Source of the DNA: Planctomycetia bacterium
GTDB lineage: Bacteria; Planctomycetota; Planctomycetia; Pirellulales; PALSA-1355
Length of the DNA: 60,535 nucleotides
Assembly: GCA_041497975.1 (NCBI GenBank)
Contig: JBGQHN010000002.1
Coordinates: forward strand, 1 to 60,535
Direction: 5' to 3'
Of the stretch, positions 1 to 60,535 are shown piece by piece. Each line of letters opens with the position of its first letter. Within the stretch, counting starts at the first letter, position 1. Under the pieces are notes generated by a model. That model saw only the letters and a program-made list of their open reading frames with translations. It did not search any database and was not told the origin of the DNA. The position numbers were made by a program, and so were the translations under genes.

Positions 1-1679
1 CAATCCTCGCGGGATGGTTTGCCAGCGATGCCTGGCGCCTTGAGGGAGCGCAACTGGCCAAGGGCGAAACCCTGTTGCGCTATCGCGACGGCGCGGCGGC
101 CAGCGTGGCCGTCGTCGAACAGGCCAGCGGGCACCGCGTGCTGAAGATGAACAACAACTACACCTTGGGATCGTCGTCCAGCGCCACCCGCGAGCTGCGC
201 CAAGGACGACTTCCGCTCATCCTGCACCCGCGGCCGCGGCGCGTCGCGTTCATCGGAGTCGCCACCGGTATCACGGCCAGTGCCATGCTCGATTTTCCCG
301 TCGAGCGGGCGGTGGCGATCGAACTGGTGGCTGAAGTGGCCGATGCGCTGCCGGACTTCAAAACCTGGAATCGATCCGTATTCGACGACCCGCGCGTGGA
401 AGTCGTTGTCGACGACGGCCGCAACTACTTACTGGGAACTAGCGACGAGTTCGACGTGATTGCCAGTGACTTGTTTATTCCCTGGCACGCGGGCACCGGC
501 GATTTGTACACAGTGGAGCATTTTCGCACGGTGGCCGCCCGGCTGGGCGAGGGGGGAATTTTCGCCCAATGGCTGCCCGGCTATCAGTTGACCGTCGACG
601 AAGTGCGCTCGGTGGTCGCCAGCCTTATGGAAGTGTTTCCGGCCGTAACCCTGTGGCAAAACGATTTCGATCTGGAGCGGCCCTTGCTGTGCCTGGTGTG
701 TTATCGAGACGCGGCCCAGCTTGACGCGCGGGCGCTGGCCGCGGCCAGTGCGCGGCTCGCTCGGGCCGACGTGCCGGCTGCGCCGTTTCTATCCAGTCCG
801 CTGGGAGTCTGCATGTTGTATGTCGCCGGGCACGAAGACCTGCGGGCCTGGGCCGGTGGCGCTCAGCTTAACACCGATAATCACCCGTACATCGAATACG
901 CTACGCCGGCCAGCTACTATCAGCATCGTCAACGCGACGTGGCGGCAGTGGATCAGATCCTGGCGGGATTTCGGCCACGAAATTGGGCATATCCCGCCTC
1001 GGCGCTGCCCGATCAGTCGATGCAGGCGGCCTTGCGCGCGGCCGACTTGTTGCACGACGCGCAAGTGGCGCGGCAAGCCAACCGTTTCGAGCAGGAATAT
1101 CGCTCGCTCAAAGAGCTGATCCCGCTGGCTGCCGAGGTGCCCGCGGTGATCGATCACGTCATCCGCGTGGCTACCAGGTTCCGGAGCCGCAACATGGTGG
1201 GCCGTGGCGACGACTTGTTGCTGGCGTTGAGCCAGCAACCCCAGGCTCCGGTGGCGGCGCTGCTGGCGTTGGCCGATCTGCGGCGCAGCGACGGCAAAAC
1301 GGACGACGCGATCGATCTATTGTCGCAAGCGCTCGAGCGCGTGCCGAACGCATTGGCGGCGCGCCGCGCGCTTGTGGATCTGCTCAAACAAGCCAAGCGC
1401 TACGGATTGATCGAGTCGCACCTGCAGTACATACTGGAGAGCAACCCCGACGAGCCGTACTTGCGCTTGGACCTGGCCCAGGCCTTTGACCGCCAGGGCA
1501 AGACGAAGGAAGCGAAGGAAGAAATCGAACGCTTTCGCAAGCTTCGCTTGGGCGATAACCGACGAAAGGTTTGGCAGTACCTGAGGGGACTGGGGTTAGG
1601 AAAGTACGTTGACGAAATTTCCGCCCAACAACAGAGCAGCCTGCCGCCGGCACAGCGATCTGAACCGGCGGTGCCCTAA
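1..1679 (+). CDS. Spermidine-synthase-like SAM-dependent transferase domain with C-terminal TPR-like repeats; 5' end cut by the window edge
   Basis: The listed ORF 75..1679 has no upstream stop in its frame back to nt 3, so the gene is 5'-partial. Motifs RRVAFIGVATGI (nucleotide-binding loop), VEVVVDDGRNYL and FDVIASDLFIPW resemble spermidine synthase-type folds. The C-terminal helical repeats (ALADLRRSDGKTDDAIDLLSQALE, LDLAQAFDRQGKTKEAKEEIERF) look like TPRs. Confidence 0.7.
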   Translation, partial: ILAGWFASDAWRLEGAQLAKGETLLRYRDGAAASVAVVEQASGHRVLKMNNNYTLGSSSSATRELRQGRLPLILHPRPRRVAFIGVATGITASAMLDFPVERAVAIELVAEVADALPDFKTWNRSVFDDPRVEVVVDDGRNYLLGTSDEFDVIASDLFIPWHAGTGDLYTVEHFRTVAARLGEGGIFAQWLPGYQLTVDEVRSVVASLMEVFPAVTLWQNDFDLERPLLCLVCYRDAAQLDARALAAASARLARADVPAAPFLSSPLGVCMLYVAGHEDLRAWAGGAQLNTDNHPYIEYATPASYYQHRQRDVAAVDQILAGFRPRNWAYPASALPDQSMQAALRAADLLHDAQVARQANRFEQEYRSLKELIPLAAEVPAVIDHVIRVATRFRSRNMVGRGDDLLLALSQQPQAPVAALLALADLRRSDGKTDDAIDLLSQALERVPNALAARRALVDLLKQAKRYGLIESHLQYILESNPDEPYLRLDLAQAFDRQGKTKEAKEEIERFRKLRLGDNRRKVWQYLRGLGLGKYVDEISAQQQSSLPPAQRSEPAVP

Positions 1680-1769
1680 GGCAACACGATTGTGCTGAAC
1701 CTGGCGGGCTCGGGCGCATGCTTTGGCGAGCGTGCGGCCACGCCATACCTCCATCGCCGCGACACGGAT

Positions 1770-2354
1770 ATGAGCAGCGAATTCCGGCCGCCGTGGGTCA
1801 CCATCGTTTCCGGTCTGCCACGCTCCGGCACCTCGATGATGATGCAGGTGCTGGCGGCCGGAGGGTTGAGCGTGCTGGTCGATCAAGTGCGCCAGGCCGA
1901 TGCGGACAACGTCAAGGGTTATTTCGAGTATGAGCCGGTCAAACGCACGCGCGAGGACGCATCATGGCTAAACGGCGCGGTCGGCAAGGCCGTCAAGATG
2001 GTGTACCTGCTGCTCTATGATCTGCCGAGCGAATATCAATATCGCGTAGTGTTCATGCAGCGCCACATGGACGAGGTGTTGGCGTCGCAACATGCGATGC
2101 TGACGCGGCTCGGCCAAGCGGGCGCCGCCCTGTCGGACAAGCAAATGGCCGATGCATTCGCTCGGCAGCGCCAAACAGCGGAGCAATGGTTGGCCAACCA
2201 GCCAAACTTTCGAACATTGAAGATCGATTATCACCACGTGTTGGCCCGACCGGCTGACCAGGCCGCAAAATTGGACGACTTCTTGGGAAGGGGTTTGAAC
2301 TGCTCGGCGATGGTGGCGGCCGTCAATCCTGCGCTGCGCCGTCAGAAGGTCTGA
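1770..2354 (+). CDS. PAPS-dependent sulfotransferase family protein
   Basis: ATG at 1770 lies inside ORF 1692..2354. VSGLPRSGTSMM matches the 5'-phosphosulfate binding loop of sulfotransferases. RVVFMQRHMDEVLAS matches the 3'-phosphate binding R-x7-S region. Confidence 0.65.
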   Translation: MSSEFRPPWVTIVSGLPRSGTSMMMQVLAAGGLSVLVDQVRQADADNVKGYFEYEPVKRTREDASWLNGAVGKAVKMVYLLLYDLPSEYQYRVVFMQRHMDEVLASQHAMLTRLGQAGAALSDKQMADAFARQRQTAEQWLANQPNFRTLKIDYHHVLARPADQAAKLDDFLGRGLNCSAMVAAVNPALRRQKV

Positions 2355-2443
2355 AACGCGCGACGGGTTGCCCGACAGGAATTGCCGGTTGCAAAGCGCC
2401 CCATTGGGGTGGCCCAACCGATCGCGAACGAAGTGAAGGAAGA

Positions 2444-4657
2444 ATGATGACGCTTTTCAACCATCGCTTCCGATTGCGCACCGGATGGTCGGTCCGTGGC
2501 GCGGTGGCTCGACATTTGCCCGTCGGCGCAGGGCTGGCCATCGCGGCGGCATTGTGCTTATGGTCGGATTTCGAGACATCTCGATCCGGCACGGCGCAAT
2601 ATGCGTACATCGGTCCGGGCGCGGGCATCGCCCTGGCGGGATCTTTTTTGGCGGTGCTGGTGGCGATGTTTTCGGCCCTCGTGGCCGTGATCACCTGGCC
2701 ATTCCGCTCGCTGTGGCGCGGATTGCGCGGACGCCAGGCGCGAAGACGAGCCAAAGTCGGCCGCGTCGTCATTCTGGGGCTCGACGGACTCGATCCGCTG
2801 TTGGTCGATGAATTCCTGGCCGCGGGCCTGCTGCCCAATCTTGACCGGCTGCGACGCGAAGGCTGCTACCTGCGCCTGGGCACGACCTGGCCGCCGCTGT
2901 CCCCGGTGGCCTGGTCCTCGTTCAGCACGGGCGCCAATCCGGGCAAGCACAATATCTTCGATTTTATCGCCCGCAATCCGGCCGATTATCGTCCCCAGAT
3001 CTCGTCAGTGCGCATTCGCCCGGGCAGGCGAAAGTTGCGCGTGGGTCGCTACAATATTCCACTTTCACGGCCGGAAATCAGCCCCCTGCGTAAGAGCAAG
3101 CCGTTCTGGAGCGTGCTTGGCGAGGCCGGGGTGTTCAGCGCAGTGCTGCGAGTGCCGATCACCTTTCCGCCCGATCGTTTTCATGGCGTGCAACTGTCGG
3201 CGATGTGCGTACCCGACCTTCGCGGCAGCCAGGGCACTTTTTGCTATTTCAGCGAGAATGGCCGGTCCGGGGCGACCTCCGACGGCGACGTCGGAGGCGA
3301 GCGCATTGTCGTCACTCGCCGCGGCGACTCGGTGTTTTCCTACTTGCCCGGCCCGACCAATCCCTTGCGCGTCGACGGCACACAGGCTCGACTACCGTTG
3401 AGAGTCGTGCGGGGCAAAAACGGCCAGGCGGTGCTGCACGTGGGTGGGCAGAAGGTCGCACTTGCGCCTAACCAATTCACCGACTGGGTTGGGGTCTCGT
3501 TCAAGTTGGCGCCGGGCGTGCGGGCGCGGGGCATTTGCCGGTTCTATCTCAAGCGCTTCGAGCCGTCGTTCGAGATGTATTGCACTCCCTTGCACATCGA
3601 TCCCGACAAGCCGGTGATGCCTATTTCGCATCCCGCGGTGTACTCCACCTATCTGGCGCGACAATTCGGCCCCTTTGCCACGCTGGGATTGGCCGAGGAC
3701 ACCTGGTCGTTGTCCGAGGGAATGTTAAGCGAGGAAGCATTTTTGCGGCAGGCTTATGATATCGACGACGAACGGCAGCAGATGTTTTTCGACGCGCTCG
3801 AGCACGTGCGGCGGGGGCTCGTGGCCTGTGTATTCGACGCGCCGGACCGTATCCAACACATGTTCTGGCGATTCCATGACGTTTCGCACCCGGCCCGCCC
3901 GACCGATCCGGCGCTCCTCGAGGCGCACGGCAACGCGCTGCCCGAAATGTATGCGCGCATGGATCGCCTGGTGGGTCAAACGCTCGAGGCCTTGGGCGAC
4001 AAGTCCGCGCTGTTGGTCATGTCGGACCACGGTTTCAAGCCGTTTCGCCGCTGCGTCGATTTGAACGCGTGGCTGAAGGCCAACGGCTACTTGAAGCTGA
4101 AGGGCGACGCGGCGACCGCCGACGCCCAATATCTGGCCGACGTCGATTGGAGCCGTACGCGAGCATACGCCATCGGGTTGGCAGGCATCTATATCAACCA
4201 ACGCGGCCGCGAAGGCGAGGGCATCGTGCCGGCCAGCCAATCCGCCGGGCTGGCCACCGAGATATCGCAAGCACTCACCGGGTTGCGAGACGACGAGCGC
4301 GACCAGGTTGCCATTCACCAGGCCGTGTCGCGCCGCACGGTGTACTCTGGTCCCTACGTCGACAACGCGCCTGACGTGATCGTCGGTTATAACGTGGGCT
4401 ATCGAGTCGGGTGGGACGCGGCGATCGGCAAATGCGGGCCCGCGGTGTTTTCCGACAACCTCAAGGCCTGGAGCGGCGATCACTGCATTCATCCCGACCT
4501 GGTGCCAGGCGTGCTGTTCAGCAATTGGAAGTTCGCCGCTTCGTCCGCCAACATCCTGGACATCGCCCCCACGGCCTTGGAGCTGTTGGGCATGCCGAAG
4601 CCGTCCTACATGGACGGAAAGTCTTTACTATGCGACGGCGCGACTTCGTCAAGCTGA
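2444..4657 (+). CDS. Membrane-anchored type I phosphodiesterase / nucleotide pyrophosphatase (alkaline phosphatase superfamily) protein
   Basis: Hydrophobic N-terminal segments are followed by VVILGLDGLDP (metal-binding Asp region), TTWPPLSPVAWSSFSTGANPGKHNIFDF (nucleophile region), LLVMSDHGF and WSGDHC metal ligands typical of the NPP/Phosphodiest family. Confidence 0.8.
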   Translation: MMTLFNHRFRLRTGWSVRGAVARHLPVGAGLAIAAALCLWSDFETSRSGTAQYAYIGPGAGIALAGSFLAVLVAMFSALVAVITWPFRSLWRGLRGRQARRRAKVGRVVILGLDGLDPLLVDEFLAAGLLPNLDRLRREGCYLRLGTTWPPLSPVAWSSFSTGANPGKHNIFDFIARNPADYRPQISSVRIRPGRRKLRVGRYNIPLSRPEISPLRKSKPFWSVLGEAGVFSAVLRVPITFPPDRFHGVQLSAMCVPDLRGSQGTFCYFSENGRSGATSDGDVGGERIVVTRRGDSVFSYLPGPTNPLRVDGTQARLPLRVVRGKNGQAVLHVGGQKVALAPNQFTDWVGVSFKLAPGVRARGICRFYLKRFEPSFEMYCTPLHIDPDKPVMPISHPAVYSTYLARQFGPFATLGLAEDTWSLSEGMLSEEAFLRQAYDIDDERQQMFFDALEHVRRGLVACVFDAPDRIQHMFWRFHDVSHPARPTDPALLEAHGNALPEMYARMDRLVGQTLEALGDKSALLVMSDHGFKPFRRCVDLNAWLKANGYLKLKGDAATADAQYLADVDWSRTRAYAIGLAGIYINQRGREGEGIVPASQSAGLATEISQALTGLRDDERDQVAIHQAVSRRTVYSGPYVDNAPDVIVGYNVGYRVGWDAAIGKCGPAVFSDNLKAWSGDHCIHPDLVPGVLFSNWKFAASSANILDIAPTALELLGMPKPSYMDGKSLLCDGATSSS

Positions 4658-6687
4658 TTGCTTCGGCCAGCGGAACCACGCTGCTGCCGGGCTGTGGCCA
4701 TTGGGCGCCCTCGCCTGACTCCTCCGCCGCGCGCCGCGTGTATCTGATCGCCTTTGACGGTCTGGACCCGCGTATTGCCCGGCGGCTGTTAGACGCGGGC
4801 CTGTTGCCCAACTTCGCGCGATTGGCCGCGCGCGGCTCCTTTACGAAACTGCGTACCAGCACGCCGCCCCACACACCGGTCGCGTTTTCCAATATCATCA
4901 GCGGCGCCGATCCTGGACTGCACCAGGTGTTCGACTTCATCCACCGCGACGTCCATCCGCGCGATTCGAAGTTGGTGCTGCGGCCGTACTTCTCCACCGC
5001 CGAAGTGATGACCCCAGAGAACGACCGGGTGCTGTCGCTCGGTTCCTGGCGCCTGCCGCTGTCGGGCGGCAAAAGCGTGCTGCTGCGACGCGGCGGGGCA
5101 TTTTGGGACCACCTGGTCGCGGCGGGCATCGACGCCACGGTGTACTATGTGCCGTCCAATTACCCGCCCGAGCCACCCCCAGGTCCCGGCCGGTTCCGCG
5201 CCATCAGCGGCATGGGCACGCCCGATTTGTTGGGGGGCTACGGCGAGTTCACGATGTTCACGCCCGACGCTCCGCGGGGCGGGAGGCAGGTGGGCGGCGG
5301 TCGTTTCGCCTTCTTGTCGATGCTCAGCAATCACGGTCGCGCGGAGCTGTGGGGACCCGAGAATTACCTGCGCGGTGCCGACGCGACCGGACGCGCTGTG
5401 CGAATGAGCGTGCCCATCGACATCGTGCGCGACTCGACGGCGGCGGTGGCCAAGATCGTCTTGGGTTCGACGACGCTCGTGATGAACGAAGGCGAATGGA
5501 GCGATTGGGTACCCGTCGCATTTCAGACCGGGTTGCCGGGCTCGACGGTCGTCGGCGCGCTGGGCGCGCCGACAGCGGTACCAGGCGCCGTGCGGCTGTT
5601 TCTCAAACAAGTGCATCCCAAGTTCGAGCTCTACGTCAGCCCCGTCAACATCGATCCCCTCGAGCCGGCCAGCCCGATCAGCGTGCCGGACGACTTCGCT
5701 CGCGGCCTGGCCCGGCGGCACGGGCGGTTCTATACCCTGGGAATTCCCGAGGACACGAAAGCCCTGAGCCACGGCGCGCTGGCCGAGGATCAGTTCCTGA
5801 AGCAGACGCAGTTGGTTCTCGGTGAACGCGTCGAACAATATCGCCAGGCGCTGGCCGAGTTCGACCAAGGCTGCTTGTTTTTCTATTTTGGCGACACCGA
5901 TCTCGTGCAACACATGTTCTGGCGCGACCGCGATCCACAGCATCCCGGCCGCGATCCGCAACAGGGCGAGCGTTTTGCGCATGTCGTCGAAGAGTTGTAC
6001 GTCGAGGCCGATCGTTTGGTGGGTGACCTCCTAACGAAAGCCCGAGACGGCGACACGGTTCTGGTGTTCTCCGACCACGGTTTCACGACCTTCCGCCGCG
6101 GTTTCAATCTCAATACCTGGCTGGCGGAAAACGGATTCGTCAAGCACCGCGGAAACAGCCGCCGCTCCGACGCCGAAATGTTCGTCGACGTGGATTGGGC
6201 CCGCACGCGGGCTTACGGCCTGGGGCTCAATGGCTTGTACTTGAACCTCGCCGGCCGCGAACGGCACGGCATCGTCAAGTCGTCCGGCCGGCGCAGCACA
6301 CTTGCCGAACTGCGCGACAAGCTGCTGGAAGTTCGCGACGTCGACGGCAGCCGCGTCATCGAGCGCGTCGACCTGGCAGAGGAACTATATCCGGCGGCCG
6401 ATCCACTCATTGCGCCTGATCTGCTCGTCGGCTACGCGGACGGCTATCGGGCAAGCTGGGCCACAGTCTTGGGCGCGATGACCGACGACGCGCTGGAGAA
6501 CAATCTCGATCGTTGGAGCGGAGACCACAGCATCGCCGCCGAACTTGTGCCTGGAATGCTGCTTACCAACCGGCCCGTGGCCGTCGACGAGCCGTCGATC
6601 TCGGACATCGCCCCCACCGTACTGGCGGCGTTCGGCATCTCCAAACCGAGCCAAATGACGGGCCGGCCGCTGTTTGAGTTCTCGTAG
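4630..6687 (+). CDS. Secreted/lipoprotein type I phosphodiesterase / nucleotide pyrophosphatase family protein (paralogue of 2444..4657)
   Basis: The internal ATG at 4630 gives MRRRDFVKLIASASGTTLLPGCG, a twin-arginine-like signal plus lipobox. The same motif set is present as in the upstream gene (VYLIAFDGLDP, STPPHTPVAFSNIISGADPGLHQVFDF, VLVFSDHGF, WSGDHS). It overlaps the upstream stop by 28 nt. Confidence 0.8.
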   Translation: MRRRDFVKLIASASGTTLLPGCGHWAPSPDSSAARRVYLIAFDGLDPRIARRLLDAGLLPNFARLAARGSFTKLRTSTPPHTPVAFSNIISGADPGLHQVFDFIHRDVHPRDSKLVLRPYFSTAEVMTPENDRVLSLGSWRLPLSGGKSVLLRRGGAFWDHLVAAGIDATVYYVPSNYPPEPPPGPGRFRAISGMGTPDLLGGYGEFTMFTPDAPRGGRQVGGGRFAFLSMLSNHGRAELWGPENYLRGADATGRAVRMSVPIDIVRDSTAAVAKIVLGSTTLVMNEGEWSDWVPVAFQTGLPGSTVVGALGAPTAVPGAVRLFLKQVHPKFELYVSPVNIDPLEPASPISVPDDFARGLARRHGRFYTLGIPEDTKALSHGALAEDQFLKQTQLVLGERVEQYRQALAEFDQGCLFFYFGDTDLVQHMFWRDRDPQHPGRDPQQGERFAHVVEELYVEADRLVGDLLTKARDGDTVLVFSDHGFTTFRRGFNLNTWLAENGFVKHRGNSRRSDAEMFVDVDWARTRAYGLGLNGLYLNLAGRERHGIVKSSGRRSTLAELRDKLLEVRDVDGSRVIERVDLAEELYPAADPLIAPDLLVGYADGYRASWATVLGAMTDDALENNLDRWSGDHSIAAELVPGMLLTNRPVAVDEPSISDIAPTVLAAFGISKPSQMTGRPLFEFS

Positions 6688-6768
6688 CGCTCGTGGGAGA
6701 ATGGATCGGCCGGCTAGCGCCGCGTCAATCGGTTTTGCACAAACGCGTCTCTGCGCGGAGGTTCCGCG

Positions 6769-6966
6769 ATGTTTGGTTTCAAGAAGACGATCAAGATCGA
6801 TAAACCTCTCTACGAACGGCTCGAAGAGTTGGCGGGCCGTCAGGGCTACTCCTCGACCGAGGAGTTCATCGTCCACTTGTGCGAGCGCGAAGTCACCACG
6901 CTTGCCGAAAAGCTCGAGCAGGAGCAAGTAGAACAGCAGTTGCGCGGCCTGGGGTATATCGAGTGA
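6769..6966 (+). CDS. Small ribbon-helix-helix-like protein (hypothetical)
   Basis: 65-aa ORF. KTIKIDKPLYERLEELAGRQGYSSTEEFIVHLCEREV has a strand-helix-helix pattern like CopG/Arc proteins. It is co-directional with its neighbours. No stronger evidence. Confidence 0.45.
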   Translation: MFGFKKTIKIDKPLYERLEELAGRQGYSSTEEFIVHLCEREVTTLAEKLEQEQVEQQLRGLGYIE

Positions 6967-7030
6967 TCTCGAGCGTTCGCTCGAGTTTGCCCCCCCAAGC
7001 AACGATCATCGATCTTCAACAAGCCGCGCC

Positions 7031-7864
7031 ATGAACGCCATCAACGCGACGCTGACTCGAATTGCCGACTGGCTCTTGGGCCCGTTTGCCGCCTGGCCGC
7101 CGCTGGCGACGCTCTTGTTCTGGTCGGCCATTGCGGGCGTGCTGATGACGATCGTGTTTCGCTACACGTCCAACCAGCAAGCCGTCAAGAGGGCCGCCGA
7201 CCGCAGCCGGGCGCAGGCGCTGGCCATCAAATTGTTCGGCCACGATCCCCTGGCTGTCTTCTCCAGTCTGGGCCAATTGCTGCACTATTCGGGCTTGCGG
7301 CTGTGGCATTCGCTGCCGCCCATGCTCGTGATGCTGGTCCCTTTCGTGCTGGTCATGTCGCAGTTGGCGTTGCGCTATGAATACGAGCCGCTGGCCAAAG
7401 ACAAATCGACGATCGTGAAACTGGAACTGACGGAAAAGGACTGGCCTAAGCATCAGAACGTCGTGCTGGACCCTTCGCCGGAATTCGCGGTCGAGACACC
7501 GGCTTTGCGCGATGCCACGGAGCATGCCATCTATTGGCGATTTCGCCCCAAGGAGGCAGGCGGGGGCACGCTTCGCTGGCGAGTCGGGAACGAGGAGATC
7601 GCCAAGCGCGTGGACGTTGACGCGGGCGATGATCGACTCGCGAGCGTCAGTGTACGGCGAGCTTCTTCCGGTTGGTGGGACCGGCTGTTGCACCCTGCCG
7701 AACCCGCCCTGCCGTCGGGCAGCCCGGTGCGCGGAATCGAGATCGAGCATCCGACGCGCGACACGCCGCTTTTGGGAGTCAACGTTCCATGGTGGCTGAC
7801 GTTTGTGCTGGGGTCGATCGTCGCCGCGCTTGTCGTGCGACCGCTGGTCAAAGTGCGGTTTTAG
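7031..7864 (+). CDS. Hypothetical integral membrane protein
   Basis: 277-aa ORF with several hydrophobic helices (PLATLLFWSAIAGVLMTIVF, LPPMLVMLVPFVLVMSQLAL, WWLTFVLGSIVAALVV). I recognise no family. Confidence 0.55.
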   Translation: MNAINATLTRIADWLLGPFAAWPPLATLLFWSAIAGVLMTIVFRYTSNQQAVKRAADRSRAQALAIKLFGHDPLAVFSSLGQLLHYSGLRLWHSLPPMLVMLVPFVLVMSQLALRYEYEPLAKDKSTIVKLELTEKDWPKHQNVVLDPSPEFAVETPALRDATEHAIYWRFRPKEAGGGTLRWRVGNEEIAKRVDVDAGDDRLASVSVRRASSGWWDRLLHPAEPALPSGSPVRGIEIEHPTRDTPLLGVNVPWWLTFVLGSIVAALVVRPLVKVRF

Positions 7865-7890
7865 CGCGGCCGCAACAGCGAAGGCCACGC

Positions 7891-8832
7891 TTAGCGCCGC
7901 GGGCTGATCAGTTCGACAAAGTTGCCGTCCGGATCGCGGACCACGGTCAGCGCCAAGCCGGGCGCGATGTTGTCGGGTATGGGAACGGTGCCTTTGGCCA
8001 GCGGTTTCACGCCGGCTTTCTTCAAGCGCGCCAGGGCCGCCTCGCCGTCGGCCACATAGATGGTCAAATAGCGAAAGCCAAGCTGCGAATGAATGTAGGC
8101 GTTGTCGCTCGTTTTATTCTGGGCGCCGGGCACTTGCATCAGTTTGAGTCGTGTCGCCGCATCGCCATCGCCCAAAACCAGCACGCGAATCGCCAGCGGT
8201 TTGCCGTCGGTCAGGCCCACGTCGGCGCCGAAATCGGGCGCTACGGCAAAGCCTGGTATCTCTTTGAAGCCGATGGCCTCGGTGTAGAACTTTACCGAGC
8301 GGGCGGCGTCGCCCACGACGGTTCCCAAGTCGATTGTGCTCTTGGCGAATTCGCTGCGCGCCGGATTTGACTCGGCGGCGGCGCCCGACTTTTCCTGCCC
8401 GCGTCGCCAGACCTCGAGAACCTGGCCGCTTCCGGCCCGACCGGTAAACACGGTGGGCCGCTTCGGGTTGGCCGTTTCCAGGCAGATCGTCAGCTCATCG
8501 CCCTCGACCTTGTAGATCACGAGATAAACCTTGCCCTTGTCTATTCCCTCGCCGACCACGATGTCGAGTTGCCTAGGATTCTTCGTGGCCTGGAACTTGT
8601 ACGTGCCGTGCTCGCTAAAATCGCCGTTTTGAAAGTGATAGTCCGCGCCCTTGACCGTCAGCTTAATTTTCTTGAGCTGGTCTACCGGCGTGAATTTTCC
8701 ATTTGTTTCCATCGAGACGGCGTGCCACGTCCCCTGCCATTTTTCGAGATCCTTTTTTGCGGCCTCGTCCACCGAGTCAGCCGCCAGCAAACCAATCGCC
8801 GCAAGTGCCATTGCAAAGTGCCATTTCATCAT
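7891..8832 (-). CDS. Secreted TIGR03067-like (lipocalin-like, Planctomycete-type) domain fused to a VOC/glyoxalase-fold domain
   Basis: A signal peptide MMKWHFAMALAAIGLLAA is followed by WQGTWHAVSMETNGK...LDIVVGEG...VYLVIYKVEGDELTICLE, typical of TIGR03067. The C-terminal FYTEAIGFKEI...GFRYLTIYV...VRDPDGNFVELIS is typical of the glyoxalase/bleomycin-resistance fold. Confidence 0.75.
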   Translation of the reverse strand: MMKWHFAMALAAIGLLAADSVDEAAKKDLEKWQGTWHAVSMETNGKFTPVDQLKKIKLTVKGADYHFQNGDFSEHGTYKFQATKNPRQLDIVVGEGIDKGKVYLVIYKVEGDELTICLETANPKRPTVFTGRAGSGQVLEVWRRGQEKSGAAAESNPARSEFAKSTIDLGTVVGDAARSVKFYTEAIGFKEIPGFAVAPDFGADVGLTDGKPLAIRVLVLGDGDAATRLKLMQVPGAQNKTSDNAYIHSQLGFRYLTIYVADGEAALARLKKAGVKPLAKGTVPIPDNIAPGLALTVVRDPDGNFVELISPRR

Positions 8833-8955
8833 CCGAAAACCCCCGAAAGCCAGGTAGTCGCGTCACAACTGCAAAGTAGTATGTCGCGATCACGTTGACG
8901 TGTAAAGCGATTGGAAATCCAGTCGCCGTCGGATATCGCCGGGCGCGTTGTGCAC

Positions 8956-9585
8956 TCAGTCGCGGCTGCGCGTCTTGGTCGCAGGGTCCGTCGCGGTTTT
9001 CTTCCGGGCGTGCGACGAATCGGTTTCTTCGACGAAATTTAACGCCGCCGAATTCATGCAATAGCGCAAGCCGGTGGGCGGCGGTCCGTCGTCGAAGAGG
9101 TGCCCCAAATGCGCGTCGCAGCGGGCACAAAGCACCTCGGTGCGCAGCTCATTCGGATCGCCGCGATCCTCGGCAAAATGGACATGCTCTTTGTCAACCG
9201 GCTGCCAAAAACTCGGCCAGCCGGTTTGTGAATCGAACTTTGACTTCCAATGGAACAGTTCCAGATCGCAACAAACGCAGCGATAGGTTCCGTGGCGCTT
9301 GTGGTTCCAGTACTTGCCGGAGTAGGGCGCTTCGGTTTCCTTGCGCCGCGTCACCTGGAACTGGCGGCGCGTGAGCTGCCGCTTCCACTCGGCGTCGGTC
9401 TTGGTGAGCGGAACGATCTTGGGTGGGGGTTTTGCATCGTCCGACAATCGCGTCTCGTCGGCGCGCGAAAGAATACTCAGCCGGTGGACCCCAAGAACCA
9501 GGGCTCCGGAGCTGATAATCGTCAGTATAATCGCGCGGCGATGGAACATGAGGGGAGAACTCCGCTCTTGCCCTGTTCCGCGCAC
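8956..9585 (-). CDS. msrB: Peptide-methionine (R)-S-oxide reductase MsrB with N-terminal membrane/signal segment
   Basis: GTYRCVCCDLELF and CARCDAHLGHLFDDGP (two CxxC zinc motifs) plus catalytic RYCMNSAAL are all SelR/MsrB hallmarks. Confidence 0.9.
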   Translation of the reverse strand: MRGTGQERSSPLMFHRRAIILTIISSGALVLGVHRLSILSRADETRLSDDAKPPPKIVPLTKTDAEWKRQLTRRQFQVTRRKETEAPYSGKYWNHKRHGTYRCVCCDLELFHWKSKFDSQTGWPSFWQPVDKEHVHFAEDRGDPNELRTEVLCARCDAHLGHLFDDGPPPTGLRYCMNSAALNFVEETDSSHARKKTATDPATKTRSRD

Positions 9586-9602
9586 AAGTCGGCAAGTAGT
9601 TC

Positions 9603-9652
9603 AGCGTTCCCACGCTCAAACGAACACAGCGTTCCCACGCTCAAACGAACAC
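9603..9652. repeat. Perfect 25-bp direct tandem repeat x2 (AGCGTTCCCACGCTCAAACGAACAC) with a degenerate partial third copy downstream
   Basis: Read directly: 9603-9627 and 9628-9652 are identical. GCGTTCCTACGC at about 9662-9673 resembles the unit core. The repeat lies in the 83-bp gap between the msrB start and the DUF1501 gene stop. Confidence 0.9.
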
Positions 9653-9668
9653 AGCCAAGTCTGCGTTC

Positions 9669-11171
9669 CTACGCAATGATATCGCGAATGACGTTTCCAA
9701 AAACGTCCGTCAGGCGTTCCTCCCTTCCTTGGTGAAAATATGTCAAGGCCTCGTGGTCCAAACCCATCAGGGCCAAGACCGTGGCGTGCAAGTCGTGCAG
9801 GTGGACTTTGTTTTCAACGGCCGCGAAACCGAACTCGTCGGTCGAGCCATACGAAGTTCCGCCCTTCACACCGCCACCGGCCATCCACATGGTGAATCCG
9901 TAAGGATTGTGATTGCGGCCCGGCGCGCCTTCGCCCTCGGCCAATGGCATGCGGCCGAATTCGCCGCCCCACAACACCAGCGTGCTGGCTAACAGCCCGC
10001 GCCGTTCAAGATCCGTCAGCAAGGCGGCGATCGGCTGGTCGACTTCGGCGCCGTGCTTGCCGTGATTCTTTTCAACGCTCTCGTGCGCGTCCCAGGTGTC
10101 CTCCAAGTGCCCCCCGCCCGAATACAACTGCACGAATCGCACGCCGCGCTCGACCAATCGCCGGGCGACGAGGCAATTGCGTCCGAATTCGTCCGTGGGC
10201 TCCTTGCCGACACCGTACATTTCGAGCGTTTGTTGGTCTTCCTTGCCCAGATCGACCGCCTCGGGCGCTTCGGCTTGCATGCGATACGCCAATTCATAAC
10301 TTTGAATGCGCGCCGGCAATTCGGATCCGCCCGGTCGGGCGTCGAGATGTTCCTGGTTCAACCGGGCCAGCAAATCGAGCTGCTCTCGTTGGCTCTTGCG
10401 GTCCAAGGGTCCGCTCAAGTCGAGCACCGGCTCACCCACCGGCCGGAACAACGTTCCGGAAAAGCTGGCCGGCATGAAACCGCTGGACCAATTGGGCTGG
10501 CCGCTGATCGGTCCGCCGCGCTTGTCCATGATCGCCACGTAGCCCGGCAGGCTTTGATTCATGGTTCCCAGACCGTAAACCGCCCACGAACCCAGCGACG
10601 GACGGCCGATGAACGTGCTGCCGGTATTCATCGCCACCAGGGCCGAGCCGTGGGCATGGCTGTCCGTATGACATGAACGGATGAGCGCCAACTTGTCGGC
10701 ATGATCGCGAACGCGGGGAAAGAAATCGGAAATCATCAGCCCGCTCTGCCCGCCCGGCGAGAAATTGCGCCAGGCCGGCGTCAGGAAACCCATCTTGCGA
10801 TTTCCCGAGTTGGTGAACTGCTTGTCGGGCGGCAGCGATTGCCCGGCGTACTTTTTCAAGCTGGGCTTATAGTCGAACGTGTCGACGTGGCTCGGGCCGC
10901 CGTTCATCATCAAGAAAATGCACGCTCGGGCCTGGCCAGGAAAATGCGCCGGCTTGGGCGCAAGCGGACTTTCGCCGCGCGGCGACTCGGCGGCGCGGGC
11001 ATGACGCGCGAAAAAGCCGTCGGCCGCCAACAGGCTCGACAGCGCCACCCCGGCAAAACCTGCGCCCATCTCCCACACGAATTCGCGCCGCGTCTGTCCA
11101 CATGGAAACAACCGCGGGCCAAGTGGCCGATGGCGGCGAACGTCGGATTTTCCGGCCGGTTCAGTCGACAT
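9669..11171 (-). CDS. DUF1501 domain protein (sulfatase-like fold, Tat signal)
   Basis: The N-terminal RREFVWEMGAGFAGVAL Tat-like signal is present. Conserved blocks FLMMNGGPSHVDTFDYKP, SCHTDSHAHG and GRNHNPYGFTMWMAGGGVKGG are typical of the DUF1501 family. Confidence 0.9.
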   Translation of the reverse strand: MSTEPAGKSDVRRHRPLGPRLFPCGQTRREFVWEMGAGFAGVALSSLLAADGFFARHARAAESPRGESPLAPKPAHFPGQARACIFLMMNGGPSHVDTFDYKPSLKKYAGQSLPPDKQFTNSGNRKMGFLTPAWRNFSPGGQSGLMISDFFPRVRDHADKLALIRSCHTDSHAHGSALVAMNTGSTFIGRPSLGSWAVYGLGTMNQSLPGYVAIMDKRGGPISGQPNWSSGFMPASFSGTLFRPVGEPVLDLSGPLDRKSQREQLDLLARLNQEHLDARPGGSELPARIQSYELAYRMQAEAPEAVDLGKEDQQTLEMYGVGKEPTDEFGRNCLVARRLVERGVRFVQLYSGGGHLEDTWDAHESVEKNHGKHGAEVDQPIAALLTDLERRGLLASTLVLWGGEFGRMPLAEGEGAPGRNHNPYGFTMWMAGGGVKGGTSYGSTDEFGFAAVENKVHLHDLHATVLALMGLDHEALTYFHQGREERLTDVFGNVIRDIIA

Positions 11172-13197
11172 AAATGAACTCGTTCGTGTTGAACAATACG
11201 TGGCACAATGAGGCCAGCGCCTGGCGGTGGATGTCCTCCTCGCTCAGCGTATGGCCGGCGGCGGCCGCGCGCGATGCCAGGTTCTCATGCTGCGCGGCCA
11301 GGTGCGCTAACGCCGCCGCGCGCTCGCTCTCGGTTGGCGCTCGCTCAAGCGCCAGCGACCAGGCACGTTCGACCTGTGACGTCTGGTTCGGGCCAGCCTC
11401 GAGGATTACCCGCTGGGCCATCGCGCGGCTCTGTTGGTGCACGAATTCGTTGTTCAATAGCGCCAAGGCCTGGGGCGCTACGATCGAAACGTTCCGCTGG
11501 CTGCAAGGCTGCGTCGTGTCGGCAAAATCGAACGTAGTCATGAGTGGCAACAGCAGCGACCGCTTGGTCATCATGTAAATACTGCGGCGGCGCTGTTCCT
11601 CGGGCGGCGAGGCGCCCCATTCGGCGCCCTTCTTGGACAGTCCTTCGAGGGATTCTTTCGTGGCCGAGGGAAAAAAGCTAGGCCCGCCGGCTTTGAAGTT
11701 CAATTGGCCGCTGACGGCCAACATGGCGTCGCGAAGCGGCTCCGATTCCAAGCGACGCCGCCCGGTGCGCCACCAGAGCTCGTTGGCGAAATCTTCGCGC
11801 GAATACTCCGACCCACGGTCGTGCGTCGAGTCCATTTGATACGTGCTCGACAACATGATCAATCGGTGCAGCGGCTTCAAACGCCAGCCGCCGTCGACCA
11901 GCTCTCTGGCCAGCCAATCGAGCAGCTCGGGGTGCGTGGGCGGGCTTCCCATCGCGCCGAAGTTGTCCGGTGTGCGGACCAGGCCTTCACCAAAGTGATG
12001 CTGCCACAAACGATTGACCATGACCCGCGCCGTGAGCGGATTGCGGCGGTCGGTGATCCAACGAGCCAGTTGCGTGCGGCGGCCCGTGGTCGTGGCCTCG
12101 GGCGCGGGCGGTTCCACCGCGCGAGACAAAGCGCTAACCATCGACAAGTATCCGGCCGCCACCGTTTGTCCCGCGCGGGCAGGATCCCCGCCTTGCAGCA
12201 GATGTACCGCCGGGGGCTGCGGGCCGGCGTCGGTGTAGGCCAACAGTGGACCGTCGGCCGGCTTGCCGCCGACAAAGAAATTCAACACCGCGTAGTAGTC
12301 GGTTTGCGGAATTGGATCGAACTTGTGGTCGTGGCAGCGGGCGCACTTGAGCGTGATGGCCAAAAACGACGTGGTCGTGGCATGAATCAAATCGTCAAGT
12401 TGCTCGTACTTGTACTTGAGCGGATCGTTGGGCTCGTCGTCGAACGTGCCCACGCGCAGAAAACCGGTGGCGATCCGCGTCTGGTCGTCTGCATCCGGCA
12501 ATTCGTCTCCGGCCAATTGTTCAAGAACAAAGCGGTCGTACGGCTTGTCTTCGTTGAGCGACCGGATCACCCAATCGCGATACTGCCAGGCGCCCGGCTT
12601 CAGCGCGTCGCGCTCGTAGCCATTGGTTTCGGCAAACCGCGCCAGGTCCAGCCAATATCGGGCCCAGCGCTCGCCAAAGTGCGGACTGGCCAGCAGGCGA
12701 TCGATCAAGCGTTCATATGCCGAAGGACTTTCGTCGGCCAAAAAACCACGCACTTCCTCAGGCGTCGGCGGCAATCCCCACAGATCGAAATAGACGCGGC
12801 GCACCAGCCGCGCGCGGTCCACTTTCGGCGCCGGCACCCAGTCTTTCGCTTCCAAGCCGGCCAGAATGAAATGGTCGACCGGCGTTGCAGGCCAGGCCGT
12901 GTCCTTGATGCGTGGCAACGTGGGACGGATCACCGGCGCCAGCGACCAAAGCTCGCCCAACTTATCGTCCACGGCCTCTCCCGCGAAAACTTGCTGGTAT
13001 GGGCCGACACTCCCAGCCAACAACAAGACGAACAAAGTCGTGTCCAGGACCCATCGCAGACCTCCGCCGAGGGCACGGTGATGCGAGCGCGAGGATCGCG
13101 CCAGGTGGGCCACTCGGCGGGTCTCGGTGAGCAATCGTGTGGGATTGACGAGCATACCGGCAATCGATGGGGGTGTGGCGACTCGGACGCGGCCCAC
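11161..13197 (-). CDS. DUF1549/DUF1553 (PSCyt2/PSD1) domain protein
   Basis: Blocks PVDHFILAGLEAK, RRVYFDLWGLPPTPEEV, LASPHFGERWARYWLDLARFAETNGYE, CARCHDHKFDPI and SQRNVSIVAPQALALLNNEF are present. It overlaps the downstream DUF1501 gene by 11 nt, the usual pairing for these families. Confidence 0.9.
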   Translation of the reverse strand: MGRVRVATPPSIAGMLVNPTRLLTETRRVAHLARSSRSHHRALGGGLRWVLDTTLFVLLLAGSVGPYQQVFAGEAVDDKLGELWSLAPVIRPTLPRIKDTAWPATPVDHFILAGLEAKDWVPAPKVDRARLVRRVYFDLWGLPPTPEEVRGFLADESPSAYERLIDRLLASPHFGERWARYWLDLARFAETNGYERDALKPGAWQYRDWVIRSLNEDKPYDRFVLEQLAGDELPDADDQTRIATGFLRVGTFDDEPNDPLKYKYEQLDDLIHATTTSFLAITLKCARCHDHKFDPIPQTDYYAVLNFFVGGKPADGPLLAYTDAGPQPPAVHLLQGGDPARAGQTVAAGYLSMVSALSRAVEPPAPEATTTGRRTQLARWITDRRNPLTARVMVNRLWQHHFGEGLVRTPDNFGAMGSPPTHPELLDWLARELVDGGWRLKPLHRLIMLSSTYQMDSTHDRGSEYSREDFANELWWRTGRRRLESEPLRDAMLAVSGQLNFKAGGPSFFPSATKESLEGLSKKGAEWGASPPEEQRRRSIYMMTKRSLLLPLMTTFDFADTTQPCSQRNVSIVAPQALALLNNEFVHQQSRAMAQRVILEAGPNQTSQVERAWSLALERAPTESERAAALAHLAAQHENLASRAAAAGHTLSEEDIHRQALASLCHVLFNTNEFIYVD

Positions 13198-13224
13198 TCA
13201 GTTTAAGCCACCCGAGAGCTTCAT

Positions 13225-14622
13225 TCAATCGCGCCGGGGGTCGTGCGGCGGGGCAAATCGCTGCGGGGCGGCAGCGCTGATCGGCCGTCGTGGATCAATC
13301 GCCAGCCACGACAACGCCCCGATCGAATAAGCGCCGGCGGACAAAACAAACGTCGACGACCAGCCGAACGTAACGGCCAGACGCGCGATCAACGAAGCGG
13401 CGCAGGCCGCGCCGATGTTGCCAAACATGTTTGCCGCACCCAGCACCGTGCCGGAATATGCACGTCCAATGTCCTGACACGTCGCCCACATGGCGCCTAG
13501 GGCGAAGTCGCCAAAAAAGCTGGCCACGATCAGAAACGCGACAATCGCCGTAATGTCTTCCAATGTCCAGCACAGTCCGTAGACCAGCGCAGCGCCGCCG
13601 CAGGAGATGAGGCCCGGCAACCTCCGCCCCCATGCCAGACCAACGCGTCTGACCAGCCAATCGGTGGCAAGTCCCCCGCACAGACAGCCCGCCATCCCTG
13701 CCGCGGCCGTCATGCTGGCGGCCAGCCCGGCCTGAACTTCACTGCGGCCATGTTCGGCGATCAGGTACGTCGGAAGTAGAGTGCCGACAAAGATCCAACC
13801 AACATTGACCGCGAAATTCTCGAGCGCCAGTAACTGCAAGCCACGGCTGGCCAACAGGGCGCGTGTCGGAATTGACGTGGCACTCGGGTCGACTGCGCCG
13901 GTTGTGGCTGTCTCACCGCGTTCGACGAGCGCCACCTCGGCCGCGTTGCAACCTGGATGAAGTCGGGGTTGGTCTCGAAACCATCGCCAAAAGAAAAATG
14001 CCCACACAAGTCCCACGCACCCGTAGCCGATGAGCACGGGCCGCCAACGGTCGGATTGCATGCCCCCAACCGCCAAGACCCGCATCAACAGCGAGGTAAC
14101 AGCCGGCGCCAACACGCCGCCCCCGCGTCCCCCCAACGACACGGCACTATTGGCCACGCCGCGGCGGGCAAAAGGCATCCAGCGCCGCAACAGGCCGGCA
14201 GTCGTGGCGTATGCGCCGGCCTGGCCAACTCCCAACAGTGCCCGCATTGCAACGAGCGACGCCAGCCCGGTCGCCAGTCCCATGCCCGCTATGGCCAACG
14301 ACCAGGCCACGACATATGCGGTCAGCGCCCGCCGGCCACCCCATCGATCGCCGAGCCAACCGGCGGGAATCTGACACAGCGCATAGCACCAGAAAAAGGC
14401 TGCCACCGAGTCGGCCACCTGGCGAATGTCCAAGTCGAGATCCTGTGCAATGGCCGGCAGCGCCACCGAAATGGACATGCGATCCAAATACAAGATCACA
14501 GCCATCGACACCGCAAACCCCAGCACGCCGAAGCGTACATTCGTGGGTCGCTCGCCGTCAACGCCCACGGCAACGGGCAACGGCGTATCCTGACCTTCTC
14601 TCTGCAGTCGAGACGATGCCAA
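13225..14622 (-). CDS. MFS transporter (anion:cation symporter-like)
   Basis: About 12 hydrophobic helices. YLDRMSISVALPAIAQDLDL and GWLGDRWGGRR (MFS loop 2-3 motif) are present. Confidence 0.8.
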   Translation of the reverse strand: MASSRLQREGQDTPLPVAVGVDGERPTNVRFGVLGFAVSMAVILYLDRMSISVALPAIAQDLDLDIRQVADSVAAFFWCYALCQIPAGWLGDRWGGRRALTAYVVAWSLAIAGMGLATGLASLVAMRALLGVGQAGAYATTAGLLRRWMPFARRGVANSAVSLGGRGGGVLAPAVTSLLMRVLAVGGMQSDRWRPVLIGYGCVGLVWAFFFWRWFRDQPRLHPGCNAAEVALVERGETATTGAVDPSATSIPTRALLASRGLQLLALENFAVNVGWIFVGTLLPTYLIAEHGRSEVQAGLAASMTAAAGMAGCLCGGLATDWLVRRVGLAWGRRLPGLISCGGAALVYGLCWTLEDITAIVAFLIVASFFGDFALGAMWATCQDIGRAYSGTVLGAANMFGNIGAACAASLIARLAVTFGWSSTFVLSAGAYSIGALSWLAIDPRRPISAAAPQRFAPPHDPRRD

Positions 14623-14774
14623 AACCGTACCTCACAATGGACTCGTGGCCATCCGCGCACCAGCGAACGATTGCGGCGCCGACGACGGATGGCTAGCATG
14701 ACGCCTTCCAAGCTAGCTTCGGCGGCGCGCCGCGGCAATCGCGATACCGCGCGGATAATTCGGACCGATCGGCC

Positions 14775-15839
14775 ATGTTGATTTTTGACGCGCATCTCGA
14801 CTTGAGCATGAACGCGCTCGAATGGAATCGCGATTTGACGCGAGACATCGAGGAGATTCGCGCCCGCGAGCGCGGCAAAACCGACAAACCCGACCGGGGC
14901 AATTCGACGGTCTCGTTGAGCGAAATGCGCACAGGCGGCGTCGGACTCTGCGTGGCCACGCTGATTGCCCGCCATGTGAAACCCGGCAATCCGCGGCCCG
15001 GCTTTCACAGCCCCGAGATCGCCTGGGCCCAGACGCAAGGGCAGTTGGCCTGGTATTGTGCCATGGAAGAAGCAGACCACCTGGTGCAAATCCGCGACGT
15101 GCCCGGTTTGCAACGGCACGTGCATCTTTGGCGGAATCCGCCGGCCGACGCGCCGATCGGCTACGTCTTGAGCCTGGAAGGCGCCGACTCGATCCTGACG
15201 CCGGGCCACCTGGCCCGCGCATACGAGCAGGGCTTGCGCGCCGTTGGCCCAGCCCATTACGGACCCGGCACCTACGCCCAAGGCACGCACGTCACCGGAG
15301 GACTGGGCCCGCGCGGACGTGAACTGCTGGCCGAAATGGAGCGGCTGGGCATCATCCTCGATGCGACGCACTTGTGCGACGATAGTTTTTGGGAAGCTCT
15401 CGATCATTTCAGCGGGCCGGTGTGGGCCAGCCACAACAACTGTCGCGCGCTGGTCAACGATCCGCGGCAATTCTCCGACGAACAGATCAAGGCCCTGATC
15501 GCGCGCGGCGCGGTCATCGGCGGGGCGCTCGATGCGTGGATGATGGTCAGCGGATGGATCCGCGGCGAAACAACGCCTCTGGGCGCAGGCGTCATGTTGT
15601 CGCATTTGATCGATCACATCGATCACGTGTGCCAGTTGGCCGGCAATGCGCTTCACTCTGGAATCGGCACCGATCTGGACGGCGGCTTCGGACGCGAGCA
15701 GTGCCCCATTGATCTGCACACGATTGCCGACTTGCAGCGAATCCCCGAGTTGTTGGCGCAGCGTGGTTATAGCCGACAAGATATCGAGCGGATCACACAC
15801 GGCAATTGGATCAGCTTTTTAGAGCGCGCGTGGCAATAG
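14775..15839 (+). CDS. Membrane dipeptidase (peptidase M19 family)
   Basis: The N-terminal LIFDAHLDL metal-binding motif, LSLEGADS, ATHLCDDSFW and ASHNNCRAL are consistent with renal-dipeptidase-type M19 enzymes. Confidence 0.8.
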   Translation: MLIFDAHLDLSMNALEWNRDLTRDIEEIRARERGKTDKPDRGNSTVSLSEMRTGGVGLCVATLIARHVKPGNPRPGFHSPEIAWAQTQGQLAWYCAMEEADHLVQIRDVPGLQRHVHLWRNPPADAPIGYVLSLEGADSILTPGHLARAYEQGLRAVGPAHYGPGTYAQGTHVTGGLGPRGRELLAEMERLGIILDATHLCDDSFWEALDHFSGPVWASHNNCRALVNDPRQFSDEQIKALIARGAVIGGALDAWMMVSGWIRGETTPLGAGVMLSHLIDHIDHVCQLAGNALHSGIGTDLDGGFGREQCPIDLHTIADLQRIPELLAQRGYSRQDIERITHGNWISFLERAWQ

Positions 15840-16019
15840 ACCGGCCGAGAGCTACCGCGAATCACGCTACATGAGCGATCCGGACGGCAATCGACGCGTG
15901 ATAAACTGGGGCATTTGGAATGAGTGGGCAAGCCAACAGGGGTTGACGCGCGTTGGGTCCGCGCAGAGGATCAATATAGACGTCCCGCCTGAAAAACCAT
16001 TTTTAAGCCCTTCCGTCGC

Positions 16020-16682
16020 GTGAATCTATCGCTCGGAAGTCCGGTGCGCCTGGGAGGCCGCATGTCCGACGCAATCTCCATTTCCCGGCCATTTGCCCCG
16101 CACTTATCGGCGATCGCCCGCAGCATTTCCGACCTGTTCAGCCCCGCCGCGCTGTCGATCCCCTGTTTGACGTTGGGGGTGTTGGCCAGCGATGTGCCGG
16201 GCACGTATCGCTTCGCCTTGTTGTATTTTCTGGTCGCCGTTCCCGTGCCCGTCGCTTATGTCCTGTGGCTGCTGAAAAGCGGTCGCGTGAGCGATTTCCA
16301 TTTGCCCGATCGTCGCGACCGGACGGGACCTTTCCTGGTGAGTATCGGCGGCGCGCTGTGCGCGGCCGGTCTCTTGCTTTACTTTGGGGCCCCAGCAGTG
16401 TTTCTGGCTCCGGTCGTGACGGCGCTCGCGCAGACGTTCGTGCTGTTTCTCATCACGTTGGCCTGGCAAATCAGCATTCACACCGCCACAACGACCGCGC
16501 TTGTCACATTTGCCGTGCTCGGCCTGGGCAGCGGCGCCAGCTACTTGGCATTCTTGGTGCCCCTGGTGATGTGGGCCCGAATCTATCTCGGCCGTCACAC
16601 GCTGGCCCAAACGCTCGCCGGCGCGCTGTTGGGTTGCGCCAGCTTCGCCACGCTGTTTGCCTTGCGCGGGCTGGTCTGGTAG
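16020..16682 (+). CDS. PAP2-superfamily-like integral membrane protein (putative)
   Basis: Six hydrophobic segments. SIHTA and ARIYLGRHTLAQTLAG resemble PAP2 motifs C2/C3 (SxH, R-x5-H-x3-D/Q). The start is uncertain: GTG at 16020 or ATG at 16062. Confidence 0.5.
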   Translation: MNLSLGSPVRLGGRMSDAISISRPFAPHLSAIARSISDLFSPAALSIPCLTLGVLASDVPGTYRFALLYFLVAVPVPVAYVLWLLKSGRVSDFHLPDRRDRTGPFLVSIGGALCAAGLLLYFGAPAVFLAPVVTALAQTFVLFLITLAWQISIHTATTTALVTFAVLGLGSGASYLAFLVPLVMWARIYLGRHTLAQTLAGALLGCASFATLFALRGLVW

Positions 16683-16798
16683 GCACTCGCCGCGCTGAAT
16701 TTTGCCACCGACGAACTCTTTAGCGGAGAGAGCCTGCGCAGCAAAAGAGCCGCCCCGGTGGCAGCACGTTGTGCGACTTGCGAGTCCGAGGGCAGACG

Positions 16799-18109
16799 CT
16801 AGCGCCGCACGGGAGCAGCCGGCTTGGACTTCTTGGCTTGTGCCTGCGGTTTGGCGTCGGGAATCGGACTGGTTTCGACGACGACGCCTTCGGAATGCGA
16901 AAGATCGGCCGATTGAACCATTTTGCCGTCCTCTTTCCACCAGGCCCAACGCCCCGTCGGGTTGCCGTGCGCATAGTGACCCCCGATCGATTTCTGACCG
17001 TTCGGATGCCACCACGTCCAAGGACCATCCTGCTTTCCGAGAGCATAGCGGCCGGCGAGCGACTTTTGCCCGTTCGCGTGCCACCATACGAACTGGCCTA
17101 CTTGCACATCGTGCTCGTAGTTGCCTTCGAGCTGCGGTTGGCCGGTAGCATACCAAGAGGTCCAGGCGCCGTGTCTCTCATCGTTGCCCTGTCGGGTGGT
17201 CACTTGCGGCCTGCATTCCCACCAATTATCGGGCGTTTGTTCGATTTCACGAGCGAACAAGTAAATGCCTTGTGACTTCTTGGCTCCGTTGGGATGGTTG
17301 GTGGTTTTCGCGGCCAGCTTCCGCCCGAGCTGATAGCTTTCATCGACCAGCACCTTGCCGTCGGGACTCCACTCGGTCCACTGGCCGTCGATTTCTCCGT
17401 CGCGATACTGGACCTCGCGCATCTTGCGACCGCCCGGATACCACCACGTCAACGGACCATGCCGTCGGCCCTCGCGGTAGTGCCACTCGCTGATTTTTTG
17501 TTGCTTGCTGTCGTAGATTCTCCACACGCCGTCAATATCGCCGTCCTTGAACGTGGCCTGCGAAGCCAGCGGCGCCATAAATTTCTGATACGGCATTTGG
17601 GAGAACAGTTTTGCCTCGCTGGGATAGACGTACCAACGCAACCACGTGCCCACGCGTTTGCCATGCTGGAAATCGCCTTGGGCGATGAAGTTGCCGCGCT
17701 CATCCCACATCTTCCACATACCGTGATTGGTGTAATTGCCATTTGCATCTTGGATCACTTCGCGCTCGATGTGCACGGTGCCGCTGGGAAAACGCTCCTT
17801 GATCAATTCGGTTTTAAGGTCTTGCGAGTCGCTTGTTTCGTCCGCCGGCTCTTGAGCGTCGGGTATCAGGCTGTCCTCTTCACTGTACTTGTCGACGGGA
17901 TTAAGGCTGGTCGCGCGGTACGCGGCGCTTTTCTCAATTTGGCTCGAGCCGTCGACCGCATCCGAAGATCGCTCATCGTCTTCGACGGCGACCGGATCGG
18001 AATCGATGCGAGCCGGTTCGCCGCCGGCGGCCAATCGAGCATGCGTTATCAAGCCATTGGCCGACAAAAGCAGGGCCAGCGGCGACATCCACGTCAGCGA
18101 GCGAACCAT
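16799..18109 (-). CDS. Secreted MORN-repeat-variant (YwqK-like) repeat protein
   Basis: A signal peptide is followed by many repeats of the form G-x-W-x-x-W-Y/H-x-x-G (HGPLTWWYPGGRK, DGQWTEWSPDGK, HGAWTSWYATGQ, DGPWTWWHPNGQK, TGRWAWWKEDGK). Confidence 0.7.
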   Translation of the reverse strand: MVRSLTWMSPLALLLSANGLITHARLAAGGEPARIDSDPVAVEDDERSSDAVDGSSQIEKSAAYRATSLNPVDKYSEEDSLIPDAQEPADETSDSQDLKTELIKERFPSGTVHIEREVIQDANGNYTNHGMWKMWDERGNFIAQGDFQHGKRVGTWLRWYVYPSEAKLFSQMPYQKFMAPLASQATFKDGDIDGVWRIYDSKQQKISEWHYREGRRHGPLTWWYPGGRKMREVQYRDGEIDGQWTEWSPDGKVLVDESYQLGRKLAAKTTNHPNGAKKSQGIYLFAREIEQTPDNWWECRPQVTTRQGNDERHGAWTSWYATGQPQLEGNYEHDVQVGQFVWWHANGQKSLAGRYALGKQDGPWTWWHPNGQKSIGGHYAHGNPTGRWAWWKEDGKMVQSADLSHSEGVVVETSPIPDAKPQAQAKKSKPAAPVRR

Positions 18110-18423
18110 GCCGCCCTCCTTTACTGATGCCAGGTCTCAGGGCTGCGCACGCAGCCCTCTTCGTTCCATTTGCGTTGTTCAGCCACCTAAGGCCACCGAG
18201 GCGCGCGATAACGCATACCGTCAGTATCGGCCGCGCGGAAAGCACCACTTCGGTGGTTTTTTCCGATTGTTCCCGAAAACACCCTCCGGGGGGGCGGGGG
18301 CACCAGCACCCCCGGGCGGCGATACAGCGGGACCGGCTCAAAACCCAACAGTGTTGGCAGGCGGATTGACCCGCTCGGCGGTCTCCCCACAATAAACGAA
18401 GTCGCCCTTTGCAAGGAATCTCA

Positions 18424-19581
18424 ATGATGACCGCCGCCTGCCGATATCACACCGACCGCCTGCTGACGTGGATGCTGCTGTCGGTGAGCGCAACGCTCGC
18501 CACGCCGGTATCCTGGGGCGCCGACAATCCCGGCAAGCGAGCGACGGCCGCGGCGCCGTCCCACGCTGAAACCGAGGCTACGCCCAAGCCGCCCTCGACA
18601 AATCCAGTGGCGCAATTGATCTGCGATCCCGCGGTTCAGGCGGACTTGAAACTGAGCCCGCGCCAGGTCTCGGCGATCGAGTTTGCCTACGCCAAGATCG
18701 AACAGCCGTTGTGGCTGGCGCGAGACGCGGTTTCCGTCGTAGCGGCCGAGCAAAAAGGAAAGCTGGCCGGCTCGCTGGAATCTGAAGTAAACCTCATTCT
18801 CGAGCCGGCGCAACAATCTCGCCTGCGACAGCTTAAGCTGCAAGCGCTCGGCTGGCCGAGTTTGACGACGCCCGAAATCTCCGGCACGCTAGATCTTTCG
18901 ACCGACCAGAAGCGCCGCATTGACGAGATCACCGAGCGAACGCTCGCGGAATGCCGCAAAGTCGACTCCTCGACCGACCAGGCGCCGGCGCGCGAAGCGT
19001 CATTGACGCAACTTCGCAAGCAAGAGGGAGCCTCAATTCAAAAGCTGCTGTCGATCCCGCAGCGGCAACTCCTGGCCGACATGGTCGGCGTCACGTATGA
19101 CCTGTCGCGGGTTCGACCGCTGACGTTCACGGCGCCCCAGTTGAAACAAGTCGACGCCTGGATCGGATCTGGACCGCTGGATATCTCCGGCTTGCGAGGC
19201 AAAGTCATGGCGTTTCACTTTTGGGCCTTTGGCTGCATCAACTGCGTGCACAATTTGTCGCACTACAACGATTGGCACCAGCGGTTTGCCGATCGAGGGT
19301 TGGTCGTGCTCGGCATGCACACACCCGAAACCAAGGCCGAGCGCGTGTTAACAGCTCTCGAAGACAAGGTCCGAGAGTTTTCGATCTGCTATCCCGTGGC
19401 CGTCGACCATGAAAACCAGAATTGGACGGCCTGGGCCAACTCGATGTGGCCGAGCGTGTACCTGATCGACAAGCGCGGCAAGGTGCGGTACTGGTGGTAT
19501 GGCGAAATGAACTGGCAAGGTACCCCCGGCGAGCAGTTCATGCGACAGAAACTCGAGGAGTTGCTGGCCGAGCGCGACTAG
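18424..19581 (+). CDS. Secreted protein with C-terminal thioredoxin-like (TlpA/redoxin) domain
   Basis: ATG at 18424 lies inside ORF 18409..19581. A signal-like N-terminus is present. GKVMAFHFWAFGCINCVHN carries a CxxC redox motif in a thioredoxin-fold context. Confidence 0.75.
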   Translation: MMTAACRYHTDRLLTWMLLSVSATLATPVSWGADNPGKRATAAAPSHAETEATPKPPSTNPVAQLICDPAVQADLKLSPRQVSAIEFAYAKIEQPLWLARDAVSVVAAEQKGKLAGSLESEVNLILEPAQQSRLRQLKLQALGWPSLTTPEISGTLDLSTDQKRRIDEITERTLAECRKVDSSTDQAPAREASLTQLRKQEGASIQKLLSIPQRQLLADMVGVTYDLSRVRPLTFTAPQLKQVDAWIGSGPLDISGLRGKVMAFHFWAFGCINCVHNLSHYNDWHQRFADRGLVVLGMHTPETKAERVLTALEDKVREFSICYPVAVDHENQNWTAWANSMWPSVYLIDKRGKVRYWWYGEMNWQGTPGEQFMRQKLEELLAERD

Positions 19582-19616
19582 GCATGCGGGACCGCGACGG
19601 CACGCGGTGAATCGAC

Positions 19617-19937
19617 ATGAGCGAAAGACCTAAGCCCGTGAAAAAGAAGGACCACACGTCGACCGCGCGCGGCGTGGGCGAATCGGTTAGCTCCAAAGCC
19701 CCTCAGCCGAAGCCCAAGGCCGCTTTTTACGTTCACGCTTCGCCGCGGATGGTTCTTGTTTCCGACCGGAAGCCTGCAGGCGCTGCCGGCGCCCAGCAGT
19801 TCGCCACGTTTGAAGAAGCAAAGCAAGCGGCGATCGAGCTGCTTGTGCTGGCGATCGAAGAGGCCGAAGAACAACTGCTGGCGATCAAGCGCGCCGAGCG
19901 ATACGATCAACTGCCAGGCGCCGGCGACGCGCGTTAG
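19617..19937 (+). CDS. Hypothetical small protein
   Basis: 106-aa ORF with a protein-like helical C-terminus (FATFEEAKQAAIELLVLAIEEAEEQLLAIKRAERY). I recognise no family, and there is a competing antisense ORF. Confidence 0.4.
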   Translation: MSERPKPVKKKDHTSTARGVGESVSSKAPQPKPKAAFYVHASPRMVLVSDRKPAGAAGAQQFATFEEAKQAAIELLVLAIEEAEEQLLAIKRAERYDQLPGAGDAR

Positions 19938-19949
19938 CGCCATCTTCCG

Positions 19950-20765
19950 TTAGCCCGGAAGGGCCCTGCGCCAACGGTAGATGGTGATGCCCCACGAAAC
20001 GACCATGTAATAAATGGGGTAGAACAAGGAAGCCACGGCCAAGCTATAGTGTTGGTTCAACTCGGGTTTCGCCGCGTCGAGCTGTTCGTCCGGCATCGTC
20101 CACAAAACCCACGCCAGCAGCACCACCCACACGCCACCCAAGAAATTCGTCAAGCGGCTCAACGTCGAGCCCCGGCTGGGATACAGATAATAGCTGGGAA
20201 CGAAAGTTAATATCGCCAGAAGCAGGACAACCGCCGCCGCGGCCCAACCGGGAAATTCGAGCACGTACAAGTAAAAGGCCACGATGTTCCAATACGAAGG
20301 AAACCCGACGAAGTAACCGTCCGTGGTCTTGGCGGGAACCTGGCAAAACCCGTAGCCGCTCGACACCAGAGCCACCAGCAACACCCACCCGGCGGCATCC
20401 GGCAACACACCGGCGCGCCATACGAGCGCCAAGGGCAGCGACGTGAACGTGAGAAAGTCGATCAGGTCGTCGAGCTTCGCGCCGTCGAAATTCGGGAGGA
20501 ACTCTTTGACCTTGAGTCGGCGGGCCAGCGTGCCGTCCGTGGCGTCAATGAGGCAGGCCACGAGCATGAATATAAATGCCCAGCGAAAAGACTCTCGTCC
20601 CCCCTCGATGATGTTCATCGCCATGCCGGCGGCCAGCACCAGCCCGAGTGCCGTATAGGCATGTGCGATCCATGCCACCCAGCCCGCCCGAGATTGCGCG
20701 CGCCCTTTCGAGGCCAATTGGCGTGGACCCATTCTTGGCTCGAAATTTCCGTCGGATCGAATCAT
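19950..20765 (-). CDS. pcs: Phosphatidylcholine synthase (CDP-alcohol phosphatidyltransferase family)
   Basis: The CDP-alcohol motif DATDGTLARRLKVKEFLPNFDGAKLDDLIDF is present. KTTDGYFVGFPSYWNIVAFYLYV and ILTFVPSYYLYP align closely by eye with rhizobial Pcs (KTDEYFFSGFPVVWNMVVF, ILTFLPINFLHP). Confidence 0.85.
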   Translation of the reverse strand: MIRSDGNFEPRMGPRQLASKGRAQSRAGWVAWIAHAYTALGLVLAAGMAMNIIEGGRESFRWAFIFMLVACLIDATDGTLARRLKVKEFLPNFDGAKLDDLIDFLTFTSLPLALVWRAGVLPDAAGWVLLVALVSSGYGFCQVPAKTTDGYFVGFPSYWNIVAFYLYVLEFPGWAAAAVVLLLAILTFVPSYYLYPSRGSTLSRLTNFLGGVWVVLLAWVLWTMPDEQLDAAKPELNQHYSLAVASLFYPIYYMVVSWGITIYRWRRALPG

Positions 20766-20823
20766 CGACAGTTTACTCGGGCGGCTCAGATTGCGCGGTG
20801 CTGACCACCGCGGTCCGGATCGA

Positions 20824-22413
20824 CTAGGGCTGCCGCGGTTTCATGGAATCGCCGGGCGGATTGGGGATCGGCCGCGGCGGGTCCCACCGCGCCGTCAGGC
20901 GGGACACGACGCCCAGCAGAACGAGACCGGCCAGCGCGGCGAAAGTTCTGACCGGAAACAAGGTAGCATGGCTGCTTTCGTCGAGCCATAGTTTGCTGTC
21001 GCCCGGCAACACGCCGTGAAAAATCTGCGCGTAGGGAATCCAGGGCGGAATCGCCAGGATCGGCTCACCCCCGCCCAGCCGCAGCAGCAACGACGCGACG
21101 AATGCGACGATCGAGCCGGTTCGATTCGCGCGCGGGTCGAACAGCGCGTAGACGAGTTGCGGAAACAAAAGCACGAAGACCAGGTCGCTCGTTAAGAACC
21201 AAAGTTTCTGCACGCTCTGCGCGCGCAAAGCCAGCACAGCGGCCACGGCGCCCAAGACCAGAATCGAAACGCGGATCATGCGCCGCATGTTCACCGCGGA
21301 AATCTCAGGGGCTACGAGGTTGCGGCCCATGTTCCAACTGACCATGGAGCCGGCCGAAAGAATCGAGGCGCTAAAGCTCGACGTGACCGCCCCGACAATC
21401 GCCGTCAGCCCCGCGATGGCGACGAAGCTCGGCACCGCTTCGGCCAACAGCAGCGGCAAGGCCATCGTCGGCGCGTCGCGCAGTTGTTCTCTGGCCTCGG
21501 CCGTCCAGCCAGAATAGCCGAACGCCGCCAGGCCAAGCAGCAGCGGTGGAATCGTGAGACTGATCGTCAATAAGCCGGCGATAATCGAGTGCCATTGGGC
21601 TTTGATTGGTGTCTGGCAGGATTGAATGCGTTGAAAATAGCAGTTCCAAGGAATGCCTCCCAAGACCAGCATGATCGACAAGTCCCACCAGCCGGCGATT
21701 TTTGGAGCCGTCCAATAGCGACCCTCGACAATCGGGGGCAGGATGCGGGCTGCCTCGCCTTGCTGTTGCACATAATAGTTCCAACACGCGTCCAGCCCTC
21801 CGGAGGCCGCAAGCGCAAAGGGCAAAGCCACGAAGAGACCGATCGGGATCAGGAAGAATTGTACGGTGTCGGTGTAGCCGACGCTCCACATGCCGCCCAA
21901 CAAGGTATAGCAAGTCACGACCGCCGCGGAAATGAGAATCGCGCTGGTCAAGTTCATGCCGAGCATGACGCCAAACGTGGCGCCGACGGCGACCAGCAAT
22001 TCGGCGCTCCACAGCACTTCGCCCAACAGGGCCGGCAGCGACAACACGGCGGCCCAGTGCTTTCCAAATCGCGCCGCCAAGGGATCGATGAGCGTCACAA
22101 ACTCGAGACGCCGCATTTTGCGCGCGAAGACGACGCCGCCAAGCACCAGGCTCAACCCAAAACAGACTCCCCCTTGCCATCCGGAAGCCAGGCTCGCAAA
22201 AACGCCTTCGGCCGTGCCGAGCAAGTAGCCGCCGTCGATCCACGTGGCGGCCATCGTGATCGTGGCCATCCAGAAAGGCATGGCCCGACCCGCCAGCAAC
22301 AGCTCGGCCGCCGTGCCCAGCTTCACTCTTCGCGAAGCCGACCAGCCCACGGCCAGAAACACTGCATACAGGCCGATCACCGCCGCGATTCCGCCCCAAT
22401 TGGCCGGGTGCAT
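20824..22413 (-). CDS. Sodium:solute symporter, CHT1/SLC5A7-like (putative high-affinity choline transporter)
   Basis: ATWIDGGYLLGTAEGVF, YTLLGGMWSVGYTDTVQ, LVLGGIPWNCYFQRIQS, LTSDLVFVLLFPQLVYALF and RLGGGEPIL match by eye the conserved blocks of the eukaryotic choline transporter CHT1 (ATWVGGGYINGTAEAVY, LMLGGIPWQAYFQRVLS, LSSDLVYIVIFPQLLCVLF, RITGGEPYL). Confidence 0.85.
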   Translation of the reverse strand: MHPANWGGIAAVIGLYAVFLAVGWSASRRVKLGTAAELLLAGRAMPFWMATITMAATWIDGGYLLGTAEGVFASLASGWQGGVCFGLSLVLGGVVFARKMRRLEFVTLIDPLAARFGKHWAAVLSLPALLGEVLWSAELLVAVGATFGVMLGMNLTSAILISAAVVTCYTLLGGMWSVGYTDTVQFFLIPIGLFVALPFALAASGGLDACWNYYVQQQGEAARILPPIVEGRYWTAPKIAGWWDLSIMLVLGGIPWNCYFQRIQSCQTPIKAQWHSIIAGLLTISLTIPPLLLGLAAFGYSGWTAEAREQLRDAPTMALPLLLAEAVPSFVAIAGLTAIVGAVTSSFSASILSAGSMVSWNMGRNLVAPEISAVNMRRMIRVSILVLGAVAAVLALRAQSVQKLWFLTSDLVFVLLFPQLVYALFDPRANRTGSIVAFVASLLLRLGGGEPILAIPPWIPYAQIFHGVLPGDSKLWLDESSHATLFPVRTFAALAGLVLLGVVSRLTARWDPPRPIPNPPGDSMKPRQP

Positions 22414-22469
22414 GCGTCGTCTCCAGCAGCCGGCCGCGGTACGCCGCGGGTACGAGGCTGAAACACGTT

Positions 22470-23549
22470 CTACGGCGATTCGGCTGGGCCGTCAGTCCGC
22501 GCGACAACCTCGAGGGCCGCACTTCTGTCGTCGCCGTCTGTCTCGAAAAGCAAATAGGAGCGCATTCTCGCTACCAGGTCCGGCGATGCAAGGTAGCTGG
22601 CCAGCACGTGCCGTCGACCCGCGATCGAGCAGGCGTTGGTCTGGCAGACCTTGTTCCAATCGGCGCCGGTCACCCCCCAAGTTCCCAAGCCCGTATAACC
22701 GAGCGCCTCTTGAGGACAACGGCGTCCGTAAATGAGGTGGTAGCGCTTCAACAGCGCGTCGCAACAGTTGTTGACCAGTAGCATGTTGGATACCTGCGAC
22801 ATGGCATGACCATGAAAATGGCCGGGCAGTAGCCAATCGTTGTCGAGCGCGGCAACCACTAGCACTGCCTGAACAGAACTACGATTAGCGCGCTGGCGTT
22901 CGGCGAGCCGATGGCCGTCGAGCTCGCCGCCGCCGAGCAGGTGCAACGCCCCGGTGACGACTCGGGCGCCAAGACTGTGTGCCCACAAACTGAGCGGAGC
23001 CTCGGGATCGAGCTGGTCTAAAAACCACGCCAGGTAGAACCCCGAGGGATTCGTGCGGCAGGCCTTTTCACGGGCGTCGTTGATCGGACCGTGCACCGCT
23101 TCGCTGGGCCACGACCAGATAACAAATCGGACCGGCCGCTCGTCGGCGCATCGCACCAACGTGCGATAGGCGGTCCAACCCCTGGTAAAGGCTTCGCACC
23201 AGTCGATGCGATTGCCGTGTACGAAGACCGTGGTGATCGCGCTTTTGTCGTCGGCGGCGTTCAATTCGGCCAGGCTTGCGCGCAGCCAGCCTTTTTCGCG
23301 ATCATAGCGCCAATATCGCAACTGGGCCGCCTGGGCTTCGACATCACATCCCAAGCCGCGGTTGCTGACCAACCAAACCTGATCCTGGGAACGCGGCTGC
23401 GGACGGCAAGCCTGGCAGTCGCCGGCGCATAATCGGGGCGCGGGCAGCCAAACGAGAGCAATCGCCACAATGATCGAGCCCGGTGCGATGCGCCGATGGC
23501 ACGAGCGGGTGGAAGCGTGCATGGTTGCCAAACCGGTTGTCGGGTTCAA
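22470..23549 (-). CDS. Putative secreted alpha/beta-hydrolase-like protein (DUF900-like), function unknown
   Basis: Hydrophobic N-terminus. VFVHGNRIDW and WAHSLGARVV (A-x-S-x-G nucleophile-elbow-like) are present. It is co-directional with, and 56 nt upstream of, the symporter gene. Confidence 0.55.
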   Translation of the reverse strand: MNPTTGLATMHASTRSCHRRIAPGSIIVAIALVWLPAPRLCAGDCQACRPQPRSQDQVWLVSNRGLGCDVEAQAAQLRYWRYDREKGWLRASLAELNAADDKSAITTVFVHGNRIDWCEAFTRGWTAYRTLVRCADERPVRFVIWSWPSEAVHGPINDAREKACRTNPSGFYLAWFLDQLDPEAPLSLWAHSLGARVVTGALHLLGGGELDGHRLAERQRANRSSVQAVLVVAALDNDWLLPGHFHGHAMSQVSNMLLVNNCCDALLKRYHLIYGRRCPQEALGYTGLGTWGVTGADWNKVCQTNACSIAGRRHVLASYLASPDLVARMRSYLLFETDGDDRSAALEVVARTDGPAESP

Positions 23550-23791
23550 TCGCCACAGGCGGCGAGATTGAAATACAAGGAACGATCCTTCCGCTCGCCG
23601 CCCTGGCTGCCAGCGCGCACGCGCAAGTTACGTAAAATGTAGCACCTTTTCAACGTGCAGGAGTCCAATTTTCACCATGAGGCGAAAAGTCGACGCGTTT
23701 GAGTTGCACGCGCGGCGGCGCGATGTAGAGTTTGCAAGACCCCGCTGGCCCTCGCCAAGGGATCTTGCAGGCAAAGAGGGAGATACGAGCC

Positions 23792-24046
23792 ATGAAGAGG
23801 CTTTTGTTTTTAACGCTTTTGTCCATCGTCGCGGCCGACGCGGCGGGATGCTCTCGCGCGCGCCAGGCGTGCCGCCCCGCGTGTGTTCCCACGCCCGCCT
23901 GCATTCCGGCGTGCGGTGGTGGGGCAGAGGCCTATGCGACACCCGGCACCGTGATTACGACCACGCCCGGCACGATCATGTCGTCAACGGTCGTGTCGCC
24001 CACGATTCCCGGTCCTGAAACGTACGCGCCCGCGACCAACCCATAA
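23792..24046 (+). CDS. Small Cys/Pro/Thr-rich putative lipoprotein
   Basis: ATG at 23792 is preceded by AGAGGGAG. MKRLLFLTLLSIVAADAAGC gives a signal plus lipobox. A Cys-rich CRPACVPTPACIPAC segment follows. Confidence 0.5.
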   Translation: MKRLLFLTLLSIVAADAAGCSRARQACRPACVPTPACIPACGGGAEAYATPGTVITTTPGTIMSSTVVSPTIPGPETYAPATNP

Positions 24047-24369
24047 GCGGTTCGCGGCATCACGTTTGATCCAACGTCCATCGCGAGAGCCGTTGCCGAA
24101 TTCGACCGCGGCCACTCGCGGTGGACAATCGGATCGCTCTGGCCGTCGCGACGCCACGGCAAATTGACGCACGCGGCAAAACCGGCGCAAGTCGTACGAT
24201 CGGTGTTCCGCGCCAGCATCGTTTCGCCAATTTTCTCGGCTGCATACGACGCAAGGGGATTGGATTAGAATAAAGACAGCCCTAACGGTTGGCCATCGTT
24301 GGCGCGACGGGCCGTTTCTTGTTCGCACGGAAGCCGGGACCCCCCTCGGAATTCACTCACGTGCGCGCA

Positions 24370-25314
24370 ATGCTCGTCGGCCTGTTGGTCGCGCTCTGGA
24401 CCGCCTCCGCGGCCGCTCAATTCAAGGATCCGGCCCCCGATCACGGCCCCAAATTCGATCGCGAAGTCACCCAGCGAATCAAGGTCGGCGTGGTCATCAA
24501 GGCTGACGGTGGCCTGTTCCACCACATCATCGCCACCGCGCCAGTTCCCACCGATTGGCCAGAACAAAGCGTGCGAGTAGTTCAGGAGGACGTCTCGCCG
24601 TCGGTCAAGAGGTTGAGCTATCGCGCGATTAGCGGGGGCGGCGGGCTGAAACAGATGGTGGTCGAGATTCCACAACTACCCGCCGGACAGGATGCCCGCG
24701 CATTGGTCACCTTCGAAGTGACGCGCCGTTCGATGACGGCGCCAACGGACACGAGCATTTACAAAATCCCCAGGAAGCTCGATCGGCAGATGTCGCTCAA
24801 CGTGGGACCGAGCCCGTACATCGAGAGCCGTCACCCGAAAATTGTCGCCACGGCCAAGGAAGCCACTGCCGACGCGCAGACGGATTGGCAAAAAGCCGAG
24901 GCCATCTACAACTGGATTCGCCAGCACGTTTCCTACACCAGCGGCGAGCTGAAGGGCGCGGCCCGGGCGCTGTACGACAAGACAGGCGACACCGACGAGT
25001 TCACGTCGCTGTTTGTTGCCATGTGTCGCGCTGTCAAGATTCCCGCCCGCACGGTGTTCGTCCTCGGTCATTGCTACGCCGAGTTCTATTTGGAGGACGA
25101 CGAGGGCCAGGGACATTGGTTTCCCTGCCAGCCGGCCGGCGAGGCCACGTTCGGCTTCAGCGACGACGTCCGCCCGATCCTGCAGAAAGGCGACAACTTC
25201 AAGAACCCCGAGAATCCGAAAGAACGCCTGCGTTTCGTCACCGAATACATGACAGCCGCGGGCCGGGGCGGCAAGCCGCAAGTGCAATTCTTTTCAGAAC
25301 TCGTGGCCGAGTGA
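24370..25314 (+). CDS. Secreted transglutaminase-like domain protein (possibly non-catalytic)
   Basis: ATG at 24370 gives the signal peptide MLVGLLVALWTASAAAQ. TGDTDEFTSLFVAMCRAVKIPARTVFVLGHCYAEFYL resembles the transglutaminase-like core (G-x-C-x-x-F...CRA-x-GIPAR...H-x-W-x-E-x-Y). By-eye alignment places Thr at the nucleophile Cys position. Confidence 0.7.
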   Translation: MLVGLLVALWTASAAAQFKDPAPDHGPKFDREVTQRIKVGVVIKADGGLFHHIIATAPVPTDWPEQSVRVVQEDVSPSVKRLSYRAISGGGGLKQMVVEIPQLPAGQDARALVTFEVTRRSMTAPTDTSIYKIPRKLDRQMSLNVGPSPYIESRHPKIVATAKEATADAQTDWQKAEAIYNWIRQHVSYTSGELKGAARALYDKTGDTDEFTSLFVAMCRAVKIPARTVFVLGHCYAEFYLEDDEGQGHWFPCQPAGEATFGFSDDVRPILQKGDNFKNPENPKERLRFVTEYMTAAGRGGKPQVQFFSELVAE

Positions 25315-25359
25315 TGTCTCGCACGCGCTTGCAACCTCTCGGGCGCCGATGAACGAAAG

Positions 25360-28300
25360 CTAGTGCATCTCGGCGGCGCCGGTCGGCGGTACGCGGTGCC
25401 CGTAGAAGCTGTAGAACACGGGCATCAGGTTCATCAGGAGCATTGTGGTGATCATGCCGCCCACCACGACGATCGCCAGCGGCTGCTGGGTTTGCGATCC
25501 GATGCGGGTGGAGAACGCCGCCGGCAGCATGCCGAAAATCGCCGTCAAGCAAGTCATCGTCAAGGGCCGGATGCGCTTGTCCATTCCATCGCGCAGGGCA
25601 TCAACCAGGGACAGGCCCAGGCTGCGGCGCGTGTTGAAGCCGGAGACGAGAATCAAGCCGTTCATCATGCCCACGCCCAGGATGGAGATGAATCCCACGC
25701 CGGCGGAAATATTGAAGTTCGAGCGGGTCAAGATCAGCGCCCAAATGCCACCGATGGAAAGCACAATCACGTTGGCGAACACGACGGCCACGTCGAGCGC
25801 CGAACCCAGCGCAAGATACAGCAAAACGACGATCAACAGCAGCGAGACCGCCACCACGATCGTCAGGCGGTGGATGGCTTCGTTCATTTCCTGGAATTCG
25901 CCGCTCCACTCCGCCGTGTAGAGAGCCGTGAAGCAGTCTTTGGTCGCCTCCTGGGCTTCGGCGACCGCGCTGGCCAGATCGCGCCCGCGCACGCTGAACT
26001 TGATCGCGATCAGGCGTTTGCCTTGCTCGCGGGCAATCGTCGAGGCCCCGGTGTGCACAAAGCTTGCCTGGCGATCCGGCAGGCCGCGGTCGTCCAGGGC
26101 CACGACCAGGTCGCGAAGGCGGCGGCGAGGCACCATCGAGGCGTTGTTGTACGTCGTGTTGAACGTGCTGCCGCTCAAGGCGGGAAGCGGCACGCGCGAG
26201 CCGCGCATTCCCACTTCCGTGCCGGACGTGCCGCCCGGGGCGTTGTCGGCGATGACGCGATTCTTGAGCACGTCCACCGGGATATCGAGGATTTCCTCCT
26301 CGTTCATCCGCAGGTTCTGAGGCCAACGAATCGTGATATCGAACTTCCGCTCCCCTTCGACCATTTCCGTAAACGCCTTACCAGCCACGGCGGTTTCCAG
26401 CGCGTCTTGAACCTGGTCGACGCTCACGTTCCACAGAGCGCATTTCTCGCGGTCGATGGCAAATTCAAGATTCGACTGACCCTTGATCGGAAAAATCCCC
26501 ACGCTTTCAATCCCTGGCACTTTCATGACCCTGGCGCGAACTTCCTTGGCGATCTTCTCCAGCTGGTCCAGATCGGGCCCGAAGATCTTGATCGAGTTTT
26601 CTCCTTTCACGCCCGACAGCGTCTCCATGACGTTGTCGCGAATCTGCTGCGAGAAGTTCCAGTCGACGCCGGGAATCGCCGTGTCCAGATCGTGCTGCAT
26701 GGCCACGACCAGCTCGCTTTTGGAGCGGGCCCGATTTCCCAAAAACCTGCGCCAACCCTCGCGCTCTTGGATCTTTGGCCAATTCTCCTCTTGTTTCAGC
26801 GGGACCTGAAACTCCGAGTTGTAGAATCCGGTCGGATCGGTGCCGTCGTCCGGACGTCCCATCTGGGCCAGCACGGCTTTGACTTCCGGATATTGTCGCA
26901 GCAGGGTTCGCGCGGTCCGCGAAAGCCGCGTCACTTCTTCCAGCGATACCTTGACGGGGAACGTGCCGCGAATGTAGATGTTGCCTTCCTCCAGGGCGGG
27001 CATGAACTCGCGCCCCAAGAATGGCAGGGCCACGACTGTCACCGCAATCAATGCGGCGAATCCGGCCAGGGCCCACACCCGGTGCCGCATGGCCACTTCC
27101 AACTGCAGCAGGTAAAACCGCTTCATGGACCGCACCAAGATGTTGTCCTTGGCCGGACGGATATTCTGCATGAAGATCCGGCACAGCACGGGCGAAAGCG
27201 TCAGCGCGAACAACAACGCACCCGCCAGCGCAAACGCGTAGGCGTCGGCCATCGGCCCAAAGATCTGGCCCTCGGGGCCCGTCATGGTAAACAGCGGCAA
27301 CAAGGCGCAAATGATGATCAATCGCGAAAAGAACAAGCTCCGCTCGACCTCGGACGACGAGCGGAGAATGCGCTGCTGCAAGGGCATGCTGGCGTCCTCG
27401 CCGGAGCTGAGCCGCCGGTAGATCGCCTCGACCATGATGACCGACGAGTCGACGATGATGCCGAAATCGACCGCGCCCAGCGACAGGAGATTCGTTGACT
27501 TGCCGAGCGTGTAGAGCACGGCAAATGCAAACAACAACGCCAGCGGAATGTTGAGCGCCACGATCAGCGCGCTGCGCGTGTCATTCAAGAACACGAGCAG
27601 GACCAACACGACAAGCCCGATGCCGACCAGCACGTTTTCGCGAACCGTCGCCGTCGTCAAGTGGATCAGGTTTGTGCGGTCGTAGATCGTGTCGAGCTTG
27701 ACCCCGGGCAGCAGTTGGCCAGGCTGGTTGAGTTGCTCGACTTTTTCGCGCACGTCGGCCAGCGCCGGCAGCGACTTCTCGCCCTTGCGCAGCAGCACGA
27801 TGCCCTCAACGACGTCATCGCGGTCATCCCACTGCCGCTGATCGTCGACGATCACTTCCTTGCCTCGCTCGTCGATTTTCGGCAGGCTGGCGGCAACGCG
27901 GCCGGCGCGGGTGTGCGTGCCGACGACCACGCCATGACGATCGGCCGGATCGACGCTGGCATGGCGTCCTCCCTCGACGACGTCGGAAACCTTGATCGGA
28001 ACGTTGTTGGTCGCCGACAGGACGATTTGCCGGATTTCGCGCAGCCGGCGGTTTTCCTCGTTCCGCAAAACCATCGCGGCAGCCTTGGGATCCGTGTTCG
28101 GCTTAAGCTGCTGCATCGGGTCTTGTCCGCCGGCGATCAGTCCCAGCCCGCGCACTGCCTGCACGGAGTCGCCTTGCCGCAAATAGTCGCCGCCGACGTT
28201 GGAATTGCTCTGCGCGATGGCGTTTTCAAGCTGCTCCAGCGTCACGCCGTATTGCAGCAATCGAGCCGGGTCGGGCTGAACTTCGTAGCGCTTCACCGCG

Positions 28301-28851
28301 CCACCAAAGCTCACCACGTCGGCGATCCGCGGCACGCGGCGAAAATCCTTCTCCAGCTTCCAATCATTGAGCGCCTTCAAGTCGTACAACGAATATACGT
28401 CGCGGCCCTGCGCGTCCTTCGGGCTGCGGATGATATAGCGATAGATCTCGCCGGTGGGAGACGTCGGCGCGATCACCGGGGTCACGCCCTTGGGAAGTTC
28501 GACCGAATTGAGGCGGTTGAGCACTTCCAACCGGGCGCGAAAATAATCGGCGCCGTAATCAAACTGGTTGCGCAGGTGCGACAGCCCGAACAGGCTCTTG
28601 CTGCGCGAATAATCCAGGCCCGGCATGCCGGCCAGGGCGATTTCCAGTGGAATCGTGACCTGCCGTTCCACTTCCTCGGCCGAGGCGCCCGGATACTGGG
28701 CGATCACTTCGACGATCGCCGGCGCCGGATCGGGATATGCCTCGACGTTGATGTTGAAGAACGAGTAGACGCCGACCGCTGCGATCGCGATGGCGCCGAG
28801 AATCACTACCAGCCGATTGCGTACGGCCCGAGATATGAGTGCATGAACCAT
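25360..28851 (-). CDS. RND efflux transporter permease, heavy-metal-efflux (CzcA/CusA) family
   Basis: 1163 aa. The N-terminal RNRLVVILGAIAIAAVGVYSF...EAYPD is present. The TM4 signature AVDFGIIVDSSVIMVEAI is typical of HME-RND pumps. It has a duplicated 6-TM plus large-loop architecture. Confidence 0.9.
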   Translation of the reverse strand: MVHALISRAVRNRLVVILGAIAIAAVGVYSFFNINVEAYPDPAPAIVEVIAQYPGASAEEVERQVTIPLEIALAGMPGLDYSRSKSLFGLSHLRNQFDYGADYFRARLEVLNRLNSVELPKGVTPVIAPTSPTGEIYRYIIRSPKDAQGRDVYSLYDLKALNDWKLEKDFRRVPRIADVVSFGGAVKRYEVQPDPARLLQYGVTLEQLENAIAQSNSNVGGDYLRQGDSVQAVRGLGLIAGGQDPMQQLKPNTDPKAAAMVLRNEENRRLREIRQIVLSATNNVPIKVSDVVEGGRHASVDPADRHGVVVGTHTRAGRVAASLPKIDERGKEVIVDDQRQWDDRDDVVEGIVLLRKGEKSLPALADVREKVEQLNQPGQLLPGVKLDTIYDRTNLIHLTTATVRENVLVGIGLVVLVLLVFLNDTRSALIVALNIPLALLFAFAVLYTLGKSTNLLSLGAVDFGIIVDSSVIMVEAIYRRLSSGEDASMPLQQRILRSSSEVERSLFFSRLIIICALLPLFTMTGPEGQIFGPMADAYAFALAGALLFALTLSPVLCRIFMQNIRPAKDNILVRSMKRFYLLQLEVAMRHRVWALAGFAALIAVTVVALPFLGREFMPALEEGNIYIRGTFPVKVSLEEVTRLSRTARTLLRQYPEVKAVLAQMGRPDDGTDPTGFYNSEFQVPLKQEENWPKIQEREGWRRFLGNRARSKSELVVAMQHDLDTAIPGVDWNFSQQIRDNVMETLSGVKGENSIKIFGPDLDQLEKIAKEVRARVMKVPGIESVGIFPIKGQSNLEFAIDREKCALWNVSVDQVQDALETAVAGKAFTEMVEGERKFDITIRWPQNLRMNEEEILDIPVDVLKNRVIADNAPGGTSGTEVGMRGSRVPLPALSGSTFNTTYNNASMVPRRRLRDLVVALDDRGLPDRQASFVHTGASTIAREQGKRLIAIKFSVRGRDLASAVAEAQEATKDCFTALYTAEWSGEFQEMNEAIHRLTIVVAVSLLLIVVLLYLALGSALDVAVVFANVIVLSIGGIWALILTRSNFNISAGVGFISILGVGMMNGLILVSGFNTRRSLGLSLVDALRDGMDKRIRPLTMTCLTAIFGMLPAAFSTRIGSQTQQPLAIVVVGGMITTMLLMNLMPVFYSFYGHRVPPTGAAEMH

Positions 28852-28925
28852 GGAGCGGCCGTCGCGTTATCCGAAGTGCCGGTCCGGCGACGGAACTAAA
28901 ACTCACCTCAACGCTGGCCTGAAAT

Positions 28926-30317
28926 TCAATTCACAGCCGATGGTCGCTCGACCGCCGCCAGGGCATTTTCCAACGCGCCGTCCAGCTCGATGCTGCCGCT
29001 CGTCACCACCCATTCGCCGGCTTCCAGCGGCTTGCAGCCCTTGGATGATTCCTCGGGACTCGGCCGCGAGCGAATATAGACCACGTCTTGTCCACGGCTG
29101 GCCAGCGCCACGCGACGTCGCGTGACCTCGCTGCCCGCCTCGTCCGAGGCCACGAAAACCACGCACGAGCTACCTTCTTGCACGAGCGCCGTGTCGGGCA
29201 CGACAACCTCGCCGGCCGAAGCAGGCAATTCCACGATGGCGGTAATAAATTGGCCGGCGCGCAGCCGGCCCGCGGTATTGTCCAGCCAGCCCATCACCGC
29301 CGCCGTGTGCTGGTTCGGATCGACGATATTGCCGATGAGCTCGAACGAGCCCTCGATGCCTGGCGCGTCGGCCTGCGAACGCAGATGAACCGTCCAGCGG
29401 CGGTCCGAGGGCGCGAAAGACTCCAAAGCGGGTAGATCTTCTTCGTACACGTTGGCAAGCACGCCGAGCACGCTCAAATCGGCGATCTTGAACAAGTCGA
29501 GTGACGTGTCCACGATATCGCCCGCCACGATGTTCTTTTCCAGAACGACGCCGTCGAACGGACTGCGGACCTCGACCTCGGCCCAGGTCGTGCCGGCGTC
29601 GCGGTCGGCGTCGCGGTCGGCCATGTCGCCGCGGTGGATCTTTTCGGCCTCGGCGCGCACGGCGTTAATTTCGGCGTCGGCCAGCCGCCAGGACCGCAGG
29701 GTTCGCTCGACCCGGTCCACCTCGATAATGTCGGCCTCGCGTGCCCGCTCGGCCTCGCGGACTTGTCGCCGGGCGACATCGTCCCGCAGCGATTTGAGGT
29801 TTTTCAGTTGTGCCTCGTCCAGATAGAGTTTCGAGAGCGCGTTCACCAGGTCGCTTTTGGTGTCGCCGATGTCTTTGCTCCAGATGACGGCCAACAATTG
29901 ACCCTTGGTCACACGGTCGCCAAGTCGCAGGGAGCGAACCACTTTCGTGGCGGACGGATCGACGGGCCGGTTCTCGCCAATCGAAACCACTTCGCCGGCA
30001 AATCGTGAGTGGACGCGCACCAGGCGGTTCGAATCCAAGAACAGCGAACCCGCTAGCTTCAAGCGCTCATGGCTTGCGGCACTTTGCACCGCCGCGGTGT
30101 GCACTCCGAGCGTGTTGATCAATTGTGGCGACAGCACCAGCTTGTCGGTCGAGCCAGGAACCAGACGCACCGCGGGGACCTGCGAGGGCGACGCAACCAC
30201 GGGGCTAGCCGTCCCCGAAATCATCGTTACCGCCGTCACGACGCCCAACGACGCCAGTGCCGCTCCGCCGGCCAACAATAACCAGGTTTTTCTTGACTTT
30301 CGCGTGCTGACTGTCAT
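28926..30317 (-). CDS. RND efflux periplasmic adaptor (membrane fusion protein, HlyD family)
   Basis: The internal ATG at 30317 gives MTVSTRKSRKTWLLLAGGAALASL, a signal anchor. The lipoyl-like hairpin (RFAGEVVSIG...GDRVTKGQLLAVIWS), a coiled-coil segment and a beta-barrel domain are present. It lies 74 nt upstream of the RND permease. Confidence 0.85.
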   Translation of the reverse strand: MTVSTRKSRKTWLLLAGGAALASLGVVTAVTMISGTASPVVASPSQVPAVRLVPGSTDKLVLSPQLINTLGVHTAAVQSAASHERLKLAGSLFLDSNRLVRVHSRFAGEVVSIGENRPVDPSATKVVRSLRLGDRVTKGQLLAVIWSKDIGDTKSDLVNALSKLYLDEAQLKNLKSLRDDVARRQVREAERAREADIIEVDRVERTLRSWRLADAEINAVRAEAEKIHRGDMADRDADRDAGTTWAEVEVRSPFDGVVLEKNIVAGDIVDTSLDLFKIADLSVLGVLANVYEEDLPALESFAPSDRRWTVHLRSQADAPGIEGSFELIGNIVDPNQHTAAVMGWLDNTAGRLRAGQFITAIVELPASAGEVVVPDTALVQEGSSCVVFVASDEAGSEVTRRRVALASRGQDVVYIRSRPSPEESSKGCKPLEAGEWVVTSGSIELDGALENALAAVERPSAVN

Positions 30318-30638
30318 GGTCCGTCTTGTCAAAATGGAAGTGGCCAAAAGCGTCTCATGGCGCAAATAGACCCCAACGCGACTCGTCTCAGTGGCCGCTT
30401 TGAGGTTCTACGGAGAGAACGATCAGAAGGTCCGCCCTATTTTCCCGCCGGTGCAACGCCTCTAGGTTCGCAGCCGGCTAACGATCGATCGGTATGCAGT
30501 GAGGGCGGATGTTCAAGCGCCACGCGCAAACCGCAAGGGGCCCGGCGGCGCCGTCATCCGCGGAAAGCTACGGGCAATTATGCCATATGGCAGCCAAACG
30601 TCGAAGGGCAGCCGCAATGCTTACGTATTTGTAACAAT

Positions 30639-32138
30639 TTACGGAAATCGCTCACTTTGCAGAAGGCCTGCCACCTCGGCCGCGGCCACCCATTGCTCTT
30701 CCAAAGCGGCAATGTACTCGAGATTTGCGTTCAGCAAGGCACGCTGAGAATTAAGATATTGCAAGAATTCAATCTGACCTTGGGCGTATAACTGACCCGA
30801 AATGTTTTGCAATTCATTCGCAGCGGGCAACACGGTCATTTCATATCGATCGACGAGGTGCTGGGCGGTTAAGTATCTTCCCAGGGTGGCGGCCGCGGCA
30901 TTGGCCAATTCCGTTTGCACGCGGTTCAATTGTGCGAGCGCCGTGCCCACGCCAGCTTGTGCCGCTCGGATATTTCCCTGGTTGCGATTCCACAGCGGCA
31001 CGACCATTTGCACCTGATAAAGCGCCTGAGCCTGGGGCGCTTGCGCGCCCGGCTGCTGATTCTGATAGCCCCCCATCATGTTCAGATTCGGAAAGGGCTC
31101 GACCTGGGCACGTCGCAACACGAACTGAGTCCGCCCAATTTCCACTTCCGCGCTGCGGGCCAGGGCGTTGCGCGCGAGGACTCCCTGTTGCACGGCGGTC
31201 AAATCGTAGGTCGGCAAGGACTGCCTGAGATCACCCTCGACTTCGACGATTGGCAAGTTGATCAGACCGGTGGCGGCGGCCAATTGCCGCTTGGTCGTTT
31301 CGGCGAGTGTGGCTGCATTTTTCAGCTCCGCTTCGACGCGCGAGGCTTCGATTTTTAGCAGCAAGACGTCGCCGCGCGTCCCGGTCTCGGCCTTGAACAG
31401 CCGTTCGCTGATTCCCAGCGAAGTCCGCGCGATTTCGGCCATGTTTTCCAGGACTTTGACGCGTTCCTGGGCCACCAGCGCCGTATAGAATCGCTGACGG
31501 ACCGTGGTCAGCACGTCGAACCGGGCGCGAACCACGGCCAACTCGGCTTCGCGGGCCGCGCGTCCGGCCGCCGCCGTATCCAAACCGATCTTTCCCTTGG
31601 TAACCACATCCTGGATCACGTACGCGTTGTACTGCGACTGGTCGCCCGCCAATTGCGGAGATGCCGTGCCGAACGTCGGATTGGGATACATGCTGGCTTG
31701 CAGTTGCCGGGCCCGCGCGGCCGCCGCCTGATTTTCCGCTTCACGAATCTGCGGGTTGTTGGCCAGCGCGATCACCTCGACGTCTGCCAACGTCGTGGTG
31801 GACATTGGATCGAGAGAGCCACGATCGATAGGCTCGGCAAGTTGACCCCCAATCGCCATATTGGCCGGCTGAGACCTGGCGGAAGCCTGCACGTTCGCGA
31901 AGCGCCGCGGTGCGCTGGGAGGCGTGTTGTTTGTTTGAGGCAGCCGGACCATCCGCACACCCGCCCCAGCACGATTGCCCGGGCTGCTGGTAGCCGGGCG
32001 AAGCGGGACCCCAGCTAACACGTGAAGGCAATCGAATTGCAGTGCAAAGATCGCCACGGTTGCCGCGACAATAGAGCGGCGCTTCCAAGCGCAGTGACGC
32101 AAAGGTGCGGGCATGTCTTTAGCTGAACGTAAAGCCAA
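30639..32138 (-). CDS. TolC-like outer membrane efflux protein
   Basis: Two repeated helical OEP halves are present (LADVEVIALANNPQIREAENQ..., TAVQQGVLARNALARSAEVEIGR...). It is co-directional with the adaptor and pump genes. The start codon is uncertain. Confidence 0.8.
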   Translation of the reverse strand: MALRSAKDMPAPLRHCAWKRRSIVAATVAIFALQFDCLHVLAGVPLRPATSSPGNRAGAGVRMVRLPQTNNTPPSAPRRFANVQASARSQPANMAIGGQLAEPIDRGSLDPMSTTTLADVEVIALANNPQIREAENQAAAARARQLQASMYPNPTFGTASPQLAGDQSQYNAYVIQDVVTKGKIGLDTAAAGRAAREAELAVVRARFDVLTTVRQRFYTALVAQERVKVLENMAEIARTSLGISERLFKAETGTRGDVLLLKIEASRVEAELKNAATLAETTKRQLAAATGLINLPIVEVEGDLRQSLPTYDLTAVQQGVLARNALARSAEVEIGRTQFVLRRAQVEPFPNLNMMGGYQNQQPGAQAPQAQALYQVQMVVPLWNRNQGNIRAAQAGVGTALAQLNRVQTELANAAAATLGRYLTAQHLVDRYEMTVLPAANELQNISGQLYAQGQIEFLQYLNSQRALLNANLEYIAALEEQWVAAAEVAGLLQSERFP

Positions 32139-32420
32139 GGCGAGAAGCCTCGAGGAGGATTGTGGTGGGCGCTGGACCAGGCGGCTGAGCCGGAAGTGAC
32201 AATCGTCGTAAATTGCAAATCGCGTACGCGTGCTACTACCGGCTGATGTCGGACCTTGCTTAGGATCGTTAGAAGACGCAAGACTCGTATATCTATTTCT
32301 CCACAGCCCCTACCCATTGGCCATTTTTGCCAATTTTCCAAAGTTCACACGGACCCAAAACCGCGGCACGTCCTTGATGTCTGCTGTCAAATCGCCCGGC
32401 CGTTACGTATTGTAGATAGA

Positions 32421-32847
32421 AGATTCGGAGCGGACTGGGCGGTCGCTGAGCCGGTCGCAACTTGGGCTGGCTGAGAGGAAAGTCCGGGCTCCACAGGACA
32501 TGGTGGTGGGTAACGCCCACCGGCCGCGAGGCCCGGGAAAGTGCAACAGAAAGCAAACCGCCAGCCGGAGAGTTCATGCTCTTTGGCGGGTAAGGGTGAA
32601 ACGGTGAGGTAAGAGCTCACCAGCAGGCTGGGTAACCAGCTTGGCTAGGCAAACCCCACCAGGAGCAAGGCCAAACAGAAAGGACCGAGGGAAACCTCGG
32701 GCGGACTGGTTCCGGTCCGTTAGTCACTTTCGGGTAGGCCGCTAGAGAGACTGAGTAATCGGTATCGTAGAGAAATGGCCGCTCCCCCGCGACAGTCTGA
32801 ACTGTCGCGGGGGAACAGAACCCGGCTTACAGGTCCGCTCCGAATCT
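32421..32847 (+). ncRNA. rnpB: RNase P RNA, bacterial type A
   Basis: Universally conserved blocks are read directly: GAGGAAAGTCCGGGCTCCACAG, GGGTAACGCC, GGGAAAGTGCAACAGAAAGCAAACCGCC, GGTAAGGGTGAAACGGTGAGGTAAGAGCTCACC, GCAAACCCCACC and ACAGAACCCGGCTTA. The ends form a perfect 15-bp P1 helix (32421-32435 with 32833-32847). There is a perfect 12-bp hairpin at 32784-32813, and a T-run follows the 3' end. Confidence 0.92.
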
Positions 32848-32883
32848 CTTTTTTACTCTGCAAGTCTGCGGCGAATCGGCAAT

Positions 32884-33291
32884 TTAAGCCGACTGCTTCT
32901 CGGCGACGCCGGCCTCGGCCGGCACCAGCTCGCCATCGACCACCTGTAGCAGCTTGGAAATACACAGCTTGTTCATGCTGGTATGTCGATCGTGGGCTTC
33001 GGCGCGCAACGACTCGTGCAGGCTCTTGGGTAGACGAACGGTAATGACGCGGGTCGGTTCGCGGGGCCCGCCCGGCAGGTCCGCATCGTTCTCCCGTAGT
33101 TTTGCCAGCATATGCTGGATTTTTTGGTATTCGGGGGTCTGTTCAAACTGGGAAAGAGCTTCGGGGCTCGAGTGAACCTGGCGCACGATTCCATCCACGC
33201 CTAGCACTTCGCGAAAAAACGTGACCCAACTGGGTCGCTGACGGAAAATTTCGTCCGCAACGCGAAAGACATCTTGTCGCTGCTCGTTCAT
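32884..33291 (-). CDS. Hypothetical protein with C-terminal ribbon-helix-helix (Arc/HicB-antitoxin-like) motif
   Basis: RVITVRLPKSLHESLRAEAHDRHTSMNKLCISKLL is a typical RHH strand-helix-helix. No toxin partner is seen. Confidence 0.55.
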   Translation of the reverse strand: MNEQRQDVFRVADEIFRQRPSWVTFFREVLGVDGIVRQVHSSPEALSQFEQTPEYQKIQHMLAKLRENDADLPGGPREPTRVITVRLPKSLHESLRAEAHDRHTSMNKLCISKLLQVVDGELVPAEAGVAEKQSA

Positions 33292-33570
33292 CGTGAATCT
33301 CCTGAAACGGGTTGGTGCAAATGGGGACCGGTACTGTCGGCCTCATTGCTCGTATCGTACTGAGCGATCAAGACCAGCACGGATGTCATTTCTTTGATAG
33401 CACTTGCGTCACGCGATTTAATGTGCGCATCTTCTGCGCTCCCCTGCATTCAAAACGAGCACAACCAAGCTGCCCAAAAAACGGGCATAGCCATTTTTCA
33501 CATTGACTAAGTGTCCAATGCTAGCACTTTCAAAAACTTGAACAGTTTTCACGGGCAAGTGGTTGGGCGC

Positions 33571-33612
33571 AACAAAAACGGCTCAGTCCAGGATCTCTGG
33601 GAATGAGCCGTT
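33571..33612 (-). terminator. Rho-independent terminator downstream of the TIM-barrel gene
   Basis: A 9-bp stem AACGGCTCA / TGAGCCGTT (33577-33585 with 33604-33612) has inner CCAG/CTGG pairing. On the minus strand it is followed by TTTTTGTT (33571-33578). It lies 21 nt past the stop at 33633. Confidence 0.6.
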
Positions 33613-33632
33613 AATTGGGTTAACTGAAAAGA

Positions 33633-34556
33633 TTAGGATAGTTCGGATCGCACGCGCTCGAGCAGCTTTTTAGTGGCGCGAATTCCATCGGGTTCGCTTA
33701 AGCGGCTGCCTTCGTACTCGACGCCCAGGTAGCCATGGTACCCCGCGTCGAGGACAATTTTCAGCATCCGACGATAGTCGGTGCTGGTCTCGTTGCCGTG
33801 GGCGTCGAAATCGTGGCTTTTTGCACTGACCCCTTTGGCCCAAGGCATCATTTCGCGGACGGCCAGGTAGCGATCGTAGTCTTGAAAATTACCGAAATCC
33901 GGCAGAGTGCCGCAATTGGGCAAATTCACCGCCTTAATGACGCCGGTCAGCCACTTGCCATTCGAGGACAGGCCGCCGTGGTTTTCGACAATCACGTTGA
34001 TCCCGGCTGGCGCGGCAAACTCGGACAACCGACGCAAGCCGTCTGTTGCTAGCTTGGCTTGTTCGTCGGACGTTCCTTTGGAGTAGGCGTTCACCCGGAT
34101 CGAATGACAGCCAAGATATTTCGCCGCCGCCACCCAGGGGTAATGATTCTCCACAGCTTTAGTGCGCTTTGCGGAGTCCGGATCGCCCAGGAACCCTTCG
34201 TCGTCGATCATGATCAGTACGTTCTTCACCCCCTGATCGGCGGCACGCGACTTCATTTCAGCCAGGTACTGCTGGTCTTGGGCTTTGTCTTTGAAGAATT
34301 GATTGACATACTCCACGGCATCGATGCCATATTCGGTCGTCGCTTGCTGAGCGAAATCCAGGTTCTTCAGTTTGCCGCTGAACAGGGTCTTATGAAGCGA
34401 CCACTGGGCCAACGAGACTTTGAACGCCAGCGGCTTGTCGTCGGCCGACGAGCAATTCTGGGCCAGGGAAGCGATGGCCGTTCCGGCTGCCGCCAGTGCC
34501 GAACTTTTCAAGAAACCGCGACGGTTCGAGAAAGCATCCATAGATCGAGCGTCCAT
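33633..34556 (-). CDS. Tat-exported sugar phosphate isomerase/epimerase (xylose isomerase-like TIM barrel) family protein
   Basis: The [20 protein letters not shown] Tat signal is present. The [20 protein letters not shown] and [11 protein letters not shown] blocks are typical of the AP-endonuclease-2 / xylose-isomerase-like TIM barrel family. Confidence 0.8.
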
Positions 34557-35069
34557 TTGAAAAAATTGAAAGTGCCAATGGCAGCGTGAAGGGAGCGGGC
34601 ACCAAAATCAGCCATTGCAAGAGCCGCCGCTGGCGCAAATGTAATGCAAGCGGTCCGAAATGCAATGATGAATGGCCGTTGGCCGTATTTTCAACCGCAG
34701 ATTCCCTGACGCGAGGTTGCAATAAAGACACCCGTTGTCGGGCGAACTGAATGAATAGGCCTTGTGGGTGAGAGACGTCGCGAGAGCAACAGTGGACGAG
34801 TTATCCTCGGACGTTCGTGAAAAATACCGCGATCCGCTGTAAACTCAATCGCAACGGTTAGTTACTAATTTGACGCCGCCGGGGTAAAGAGACTAAAATC
34901 GGATTGTCCGAATGTGCACCCGCACCGCGGGCGATTCCCCAGGACGTTCGTCCAAGATGCTTGCGGCGGGGTGAGAATTGAACATGTCGCGAATTGCGCG
35001 TTCCAGGGATGGCTCGTTTGGTACTCGAGCGCTGGGCTGGTACAGACCGACGCGAGGCCGAGAACGATA

Positions 35070-37946
35070 ATGAGCGAACGATCGAGCCACAAGTCCGCGC
35101 CGGCCGTTCCCGCGGGGTCCAGTCGGACTAGTCCCCAGAAGCCCAGCAGCGACGTAGCCCCGGCCCCTGGTGGCGCGGCCTCCGGCGACGGCCAAATGAC
35201 CGTCATTTCGTCTCGCGTGCCGGCACCCAGCCCGACGCTGGGTCACCCCGAACCGCCGCCGCTCGAGTCGGGCAGCCTGCTGGAAGGCGAACGCCTCGGC
35301 CAGTTCTTGCTCGAGAAGTTTGTGGGCGGCGGCGGCATGGGCGTGGTATTTCGGGCGCTCGACACTACGCTCAATCGCGAAGTGGCCGTCAAAGTGCTGT
35401 CGCGCAATCAATCGGCCGACGAAGAGACGCTGCGCCGATTTCGCAACGAAGCCCAATCGGCAGCGCGATTGAATCACGAGAACATCGCCCACGTGCACTA
35501 CGTCGGCGAAGACCGGGGAGTGCACTACATTGTCTTCGAATTCATCGAGGGCGTGAACATTCGCGACCTGGTCGAGCGCAACGGTCCGCTGCCGCTGGAA
35601 GAAGCGCTCAGCTACACCTATCAGATCGCCCAGGCTCTCGAGCATGCCAGTCAGCGTGCCGTCATCCACCGCGACATCAAGCCTTCGAACGTCTTGATCA
35701 CGCTGGACGGCAAAGCAAAGCTGGTCGACATGGGCCTGGCCCGCTTGAATCAGGTTGCGCAGGCAGACAATGACCTGACGGCTAGCGGCGTTACGCTGGG
35801 AACTTTCGACTACATTTCGCCCGAACAGGCGCGCGATCCGCGCAGTGCCGACGTGCGCAGCGATTTGTATTCGTTGGGCTGTTCGTTTTTCTACATGCTG
35901 ACCGGTCGCCCGCCGTTTCCCGACGGCACCGTGTTGCAGAAGCTGTTGCAACACCAGGCCGACACCCCGCCCGACGCGCGCGCAATGCGGCCGGAACTGC
36001 CATCCGAGGTCGCGCAGATTCTGGGCCGACTGTTGGCCAAGAATCCGACGCATCGCTACCAGCAGCCGGCCGAACTGATCGACGACCTGTCAAAGGTGGG
36101 GGATTCGTTGGGCATGCAGCTCAGTTCGTCGCGGGCGCACTGGGCACCGTCACGCACGATGAGTCCCTTGGGCCGCTGGCAGCGGCACATGCCTTGGGCC
36201 GTGCCGCTGGCCGTCCTGTTCTTGACCGTAATCACCCTGGATTTTTACTGGTCGAGCGAGTCAACCGTGGTCACGAACTCCATGCGCGCGCCGGCTTCCG
36301 TGGTTCGCGTTCCCGAGACGTTGCGCGACGGAGCGTCGGTCAGCCAACCGGCGCGGCCTGGCAACGGCAATCCTGCTGCGAAATCTGCCGCCATGTCCGA
36401 CTCCAGCAAGCGAACGGCGCCAACAGCCGAGCAATCCGACGCGCAAGCAAGCGGTTCTCAAGCCGCTGGGCCGGCGGGGACAACTTCGCCCGACGACACC
36501 AGGCGTTTCTGGCAGCGCGTGCTTGAGCCGTTTGGCGCAGAGAATCTCGAGCAATTCCGGGCTCGCGTCTCTGAAGCCGCCAGCCAAGCCTCGCAAAACG
36601 CTCCGCGGCCGGCGGACGTGCAGCGTTCGCCCGACGACCGGGCAACCGGCGCGCCGGCGATTGCCCCGCGTGAGCCGGCGTCGACAAACTCGCCGGCCGG
36701 CCGGGATAACGTGTTGATTGTGGGCGATGGAGCGTCGCCAGGGACATACGCCAACCTGCATGCGGCTTGCAATGATGCCAAAAGCGGCGATGTCATCGAG
36801 TTGCGGTACGACGGCCGTCGCCAGGAAAAGCCGATCGTGATTTCGAACACCAGGCTCACGATTCGCGCCGGCGAACGTTTTCAGCCGGTAGTCGTTTTCC
36901 GGCCCGAGCCCGACCTGGTGCCGGTGAAATACCCCACGACGATGTTGAGTATCGCGGGGTCGCAGCTTCATGTGACGGGCGTGCATTGGGAGCTCGACTT
37001 GCCCCGCAATGTGCCTTCCGATTGGGCTCTGTTTGAAACCAGGCACGCCGAGCTCGTGCAGTTTCACCGCTGCACTTTCACGATCCGCAATGCCTCGCTG
37101 GGACAGACGGCTTATCACGCCGGCGTGGCATTTTTTGACATCAAGGCTCCGCCGGGAACGGGCAGCATCGCCATGGTGGAGCCCGACGCGATGGAGGAGC
37201 AAATCGTTACCCTCAACCTGGAAAACTGCCTGGCACGCGGCGAAGCTGCCTTTCTGCGCGCGAACGACTTGCAGGCCGTGCGGCTCAACTGGGACAACGG
37301 CCTGTTGGCCACCAGCGAGCGAATGCTCGTGTCGGCCGGGGGCCCTTCACAGCCGCGACAACTGGGACACATACAGCTCAACCTGCGCCACATAACCGCC
37401 ATGATGCATGGCGGCCTGGCGCTGACGACCAATAGCTTAGACGCTCCCTATCAATTGGTGACGGAGTTCAACTGCGACGACAGCATCCTGGCGTCAAACG
37501 CCAAGGTGCCCCTGGTCGAACAGCGCGGCTCGGACAACGTCGAACAATATGAAACGCGGCTGCAATGGAGTGGCAAGCGCGACTTTTTCGACGGTTTTGA
37601 AGTGTTTTGGCAGATTCTCAACACCGCGACCCAAACCGCGTCCAAGCAGATGCGTTTCGACGATTGGCAGGCCCATTGGGGTGGCCAAAGCCGCTCGCGG
37701 CTAGCCGCGCGAAATGCCTCGTTCTGGAAAAGAATGCCGGAATCGGACCGCCCGTTTCACACGCATGCGCCAGGCGACTACGCCCTGGAAATCAGCCTGA
37801 CGAACGCGGCACTGGGCGGAGCCAGCGACGGACTTGATGCAGGCTGCGTGCTTGGACAACTGCCGGCGCTCCCTCAGGATCGCCCGGACGTCAGGCCTCT
37901 GCCGCGCAGTCCGGCGGGTCCGCCGGCTGAGGACGACGATTCGTAA
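35070..37946 (+). CDS. Ser/Thr protein kinase with TM segment and large C-terminal extracytoplasmic domain
   Basis: ATG at 35070 lies inside ORF 34914..37946. Hanks motifs are present: GGGGMGVV, VAVKVL, HRDIKPSNVL, DMGLA and GTFDYISPEQ. A TM helix AVPLAVLFLTVITL and about 500 further residues follow. Confidence 0.9.
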   Translation: MSERSSHKSAPAVPAGSSRTSPQKPSSDVAPAPGGAASGDGQMTVISSRVPAPSPTLGHPEPPPLESGSLLEGERLGQFLLEKFVGGGGMGVVFRALDTTLNREVAVKVLSRNQSADEETLRRFRNEAQSAARLNHENIAHVHYVGEDRGVHYIVFEFIEGVNIRDLVERNGPLPLEEALSYTYQIAQALEHASQRAVIHRDIKPSNVLITLDGKAKLVDMGLARLNQVAQADNDLTASGVTLGTFDYISPEQARDPRSADVRSDLYSLGCSFFYMLTGRPPFPDGTVLQKLLQHQADTPPDARAMRPELPSEVAQILGRLLAKNPTHRYQQPAELIDDLSKVGDSLGMQLSSSRAHWAPSRTMSPLGRWQRHMPWAVPLAVLFLTVITLDFYWSSESTVVTNSMRAPASVVRVPETLRDGASVSQPARPGNGNPAAKSAAMSDSSKRTAPTAEQSDAQASGSQAAGPAGTTSPDDTRRFWQRVLEPFGAENLEQFRARVSEAASQASQNAPRPADVQRSPDDRATGAPAIAPREPASTNSPAGRDNVLIVGDGASPGTYANLHAACNDAKSGDVIELRYDGRRQEKPIVISNTRLTIRAGERFQPVVVFRPEPDLVPVKYPTTMLSIAGSQLHVTGVHWELDLPRNVPSDWALFETRHAELVQFHRCTFTIRNASLGQTAYHAGVAFFDIKAPPGTGSIAMVEPDAMEEQIVTLNLENCLARGEAAFLRANDLQAVRLNWDNGLLATSERMLVSAGGPSQPRQLGHIQLNLRHITAMMHGGLALTTNSLDAPYQLVTEFNCDDSILASNAKVPLVEQRGSDNVEQYETRLQWSGKRDFFDGFEVFWQILNTATQTASKQMRFDDWQAHWGGQSRSRLAARNASFWKRMPESDRPFHTHAPGDYALEISLTNAALGGASDGLDAGCVLGQLPALPQDRPDVRPLPRSPAGPPAEDDDS

Positions 37947-38139
37947 ACCGTTTCTCGGTAAAACTTAAGCGACCCTGTGTCGCGCCCCGCTTGACAGTCC
38001 CCGGACAAGCAATTCTACTGGGGACAACAGTGCGGGTGCCTGCCCGCAACGTCCTGCCTAGCATCCTCGCGCCTTCCCACCTGATTCTTGAGTTTTCCGT
38101 TGCCCTGGAGGGCCGACTTCCATTGGGAGATCAAGGTTT

Positions 38140-38562
38140 ATGAAGAATCTTTGTTTGTTGAGCTTGTGTGGCTTCTTGATCGGTACATTGCTGGCCAAAG
38201 TCGATCCGGTGTACGGAATCGATGCCTTTAAAAAGGAGTTTGTCAACAAGTATGTGAAGAAGGAACCGGCCACCGATAGCGAAAAGGCCCTCGCCGCCGC
38301 CGTCGCCAAGGCCAATTGCAACGTCTGTCATGTCGGCAAGGCAAAGAAGACGCGGAACGAGTACGGCAAAGCCCTCGACGAGCTCTTAGACAAGAAGACT
38401 GACATCAAAGACGCCGCCAAGATTCAAGGCGCGCTGGAAAAGGTCGCCGGCATGAAGTCCGATCCCAAAGATCCCAATTCACCAACTTTCGGCCAGCGGA
38501 TCGAAAAAGGTCAACTACCGGGCGGCGAAGACTCCACGACCACGGCCTCGACCGCGAAATAA
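38140..38562 (+). CDS. Small secreted mono-haem c-type cytochrome-like protein
   Basis: A signal peptide MKNLCLLSLCGFLIGTLLA and a single CNVCH haem-binding motif are present. The protein is Lys-rich, and the gene looks lower in GC than its surroundings. Confidence 0.6.
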   Translation: MKNLCLLSLCGFLIGTLLAKVDPVYGIDAFKKEFVNKYVKKEPATDSEKALAAAVAKANCNVCHVGKAKKTRNEYGKALDELLDKKTDIKDAAKIQGALEKVAGMKSDPKDPNSPTFGQRIEKGQLPGGEDSTTTASTAK

Positions 38563-38597
38563 GTGCCCACGGCGCTCTAATGAAACGTTCAGCATAC

Positions 38598-38626
38598 GGG
38601 TCGGTCCGGCAAGGACCGGCCCGTTT
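38598..38626. terminator. GC-rich hairpin between convergent genes (putative bidirectional terminator)
   Basis: GGGTCGGTCC-GGCAA-GGACCGGCCC forms a 10-bp stem with one G-U pair, followed by GTTT. It lies between the stops at 38562 (+) and 38680 (-). Confidence 0.45.
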
Positions 38627-38679
38627 CCGCTGGCACACGTCCATCTTGCCCAGCGGCCGCTGGTCAGGCGCCGCTACCG

Positions 38680-40428
38680 TCATTCGCCCTCGGACGGTGT
38701 CCAGAGCAAGTCGACGTAATGCGCCCCGGCGGTGATGCCCCCGCGTTCGACGCTGGCTTCCACTCTGGCCTCACCGGCTTCGAGCTGGACGGATTCGAAC
38801 GTGGCCTGCTCGAGGCCGGCTGAAAGCGGCCGGGTCATTTCCGTCGTGCCGATTCGCAAGCGCGCGGTGCTTTCAGCTTTCGCGGCCGGCGTGCGAACCG
38901 ATATGTCGTATCGCCCGGACGTGGCGACTACCACGGTCCAGTATCCCAGGCCGTCGTTGCGCCAATTGGCTTTGGGACCGCGCCAATCCTGACGCGTCAA
39001 GGTGACCGGGTTTTCGTGCTCGGTGCCGACGATGATTTTCGGCGCTGGATATCCGCGCGTGCCGCTGACATTGTCAAACCACACTTCGTAGGCCGCCTTC
39101 ATCTTGGCGGCAATCTCCGGGCGCGAATCGATGATATTGCGCGATTCCTCCGGGTCAGACGACATGTCGTAGAGCGCCCAAGCCGGCGCGAACGAAGCCT
39201 GGTCGTTGCGACCCTCGGGCTGAACCAGTTTGTAGCGTGGCCCGCGCACGGCGCACGCCCGAAACCGTTCGGGTTGATCGCCGCGGTGCCACTGAAAGAA
39301 CAACAGCCGCTCGGCGAGCGAGGCCTGCTCGCCTCGCAAAATCGGCAGCAGGCTCACGCCGTCGAATTCCACATTGGCCGGGCGCGAGATCTGACAGGCC
39401 TCGAGTAGCGTGGGCGTGAGGTCGATATGCGCGGCGACCGCGTCGACCTTGCGACCCGCCGCGAATTTTCCCGGCCAACGCAGGAGGCACGGCACGCGAA
39501 TGCCGCCGTCGTGCACCGAACCCTTTAGATCGTTCAAGATGCCGTTGTAACGCCGGACCTGGGGACCGTTATCCGTCAGGAAGACAACAATCGTGTTGTC
39601 GACCAACTTGAGCTCTTCGAGCTTCGCGAACAACCGCCCCAAGTTATCGTCGATGTTGGCAATCATGCCGTACAGCCTGGCCGTGTCGTCCGGCAATGAC
39701 ATCCCCTGGTATCGCCGGTGATACTCCGCGGGCACTTGCAACGGAGTGTGCGGGCAATTGAAGGCCAGGTAGGCAAAGAACGATTCATCGCGATGCGCGG
39801 TGATAAAGCGCATCGCCGCTTCGGTGAAAACGTCGCTGCAATATCCGCGCGATTTCACTTCCTTGCCATTGTGGAGCAGCACGGGATCAAAGTAGCTGTT
39901 TCCCGGCGGATCGGCGGGCTGGCCGATACCGCCGCCACGATGGACCAGGGCCTCGGCGAACCCTTGATCGATGGGGCGCGAGGGATAGTTGTCGCCCAAG
40001 TGCCACTTGCCGAAGATTCCGGTTTGATACCCGGCTGCGGACATGATTTCGGCGATGGTCGTTTCATCGGCGGCCATCGTCGATCGGCCCAAGTACGTAT
40101 CGATCGCGCCTGTGCGGTAGTTGTATCGACCCGTCATCAAACTGGCCCGCGTCGGGCTGCAAACAGGCGAGACATGAAACCGCGTCAATTCCAGGCTCTC
40201 GGCGGCAAGGCGATCGAGATGCGGCGTTTTCAGATGCGGATTTTCGTGGAAGCCAAAATCTCCCCACCCCTGATCGTCCGTCATGATCAACAGGACATTA
40301 GGTCGCGGCGCGCCGGCCGCCACAGCAAGGTGGCCAAAAATAGACGAGACAGCCAGAACGAGAGTACAACTAAGTCGATTCATTGATTGGTTGCTCAGAA
40401 AATGCCCCAAGGACTGAACACGCATCAA
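38680..40428 (-). CDS. Arylsulfatase (formylglycine-dependent sulfatase family)
   Basis: LLIMTDDQGWGD and the CSPTRASLMTGR FGly-modification motif are present, with GKWHLG and FLTDNGP. A signal-like N-terminus is present. Confidence 0.9.
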   Translation of the reverse strand: MMRVQSLGHFLSNQSMNRLSCTLVLAVSSIFGHLAVAAGAPRPNVLLIMTDDQGWGDFGFHENPHLKTPHLDRLAAESLELTRFHVSPVCSPTRASLMTGRYNYRTGAIDTYLGRSTMAADETTIAEIMSAAGYQTGIFGKWHLGDNYPSRPIDQGFAEALVHRGGGIGQPADPPGNSYFDPVLLHNGKEVKSRGYCSDVFTEAAMRFITAHRDESFFAYLAFNCPHTPLQVPAEYHRRYQGMSLPDDTARLYGMIANIDDNLGRLFAKLEELKLVDNTIVVFLTDNGPQVRRYNGILNDLKGSVHDGGIRVPCLLRWPGKFAAGRKVDAVAAHIDLTPTLLEACQISRPANVEFDGVSLLPILRGEQASLAERLLFFQWHRGDQPERFRACAVRGPRYKLVQPEGRNDQASFAPAWALYDMSSDPEESRNIIDSRPEIAAKMKAAYEVWFDNVSGTRGYPAPKIIVGTEHENPVTLTRQDWRGPKANWRNDGLGYWTVVVATSGRYDISVRTPAAKAESTARLRIGTTEMTRPLSAGLEQATFESVQLEAGEARVEASVERGGITAGAHYVDLLWTPSEGE

Positions 40429-40807
40429 GATAGCCTAACACGCGAGGCGTCGCTGTACGTCCGCGATGCGGGCCAAGGAGCCTTAATTCCTGTCGCGGCA
40501 CAACGACGAGCGGACAACTCGCCGATTCGGCCCTTGAAATAACCATGCTTTTGGGGGCGGTTTCAAAACGTCAGGCAAGCCCCGGAAAAGTACCCGCGCG
40601 GCTTGCAGTCCGCTGTGGACTGGTCAACAATACGGCCATCTGGCGCAACGGTCCGATTGATGGTCCCGCCACGACGTCCGTCGGTTACAACACCGCTCGT
40701 CCCCGCCCGCTTTACCTCAATCGCCTCGTTCGATTCGTTTACCGCTGAAAGTACGCATCGCCAGATAAGCACTGCCGGCCGTTGAACTTCTTTGATAGGA
40801 CCCACAC

Positions 40808-42775
40808 ATGATTCGTAAATCGCGATTTGGCCGCTCCGCACGAGCACAGGCTAACAACAACGCCGCACGGCCGGAGTACTTCCGCCCACGTCTCGAGCCG
40901 CTCGAAGAACGCAAATTGCTAACGACCAACGACCTGATGATCAGCACTTACGAGGACACCGGCGGACTGACAGTGCTGCGCTACAACGAAATCACGCACC
41001 AGGCAGTGCCGGGCGGAGTCGCGTATGGCGATCATAACGTGCGCACGGCGCAGGGCCTGGCCGTCGATGGCGCGGACGCCTCATACTACGTTAGCAGCGT
41101 GGGCCCGGCGTTCACAGAACCGCAGGTCACGCATTACGACGCGGACGGTACCTTCTTAAACACGATTCCCGGGTCGATCTTTTTTCCGGGAACGTTGATA
41201 TTTGGGCCCAACGGAAATTTGTACATTGGAGATATCGGGGCGCAGTCGATCCATCAAGTCGACCCTGGTACTCAAACCATCGTTAAGTCCACGTTTGTGG
41301 GTTTTGCCCCTGGCGGAATTACGTTTGCCTCGGACGATCAGGACCTGATCGTGGGCAATCTCGACCAACAGTCGGTGGTGCGCTATGACAGCGACTCGCC
41401 GAATACCGGTGACACGCCAACGACACTCGTCAACCCGGGAAGCGGCATCAACCCGGCCGGATTCTTGATCCGCCCGAGCGACGGGGACTTGCTGATCGCG
41501 GACTTCGATTTTGGACAAGAGCCGCAGTCGCACCATCGAGTCGTAAGGCACGACTTCCAGGGTGCTCAGGGAAACTTCGATACATTAATCGATATTCCCG
41601 CCGACGACGAACAGAGTCTTCCGCCACAACCGCTGTCGCTACTCGTGGACCACGGCGATTTGCTGGTCGGGATGTCGCCCGACCACTTGCTGAACGGTTC
41701 CGTGCGACAATACGACATCGATACCGGCGCATTCATCGAAACCATTCTTTCGGGAATCGGCACGCCGTCGGCACTTGCCTTCGCTCCCTCGATCAACTCC
41801 GTGGTGGCTGGCCGCCACTTGTTCTACAACGAATCGGGCACCGGCGGCGCGACGGTTCGTTACGACGGAAATGACCTGGCAATCAATTCGCTCGATGACA
41901 ACGCCATCGCCACCGACAAGGTGGCTTACCTGCCAGGGACGGGCCCGGCCACGTTCGCCAACGTCTCCAGCTACTCCAAAGGCATCAACGGCATCATGAT
42001 CGACCTGGCCGGGGCTCACGGGTCGATTTCAACGTCTGACTTTATCTTCAAAGTCGGCAACAACAATACGCCCAGCGCTTGGTCCAATGCCAACGCCCCG
42101 ACCAGTGTTTCGGTGCGTGCCGGCGCCGGCGTCAGCGGCTCGGACCGCGTCGAGATCACCTGGAATTCCGGCGCTCCGACCAAAGCGTGGTTGGAAGTCA
42201 TCGTGTTGGCCAATGCCAACACGGGTCTGGTACAAAAGGCGGGCTACCCCGCCGTCCAGGGCGACGTGTTCTTTTTCGGCAATGCCTTGGGCAATTCCGG
42301 GGCCGGCGACACGGTGATCAACTCCACGGTCAACGCGATTGACGAAGGCAGCGCGCGCAACAATCCACAGGTGGTCGGCAACAACATTCCGATCACGAAC
42401 CTGTACGACTTCAATCGCAACGCGATTGTCAACGCCGTCGACGAAGGCATTTCGCGCAACAACGCCACCAATTCGTCGACCGTGTTGAAGTACATCAACA
42501 TCGGCAGTCCGCCCTCGGCGCCCGAGGGGGATGGCGGCGTCGCTTCGGCCCTGGCCGCCCCGGCCACGTTGACCTCTCAAACCTTCTCCGCGAACGGGAA
42601 CCAGGTCTCCGTGCATTTGACGGTCGTCGGGTCGAATCCCGAGCTGGTTGCAAGCTTCTGGCAGCACGTGGCGCGCGACAGCGCGCGAATCGTGCGCGGT
42701 CATCGCTCGCCGGTCGATTCGATTGTCCACAAGTGGGAATGGCTCGAAGACCTGGTTGATTCCATCTTCGAGTAA
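40808..42775 (+). CDS. Putative secreted beta-propeller (NHL/SMP-30-like) protein with dockerin-like repeats
   Basis: The N-terminal RPRLEPLEERKLLT leader is typical of Planctomycete extracellular proteins. Repeated GPNGNLYIGD / DLIVGN / DLLIAD / DLLVGM blade-like motifs are present. The pair NSTVNAIDEGSARNN and DFNRNAIVNAVDEGISRNN resembles dockerin-type Ca-binding repeats. Confidence 0.6.
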   Translation: MIRKSRFGRSARAQANNNAARPEYFRPRLEPLEERKLLTTNDLMISTYEDTGGLTVLRYNEITHQAVPGGVAYGDHNVRTAQGLAVDGADASYYVSSVGPAFTEPQVTHYDADGTFLNTIPGSIFFPGTLIFGPNGNLYIGDIGAQSIHQVDPGTQTIVKSTFVGFAPGGITFASDDQDLIVGNLDQQSVVRYDSDSPNTGDTPTTLVNPGSGINPAGFLIRPSDGDLLIADFDFGQEPQSHHRVVRHDFQGAQGNFDTLIDIPADDEQSLPPQPLSLLVDHGDLLVGMSPDHLLNGSVRQYDIDTGAFIETILSGIGTPSALAFAPSINSVVAGRHLFYNESGTGGATVRYDGNDLAINSLDDNAIATDKVAYLPGTGPATFANVSSYSKGINGIMIDLAGAHGSISTSDFIFKVGNNNTPSAWSNANAPTSVSVRAGAGVSGSDRVEITWNSGAPTKAWLEVIVLANANTGLVQKAGYPAVQGDVFFFGNALGNSGAGDTVINSTVNAIDEGSARNNPQVVGNNIPITNLYDFNRNAIVNAVDEGISRNNATNSSTVLKYINIGSPPSAPEGDGGVASALAAPATLTSQTFSANGNQVSVHLTVVGSNPELVASFWQHVARDSARIVRGHRSPVDSIVHKWEWLEDLVDSIFE

Positions 42776-42846
42776 GTCACTTGAAATGCCGTCGTCCGCC
42801 CGCACAGCAGATCGCAGTATTCTGCAAGCGCCGGCGCCAGGCCGCG

Positions 42847-43152
42847 TCAGGGTGACGCCCGTCGATAGCCGATTCCCGGTTCCGTGAGCAGGAACCGCGG
42901 TTGGGCCGGATTCGCCTCGACTTTTCTCCGGAGCTGAGCCATATCGACGCGCAGATAGTGCGTCTCGAACACGCTGTCGGGACCCCACACTTCCTTGAGC
43001 AGTTGACGGTGCGTAATTACCTTGCCGGCGTGCTTAATAAGCGTTGTCCGCTCGCAATTAACGCACATCAGTCGGTCGCGGTTCAACCGTTTGATAGCCT
43101 GCATCCTGGCAGATGGGCTGGGTACGGTTGTTTCTGCACCCCGCATGCGCAT
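42847..43152 (-). CDS. Orphan KdpE/OmpR-type winged-helix DNA-binding domain ORF (no receiver domain; possibly a remnant or frameshifted fusion partner)
   Basis: AGKVITHRQLLKEVWGPDSVFETHYLRVDMAQLRRKVEANPAQPRFLLTEPGIGYR aligns by eye with the E. coli KdpE C-terminus (AGKVLTQRQLLNQVWGPNAVEHSHYLRIYMGHLRQKLEQDPARPRHFITETGIGYRF). The N-terminal part of the domain looks shortened. It overlaps the upstream PilZ ORF by 95 nt in another frame. Confidence 0.5.
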   Translation of the reverse strand: MRMRGAETTVPSPSARMQAIKRLNRDRLMCVNCERTTLIKHAGKVITHRQLLKEVWGPDSVFETHYLRVDMAQLRRKVEANPAQPRFLLTEPGIGYRRASP

Positions 43153-43819
43153 GTTCGTTCAACGGCTCTTGCTGAGTCTGCAGGTGCAACGTGCGCAGGA
43201 CTTGATAGTCGGCGGCGCGCATAAACTGACAGCCCGCGAAGCGGTTGGGCCCGACAGCAAGCGTCCAGCGGACCTTGAGTGGAATGCGAACCTCGCGCCC
43301 GGAAATGGATCCAAAGACGCAAACGTGACGCGTGCTGTGCGGCGCCTCGCTGGTCGTCAAACAGAGTCCCCCTTCGGAGAAATCGCTGACGATGGCGGGA
43401 AGCCGCGCCTGCCCGGGTTGCAACTGCACTTGCACCGGAATGCGACTTCGTTCCCGCACCGACGAACGGCGATTCAATACTCCGCTGTCAAGAAAGTCCT
43501 GAAATGCTTCGTCCGAAAGTGGCGTCGCGAAGCGGCATCCCAACAGCCAGTCTCCGGCCGCGTCGGGACGCGCCCAATGAATCTCGGACGGCAAATCAAA
43601 CACCCGCTTCAGCCGGTGGCTCTTGAGCGAAATGCGGCACTCGTAGCGCAACTCGGGCGGACCCGTGACGAGCAGCTTAGCGCCCAGCTTCGAGATCTCG
43701 CGCAGCTCGGCAACCACTTCGCCGGGTGCAGTGGAATCTTTCGGAAGAATCGCGGCCTGAACCAGCTCGGGATTGACCAGCGAATAACGTCGCTGTCGGC
43801 GTAGTGGCAAGTTTGTCAC
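43058..43819 (-). CDS. Tandem PilZ-domain protein (putative c-di-GMP receptor)
   Basis: Two RxxxR + D/E-x-S-x-x-G pairs are present: RRQRRYS...ELREISKLGAKL and RRSSVRERSRI...VSDFSEGGLCL. Each is followed by a beta-rich segment. Confidence 0.75.
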   Translation of the reverse strand: MTNLPLRRQRRYSLVNPELVQAAILPKDSTAPGEVVAELREISKLGAKLLVTGPPELRYECRISLKSHRLKRVFDLPSEIHWARPDAAGDWLLGCRFATPLSDEAFQDFLDSGVLNRRSSVRERSRIPVQVQLQPGQARLPAIVSDFSEGGLCLTTSEAPHSTRHVCVFGSISGREVRIPLKVRWTLAVGPNRFAGCQFMRAADYQVLRTLHLQTQQEPLNEHAHAGCRNNRTQPICQDAGYQTVEPRPTDVR

Positions 43820-44243
43820 GGCGCAGCTCGCTTGTGAAGGGTTTCGATCAATTGCTACTGACGATATGGAACTTTAGGTCACGTCTAATGGCTTGCCGAA
43901 CAAACCCAACGATCGTTCCGGGAGATTGGGTCCCGTTTTTTAGCGCCAGGGAAGAGCGCACGGCAACGCCTGGCATCGCCGACACCTCGTTCGGGCGTCG
44001 CGACGGCATTCAATATCCCTCTTCATTCGCATTCTCGAAACCATCCGTACAACCGATCCGGCCAACGCTGCTTTCGTCGATTTCGTGATCCGCAAAACGA
44101 TCGCCCCGTTGTCAACAATCCCGTAAAAAGCGGAGAAATTCGTAGACAAGTGGCCTGTCGAATTGGCATAATCGACTGGCCGTCTCTTCGTATCTCGCCG
44201 GTCTGAGACACGATCATCTCTCGCGTTAAAGGCGCAACGCATC

Positions 44244-46928
44244 ATGGCGAACGTGACTGATCCCAATCCGTGGGGAGCGATTCCGCTGTCCGATTCCCAG
44301 CGCCATGTGCAGGCTTCGCAGCAGCACGTTGTGCCGCAGCAGTCCAATCACGACGCGTGGTTGCTCAAGGAGAGTTACCGAGCGGAACAGGAGTTCAAAA
44401 CCGTGGAATTGTCGACGGCATTGCACAATCTGTTCGATATCGCGCACGACCAGGTCGTTTGGAATCTGTCGTCCTCACGATCGACGGGTCCGCCAGGCGA
44501 CGAACAATACATTCGCGTCGATCCGCGTCACGGCTACGGGCCGGCTATCGCCCGCTCGGTGAGCGCCGCAAAAATCGAGACCAGCGAACACGCCGGCTCG
44601 AACTCCTGGCTGATCATCGTGGATGAAGCGCGCGATTTGCTGGTCGGAGACCGCATCGATCAACTCGAAACTGCGCTCGAGCAAGTACCACGGATCCTGC
44701 TTGTGGCCTGTGAGGATGAAGAAGCGCCGGGTTCGGCGGCGTCCGACGTCGAAGAAGCCAGCGCCCGCCGCGCCGTTGAAATCAGCGCTCGATTGCGTTT
44801 CGAATACGTCGGACCGATCGCGGAGGGCGATTCGCGCTGCTTGCTGGAAACGCTCGCGCAAATCAAGCAGCTGGGCCGCCCCACGCTGTTGCACTTGAAA
44901 ACAAACCCTCGCTCGGGAACCCGGCTCGAGCCGCACCCCACGGACGATTCGCCGGCGCTTGACGCTGTCCAACAGACCGAACCGGCCGTCGGATTGCCGC
45001 GCCACGTAGCCAGCGAGCAACTGGCGCAACTGGCGCGCGACGATGGCCGCGTCGTCGCCGTCTCGACAGACTTGGACATAAGCTTGCTGGGCCCCTGGAC
45101 GACGATCCCCAATCGCATGTTCCCGGTCGCCTCGGGCGTACCCCACGCTCTCGAGTGGTGCGCCAGTCTGGCCGCGGGCGGAAGTCGTCCATTCGCGTTT
45201 CTCTCTTGGGAAGAGTTGCAAAACTGTTTCGGCGACGTGCGTCAGAGCATCTGCCTGAAACGCGCCGCCGTGACTTTGATTGTCGAACCCCGACGGCAGA
45301 CGACGGGCGCCGAACGCGTCTCGTCGGCGGGACTGGCCGGAATTCGACAATTGCCCCATACCTCGTTGCTGTCGCCAAAAGACGCCAACGAATTGCGGCA
45401 AATGCTCGCCTGGTGCGCGTCGCAGCATGATCCGGTCGTGATCTGGCTGCCGCAAGGCGTCGAACCACAAGTTGCCCTGACACACTCATCGCCGGTCGTC
45501 CTCGGACAAGCCGAGCAATTGACCGAGGGTTTTGACGTCGCGATCGTGGCCTGGGGCCCGCAAGTGGCCGCGGCACACGCGGCAGCCGCAAAGCTGGCGC
45601 AACAAGGAATCGGCGCGACGATCGTCAATGCGCGCTTCGCGCAGCCGTTGGACCTCGACACGATCGCGCGGGCCGTGCGCGGTGCGCAGTGCGCCGTGTT
45701 GGTCGACGACGCCGACGCTCGAGGAGGCTTTAGCAGTTGGGTGCTGGAGCACTTGCTCCGTCTGGGCGTCACGCAGCCCGTGTCGATCCTTGGGCCTCAA
45801 GAGCGCTCGCTCGACCAGGTCGACGTCCAAAACCAGCTCGCGGTTGCCATTTTTGAACACTGCCGCTGGCTGTCCGCGCCGATATTGCCGGGCCTGACGG
45901 TCGAAGCGCCCTTACCGGTGGTAACCCCCGTCGAGTGCAAGGCGGTGGGGACCAACTGGGCGACCTACCTTGGCGGGCAGGCCGAGCGAATGGCTCGCGA
46001 GCGGGCGCAAATCCAAGCCCGGCAACTATCTTCCGATGTTCGGCGGTGGGTCGTGGCCTACGAGGAAATCGGGTCGCGTGACCTATATTTGTGGAAGTGG
46101 TGCATGCACGGAGTTGAGCTTACGACGCTGCCTTGCGTCCTGCCCGAATTCCGCGCGCACGTGTGCGACACGAAAGTACTGTCCATCGTGCTGTGCGTGC
46201 TGTTGGACGATGTTGCCGACCAGCATGGTGACAGTCACCTGCTGGATGCCTTGCTGGAGATGACATGTTGGGGGGTTTCCCGTTCGTTGCGGGGGTTGAG
46301 CGCTGTGGAGCGAAGGCACGCGGAGCTGACCCGCCGCTTGTGGGCAGAATATCAGGCGCGCATTGCCGGCTACCCGTGTTACCACACGTTCGAGCCGGTG
46401 TTGCGTTACGACTTGCTGCAGTTTTTCAACACGATGCGTTATTCCTACCTGGTGAACGGACGGCCCTATCTGTTGAACATGGTGGAGCACGACTTATACA
46501 CCTCGCACAACATGATGATGATTAGCTTCGCCATGCTCGACTTGATGTGCAGCCCGGGATTTCCGCAGGCGGAAGTGGGCACGCTGCGCGAGGCGATGTG
46601 GCACGCGCAATGCATGGGGCGAATTGGAAACCTTCTGAGCACGTGGCGGCGCGAGCTGGTCGATCGCGATTTCACCAGCGGCGTTTTTGCCCGCGCGATG
46701 ATGGAAGGCGACCTGACGCTGGACGAGCTCGAGCACGGCGACTCGACCAGGCTCGAGACGACTATTCGCGCACGGGGACACGAATCGTATTTCTTTCGCA
46801 AGTGGCTGGAACATCGCGAGCGATGCCACGCGAGCGCCCAGCGAATTCATTCGCTGGACTTGAAGTCAGTATTGGACGGACATGACCGATTTTTCGCAAT
46901 GCATTTGGGGAGCCAGGGTTTGATTTAG
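44244..46928 (+). CDS. Fusion protein: degenerate 1-deoxy-D-xylulose-5-phosphate synthase (DXS)-like region + class I terpene-synthase-like C-terminal domain
   Basis: Residues ~50-560 are collinear with DXS. Matches include VELSTALHNLFDIAHDQVVWNL, RFEYVGPIAEGDSRCLLETLAQIKQLGRPTLLHLKT, NRMFPVASGVPHALEWCASLAAGG, ANELRQMLAWC and ATIVNARFAQPLDLDTI. The ThDP motifs are substituted. Residues ~600-894 carry DDVAD (nt 46206-46220) and NLLSTWRRE (nt 46629-46655), about 140 residues apart. Confidence 0.8.
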   Translation: MANVTDPNPWGAIPLSDSQRHVQASQQHVVPQQSNHDAWLLKESYRAEQEFKTVELSTALHNLFDIAHDQVVWNLSSSRSTGPPGDEQYIRVDPRHGYGPAIARSVSAAKIETSEHAGSNSWLIIVDEARDLLVGDRIDQLETALEQVPRILLVACEDEEAPGSAASDVEEASARRAVEISARLRFEYVGPIAEGDSRCLLETLAQIKQLGRPTLLHLKTNPRSGTRLEPHPTDDSPALDAVQQTEPAVGLPRHVASEQLAQLARDDGRVVAVSTDLDISLLGPWTTIPNRMFPVASGVPHALEWCASLAAGGSRPFAFLSWEELQNCFGDVRQSICLKRAAVTLIVEPRRQTTGAERVSSAGLAGIRQLPHTSLLSPKDANELRQMLAWCASQHDPVVIWLPQGVEPQVALTHSSPVVLGQAEQLTEGFDVAIVAWGPQVAAAHAAAAKLAQQGIGATIVNARFAQPLDLDTIARAVRGAQCAVLVDDADARGGFSSWVLEHLLRLGVTQPVSILGPQERSLDQVDVQNQLAVAIFEHCRWLSAPILPGLTVEAPLPVVTPVECKAVGTNWATYLGGQAERMARERAQIQARQLSSDVRRWVVAYEEIGSRDLYLWKWCMHGVELTTLPCVLPEFRAHVCDTKVLSIVLCVLLDDVADQHGDSHLLDALLEMTCWGVSRSLRGLSAVERRHAELTRRLWAEYQARIAGYPCYHTFEPVLRYDLLQFFNTMRYSYLVNGRPYLLNMVEHDLYTSHNMMMISFAMLDLMCSPGFPQAEVGTLREAMWHAQCMGRIGNLLSTWRRELVDRDFTSGVFARAMMEGDLTLDELEHGDSTRLETTIRARGHESYFFRKWLEHRERCHASAQRIHSLDLKSVLDGHDRFFAMHLGSQGLI

Positions 46929-46930
46929 TC

Positions 46931-46977
46931 GCGCAGGCAAGTCGCCGAACCAGGGAAACGTGTTCGGCGGCCTGCGC
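46931..46977 (+). promoter_or_regulatory. Long interrupted GC-rich stem-loop in the 88-nt gap between the fusion gene and the sensor kinase gene
   Basis: GCGCAGGC (46931-38) pairs with GCCTGCGC (46970-77). CGCCGAAC (46943-50) pairs with GTTCGGCG (46962-69). That is 16 bp in total with an 11-nt loop and a 4-nt bulge. No T-run follows. Confidence 0.5.
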
Positions 46978-47016
46978 CGCGAACGGTAGAAGTGCTTGCC
47001 TCGGCCCGGATGAACT

Positions 47017-50000
47017 ATGACAGCCCGCCTGCTAAAACGATTCGCCGCGCACTACATCCTCATCATGATGTGCGTCACGCGCGCCATTGCGCTGGTGATC
47101 GGCGGGCTGTGCGTCTATTACGTCAACCTGACGTTCAATCTTTCGCTGTACAACCATTACCATTTCGAGATTGCGGCCATCATCGTCGTTCCACTGGCGG
47201 CAGTTCTTACCGTACTGATGGCGTTGTGGGAAACTCGCGATTTGCGGCACGCGCTAGCCAGCTTGAAGGCCGGCAAGCCGGTCGAACTGGCCGTCGCCGT
47301 GGCCGCCGGTCGACAGGCCGTGCTATTCCCGGGCCGCCACGCAATCCGCGAAACGATCGTCGATCCGTTTCTCACGATTCTGCCCCTGTGCATCATCCTG
47401 CGCGTTGCCGACGGCGCGCCGGCTCTGGTGATGGCCCAGATCAGCATCGCCGGATTCATGGGACTGGCGGCGTTGATCATGACCACGTTTTTCATCAGCG
47501 AGCACTGGCTGCGGCCCGTGATCCAGCACTTGCTGGACGAGGGGCTGCCGATTGCTTACACGCAGCTTCCCGAATCGAAGCTGCAGTTCCGGATGACGAT
47601 TTGCTTCGGACTAACGATCGCCGTCACCGGGCTGATGATCGGCGCCCTGGCCAACCAGCGCGCCATGGACATCATCAACTATCCCGAACAGCAATCCGAA
47701 GCCGTCGCCAGCCTGCGCGAACACACCGGTTTTATCATGCTGTTCGCGATCCTGCTGGGGTTGTTTCTGTCGCGCATGCTCTCCAATTCAATCGCCAGCC
47801 GCGCGCGGCTAATGCTCGAAGCCATGCGGCAAGTGCAGCAGGGACGATTATGCGAGCGGCTTCACCCTACGGGCAACGACGAGCTCGACATTCTGGCGCG
47901 GCAGTTTGACGTGATGGTCGAACAGCTCGACCAGAACGATCAAACCATCCGCGACTTGAACACTGACTTGGAACAAAAGGTTCGTCGTCGCACGCGACAG
48001 TTGTCGCGCAGCCGGCGAACCCTCAAGCGATCGCTCGACAAGCTCACCGAACACGATCGGATGAAAACCGAGTTCTTCTCCAACGTCAGCCACGAATTGC
48101 GCACCCCGCTCACGATGATCTTGGCGCCGGTCGATCGGTTGCTGCAACGCAAGGCCGATTCCATCGGCGCCGATGCGAACAACCTGTTGGAAATGGTCCG
48201 GCTCAATGGCTATCGGCTTTTGGACCTGATCAACCGGCTGTTGGATTTTTCCAAGCTCGAAGCCGGGCAGATGAAGCTTCAGCCGGGCCGTCTCGATCTC
48301 AATGGCCTGGTGCACAAACTGCTCGCGGCAGCCACCCCGTTGACGCAGCAGCGCGGCATCCGGCTGGAGGCCGACTGCGACCCCCAACTTCAGCCCTTTG
48401 GCGCCGACGAAGAGAAAGTCGACACGATTATCAGCAACCTGGTTTCCAACGCCATCAAATTCACGCCGCAGGGCGGCACGATCAAGGTCGAAACCCACCA
48501 GGCCGAGGATCGGGCCTGGGTTTCCATCACCGACTCGGGCATCGGCATCGACCCCTCGCAGTGCGACAGGATCTTCGAGCGCTTCGTGCAGGTTGACGGA
48601 TCGTCGTCACGCGAGTTCAGCGGCACGGGCCTTGGCCTGTCGCTGGTCAAGGGCCTCGTCGAGCTGCACGGGGGCGAAATCTACGTGCAAAGCCAACTGG
48701 GAAAGGGATCAAGATTCTGGTTCGATTTGCCGTTGCGGCCGTTGCCCGACGAGGCCCAAAAGCGCGTCGCGGCCGAGCCTGAGAAAATCGCCAAACGCTT
48801 CGCGGACCTCGATACGTACGTCGAGCGGCCGGCGCCCGTTGCCGAGGTCGAACATCAAGCCGGACCCTATGCCCCAACCGTTCTCGTCGTCGACGACACG
48901 ACGGAAATGCGCGTGCTGGTGGGAGAAATACTGCGCGAGCAGTACCATGTCCTCTTCGCGCGCGACGGGCAAGAGGGGCTCGAGGTGGCCGAGCGCGAAC
49001 ATCCCGATCTGATCATTTCCGACGTGATGATGCCGCGCATCGACGGTCAGGAATTCTGCCGGCGCATCAAGGAAAACTCCGCCACCGCGCATATCCCGTT
49101 CATCATGCTGACGGCCAAGGCCGAGCTGGCGATGAAAATCGGCGGGCTCGACTGCGGCGCGGACGACTATCTGACCAAGCCATTCGACGAGAAGGAGCTC
49201 AAGGCCCGCGTCCGATCGCTGCTGAAGCTGCGCGGGTTGCACCAGGATCTCGACCGCCGCAACCGCGACTTGCGAACCGCTTATAACGAATTGCGGGAAT
49301 TGCAGAATCAACTGGTGCAGGCCGAAAAGATGAGCTCCCTGGGGCAACTCATCGCCGGACTGGCCCACGAAATCAACAACTCGATCAATGCCGTCTACAA
49401 CGGCATCAAGCCGATGTCATCCAACATGCATCGCCTGGAAAACCTGTTGGCCGAGGTGCTTGCCGCGCCCGAGCTGGAAGGCCAGCAGCCCGTGCGTTCC
49501 GAGATTGAAGCCCTGTTTAAGAAGATCTTCTCGCTAGCCAAAGTGGTCGAGACCGGCGCATCGCGCACCGCGCGCATCGTCGCCGACCTGAAGTCGTTTT
49601 CGCATCCGGGCAACGAAGACTTTCTGGTATTTGACTTGCACGAATCGCTCGACATGTGCTTGAACCTCTTGTCCAACACGCTTCGCGACCGCATCGAAGT
49701 GCATCGGGATTACGGTCCGATCGGTCGCATTTACGGCCCCAGCGGACAGCTCAACCAGGTATTCATGAACATCTTGAACAATGCGCAGCAAGCCATCACG
49801 GGAGAGGGCGCGATCTTTGTCACAACCCGCCAGGAAGGAGACTCGGTCAGCGTCACCATTCGTGATACGGGCCCCGGAATTCCGGAATCGATTCGGGACA
49901 AGATTTTTGATCCGTTCTTTACGACCAAGGATCCCGGCCATGGCACCGGCATGGGCCTGTCGCTCAGCTTCGGATTGATCACGAAGCTCGGCGGCACCAT

Positions 50001-50130
50001 CGAATGCAAGAGTATCGTCGGGCAAGGAGCCGAGTTTGTCGTCCGATTTCCGTGCGTCGCCGAAGCGCCCAACGACCCCGACGTCGAGGACGCCACGGCA
50101 GAATTTGTTGTTGAGAGGGCGGGGCGATGA
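47017..50130 (+). CDS. Hybrid sensor histidine kinase with architecture TM-HAMP-HisKA-HATPase-REC-HisKA-HATPase
   Basis: Several N-terminal TM helices and a HAMP-like segment (GNDELDILARQFDVMVEQL) are present. The first kinase core has H-box FFSNVSHELRTPLT and G-box GTGLGLSLVKGLVELHGG. The receiver has VLVVDDT...DLIISDVMMPRIDG...LTAK...DDYLTKPF. A second H-box LIAGLAHEINNSINAV and second G-box GTGMGLSLSFGLITKLGG follow. Confidence 0.9.
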   Translation: MTARLLKRFAAHYILIMMCVTRAIALVIGGLCVYYVNLTFNLSLYNHYHFEIAAIIVVPLAAVLTVLMALWETRDLRHALASLKAGKPVELAVAVAAGRQAVLFPGRHAIRETIVDPFLTILPLCIILRVADGAPALVMAQISIAGFMGLAALIMTTFFISEHWLRPVIQHLLDEGLPIAYTQLPESKLQFRMTICFGLTIAVTGLMIGALANQRAMDIINYPEQQSEAVASLREHTGFIMLFAILLGLFLSRMLSNSIASRARLMLEAMRQVQQGRLCERLHPTGNDELDILARQFDVMVEQLDQNDQTIRDLNTDLEQKVRRRTRQLSRSRRTLKRSLDKLTEHDRMKTEFFSNVSHELRTPLTMILAPVDRLLQRKADSIGADANNLLEMVRLNGYRLLDLINRLLDFSKLEAGQMKLQPGRLDLNGLVHKLLAAATPLTQQRGIRLEADCDPQLQPFGADEEKVDTIISNLVSNAIKFTPQGGTIKVETHQAEDRAWVSITDSGIGIDPSQCDRIFERFVQVDGSSSREFSGTGLGLSLVKGLVELHGGEIYVQSQLGKGSRFWFDLPLRPLPDEAQKRVAAEPEKIAKRFADLDTYVERPAPVAEVEHQAGPYAPTVLVVDDTTEMRVLVGEILREQYHVLFARDGQEGLEVAEREHPDLIISDVMMPRIDGQEFCRRIKENSATAHIPFIMLTAKAELAMKIGGLDCGADDYLTKPFDEKELKARVRSLLKLRGLHQDLDRRNRDLRTAYNELRELQNQLVQAEKMSSLGQLIAGLAHEINNSINAVYNGIKPMSSNMHRLENLLAEVLAAPELEGQQPVRSEIEALFKKIFSLAKVVETGASRTARIVADLKSFSHPGNEDFLVFDLHESLDMCLNLLSNTLRDRIEVHRDYGPIGRIYGPSGQLNQVFMNILNNAQQAITGEGAIFVTTRQEGDSVSVTIRDTGPGIPESIRDKIFDPFFTTKDPGHGTGMGLSLSFGLITKLGGTIECKSIVGQGAEFVVRFPCVAEAPNDPDVEDATAEFVVERAGR

Positions 50131-51299
50131 AACGAGACGTGCTGTACGTGGATGATGAGCCGGAGAATCTCATCGTTTTCCAGGCCACGTTCGAAGAACA
50201 CTTTAACGTCATTACGGCCGAAAGCGGTCGCGAAGCGCTCGACTTGCTGGCCGACAGGTCGTTTCCGGTCGTGGTCTCGGACCAGCGCATGCCCCGCATG
50301 TCGGGCGCCGAATTGTTCGAAGTCATGCGGCACAAGTTTCCGCACACCAAGCGGGTGATGCTCACGGGCTACGCCGACTCGAAGGCCATGCTCGATGCCA
50401 TCAACCAAGGTCAGGTGTTCTACTTCATCAGGAAACCTTGGGAGCAGGACCTGGTTTTTTCAACCCTGGTCCGCGCGATCGAAGCTTACGACATGTCGAT
50501 AGCAAACATGGTTTTGCAAGACCGGCTGGTGGCCTCCGACCGCTGCGCGATGCTCGGCCGGTCCGCCGCTCAACTGGCCCACGAAATGGGCAACCAATTG
50601 TGCATGCTGCCGTTACTGGAGCTGATCGAGGACCAGTACAGCGACCAGGAAAACCTGGTGCGCATGGCGGGATTCGCCCGTTCCACTTACGAGCGCCTGG
50701 TGCAAATCATCAACGAGGTCAAGGCCTTTGTCCGTTTCGAGCGCGAAGACGTGATCACACAACCGATCAGTCTTTCGGAAGTCGTGCACGAGCTGGTCGA
50801 GTTCCTAAGATTCGAACGCAGCCTGCCGCTCGCGCAATTCAGCGTGCAGATCGAGACCGAGCTGTGCGTCAAAGCACATCGAGTGAAACTGCAACAAGTG
50901 CTCCTGAACCTGCTTAAGAATGCCGCCCACGCGATACGCGGCACCGAATCCGGGCGCATTTCGCTGGCGATTGCCGCCGTGGACGGCCAGGCCGTGATTA
51001 CGGTCGCCGACAATGGGTGCGGAATGACGCCGGAAGTCGCGGCGCGGATCTGGGAACCATTCTTCACCACCAAGGGCGAGGAGGGGACCGGACTGGGACT
51101 CGACGTCGCCAAATCGATCATCGAGGCCCACGGCGGCTCGATCGACTGCGAAACGGCGCCCGGGCAGGGAGCCACGTTTACGATTCGCTTACCAAAGTGG
51201 GAGGCCACCGACGTCGATCCGCGGCGCGACGCGACGCGGCCCATCGCCATTGTGCCCCAAGAGTCGCCCGCGCCGTCATTGGCGCAGCACGCTACGTAG
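50127..51299 (+). CDS. Response-regulator receiver fused to histidine kinase core (REC-HisKA-HATPase)
   Basis: The receiver has VLYVDDEPENL...VVVSDQRMPRMSG...MLTGYAD. The kinase core has H-box-like SAAQLAHEMGNQL and G-box GTGLGLDVAKSIIEAHGG. Its ATG overlaps the upstream TGA (ATGA at 50127-50130). Confidence 0.9.
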   Translation: MKRDVLYVDDEPENLIVFQATFEEHFNVITAESGREALDLLADRSFPVVVSDQRMPRMSGAELFEVMRHKFPHTKRVMLTGYADSKAMLDAINQGQVFYFIRKPWEQDLVFSTLVRAIEAYDMSIANMVLQDRLVASDRCAMLGRSAAQLAHEMGNQLCMLPLLELIEDQYSDQENLVRMAGFARSTYERLVQIINEVKAFVRFEREDVITQPISLSEVVHELVEFLRFERSLPLAQFSVQIETELCVKAHRVKLQQVLLNLLKNAAHAIRGTESGRISLAIAAVDGQAVITVADNGCGMTPEVAARIWEPFFTTKGEEGTGLGLDVAKSIIEAHGGSIDCETAPGQGATFTIRLPKWEATDVDPRRDATRPIAIVPQESPAPSLAQHAT

Positions 51300-51349
51300 G
51301 AAACACCCGGCCTGCCCCGCGCAAGCCCCACGATTATGGAGATCCATCG

Positions 51350-52306
51350 ATGAAGATTCTGCTCGTCAGTCCGCGCGGCTTTTGCGCGGGAGTCAACATG
51401 GCGATCGAAGCCCTCGAGCGCGCCATCGCCATGTTTGGAACGCCACTCTACGTATTTCACGAGATCGTGCACAACCGCCACGTGGTCGAGGGTTTTCGCC
51501 GCAAGGGCGTGGTGTTTGTCGACGAAGTGCACGAGGTGCCCCCCGGCAGCCACCTGATGTACAGCGCGCACGGCATTTCTCCGGCCGTGCGCCAGGCCGC
51601 CCAAGAGCGCCAACTGCGAGTCATCGACGCCACGTGCCCGCTGGTGCGCAAAGTGCATCTCGAGGCCGTTCGCTTCGCCCGGCTCGGCTATTCGATCGTG
51701 CTGGTCGGTCATCGCGATCACGATGAGGTCGTGGGCACATTGGGCGAGGCACCCGATCGGATAACGCTGGTGGAAACCGTCGAAGACGTCGACCGCTTGG
51801 AAGTGCCCGATCCCGACAAGGTCGCTTACCTGACGCAAACCACGCTGAGCGTCGACGACGCCAACGTGCTCATCGACCGCTTAAGGCGGCGTTTTCCCAA
51901 TTGCGTCGGCTCTCACAAGGAAGACATCTGCTACGCCACACAGAACCGCCAAGAGGCACTCAAGGCCGGGGTCGCCAAGGCCGACGTGGTCTTGGTGTTT
52001 GGCAGCAAGAACAGCTCCAACAGCATTCGCCTGACGGAAGTTGCCCGTGAGTTCCAACGTCCCACGTACCTGGTTGATAGCGTGAGCGAGATCGACCCGG
52101 CGTGGTTTCGTGGCGACGAGACCGTGCTGATCACCGCCGGTGCCAGCGCGCCAGAGGATCTCGTGGTCGAGTGTATCGATTATTTGAGCCGCACATTTGG
52201 CGGAACGACTGAGCATTTGGCAGTTCGGGAGGAACACGTTGAGTTTCCGCTGCCGTTAGAAGTTCGCCCGCTCGCCGGGGGTGCCGCCGCGGCCACGGGA
52301 TCGTAG
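51350..52306 (+). CDS. ispH: 4-hydroxy-3-methylbut-2-enyl diphosphate reductase (IspH/LytB)
   Basis: ATG at 51350 lies inside ORF 51017..52306. The three cluster cysteines sit in conserved contexts: PRGFCAGV, DATCPLVRKVH and EDICYATQNRQ. VGHRDHDEV and GSKNSSNS are also present. Confidence 0.92.
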   Translation: MKILLVSPRGFCAGVNMAIEALERAIAMFGTPLYVFHEIVHNRHVVEGFRRKGVVFVDEVHEVPPGSHLMYSAHGISPAVRQAAQERQLRVIDATCPLVRKVHLEAVRFARLGYSIVLVGHRDHDEVVGTLGEAPDRITLVETVEDVDRLEVPDPDKVAYLTQTTLSVDDANVLIDRLRRRFPNCVGSHKEDICYATQNRQEALKAGVAKADVVLVFGSKNSSNSIRLTEVAREFQRPTYLVDSVSEIDPAWFRGDETVLITAGASAPEDLVVECIDYLSRTFGGTTEHLAVREEHVEFPLPLEVRPLAGGAAAATGS

Positions 52307-52508
52307 CCAATACGTCGACGATATCGTTTCAGGCGGTACCAGCGGAAGAAATTAGAATGAATTCTCCAGAGTCCGTCATCACGGCGACGATCTGAAGTCT
52401 GCGTCTCGCAATTCTTTGCGGAGAAGCCTGCCACTTTAGGCAAACTTTAGCGGACGGCGGGCACTTTACGGGTGACTCCCCACGGTTACAGACGACGGAG
52501 CGCGATTC

Positions 52509-53789
52509 ATGAAGCTGCGCCGAATGCTCGGTATTGCTGCATTAGGTCTTCTATGCTGGCATCCTTGCGCTTCTCGGGCCGACGGCCTGGTACGCGACGG
52601 CCTGGGCCCTATCTCCACCGGCCGCGGCGGAACGAACCAGGCCTTTGCCGACAATGCGGTCATCATTCTCGACAATCCGGGCTCGCTGGTTAACGTGGCC
52701 GGCAACGGATTGGCCGAAGTCGGCGCCGATACCGTCATCACGGTCGTCGACTACTCCAATCCGTTTAACGACGTCAACAGCAAGATCCGCCCGTTGCCGA
52801 TGCCCGTGCTGGGCTACATTCGCAAGAGCGAGGACTGCCGCTGGGCCTGGGGCATCGGGGCCTTCGCTCCGGCGGGCTTTGGCGCATCCTACGGCGTGTT
52901 GAACAACCCGGTGGTCGGCCCCAATCTGTACCGCTCAATCGGCGGCATGGCCAAGATCCTGCCGGCCCTTTCCTACAAGGTCAACGACCGGCTCAGTATC
53001 GGTGGCTCGGTCGGTATCGCCTTCAGCCACGTCGCGTTGGACGGCCCATTCTTCATGCAATCGCCCCCGCTGACCGGACTGCCGGCGGTTCTCGACCTGC
53101 AGGGAACGGGCGTCGCGCCCACCGGGTCGGTCGGCATGCAGTACCAGTTGACGGAGCGCACCGTGTTGGGGGCCTCGTATACGGAACAGACAAACTTCGA
53201 TCTGCGCGGCCACGTTCAATCCGTGTTGTTTCCCGGGTTCCCCCTCGCGAGCGACTTCGACACCAAGATCCACATGAAGTGGCCGCGGTCGGTGGCCGTG
53301 GGACTCAAGCACGAGATTTGCCCTCACCGGCGCGTTTCGGCCGACGTGATCTGGTACGACTGGGCCCACGCGTTCGACCAGATCAATTTAGAATTGACGA
53401 ACCCCTCGAATCCCATCGTGTCGGGGCTGTTGGCCGGTCGCCCGGTCCACGATGTCTTTCCGCTGAATTGGACCAATTCGGTTTCGATGCGGCTGGGCTA
53501 TGAGTGGCTGCCAAACGATCGCGACACGTGGCGCACCGGATACGTCTACCATGGCAGTCCCGTGCCCGACTCCACGCTCAATCCGTATCTCGACGGCGTG
53601 CTGAATCACGCGTTCAGCCTGGGCTATAGCCGCAATCTGGGACGTGCCATCTTCAATGCCGCCTACCAGTACAATTTCGGCAAGCATCGACACGTCAACG
53701 ACAGCATCCTCGTGGGCGGCGATTTCGACAACTCATCGCTCAACGCCCAAGCGCACTTTGCGATGTTGAGCTTGCTGTGCCCCTTTTGA
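52509..53789 (+). CDS. Outer membrane transport protein of the OMPP1/FadL/TodX family
   Basis: A signal peptide is followed by GLGPISTGRGGTNQAFADNAVIILDNPGSL, the family N-terminal hatch motif. An alternating beta-strand pattern runs throughout, and the C-terminal residue is Phe. Confidence 0.8.
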   Translation: MKLRRMLGIAALGLLCWHPCASRADGLVRDGLGPISTGRGGTNQAFADNAVIILDNPGSLVNVAGNGLAEVGADTVITVVDYSNPFNDVNSKIRPLPMPVLGYIRKSEDCRWAWGIGAFAPAGFGASYGVLNNPVVGPNLYRSIGGMAKILPALSYKVNDRLSIGGSVGIAFSHVALDGPFFMQSPPLTGLPAVLDLQGTGVAPTGSVGMQYQLTERTVLGASYTEQTNFDLRGHVQSVLFPGFPLASDFDTKIHMKWPRSVAVGLKHEICPHRRVSADVIWYDWAHAFDQINLELTNPSNPIVSGLLAGRPVHDVFPLNWTNSVSMRLGYEWLPNDRDTWRTGYVYHGSPVPDSTLNPYLDGVLNHAFSLGYSRNLGRAIFNAAYQYNFGKHRHVNDSILVGGDFDNSSLNAQAHFAMLSLLCPF

Positions 53790-53912
53790 TGGCGAACCGC
53801 TTCTTCTCGGCCGTCCATCACACCGCGCGGGTCCTCGTCCCCCGGGTGTAACCGCGGGCGCGGTTCCGCTAGAATTAGGCGTGGATGTGACATCGCGACG
53901 CGGCGCCCACGC

Positions 53913-55880
53913 ATGATAGATTCCGACTTTGCCATCCAGACCGCTCTGGTCCATCACCAGGCCGGTCAACTGCTACAAGCCGAGCAGATTTACCGGCGAA
54001 TCCTCGAAGCAGAGCCGCGAAACGTCCAAGCGCTGCACTTGCTGGGCGTCATCGCTTCGCAAACCGGCCGGCATGAGGCGGCCATCAAGCTGATCTCCGA
54101 CGCCATCGAATTGGACGCCAACAACGCGATTCTGCATCTCAATCTGGGCGAAGCCTATCGCGAAGCGGGCAAACTCGACCTTGCTCGAGCCAGCTATGTC
54201 AAGGCATCCGCCCTCGACTCGCGATGGCCGAAGCCGCACTTCTACCTGGCGCTTGCGTACGCTGCCCAGGGCGACTTGCAAGCCGCCGAAGAATGCTGCC
54301 GACGCGCGATTCTGCTCGATCCAAACGATGCCGCGGCCCATTATTCGTTGGGCAACATATTGAAACAACGCGGCGATTCCGAGGCCGCCATCGCCAGCTA
54401 CCAGAGGGCGGTCGACGCGGATCCAAATTTCTTCGAGGCTATCCTGAACCTCGGAAGCGTGTTACGCGAATGCGGTCGTGTCGTCGAGGCCCGAGCGTAT
54501 TTGCACCGCGCGATCCAACTCCAACCGCGCGTCGCCGAGGGATTCTATTTCTTGGCCAATCTGGAAGGGTCGTGCGGAAACTGGGCTCTGGCGATCGAAT
54601 ACTACCGTCGGGCGCTGGCGTTGAACCCGAAGATGGTTGCGGCCGAAGCTCGGCTCGCCACGGCGCTGCAAACTCAGGGGATACTTGAGGAGGCCGTCGT
54701 GCATTACCGACGGGCCATCGAGCTTCAGCCCGACTTCGGCGAAGCCTACTACAACCTGGGCACCGCCCTGGCCGAGCAGGGGCACATGCCCGAAGCGGCT
54801 GAGCAATACGAATTGGCGATCCAACATAATCCAGGCTTCATCTCCGCGCACATCAACCTGGCCGGCTTTTATCAAGACAATGGCCAGGAGGACCGGGCAC
54901 TGGTCCACATCGATCGGGCGCTCGAGATCGATCCACAGGCTCCCGAGCCCCGTTTCAACCGCGCGTTGATCTTCTTGCGGCGGGGCGAGCTGGCCGCTGG
55001 TTGGGGCGATTTCCAAGCACGCCTGCGGCTGAAAGGATTTCCGGTACAGGCCAGAACCGAGCCCTTGTGGGACGGCTCGCAAATTCTCGGAAAGACGCTG
55101 CTGGCGCATTGGGAACAAGGCTTGGGCGACACGTTGCATTTCATCCGCTATGCGCCGTTGGCCAAGGAGCGCTGCGCCAGGGTCGTGCTGCAAGTTCAAA
55201 CCGCGCTGGTACCGCTGCTGCGGCAGGCCGGGCTTGAAGAGATTTTTGGCGACGACGACCCGCTGCCCCCCTGCGATGTCCAAGCGCCCCTGATGAGCCT
55301 GCCGGGAATGCTGGGAACCACCTTGGCCAATATTCCCGCCGAGGTTCCGTACTTGTCCGTTCCCGACACGGTCATCGCTCGATGGCAAGAACGACTCGCC
55401 ACGCTCGGCGGACTGCGCGTGGGAATCGCCTGGCAGGGCAGCCCGACGCACATTAGCGACCGGGCACGCTCGATTCCACTGGCCGAGTTCGAACCACTGG
55501 CGCGCATCGCCGGAGTGACGCTGGTCAATTTGCAGAAGCACGACGGCGTTGAGCAACTGGACGAAGTGAAGTTCGCCGTCCATCGGCTCGAAGGCGATTG
55601 GGACGAGACAGCCGGTCCCTTTGTCGACACTGCGGGTGTCATGAAGAACCTGGACCTGGTCATCACCGCCGATACCGCCATAGCGCATTTAGCCGGCGCC
55701 ATGGGAGTGAACGTCTGGGTCGCGCTCGATGTGCACTGCGATTGGCGCTGGATGCGCGACCGCGAAGATACGCCGTGGTATCCCACGATGCGCCTGTTTC
55801 GCCAGGCTCAAAAGGGAAATTGGACCGACGTCTTCGGGCGCATCGCCGCGCAACTGGAGCGCTATCGATGCCCGAAATAA
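53913..55880 (+). CDS. TPR-repeat protein with C-terminal glycosyltransferase-family-9-like domain
   Basis: At least 9 TPR units are present (AEQIYRRILEAEPRNVQALHLLG, AIASYQRAVDADPNF, AVVHYRRAIELQPDF and others). The C-terminal LGDTLHFIRYAPL, VGIAWQGSP and DLVITADTAIAHLAGAMG resemble the heptosyltransferase-like (GT9) fold. Confidence 0.75.
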   Translation: MIDSDFAIQTALVHHQAGQLLQAEQIYRRILEAEPRNVQALHLLGVIASQTGRHEAAIKLISDAIELDANNAILHLNLGEAYREAGKLDLARASYVKASALDSRWPKPHFYLALAYAAQGDLQAAEECCRRAILLDPNDAAAHYSLGNILKQRGDSEAAIASYQRAVDADPNFFEAILNLGSVLRECGRVVEARAYLHRAIQLQPRVAEGFYFLANLEGSCGNWALAIEYYRRALALNPKMVAAEARLATALQTQGILEEAVVHYRRAIELQPDFGEAYYNLGTALAEQGHMPEAAEQYELAIQHNPGFISAHINLAGFYQDNGQEDRALVHIDRALEIDPQAPEPRFNRALIFLRRGELAAGWGDFQARLRLKGFPVQARTEPLWDGSQILGKTLLAHWEQGLGDTLHFIRYAPLAKERCARVVLQVQTALVPLLRQAGLEEIFGDDDPLPPCDVQAPLMSLPGMLGTTLANIPAEVPYLSVPDTVIARWQERLATLGGLRVGIAWQGSPTHISDRARSIPLAEFEPLARIAGVTLVNLQKHDGVEQLDEVKFAVHRLEGDWDETAGPFVDTAGVMKNLDLVITADTAIAHLAGAMGVNVWVALDVHCDWRWMRDREDTPWYPTMRLFRQAQKGNWTDVFGRIAAQLERYRCPK

Positions 55881-55905
55881 CTCAGGGCCGATGCAATTCG
55901 CTCGC

Positions 55906-56553
55906 CTACGGCAACACGCGCATGCGAACGGCCTTGAAATCAAGCCGCGTGCCGTGATTCTGCAATCCGACATAGCCGCTCGCGCGCTTGATGCCCGGAT
56001 GTTCGCCCTCCTTGTCCTTGTGTTCATCCAGCTTAGCGTCCACGATGGCGACGTCGTTCAGCTTGACTTTCACGCTGCGACCATCGCAGACGATGTGCAT
56101 GGATTGCCATTGGCCGGCTTTCTTGCTCGCGCGCGTCTTGGGAGCCACCACGCCATACAAGCTGCCACAATACTGAAAGGGCTGCAGCTTGGCAAACTCG
56201 GGGGCATCGTCGTCGAGGATTTGAATTTCCATCCCGGCAAAGGCCGGGTTTCCTTGATGTGGGGCGCGCAGAAAAACTCCGCTATTCCCACCTGGCGGAA
56301 CGCGAAACTGCAATTCCAGCTCAAAGTTGACGTATTCGTCGGCCGTCGATAGCCAGCCGCCTCCGCCGCCGCTGCAATAGAGCATTCCGTCCTCCACCTT
56401 CCAGCTCGCCAGCGGACCATCAATCGCTTTCCACCCGGAAAGGTCCACGCCATTGAATAGAGTTTTCCATTCCTCGGCGCTTGCCTGTTGCGCGCCACCC
56501 GCCACTCCGCCGACGAGTGCCGCCAAAATCAATGCCAAACGTTGCATGCACAT
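55906..56553 (-). CDS. Secreted DUF1080 (3-keto-disaccharide hydrolase-like, concanavalin fold) protein
   Basis: A signal peptide is followed by WKTLFNGVDLSGWK, WKVEDGMLY, NFELELQFRVPPGGNSGVFLRAP, EIQILDD and GYVGLQNHGTRLDFKAVRM, typical of DUF1080. Confidence 0.8.
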   Translation of the reverse strand: MCMQRLALILAALVGGVAGGAQQASAEEWKTLFNGVDLSGWKAIDGPLASWKVEDGMLYCSGGGGGWLSTADEYVNFELELQFRVPPGGNSGVFLRAPHQGNPAFAGMEIQILDDDAPEFAKLQPFQYCGSLYGVVAPKTRASKKAGQWQSMHIVCDGRSVKVKLNDVAIVDAKLDEHKDKEGEHPGIKRASGYVGLQNHGTRLDFKAVRMRVLP

Positions 56554-56663
56554 TTCTCCGGATAAGGCTGGGGAAACAAATCACGCGTCGAGTTGCTCGA
56601 TCGCGGCGGCTTTCAAACTAACGGTTCCTCCGGCCGTGGGCAACCCTCGCTGCAAACGGGCGT

Positions 56664-57149
56664 TTATTCCAGCTCGCAGACCGCGAGATTGCCGAAACAT
56701 TCGTCGACCTCGATGCGTATCTTCTGCGGCCGGCATCCGGCGCGAGCCTGGATGTCGTCGGAGAGCCGTTGAGCGATATAACGGGCCAAAAGCTCCGACG
56801 TGGTATTGGCAACAGGCAAGAGCATGCAGTCGCCACGCGGAAACACCCAGCGACGGTCGCGAAACGTCGCCTCGACCTCGCGGTCGTCCGCCACTACGCG
56901 AATCAGCGGATGACCGGTAGGCAAAAGCATGTGATGGTCCAACTCGTCTACGATCTTTTTGAGCGTGTCGCGCAGCGCGATAAAGTCGATCACGTAGCGA
57001 TTTTCGTCCAACGCACCATGCACTTCCGCCGCCACGCGGTAATTGTGTCCATGCAGCCGTTCACAGACGTCGCCGTTATAGGTGATGAAGTGCCCGGCGC
57101 TAAACACCAGGTAATCCTTCGAGATGCGAACGTGGTAGCGATCGGCCAC
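56664..57149 (-). CDS. 6-pyruvoyl-tetrahydropterin synthase / QueD-family protein
   Basis: FSAGHFI...CERLHGHNYRV carries the C-x3-HGH zinc/catalytic motif of the PTPS/QueD family. The size is 161 aa. Confidence 0.8.
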   Translation of the reverse strand: MADRYHVRISKDYLVFSAGHFITYNGDVCERLHGHNYRVAAEVHGALDENRYVIDFIALRDTLKKIVDELDHHMLLPTGHPLIRVVADDREVEATFRDRRWVFPRGDCMLLPVANTTSELLARYIAQRLSDDIQARAGCRPQKIRIEVDECFGNLAVCELE

Positions 57150-57252
57150 TGCGGATTCCTGTGGGGACTATGGATTGGAGGCAGGGGGACGCGCGGAACA
57201 AACTCTCGAACACTGGACCAACGGCTCACCCGCCGCCGCGGCGACATCGAGC

Positions 57253-58149
57253 CTAATGCGCCAGGCGGAACGGAGCCTTGATTATGCCATCGCGCAAAGC
57301 CGCGAACAAACCGGCGGCCACAAGATCGGCCGTCGTGCCGGGGTTTCGCTGATGGTCGTCCGAGCGGAGCCAACAATCGAGGTCCGCCAGGCGATCCTGA
57401 TAGGCTTCGTCGGCCGGTTGTCCCGCCGACAGAACGCCGTACGCCATGGCGGCCGATTGTCGAGCGACTTCCATCCCGCGACGACGCGCGATCAGGCTGT
57501 CCGGAAACCGGCTCATCAGTTCCAGGTGGACGTGCACGATCGCTTGCGAAAGCGACAATCCCGACTCAAGCGCGCGCGTCAACAGCGGCACGACGACGTG
57601 CAGCACATGATGGAAGTTTTCGGCGTACTGCCGGGCCACCATGTCACGATCGGCGGCCAGACGCATGGCGGCCACCAGGTCGGCGGGAGGTTGGCCGGCC
57701 ACGTCGGCGCTGTCCACGCGCCCCAGGCCCCCCGGTTTGGCGCGGCGGATGGCCTCGTAAACGTCGCGAGCATCCTCCGCGGTGAGCCGCGCCAGCACCT
57801 CGCCGATCCCTTCGGCCACCGGCGCCCCGCGCGGGACCTTGGCCAGCGGCGCAACGAGCAGTAGCGTGCCCAGGTTGGTATTGGTGCCCACCGCGCGCTG
57901 CGTCGCTTCTACGGCGGCGAGGATCGTTTGGCCCAGGGAAACGCCGACGGCCGATTCCATGATCGGGCCCACCAGCACGGCCGAGACCAAAAAATCGGGA
58001 TAGGTAAGGTCCTCGAAATCTGCGCCCCGATGAACATTGCCAGGTTTGGGAGCCGTCGCTTCCATGATCATGGCCAGCGTGGCGCACTGACCGACCGAAA
58101 ACGTCGACACGAAATCGCAAGGCAACGGCGGGGTTTTGCTCATCGGCAC
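57253..58149 (-). CDS. Triphosphoribosyl-dephospho-CoA synthase (CitG/MdcB) family protein
   Basis: EATAPKPGNVHRGADFEDLTYPDFLVSA matches the CitG/MdcB N-terminal PKPG-x-V-x-R...F-x-x-SA signature. The protein is helical and about 300 aa. Confidence 0.75.
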   Translation of the reverse strand: MPMSKTPPLPCDFVSTFSVGQCATLAMIMEATAPKPGNVHRGADFEDLTYPDFLVSAVLVGPIMESAVGVSLGQTILAAVEATQRAVGTNTNLGTLLLVAPLAKVPRGAPVAEGIGEVLARLTAEDARDVYEAIRRAKPGGLGRVDSADVAGQPPADLVAAMRLAADRDMVARQYAENFHHVLHVVVPLLTRALESGLSLSQAIVHVHLELMSRFPDSLIARRRGMEVARQSAAMAYGVLSAGQPADEAYQDRLADLDCWLRSDDHQRNPGTTADLVAAGLFAALRDGIIKAPFRLAH

Positions 58150-59060
58150 GGCGAAGCGTCTTTCAAAGCCCGTGGAAGAGGATGCCTGTGGATGAAGTCA
58201 TCGACGATCGGCGCAATCCGTTCGTGCGCGTCCTCGACCACATAATGACCCGCGTCGGCCAGTCGATGTGCCTCGGCGCGCGGGAAAAGCGCGAGGAAGC
58301 GATCCAGAAACTGCGGCGTAAAGCACCAATCGCGCATGCCCCAGATAAACAGCCAGGGTTGCGCCGCCAGGCGCGGCAGACGCTGTTCGATGTCGAGCAG
58401 CGCCAGATAGCTGGGATGGCGCGGCGACATCGGAATATCGGCGACGAACCGGTAGATCGCCTGACGGTTGTACCACGAGTCGTAGGGCGCCAACAAGCCG
58501 GCCCGCACCGCGGGCGTCATGCGCTCGCGGTGAGCGACAGCCATCCCCAGCGCGCCGCGGGCAAAAGCGTTGAACCCCTGAACCGCCAGGCGGCCCAGCA
58601 ATGGCACGCGGCACACGCGTATCCGCCACGGCATGCTTGTCGAACGGAACGCCGCCGTGTTGAACAGCACGAAGCGGGCAAACCGCGATGGCCGGGCCAA
58701 GGCAGCGCCCAGACCGATCGGGCCGCCCCAATCGTGCGCCAGCAGCGTGACGTCGGTAAGGTCGAGCCGTTCGACGAGCTCTGCCAGGTTCTCGGCGTGC
58801 CGCGCCAACCGATACGGATACACTCGCGGCTTGTCGCTCAAGCCGCAACCGATATGGTCCACCGCGATCATGCGATATTTGGGCGAGAGCGCGCGGATCA
58901 ACGCGCGCCAATAAAACGACCACGTCGGATTTCCATGAACCAGCAACAATATCTGGCCCTGACCTTCATCGACGTAGTGATAGCGATGTCCGCCGACGAT
59001 TAACTCTCGCGACTGGAACGGGTAGAGTGATCGCCAATCGGGACAAGGGTGCATTGGCAA
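58140..59060 (-). CDS. Alpha/beta-fold hydrolase, haloalkane-dehalogenase/epoxide-hydrolase-like (Asp nucleophile)
   Basis: LLLVHGNPTWSFYWR, DHIGCGLSDKP and LLAHDWGGPIG (HDWGG nucleophile elbow) are present, with a C-terminal GHYVVED catalytic-His region. It overlaps the downstream CitG-like gene by 10 nt. Confidence 0.8.
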   Translation of the reverse strand: MPMHPCPDWRSLYPFQSRELIVGGHRYHYVDEGQGQILLLVHGNPTWSFYWRALIRALSPKYRMIAVDHIGCGLSDKPRVYPYRLARHAENLAELVERLDLTDVTLLAHDWGGPIGLGAALARPSRFARFVLFNTAAFRSTSMPWRIRVCRVPLLGRLAVQGFNAFARGALGMAVAHRERMTPAVRAGLLAPYDSWYNRQAIYRFVADIPMSPRHPSYLALLDIEQRLPRLAAQPWLFIWGMRDWCFTPQFLDRFLALFPRAEAHRLADAGHYVVEDAHERIAPIVDDFIHRHPLPRALKDASPCR

Positions 59061-59066
59061 GGAGGA

Positions 59067-60167
59067 TTATTCCGGCGGCAATTCGGCGACGATGTTGCCT
59101 TTGCGCGTGCCGAGGTTTCGCCAGACGGCGGCGTCAATGTTCTCCTCGACGAAGTGCGTTGAGCCGTCGACCATCACGGCAATAACGCCCCCCACGTGGG
59201 CACTGCGCGCGGTAGCAAACGATGCCCCCATCGACGGATTACTCTCGATGTTGCAGTCATACAAATAAGCCGGAGGCGGCATGGGATACGGTTCACACAA
59301 AGCCAGCACATCGGCAAATGCATCGGTATTCGGCGAAGGCGGGTACTGCGGAGTGATCGTATTCGGCGGGTGGCGAGTCGTGAAGGCCATGCCGCCCATG
59401 CCACCCAGGGTCCAAGCGCCCCGCACATCTTTGGCGGACGGATACCCGAGGATTTCGCTCGCCAAAATGGTCTTGGAGGTGCCGTCGGTGATGGTGGCCA
59501 GTTTGACGCCGAGCTTCGACCCCATTTTCCAACCACCTTTCATCGACGGATCGTTCATCGCTTGATTGATTGGGGCCCCTCGCGCTGAGCGGACGTCGAC
59601 GATATCAAACACGCCGGCCGTCGTGGGCGACTTGTAGGAGAAATATGTCTCGCTGCCAAAGTTGCCGACGTAATTCCCTTTGGCGATGTTGGTCACGCCG
59701 ATGGCGGTCAGATTCGCGGTGGACTCGAACCGTTCGGCGCTGGGACAGAGAAATGTCGGCGGCGGAGCAATCCCCTTGGTGCACTCTTCGCACACGTTGC
59801 AGCTCGTCTCCATACAGGCTTTGATCAAGTCGAATTGCGACCGCTCTTCCATGAAGGGCATGATGGCGATCGTCCAGGCCGGTCCTTGGCACCAGGCCCC
59901 TGCGCTGGCGCCGCCAGCGATGCCAAAATTCGCCGGGGAAACGCAGTTGGGCAAACCGGGCGGAAGCGCGCCGAACGTCTCTTCGTGCTGCTGCGCTGCC
60001 AACGCAACCTGATGCAAGTTGCTGATGCACTGATTGCGGCGCGCCGCCTCGCGGGCCGCATTCACGGCGGGAATGAGCAGCGCGATCAGTGCGCCAATGA
60101 TGGCAATCACGACCAGGAGCTCGACCAAGGTAAAGGCGCTTCGACGGCGCGGGACTTGCCGTTTCAT
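59067..60167 (-). CDS. DUF1559 protein with prepilin-type N-terminal cleavage/methylation domain
   Basis: [48 protein letters not shown] is the canonical Planctomycete type-II-pseudopilin-like N-terminus. [15 protein letters not shown] is the usual C-terminal block. Confidence 0.9.
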
Positions 60168-60535
60168 ATCGTGGCCTCAAGACCGGGCGACAAGAAAAAA
60201 CCGCCGCGCAATCAGCGGAAGTGATTGGCCCGTCATTCTTTGTAACTTCGTTCTCCGACCGCGTCAACTCGAAGCATGGCGCCGGTGGCCATGGATCCGG
60301 GCTCGCGCTGCCGCGCCCGAGTTCCGAGCGAACCGCGCCGGCGCTTGCGGGCGGGCGACTGGAAGCTATCCGGGAGTTTATGCCACCTGTGAGCGTTATT
60401 TCGAGCCGCGTCGGCGGCTTGGCGACTAATCTTCGGGGTCGTACGATGAAAAGTGACTGCCGGAAAGCCATGGGATTGGGGTAGAATTGAGTATTCTGTC
60501 GAGCGCTGGTATTCCGAGGTGGTCGTGATCGAACA

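Follow-up and report, generated by a model that had tools for sequence, protein, structure and literature searches.

We found that an open reading frame in the window, the 60,535-nucleotide stretch of planctomycete DNA analysed here, joins a catalytically dead relic of DXS, the synthase of 1-deoxy-D-xylulose 5-phosphate, to a terpene-synthase-like (TSL) domain of class I type, an architecture that is almost certainly real and conserved. For the whole statement, in which this architecture belongs to a regulated isoprenoid-forming enzyme tied to a histidine kinase and a FadL channel, we estimate a probability of about 0.5. Its mechanistic part, that a regulated enzyme makes a hydrophobic isoprenoid product linked to the kinase and to FadL, is a prediction from sequence for which we would put the odds at even or slightly below.

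The fused reading frame and its DXS-derived module

The reading frame runs from an ATG at 44244 to a stop codon at 46926-46928 without interruption, as the first-pass annotation had claimed for its 894-aa ORF. The N-terminal residues MANVTD are kept in orthologues of the window protein, and the start codon call is therefore sound. Independent Planctomycetota assemblies (NCBI, JGI, ENA and Logan), including contigs of 2-8 Mb, contain more than 100 proteins that share this fused architecture of 860-950 aa, so that the fusion can be regarded as a genuine gene. The databases give these homologues no names other than 'hypothetical protein' and 'transketolase C-terminal domain-containing protein'; the names DXS and transketolase should not be used for these proteins. 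Mean identity to orthologues was 71% for the TSL domain and 51-54% for domains II and III of the DXS module, falling to 36% in domain I, the least conserved part of the fusion; since it is highest in the TSL domain, we take this domain to be the selected part. The linker begins with a family-specific motif (C540-x-W542...P546), and its residues 548-570 are predicted to be disordered.

Table 1. Coordinates of the fusion gene, its domains and motifs, and the neighbouring genes in the window
Feature	Position	Strand	Details
PilZ-domain protein, divergent	43058..43819	-	253 aa; c-di-GMP-binding motifs RSSVR (118)...DFSEGG (146)
Whole ORF, DXS-derived pseudoenzyme + TSL domain	44244..46928	+	894 aa
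Shortened DXS domain I relic (ThDP diphosphate-binding domain)	44391..44903	+	aa 50-220
DXS domain II (pyrimidine-binding domain)	44994..45473	+	aa 251-410
DXS domain III (Transketolase_C), well conserved, confidently modelled	45474..45848	+	aa 411-535
Linker between DXS module and TSL	45849..46013	+	aa 536-590
TSL domain, class I terpene-synthase alpha fold	46014..46925	+	aa 591-894
DDVAD, first metal-binding motif, C-terminal end of long helix	46206..46220	+	aa 655-659
NLLSTWRRE, NSE-type second metal-binding motif in family signature RIGNxxxTWxRE	46629..46655	+	aa 796-804
Hybrid histidine kinase	47017..50130	+	1037 aa
REC + histidine-kinase core	50127..51299	+	390 aa; start overlaps preceding kinase stop by 4 bp
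Canonical IspH/LytB (HMBPP reductase)	51350..52306	+	
FadL/TodX-family outer-membrane channel for hydrophobic compounds	52509..53789	+	

Using phmmer against PDB sequences, residues 183-515 aligned with residues 245-584 of E. coli DXS at 27% identity (E 2.8e-25); an additional stretch, residues 51-76 against DXS 54-79, was weak (4.5 bits) and not significant alone. In Pfam, the protein matched Transketolase_C (4e-21) and only the tail of DXP_synthase_N, with Transket_pyr below threshold, and its score against the NCBIfam dxs model TIGR00204, which stands for EC 2.2.1.7, was 152.2 bits, short of the curated equivalog cut-off of 465.95. When the full-length AlphaFold model was compared with the PDB by Foldseek, the best 50 matches were all DXS (E ~3e-21; 430-590 aligned columns). 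Together with the HMMER alignment to 2O1S (residues 183-515), this places a DXS-type three-domain fold, in DXS order, in the window protein. Collinearity with full-length DXS had been claimed in the first-pass annotation, and all four sequence pairings that it quoted were recovered in the HMMER or MAFFT alignments. Compared with the DXS of E. coli (2O1S) and D. radiodurans (2O1X), the domain order and fold are the same, but the window protein lacks the ThDP/Mg-binding and catalytic residues, has a domain I shorter by about 110 aa (≈170 instead of ≈290 aa), and carries an additional C-terminal domain of about 300 aa. The deletions in domain I lie near DXS 85-120 and 184-240, and disorder is predicted for part of the region.

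To compare individual residues, the window protein and 19 family members were aligned with E. coli DXS and 10 genuine DXS using MAFFT, and the comparison was repeated with hmmalign. None of the nine catalytic or cofactor positions checked is kept in the window protein, and these positions vary among the 19 family members. In domain I (E. coli DXS numbering throughout), nothing is left of the His, GDG and N motifs: H49 is replaced, and the ThDP/Mg2+ motif GDG...N (G151-D152-G153 and N181), the diphosphate-binding His80 and G121-S123 are absent, with orthologues variable at these sites. In domain II, the cofactor-activating Glu (E370) is now Val, and Y392, R398 (now Asn), D427 and H431 (a gap) are lost; R478 is replaced by Gln. 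All of the catalytic signatures that the first-pass annotation reported as replaced fail this residue test. Its register for the GDG site (VDE), on the other hand, is one residue off that of MAFFT; whichever register is used, the site is unconserved in the family. Judged by these substitutions, the DXS-derived module is a pseudoenzyme that has lost its ThDP/Mg-binding and catalytic residues. This agrees with the earlier proposal, since every catalytic-residue test failed and the score lies far under the curated dxs cut-off. An active DXS using alternative residues was ruled out, because the substituted positions are not conserved even inside the family. The suggestion of the first-pass annotation that the relic may act as a sensor or scaffold is plausible; in our reading it would be a non-catalytic scaffold or regulatory module.

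The terpene-synthase-like domain and its family

The model of the TSL domain (pLDDT 85, pTM 0.85) was compared with the PDB by Foldseek, and the best 50 matches were all isoprenoid-synthase folds, those of class I terpene synthases from bacteria ranking first; the scores were modest (TM 0.53-0.57, E ~1e-3, probability 1.0), and prenyl-chain synthases of the same fold also matched. Neither the window domain nor several stand-alone members of the family had a Pfam or NCBIfam match, and a family profile of the C-terminal domain had no match among PDB sequences. Five of 21 orthologues matched Pfam Terpene_syn_C_2 (PF19086) below threshold (best 6e-5), and its gathering score of 23.7 bits was exceeded by two relatives, at 34.6 bits in P0247 and 26.1 bits in P0241. 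The terpene-synthase-like fold that had been claimed for the C-terminus is thus supported by the structural matches and by these relatives.

The motifs DDVAD and NLLSTWRRE had been read as a metal-binding pair about 140 residues apart. This reading holds, as D655, D656, D659, N796, T800 and E804 do not vary among 24 full-length orthologues; the spacing between DDxxD and NSE motifs in the window protein is 141 aa. A DDxx[DE]...N-x3-[ST]-x3-E pair was found in 131 of 147 family representatives, the remainder being mostly fragments, at a spacing of about 139-143 aa (outliers 134-158), and the strictly conserved form of the pair is DDxAD...RIGNxxxTWxRE. A trans-prenyltransferase identity was ruled out, as the domain has a single DDxxD with an NSE motif as its counterpart.

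In canonical class I synthases from bacteria, the second metal motif is NDxxSxxxE, and a pyrophosphate-sensor Arg at the helix-G break and a C-terminal RY pair are present. In the TSL family, no Arg was invariant at about 46 aa upstream of N796, and no RY was conserved. Other invariant basic residues are present (R612, R782, R793 and R803), and the region equivalent to the helix break (aa 741-756) contains invariant N745, E748, H749, D750, H755 and N756. The TSL domain shares with bacterial class I terpene synthases (PF19086; 10-epi-cubebol synthase, 7ZRN; hydropyrene synthase, 8B4L) an all-alpha isoprenoid-synthase fold, a DDxxD at the end of a long helix, an N-x3-(S/T)-x3-E on another helix about 140 aa further on, and a basic residue ahead of the final Glu. 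However, it is only 11-17% identical to such synthases, its second motif is NLxxTWxRE, and it has no recognisable RY pair or sensor Arg. Unlike typical terpene synthases, moreover, it is far more conserved, is fused to DXS or signalling domains and is paired with histidine kinases. Such conservation, with its invariant polar residues, is unusual for a terpene cyclase; a ligand-binding or housekeeping role fits it equally with catalysis.

The TSL family comprises 725 cluster representatives, almost only from Planctomycetota and uncharacterised, in which the domain either stands alone or is fused to PilZ, cNMP-binding, REC+PilZ or DXS modules. Fusions with an intact DXS, the swappable signalling domains and the kinase/IspH/FadL neighbourhood described below were all seen here and lay outside the view of the first-pass annotation, to which the fusion was not known as a described family. 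We likewise found no prior description in databases or literature: literature searches returned no match for a DXS-terpene synthase fusion, a DXS-like pseudoenzyme, or a PilZ/cNMP-linked or Planctomycetes terpene synthase, and no description of a signalling link of terpene synthases. A structure-based study that proposed the non-canonical terpene synthase classes ID, IE and IF, and that gives other motifs for class ID, mentions neither Planctomycetes nor transketolase (PMC11234867), and a study of MEP evolution mentions no DXS-TSL fusion (PMC10663253). The TSL proteins represent a new family with a terpene-synthase fold, whose hundreds of sequence clusters are all annotated as 'hypothetical' and are largely missed by standard terpene-synthase mining. 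Its members connect with signal transduction in two ways, by fusion to PilZ, cNMP-binding and REC domains and by a sensor kinase that is encoded next to them almost without exception.

Gene neighbourhood and proposed function

The fusion gene is followed by two kinase genes, ispH and a fadL-type gene (Table 1). The window hybrid kinase has, in order, about six hydrophobic (transmembrane) segments, HAMP, HisKA, HATPase, REC and a second kinase core; the IspH is 50% identical to E. coli IspH, keeps 12 of 12 checked catalytic residues and looks like an ordinary housekeeping copy. In 40 of 42 loci, a multi-pass-membrane hybrid kinase lies at most 3 kb downstream of the TSL gene, and the REC-kinase, IspH and FadL genes were found downstream in 32, 27 and 25 of 34 loci, respectively. 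Even a stand-alone TSL member that is 32% identical is followed by a 7TM histidine kinase; another stand-alone member (L006) adjoins polyprenyl synthase, geranylgeranyl-reductase-like, radical SAM and FadL genes and has no kinase. The divergent PilZ gene is kept upstream in part of the Pirellulales loci, and other lineages fuse PilZ directly to TSL. This synteny comes almost entirely from one phylum and may in part reflect inherited gene order. No riboswitch, whether for TPP, c-di-GMP or another ligand, was found upstream of the gene in an Rfam search of positions 42800-54000, and a promoter/terminator scan gave counts no higher than in shuffled sequence. A lone promoter-like site at 44143-44172 is only suggestive.

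We propose that the TSL domain would be the working part of the protein: its Mg cluster would bind a prenyl diphosphate, whose ionisation or hydrolysis is predicted to yield a hydrophobic isoprenoid. The co-operonic IspH would supply the precursors. The product would be linked to the neighbouring hybrid histidine kinase, serving it as a ligand or forming the output of the pathway, and would cross the outer membrane via the co-operonic FadL channel. The kinase may sense this product or may instead control TSL. The activity of the domain would be set by the N-terminal module, in paralogues a PilZ, cNMP-binding or REC domain. It is possible, if doubtful, that these genes form a previously unrecognised isoprenoid signalling module of Planctomycetota. 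In such a module, a TSL enzyme gated by c-di-GMP, cNMP or phosphorylation (in the window protein, by the dead DXS module) would turn IspH-derived precursors into a lipophilic terpenoid that passes through FadL and is perceived by the hybrid kinase. By analogy, this would be a terpene counterpart of autoinducer systems of the CqsA/CqsS type.

The near-universal pairing of TSL with a kinase would also be expected if the domain were a non-enzymatic receptor for prenyl diphosphates (IPP, DMAPP, HMBPP or FPP) that reports the levels of MEP end products to the histidine-kinase cascade, an explanation we consider rather unlikely. The intact fusions would then be feedback sensors for the fused DXS, and the window protein a sensor with a structural DXS shell. 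The presence of both the first (DXS) and the last (IspH) MEP enzymes in the cluster, an operon without DNA-binding output, and a very high conservation with many invariant polar residues, atypical of product-diversifying cyclases, are consistent with such a receptor. However, the three-part metal motif for ionisation is complete and invariant, and the N-terminal fusions to REC, PilZ and cNMP-binding domains follow the usual order of input then output, which makes TSL the output. In addition, one member belongs to a cluster that looks biosynthetic and has no kinase, and it is difficult to see why a purely cytoplasmic sensor should need a FadL channel.

We regard as improbable the simpler explanation that TSL is an ordinary terpene synthase of specialised metabolism, with the fused DXS and IspH only raising precursor supply and the kinase adjacent by gene order alone. 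Additional MEP genes are indeed known from terpenoid clusters such as that for sodorifen (PMC7862628); polyprenyl synthase and geranylgeranyl-reductase-like genes lie in the L006 context, and intact DXS fusions exist. Against this, the kinase follows TSL in the 40 of 42 loci noted above, which include members at 32% identity, MAGs labelled Phycisphaerae and differing gene orders; REC, PilZ and cNMP-binding domains are fused directly to TSL; and the explanation gives no account of a dead DXS retained under purifying selection. An artefactual join, by assembly or gene calling, of a decaying dxs pseudogene to a separate downstream gene, to which the poor conservation and partial disorder of domain I might point, is ruled out for practical purposes by the single uninterrupted frame, the conservation of domains II and III and of the linker motif, and the recurrence of the 860-950 aa architecture across many independent assemblies and in contigs of 2-8 Mb.

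Relation to known systems and probable origin of the dead DXS

The proposed isoprenoid-forming enzyme can be compared with several known systems. In the sodorifen cluster, genes for a DOXP synthase and an IPP isomerase accompany those for a terpene synthase and a methyltransferase (PMC7862628). The genetic coupling of an extra DXS to a terpene synthase is common to both, but in that cluster, which makes a volatile hydrocarbon, the genes are separate, whereas here they are fused. To our knowledge, no pairing with kinase or FadL genes has been described for the sodorifen cluster. Fungal prenyltransferase-terpene synthase chimeras (PTTS), which are reported to be restricted to fungi, likewise place an upstream enzyme of the isoprenoid pathway and a class I synthase-type domain on a single polypeptide (PMC8307374). 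In PTTS, however, the partner is a prenyltransferase, whereas here it is the first MEP enzyme, N-terminal and, in the window protein, dead. Autoinducer synthases paired with membrane hybrid-kinase receptors are known from CqsA/CqsS and LuxM/LuxN, where, as would be the case here, the gene for a small-molecule synthase adjoins that for a multi-pass-membrane hybrid histidine kinase. The likeness is one of layout only, since the chemistry would be isoprenoid here and is acyl-derived there, and the signal here is hypothetical. FadL mediates the uptake of hydrophobic long-chain AHL signals (PMC9938287), and the FadL channel found here could similarly pass a lipophilic signal through the outer membrane. 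If the product is indeed a signal, it would open the study of terpenoid-based signalling or of MEP-flux regulation in an abundant and poorly understood phylum of soil and water.

Among the fusions, six have retained 8 of 9 DXS catalytic positions, and three of these six come from MAGs labelled Phycisphaerae; the fusion L032 is recognised by Pfam as a full DXS (314, 167 and 115 bits). Consequently, the dead module is probably what remains of a DXS::TSL enzyme with two functions. DXS would probably first have been joined to TSL as an enzyme actively supplying precursors; it would then have decayed, in the window's Pirellulales lineage, to a non-catalytic dimerisation or regulatory scaffold, with a separate canonical dxs doing the metabolic job. 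This order, active DXS first and decay later, is drawn from a neighbour-joining tree of the TSL domains that is rough and does not clearly unite the intact with the degenerate fusions in one clade. The same tree is too rough to separate one from two DXS fusion events. The fusions offer a clear example of pseudoenzyme evolution in central isoprenoid metabolism: since near-intact, intermediate and fully degenerate DXS modules are fused to one partner across MAGs, the path of decay can be studied directly. A tblastn search with E. coli DXS matched only the fusion ORF, with no second dxs in the window. In at least one related complete chromosome (L043), a canonical dxs and a polyprenyl synthase adjoin the cluster, and a degenerate fusion is also carried.

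The DXS-like part of the fusion

The fusion gene encodes, in one frame without interruption, a protein in which a part resembling DXS (the enzyme that makes 1-deoxy-D-xylulose 5-phosphate) precedes a terpene-synthase-like C-terminal domain (TSL, aa ~590-894). The single 894-aa ORF described in the first-pass annotation was upheld, and its start is supported by the N-terminus (MANVTD...), which an alignment showed to be kept across orthologues. The N-terminal tail, predicted to be disordered (aa 1-49, 44244-44390), opens with MANVTDxxxW, conserved in nearly all Pirellulales orthologues.

Feature coordinates in the window and at two comparison loci (L032 and L043)
Feature	Coordinates	Strand	Remarks
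PilZ protein	43058-43819	-	RSSVR...DFSEGG motifs
Fusion (DXS-like + TSL)	44244-46928	+	894 aa
Hybrid histidine kinase	47017-50130	+	~6 hydrophobic segments, HAMP, HisKA, HATPase, REC, second kinase core
REC + kinase core	50127-51299	+	start overlaps preceding stop by 4 bp
IspH	51350-52306	+	50% identical to E. coli IspH; 12/12 checked catalytic residues kept
FadL/TodX-family channel	52509-53789	+	
L032, DXS::TSL fusion	1527-4268		913 aa
L043, dxs and polyprenyl synthase	17813-20694		639 aa (all motifs intact) and 320 aa; after FadL gene

By sequence searches, the relationship to DXS covers aa ~180-530; aa 183-515 matched residues 245-584 of E. coli DXS (2O1S) with an E value of 2.8e-25. In Pfam, Transketolase_C was found (4e-21), DXP_synthase_N matched over its last 40 positions only and Transket_pyr remained below threshold, while the NCBIfam dxs model scored 152 bits against a far higher cut-off of 466 bits. 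The full-length protein was modelled with AlphaFold2 using an alignment that included 24 orthologues. Mean pLDDT was 72, with values of 75-93 in DXS domains II and III and disordered stretches at aa 1-54, 75-119, 222-249 and 548-570; domain I is ~110 aa shorter than in DXS. The top 50 PDB matches of this model were all DXS (E ~3e-21, 430-590 aligned columns). On these grounds, the proposed collinearity with full-length DXS is real, though with a shortened domain I.

The window protein is not a DXS, as four defining features looked for were not found in it. For the residue check we placed it in an alignment beside the E. coli enzyme, ten genuine DXS and 19 family members, and we repeated the check with hmmalign against a DXS profile. 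In the alignment, H49, H80, G121-S123, G151-D152-G153, N181, Y392 and D427 (E. coli numbering) were replaced, E370 was changed to V, R398 to N and R478 to Q, and H431 was deleted. Both the first alignment and the hmmalign repeat thus bear out the loss of the His, GDG/N and Glu signatures that had been noticed earlier. The residues standing at the lost positions vary between orthologues, so a substitute catalytic set has not become fixed. Judged from these substitutions, the DXS part is predicted to be catalytically dead. Mean identity of the orthologues to the window protein was 36% in the domain I relic, 51-54% in domains II and III and 71% in the C-terminal domain; domains II and III keep the fold but have lost the chemistry.

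When fusions were scored with hmmalign at 9 catalytic DXS positions, six (the cluster representative P0161 and those at loci L032, L035, L037, L039 and L045) retained 8 of the 9, and all six share the one change, an N in place of H80 of the DVGHQ motif. Three of them come from MAGs labelled Phycisphaerae; the others are labelled Planctomycetota or Planctomycetales only, or not at all. In Pfam, the L032 fusion scores as a full DXS (314 bits for DXP_synthase_N, 167 for Transket_pyr and 115 for Transketolase_C). Intermediate states of decay exist (for example the family proteins P0176 and P0149), with the window protein at the fully degenerate end. Going by these sequences, the DXS module probably had activity in the past. 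In a rough neighbour-joining tree of the TSL domains, fusions with an intact DXS and those with a degenerate one did not clearly group together; one DXS fusion event followed by decay is likely. On the complete chromosome OY970273.1 (L043), which carries a degenerate fusion, a canonical dxs and a polyprenyl synthase gene lie directly beyond the cluster on the opposite strand, so that a genuine DXS can co-exist with the relic, as near neighbours. A similar weak minus-strand match was seen downstream of FadL at locus L018. At L032, the fusion gene is followed by a gene for a geranylgeranyl-reductase-like FAD protein and by one for a short IspH, which is 29% identical to that of E. coli and agrees with it at 11 of the 12 catalytic positions checked, with Ala in place of S226.

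The C-terminal domain and its family

A model of the TSL built from an alignment of 21 C-terminal domains was all-alpha (pLDDT 85, pTM 0.85). Its top 50 Foldseek matches in the PDB all had the isoprenoid-synthase fold, as the first-pass annotation had anticipated, and were led by bacterial class I terpene synthases (7ZRN, 9M25, 9KGB and 8B4L; probability 1.0, TM 0.53-0.57, E ~1e-3). The paired metal motifs that had been read from the sequence also held: D655, D656, D659, N796, T800 and E804 are invariant in the aligned orthologues, a long helix of the model has DDVAD at its C-terminal end, and the NSE-type motif follows 141 aa later, late in another long helix. As modelled, this layout is the class I arrangement. 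The signature in the wider family is DDxAD ... RIGNxxxTWxRE.

The fold and both metal motifs of class I terpene synthases are thus present in the TSL, but its sequence scores at the margin of the Pfam models or beneath it, and some secondary motifs were not recognised. Pfam returned no match for the window's domain, whereas Terpene_syn_C_2 was matched below threshold by 5 of 21 orthologues (best 6e-5) and two distant relatives exceeded its gathering score of 23.7 (P0241, 26.1 bits; P0247, 34.6 bits). Neither the canonical RY pair nor the sensor Arg was found in the family. Numerous polar residues are invariant (e.g., E748, H749, D750, H755, N756, H787 and Q789), an abundance unusual for cyclases. 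We file the TSL as a new family within the class I terpene-synthase fold.

A first search returned ~30 orthologues that span the full length (811-894 aa, 38-70% identical), all from Planctomycetota MAGs, confirming that the fusion is conserved; the fullest name among them was 'transketolase C-terminal domain-containing protein'. A second named search returned only 'hypothetical protein'. Against 1.84 billion cluster representatives, the TSL profile found 725 proteins at E <= 1e-3, 389 of them at E <= 1e-30. When the species genomes of GTDB were scanned, 46 TSL loci came to light, of which 45 are labelled Planctomycetota (Pirellulales, Planctomycetaceae, Phycisphaerae) and one belongs to a 'Deltaproteobacteria' bin. 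An assembly artefact as the source of the fusion is excluded by its recurrence as a family.

The TSL occurs alone (320-370 aa), behind a DXS-like N-terminus (the largest group), and fused to PilZ (P0206, P0210, P0215, P0234, P0242, P0258, P0263), to a cNMP-binding domain (P0205, P0217, P0228), to REC and PilZ (P0218) or, in one case, to DHBP synthase (P0148). In this last protein (593 aa) a complete DHBP synthase (RibB, Pfam 2e-73) takes the place of DXS; it may be a gene-call fusion, since its contig is merely 2.5 kb. At locus L057, a stand-alone TSL gene has a separate DHBP synthase gene (8368-9039) ~1 kb upstream. Each of the two enzymes DXS and RibB yields a small keto-sugar phosphate, a parallel that could be chance but need not be. 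Our literature searches brought up neither a DXS::terpene synthase fusion nor its pseudoenzyme derivative, in keeping with the earlier view that this is not a described family. Nor did they bring up terpene-synthase-like domains that are joined to PilZ, cNMP-binding or REC domains and have histidine kinases as partners.

Gene neighbourhood and a proposed role

Neighbourhoods were counted over fetched loci with enough flanking sequence. A kinase gene started no more than 3 kb downstream of the TSL gene in 40 of 42 loci; within 10 kb downstream, a REC-kinase was present in 32 of 34, IspH, the last MEP enzyme, in 27 of 34 and FadL in 25 of 34. The TSL-kinase pairing persists across differing gene orders. 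Loci from Phycisphaerae-labelled MAGs have the order TSL, IspH, kinase, REC-kinase, FadL; L057 has TSL, kinases, REC-Hpt protein, HD protein, IspH, FadL; and at L056 the TSL, IspH and FadL genes are accompanied by a divergent kinase and REC-HD-GYP protein upstream. After one stand-alone member at 32% identity, a HisKA_7TM kinase begins 17 bp downstream. The L006 cluster, without a kinase, looks biosynthetic in layout: a stand-alone TSL lies with a second TSL paralogue (28% identical), a gene for a sigma70-like::FadL fusion protein, two geranylgeranyl-reductase-like genes, a B12 radical SAM gene and a polyprenyl synthase (8034-13034).

In the window, the two kinase cores of the hybrid kinase are HisKA-HATPase and, after REC, a second HATPase_c domain; the following REC-kinase bears a LAHEMGNQL H-box. 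Together they form a three-kinase cascade (47017-51299), in an operon without a DNA-binding response regulator. An Rfam search over 42800-54000 found no riboswitch near the fusion gene.

We read the TSL as the functional core, which would act as an output or effector domain; when placed N-terminally, REC, PilZ and cNMP-binding domains typically serve as inputs. The TSL would bind a prenyl diphosphate, supplied through IspH, via a Mg cluster and turn it into a hydrophobic compound, which would be linked to the adjoining kinase in the membrane and to the FadL channel. In its layout the cluster resembles pairs of autoinducer synthase and receptor, and FadL admits lipophilic long-chain AHL signals (PMC9938287). 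DXS would originally have been fused to the TSL as a precursor-supply enzyme, an arrangement with a precedent in the sodorifen cluster, where a DOXP synthase gene neighbours that of the terpene synthase (PMC7862628); in the window's lineage DXS would have turned non-catalytic and been kept as a dimerisation or regulatory module. As the main rival reading, the TSL may instead be a prenyl-diphosphate sensor that feeds the kinase cascade and formerly fed the fused DXS as well. The high conservation of the TSL and its polar pocket residues favour such a sensor, but the input-then-output domain order, the FadL gene in the cluster and the biosynthesis-like context of one stand-alone member argue against it. 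As a reading of the whole system, terpenoid signalling by a TSL product could, if true, be categorically new.

Other genes in the window

Hallmark planctomycete gene families occur at 9669-13197, 38680-40428 and 59067-60167, namely DUF1501, PSCyt2 paired with PSD1, a sulfatase and a DUF1559 protein that has a methylation motif at its N-terminus; they fit an origin of the window in the Pirellulales. Two large ORFs at 2444-6687 (737 and 758 aa), both with type I phosphodiesterase/nucleotide pyrophosphatase domains, stand in tandem and overlap by ~250 bp as listed.
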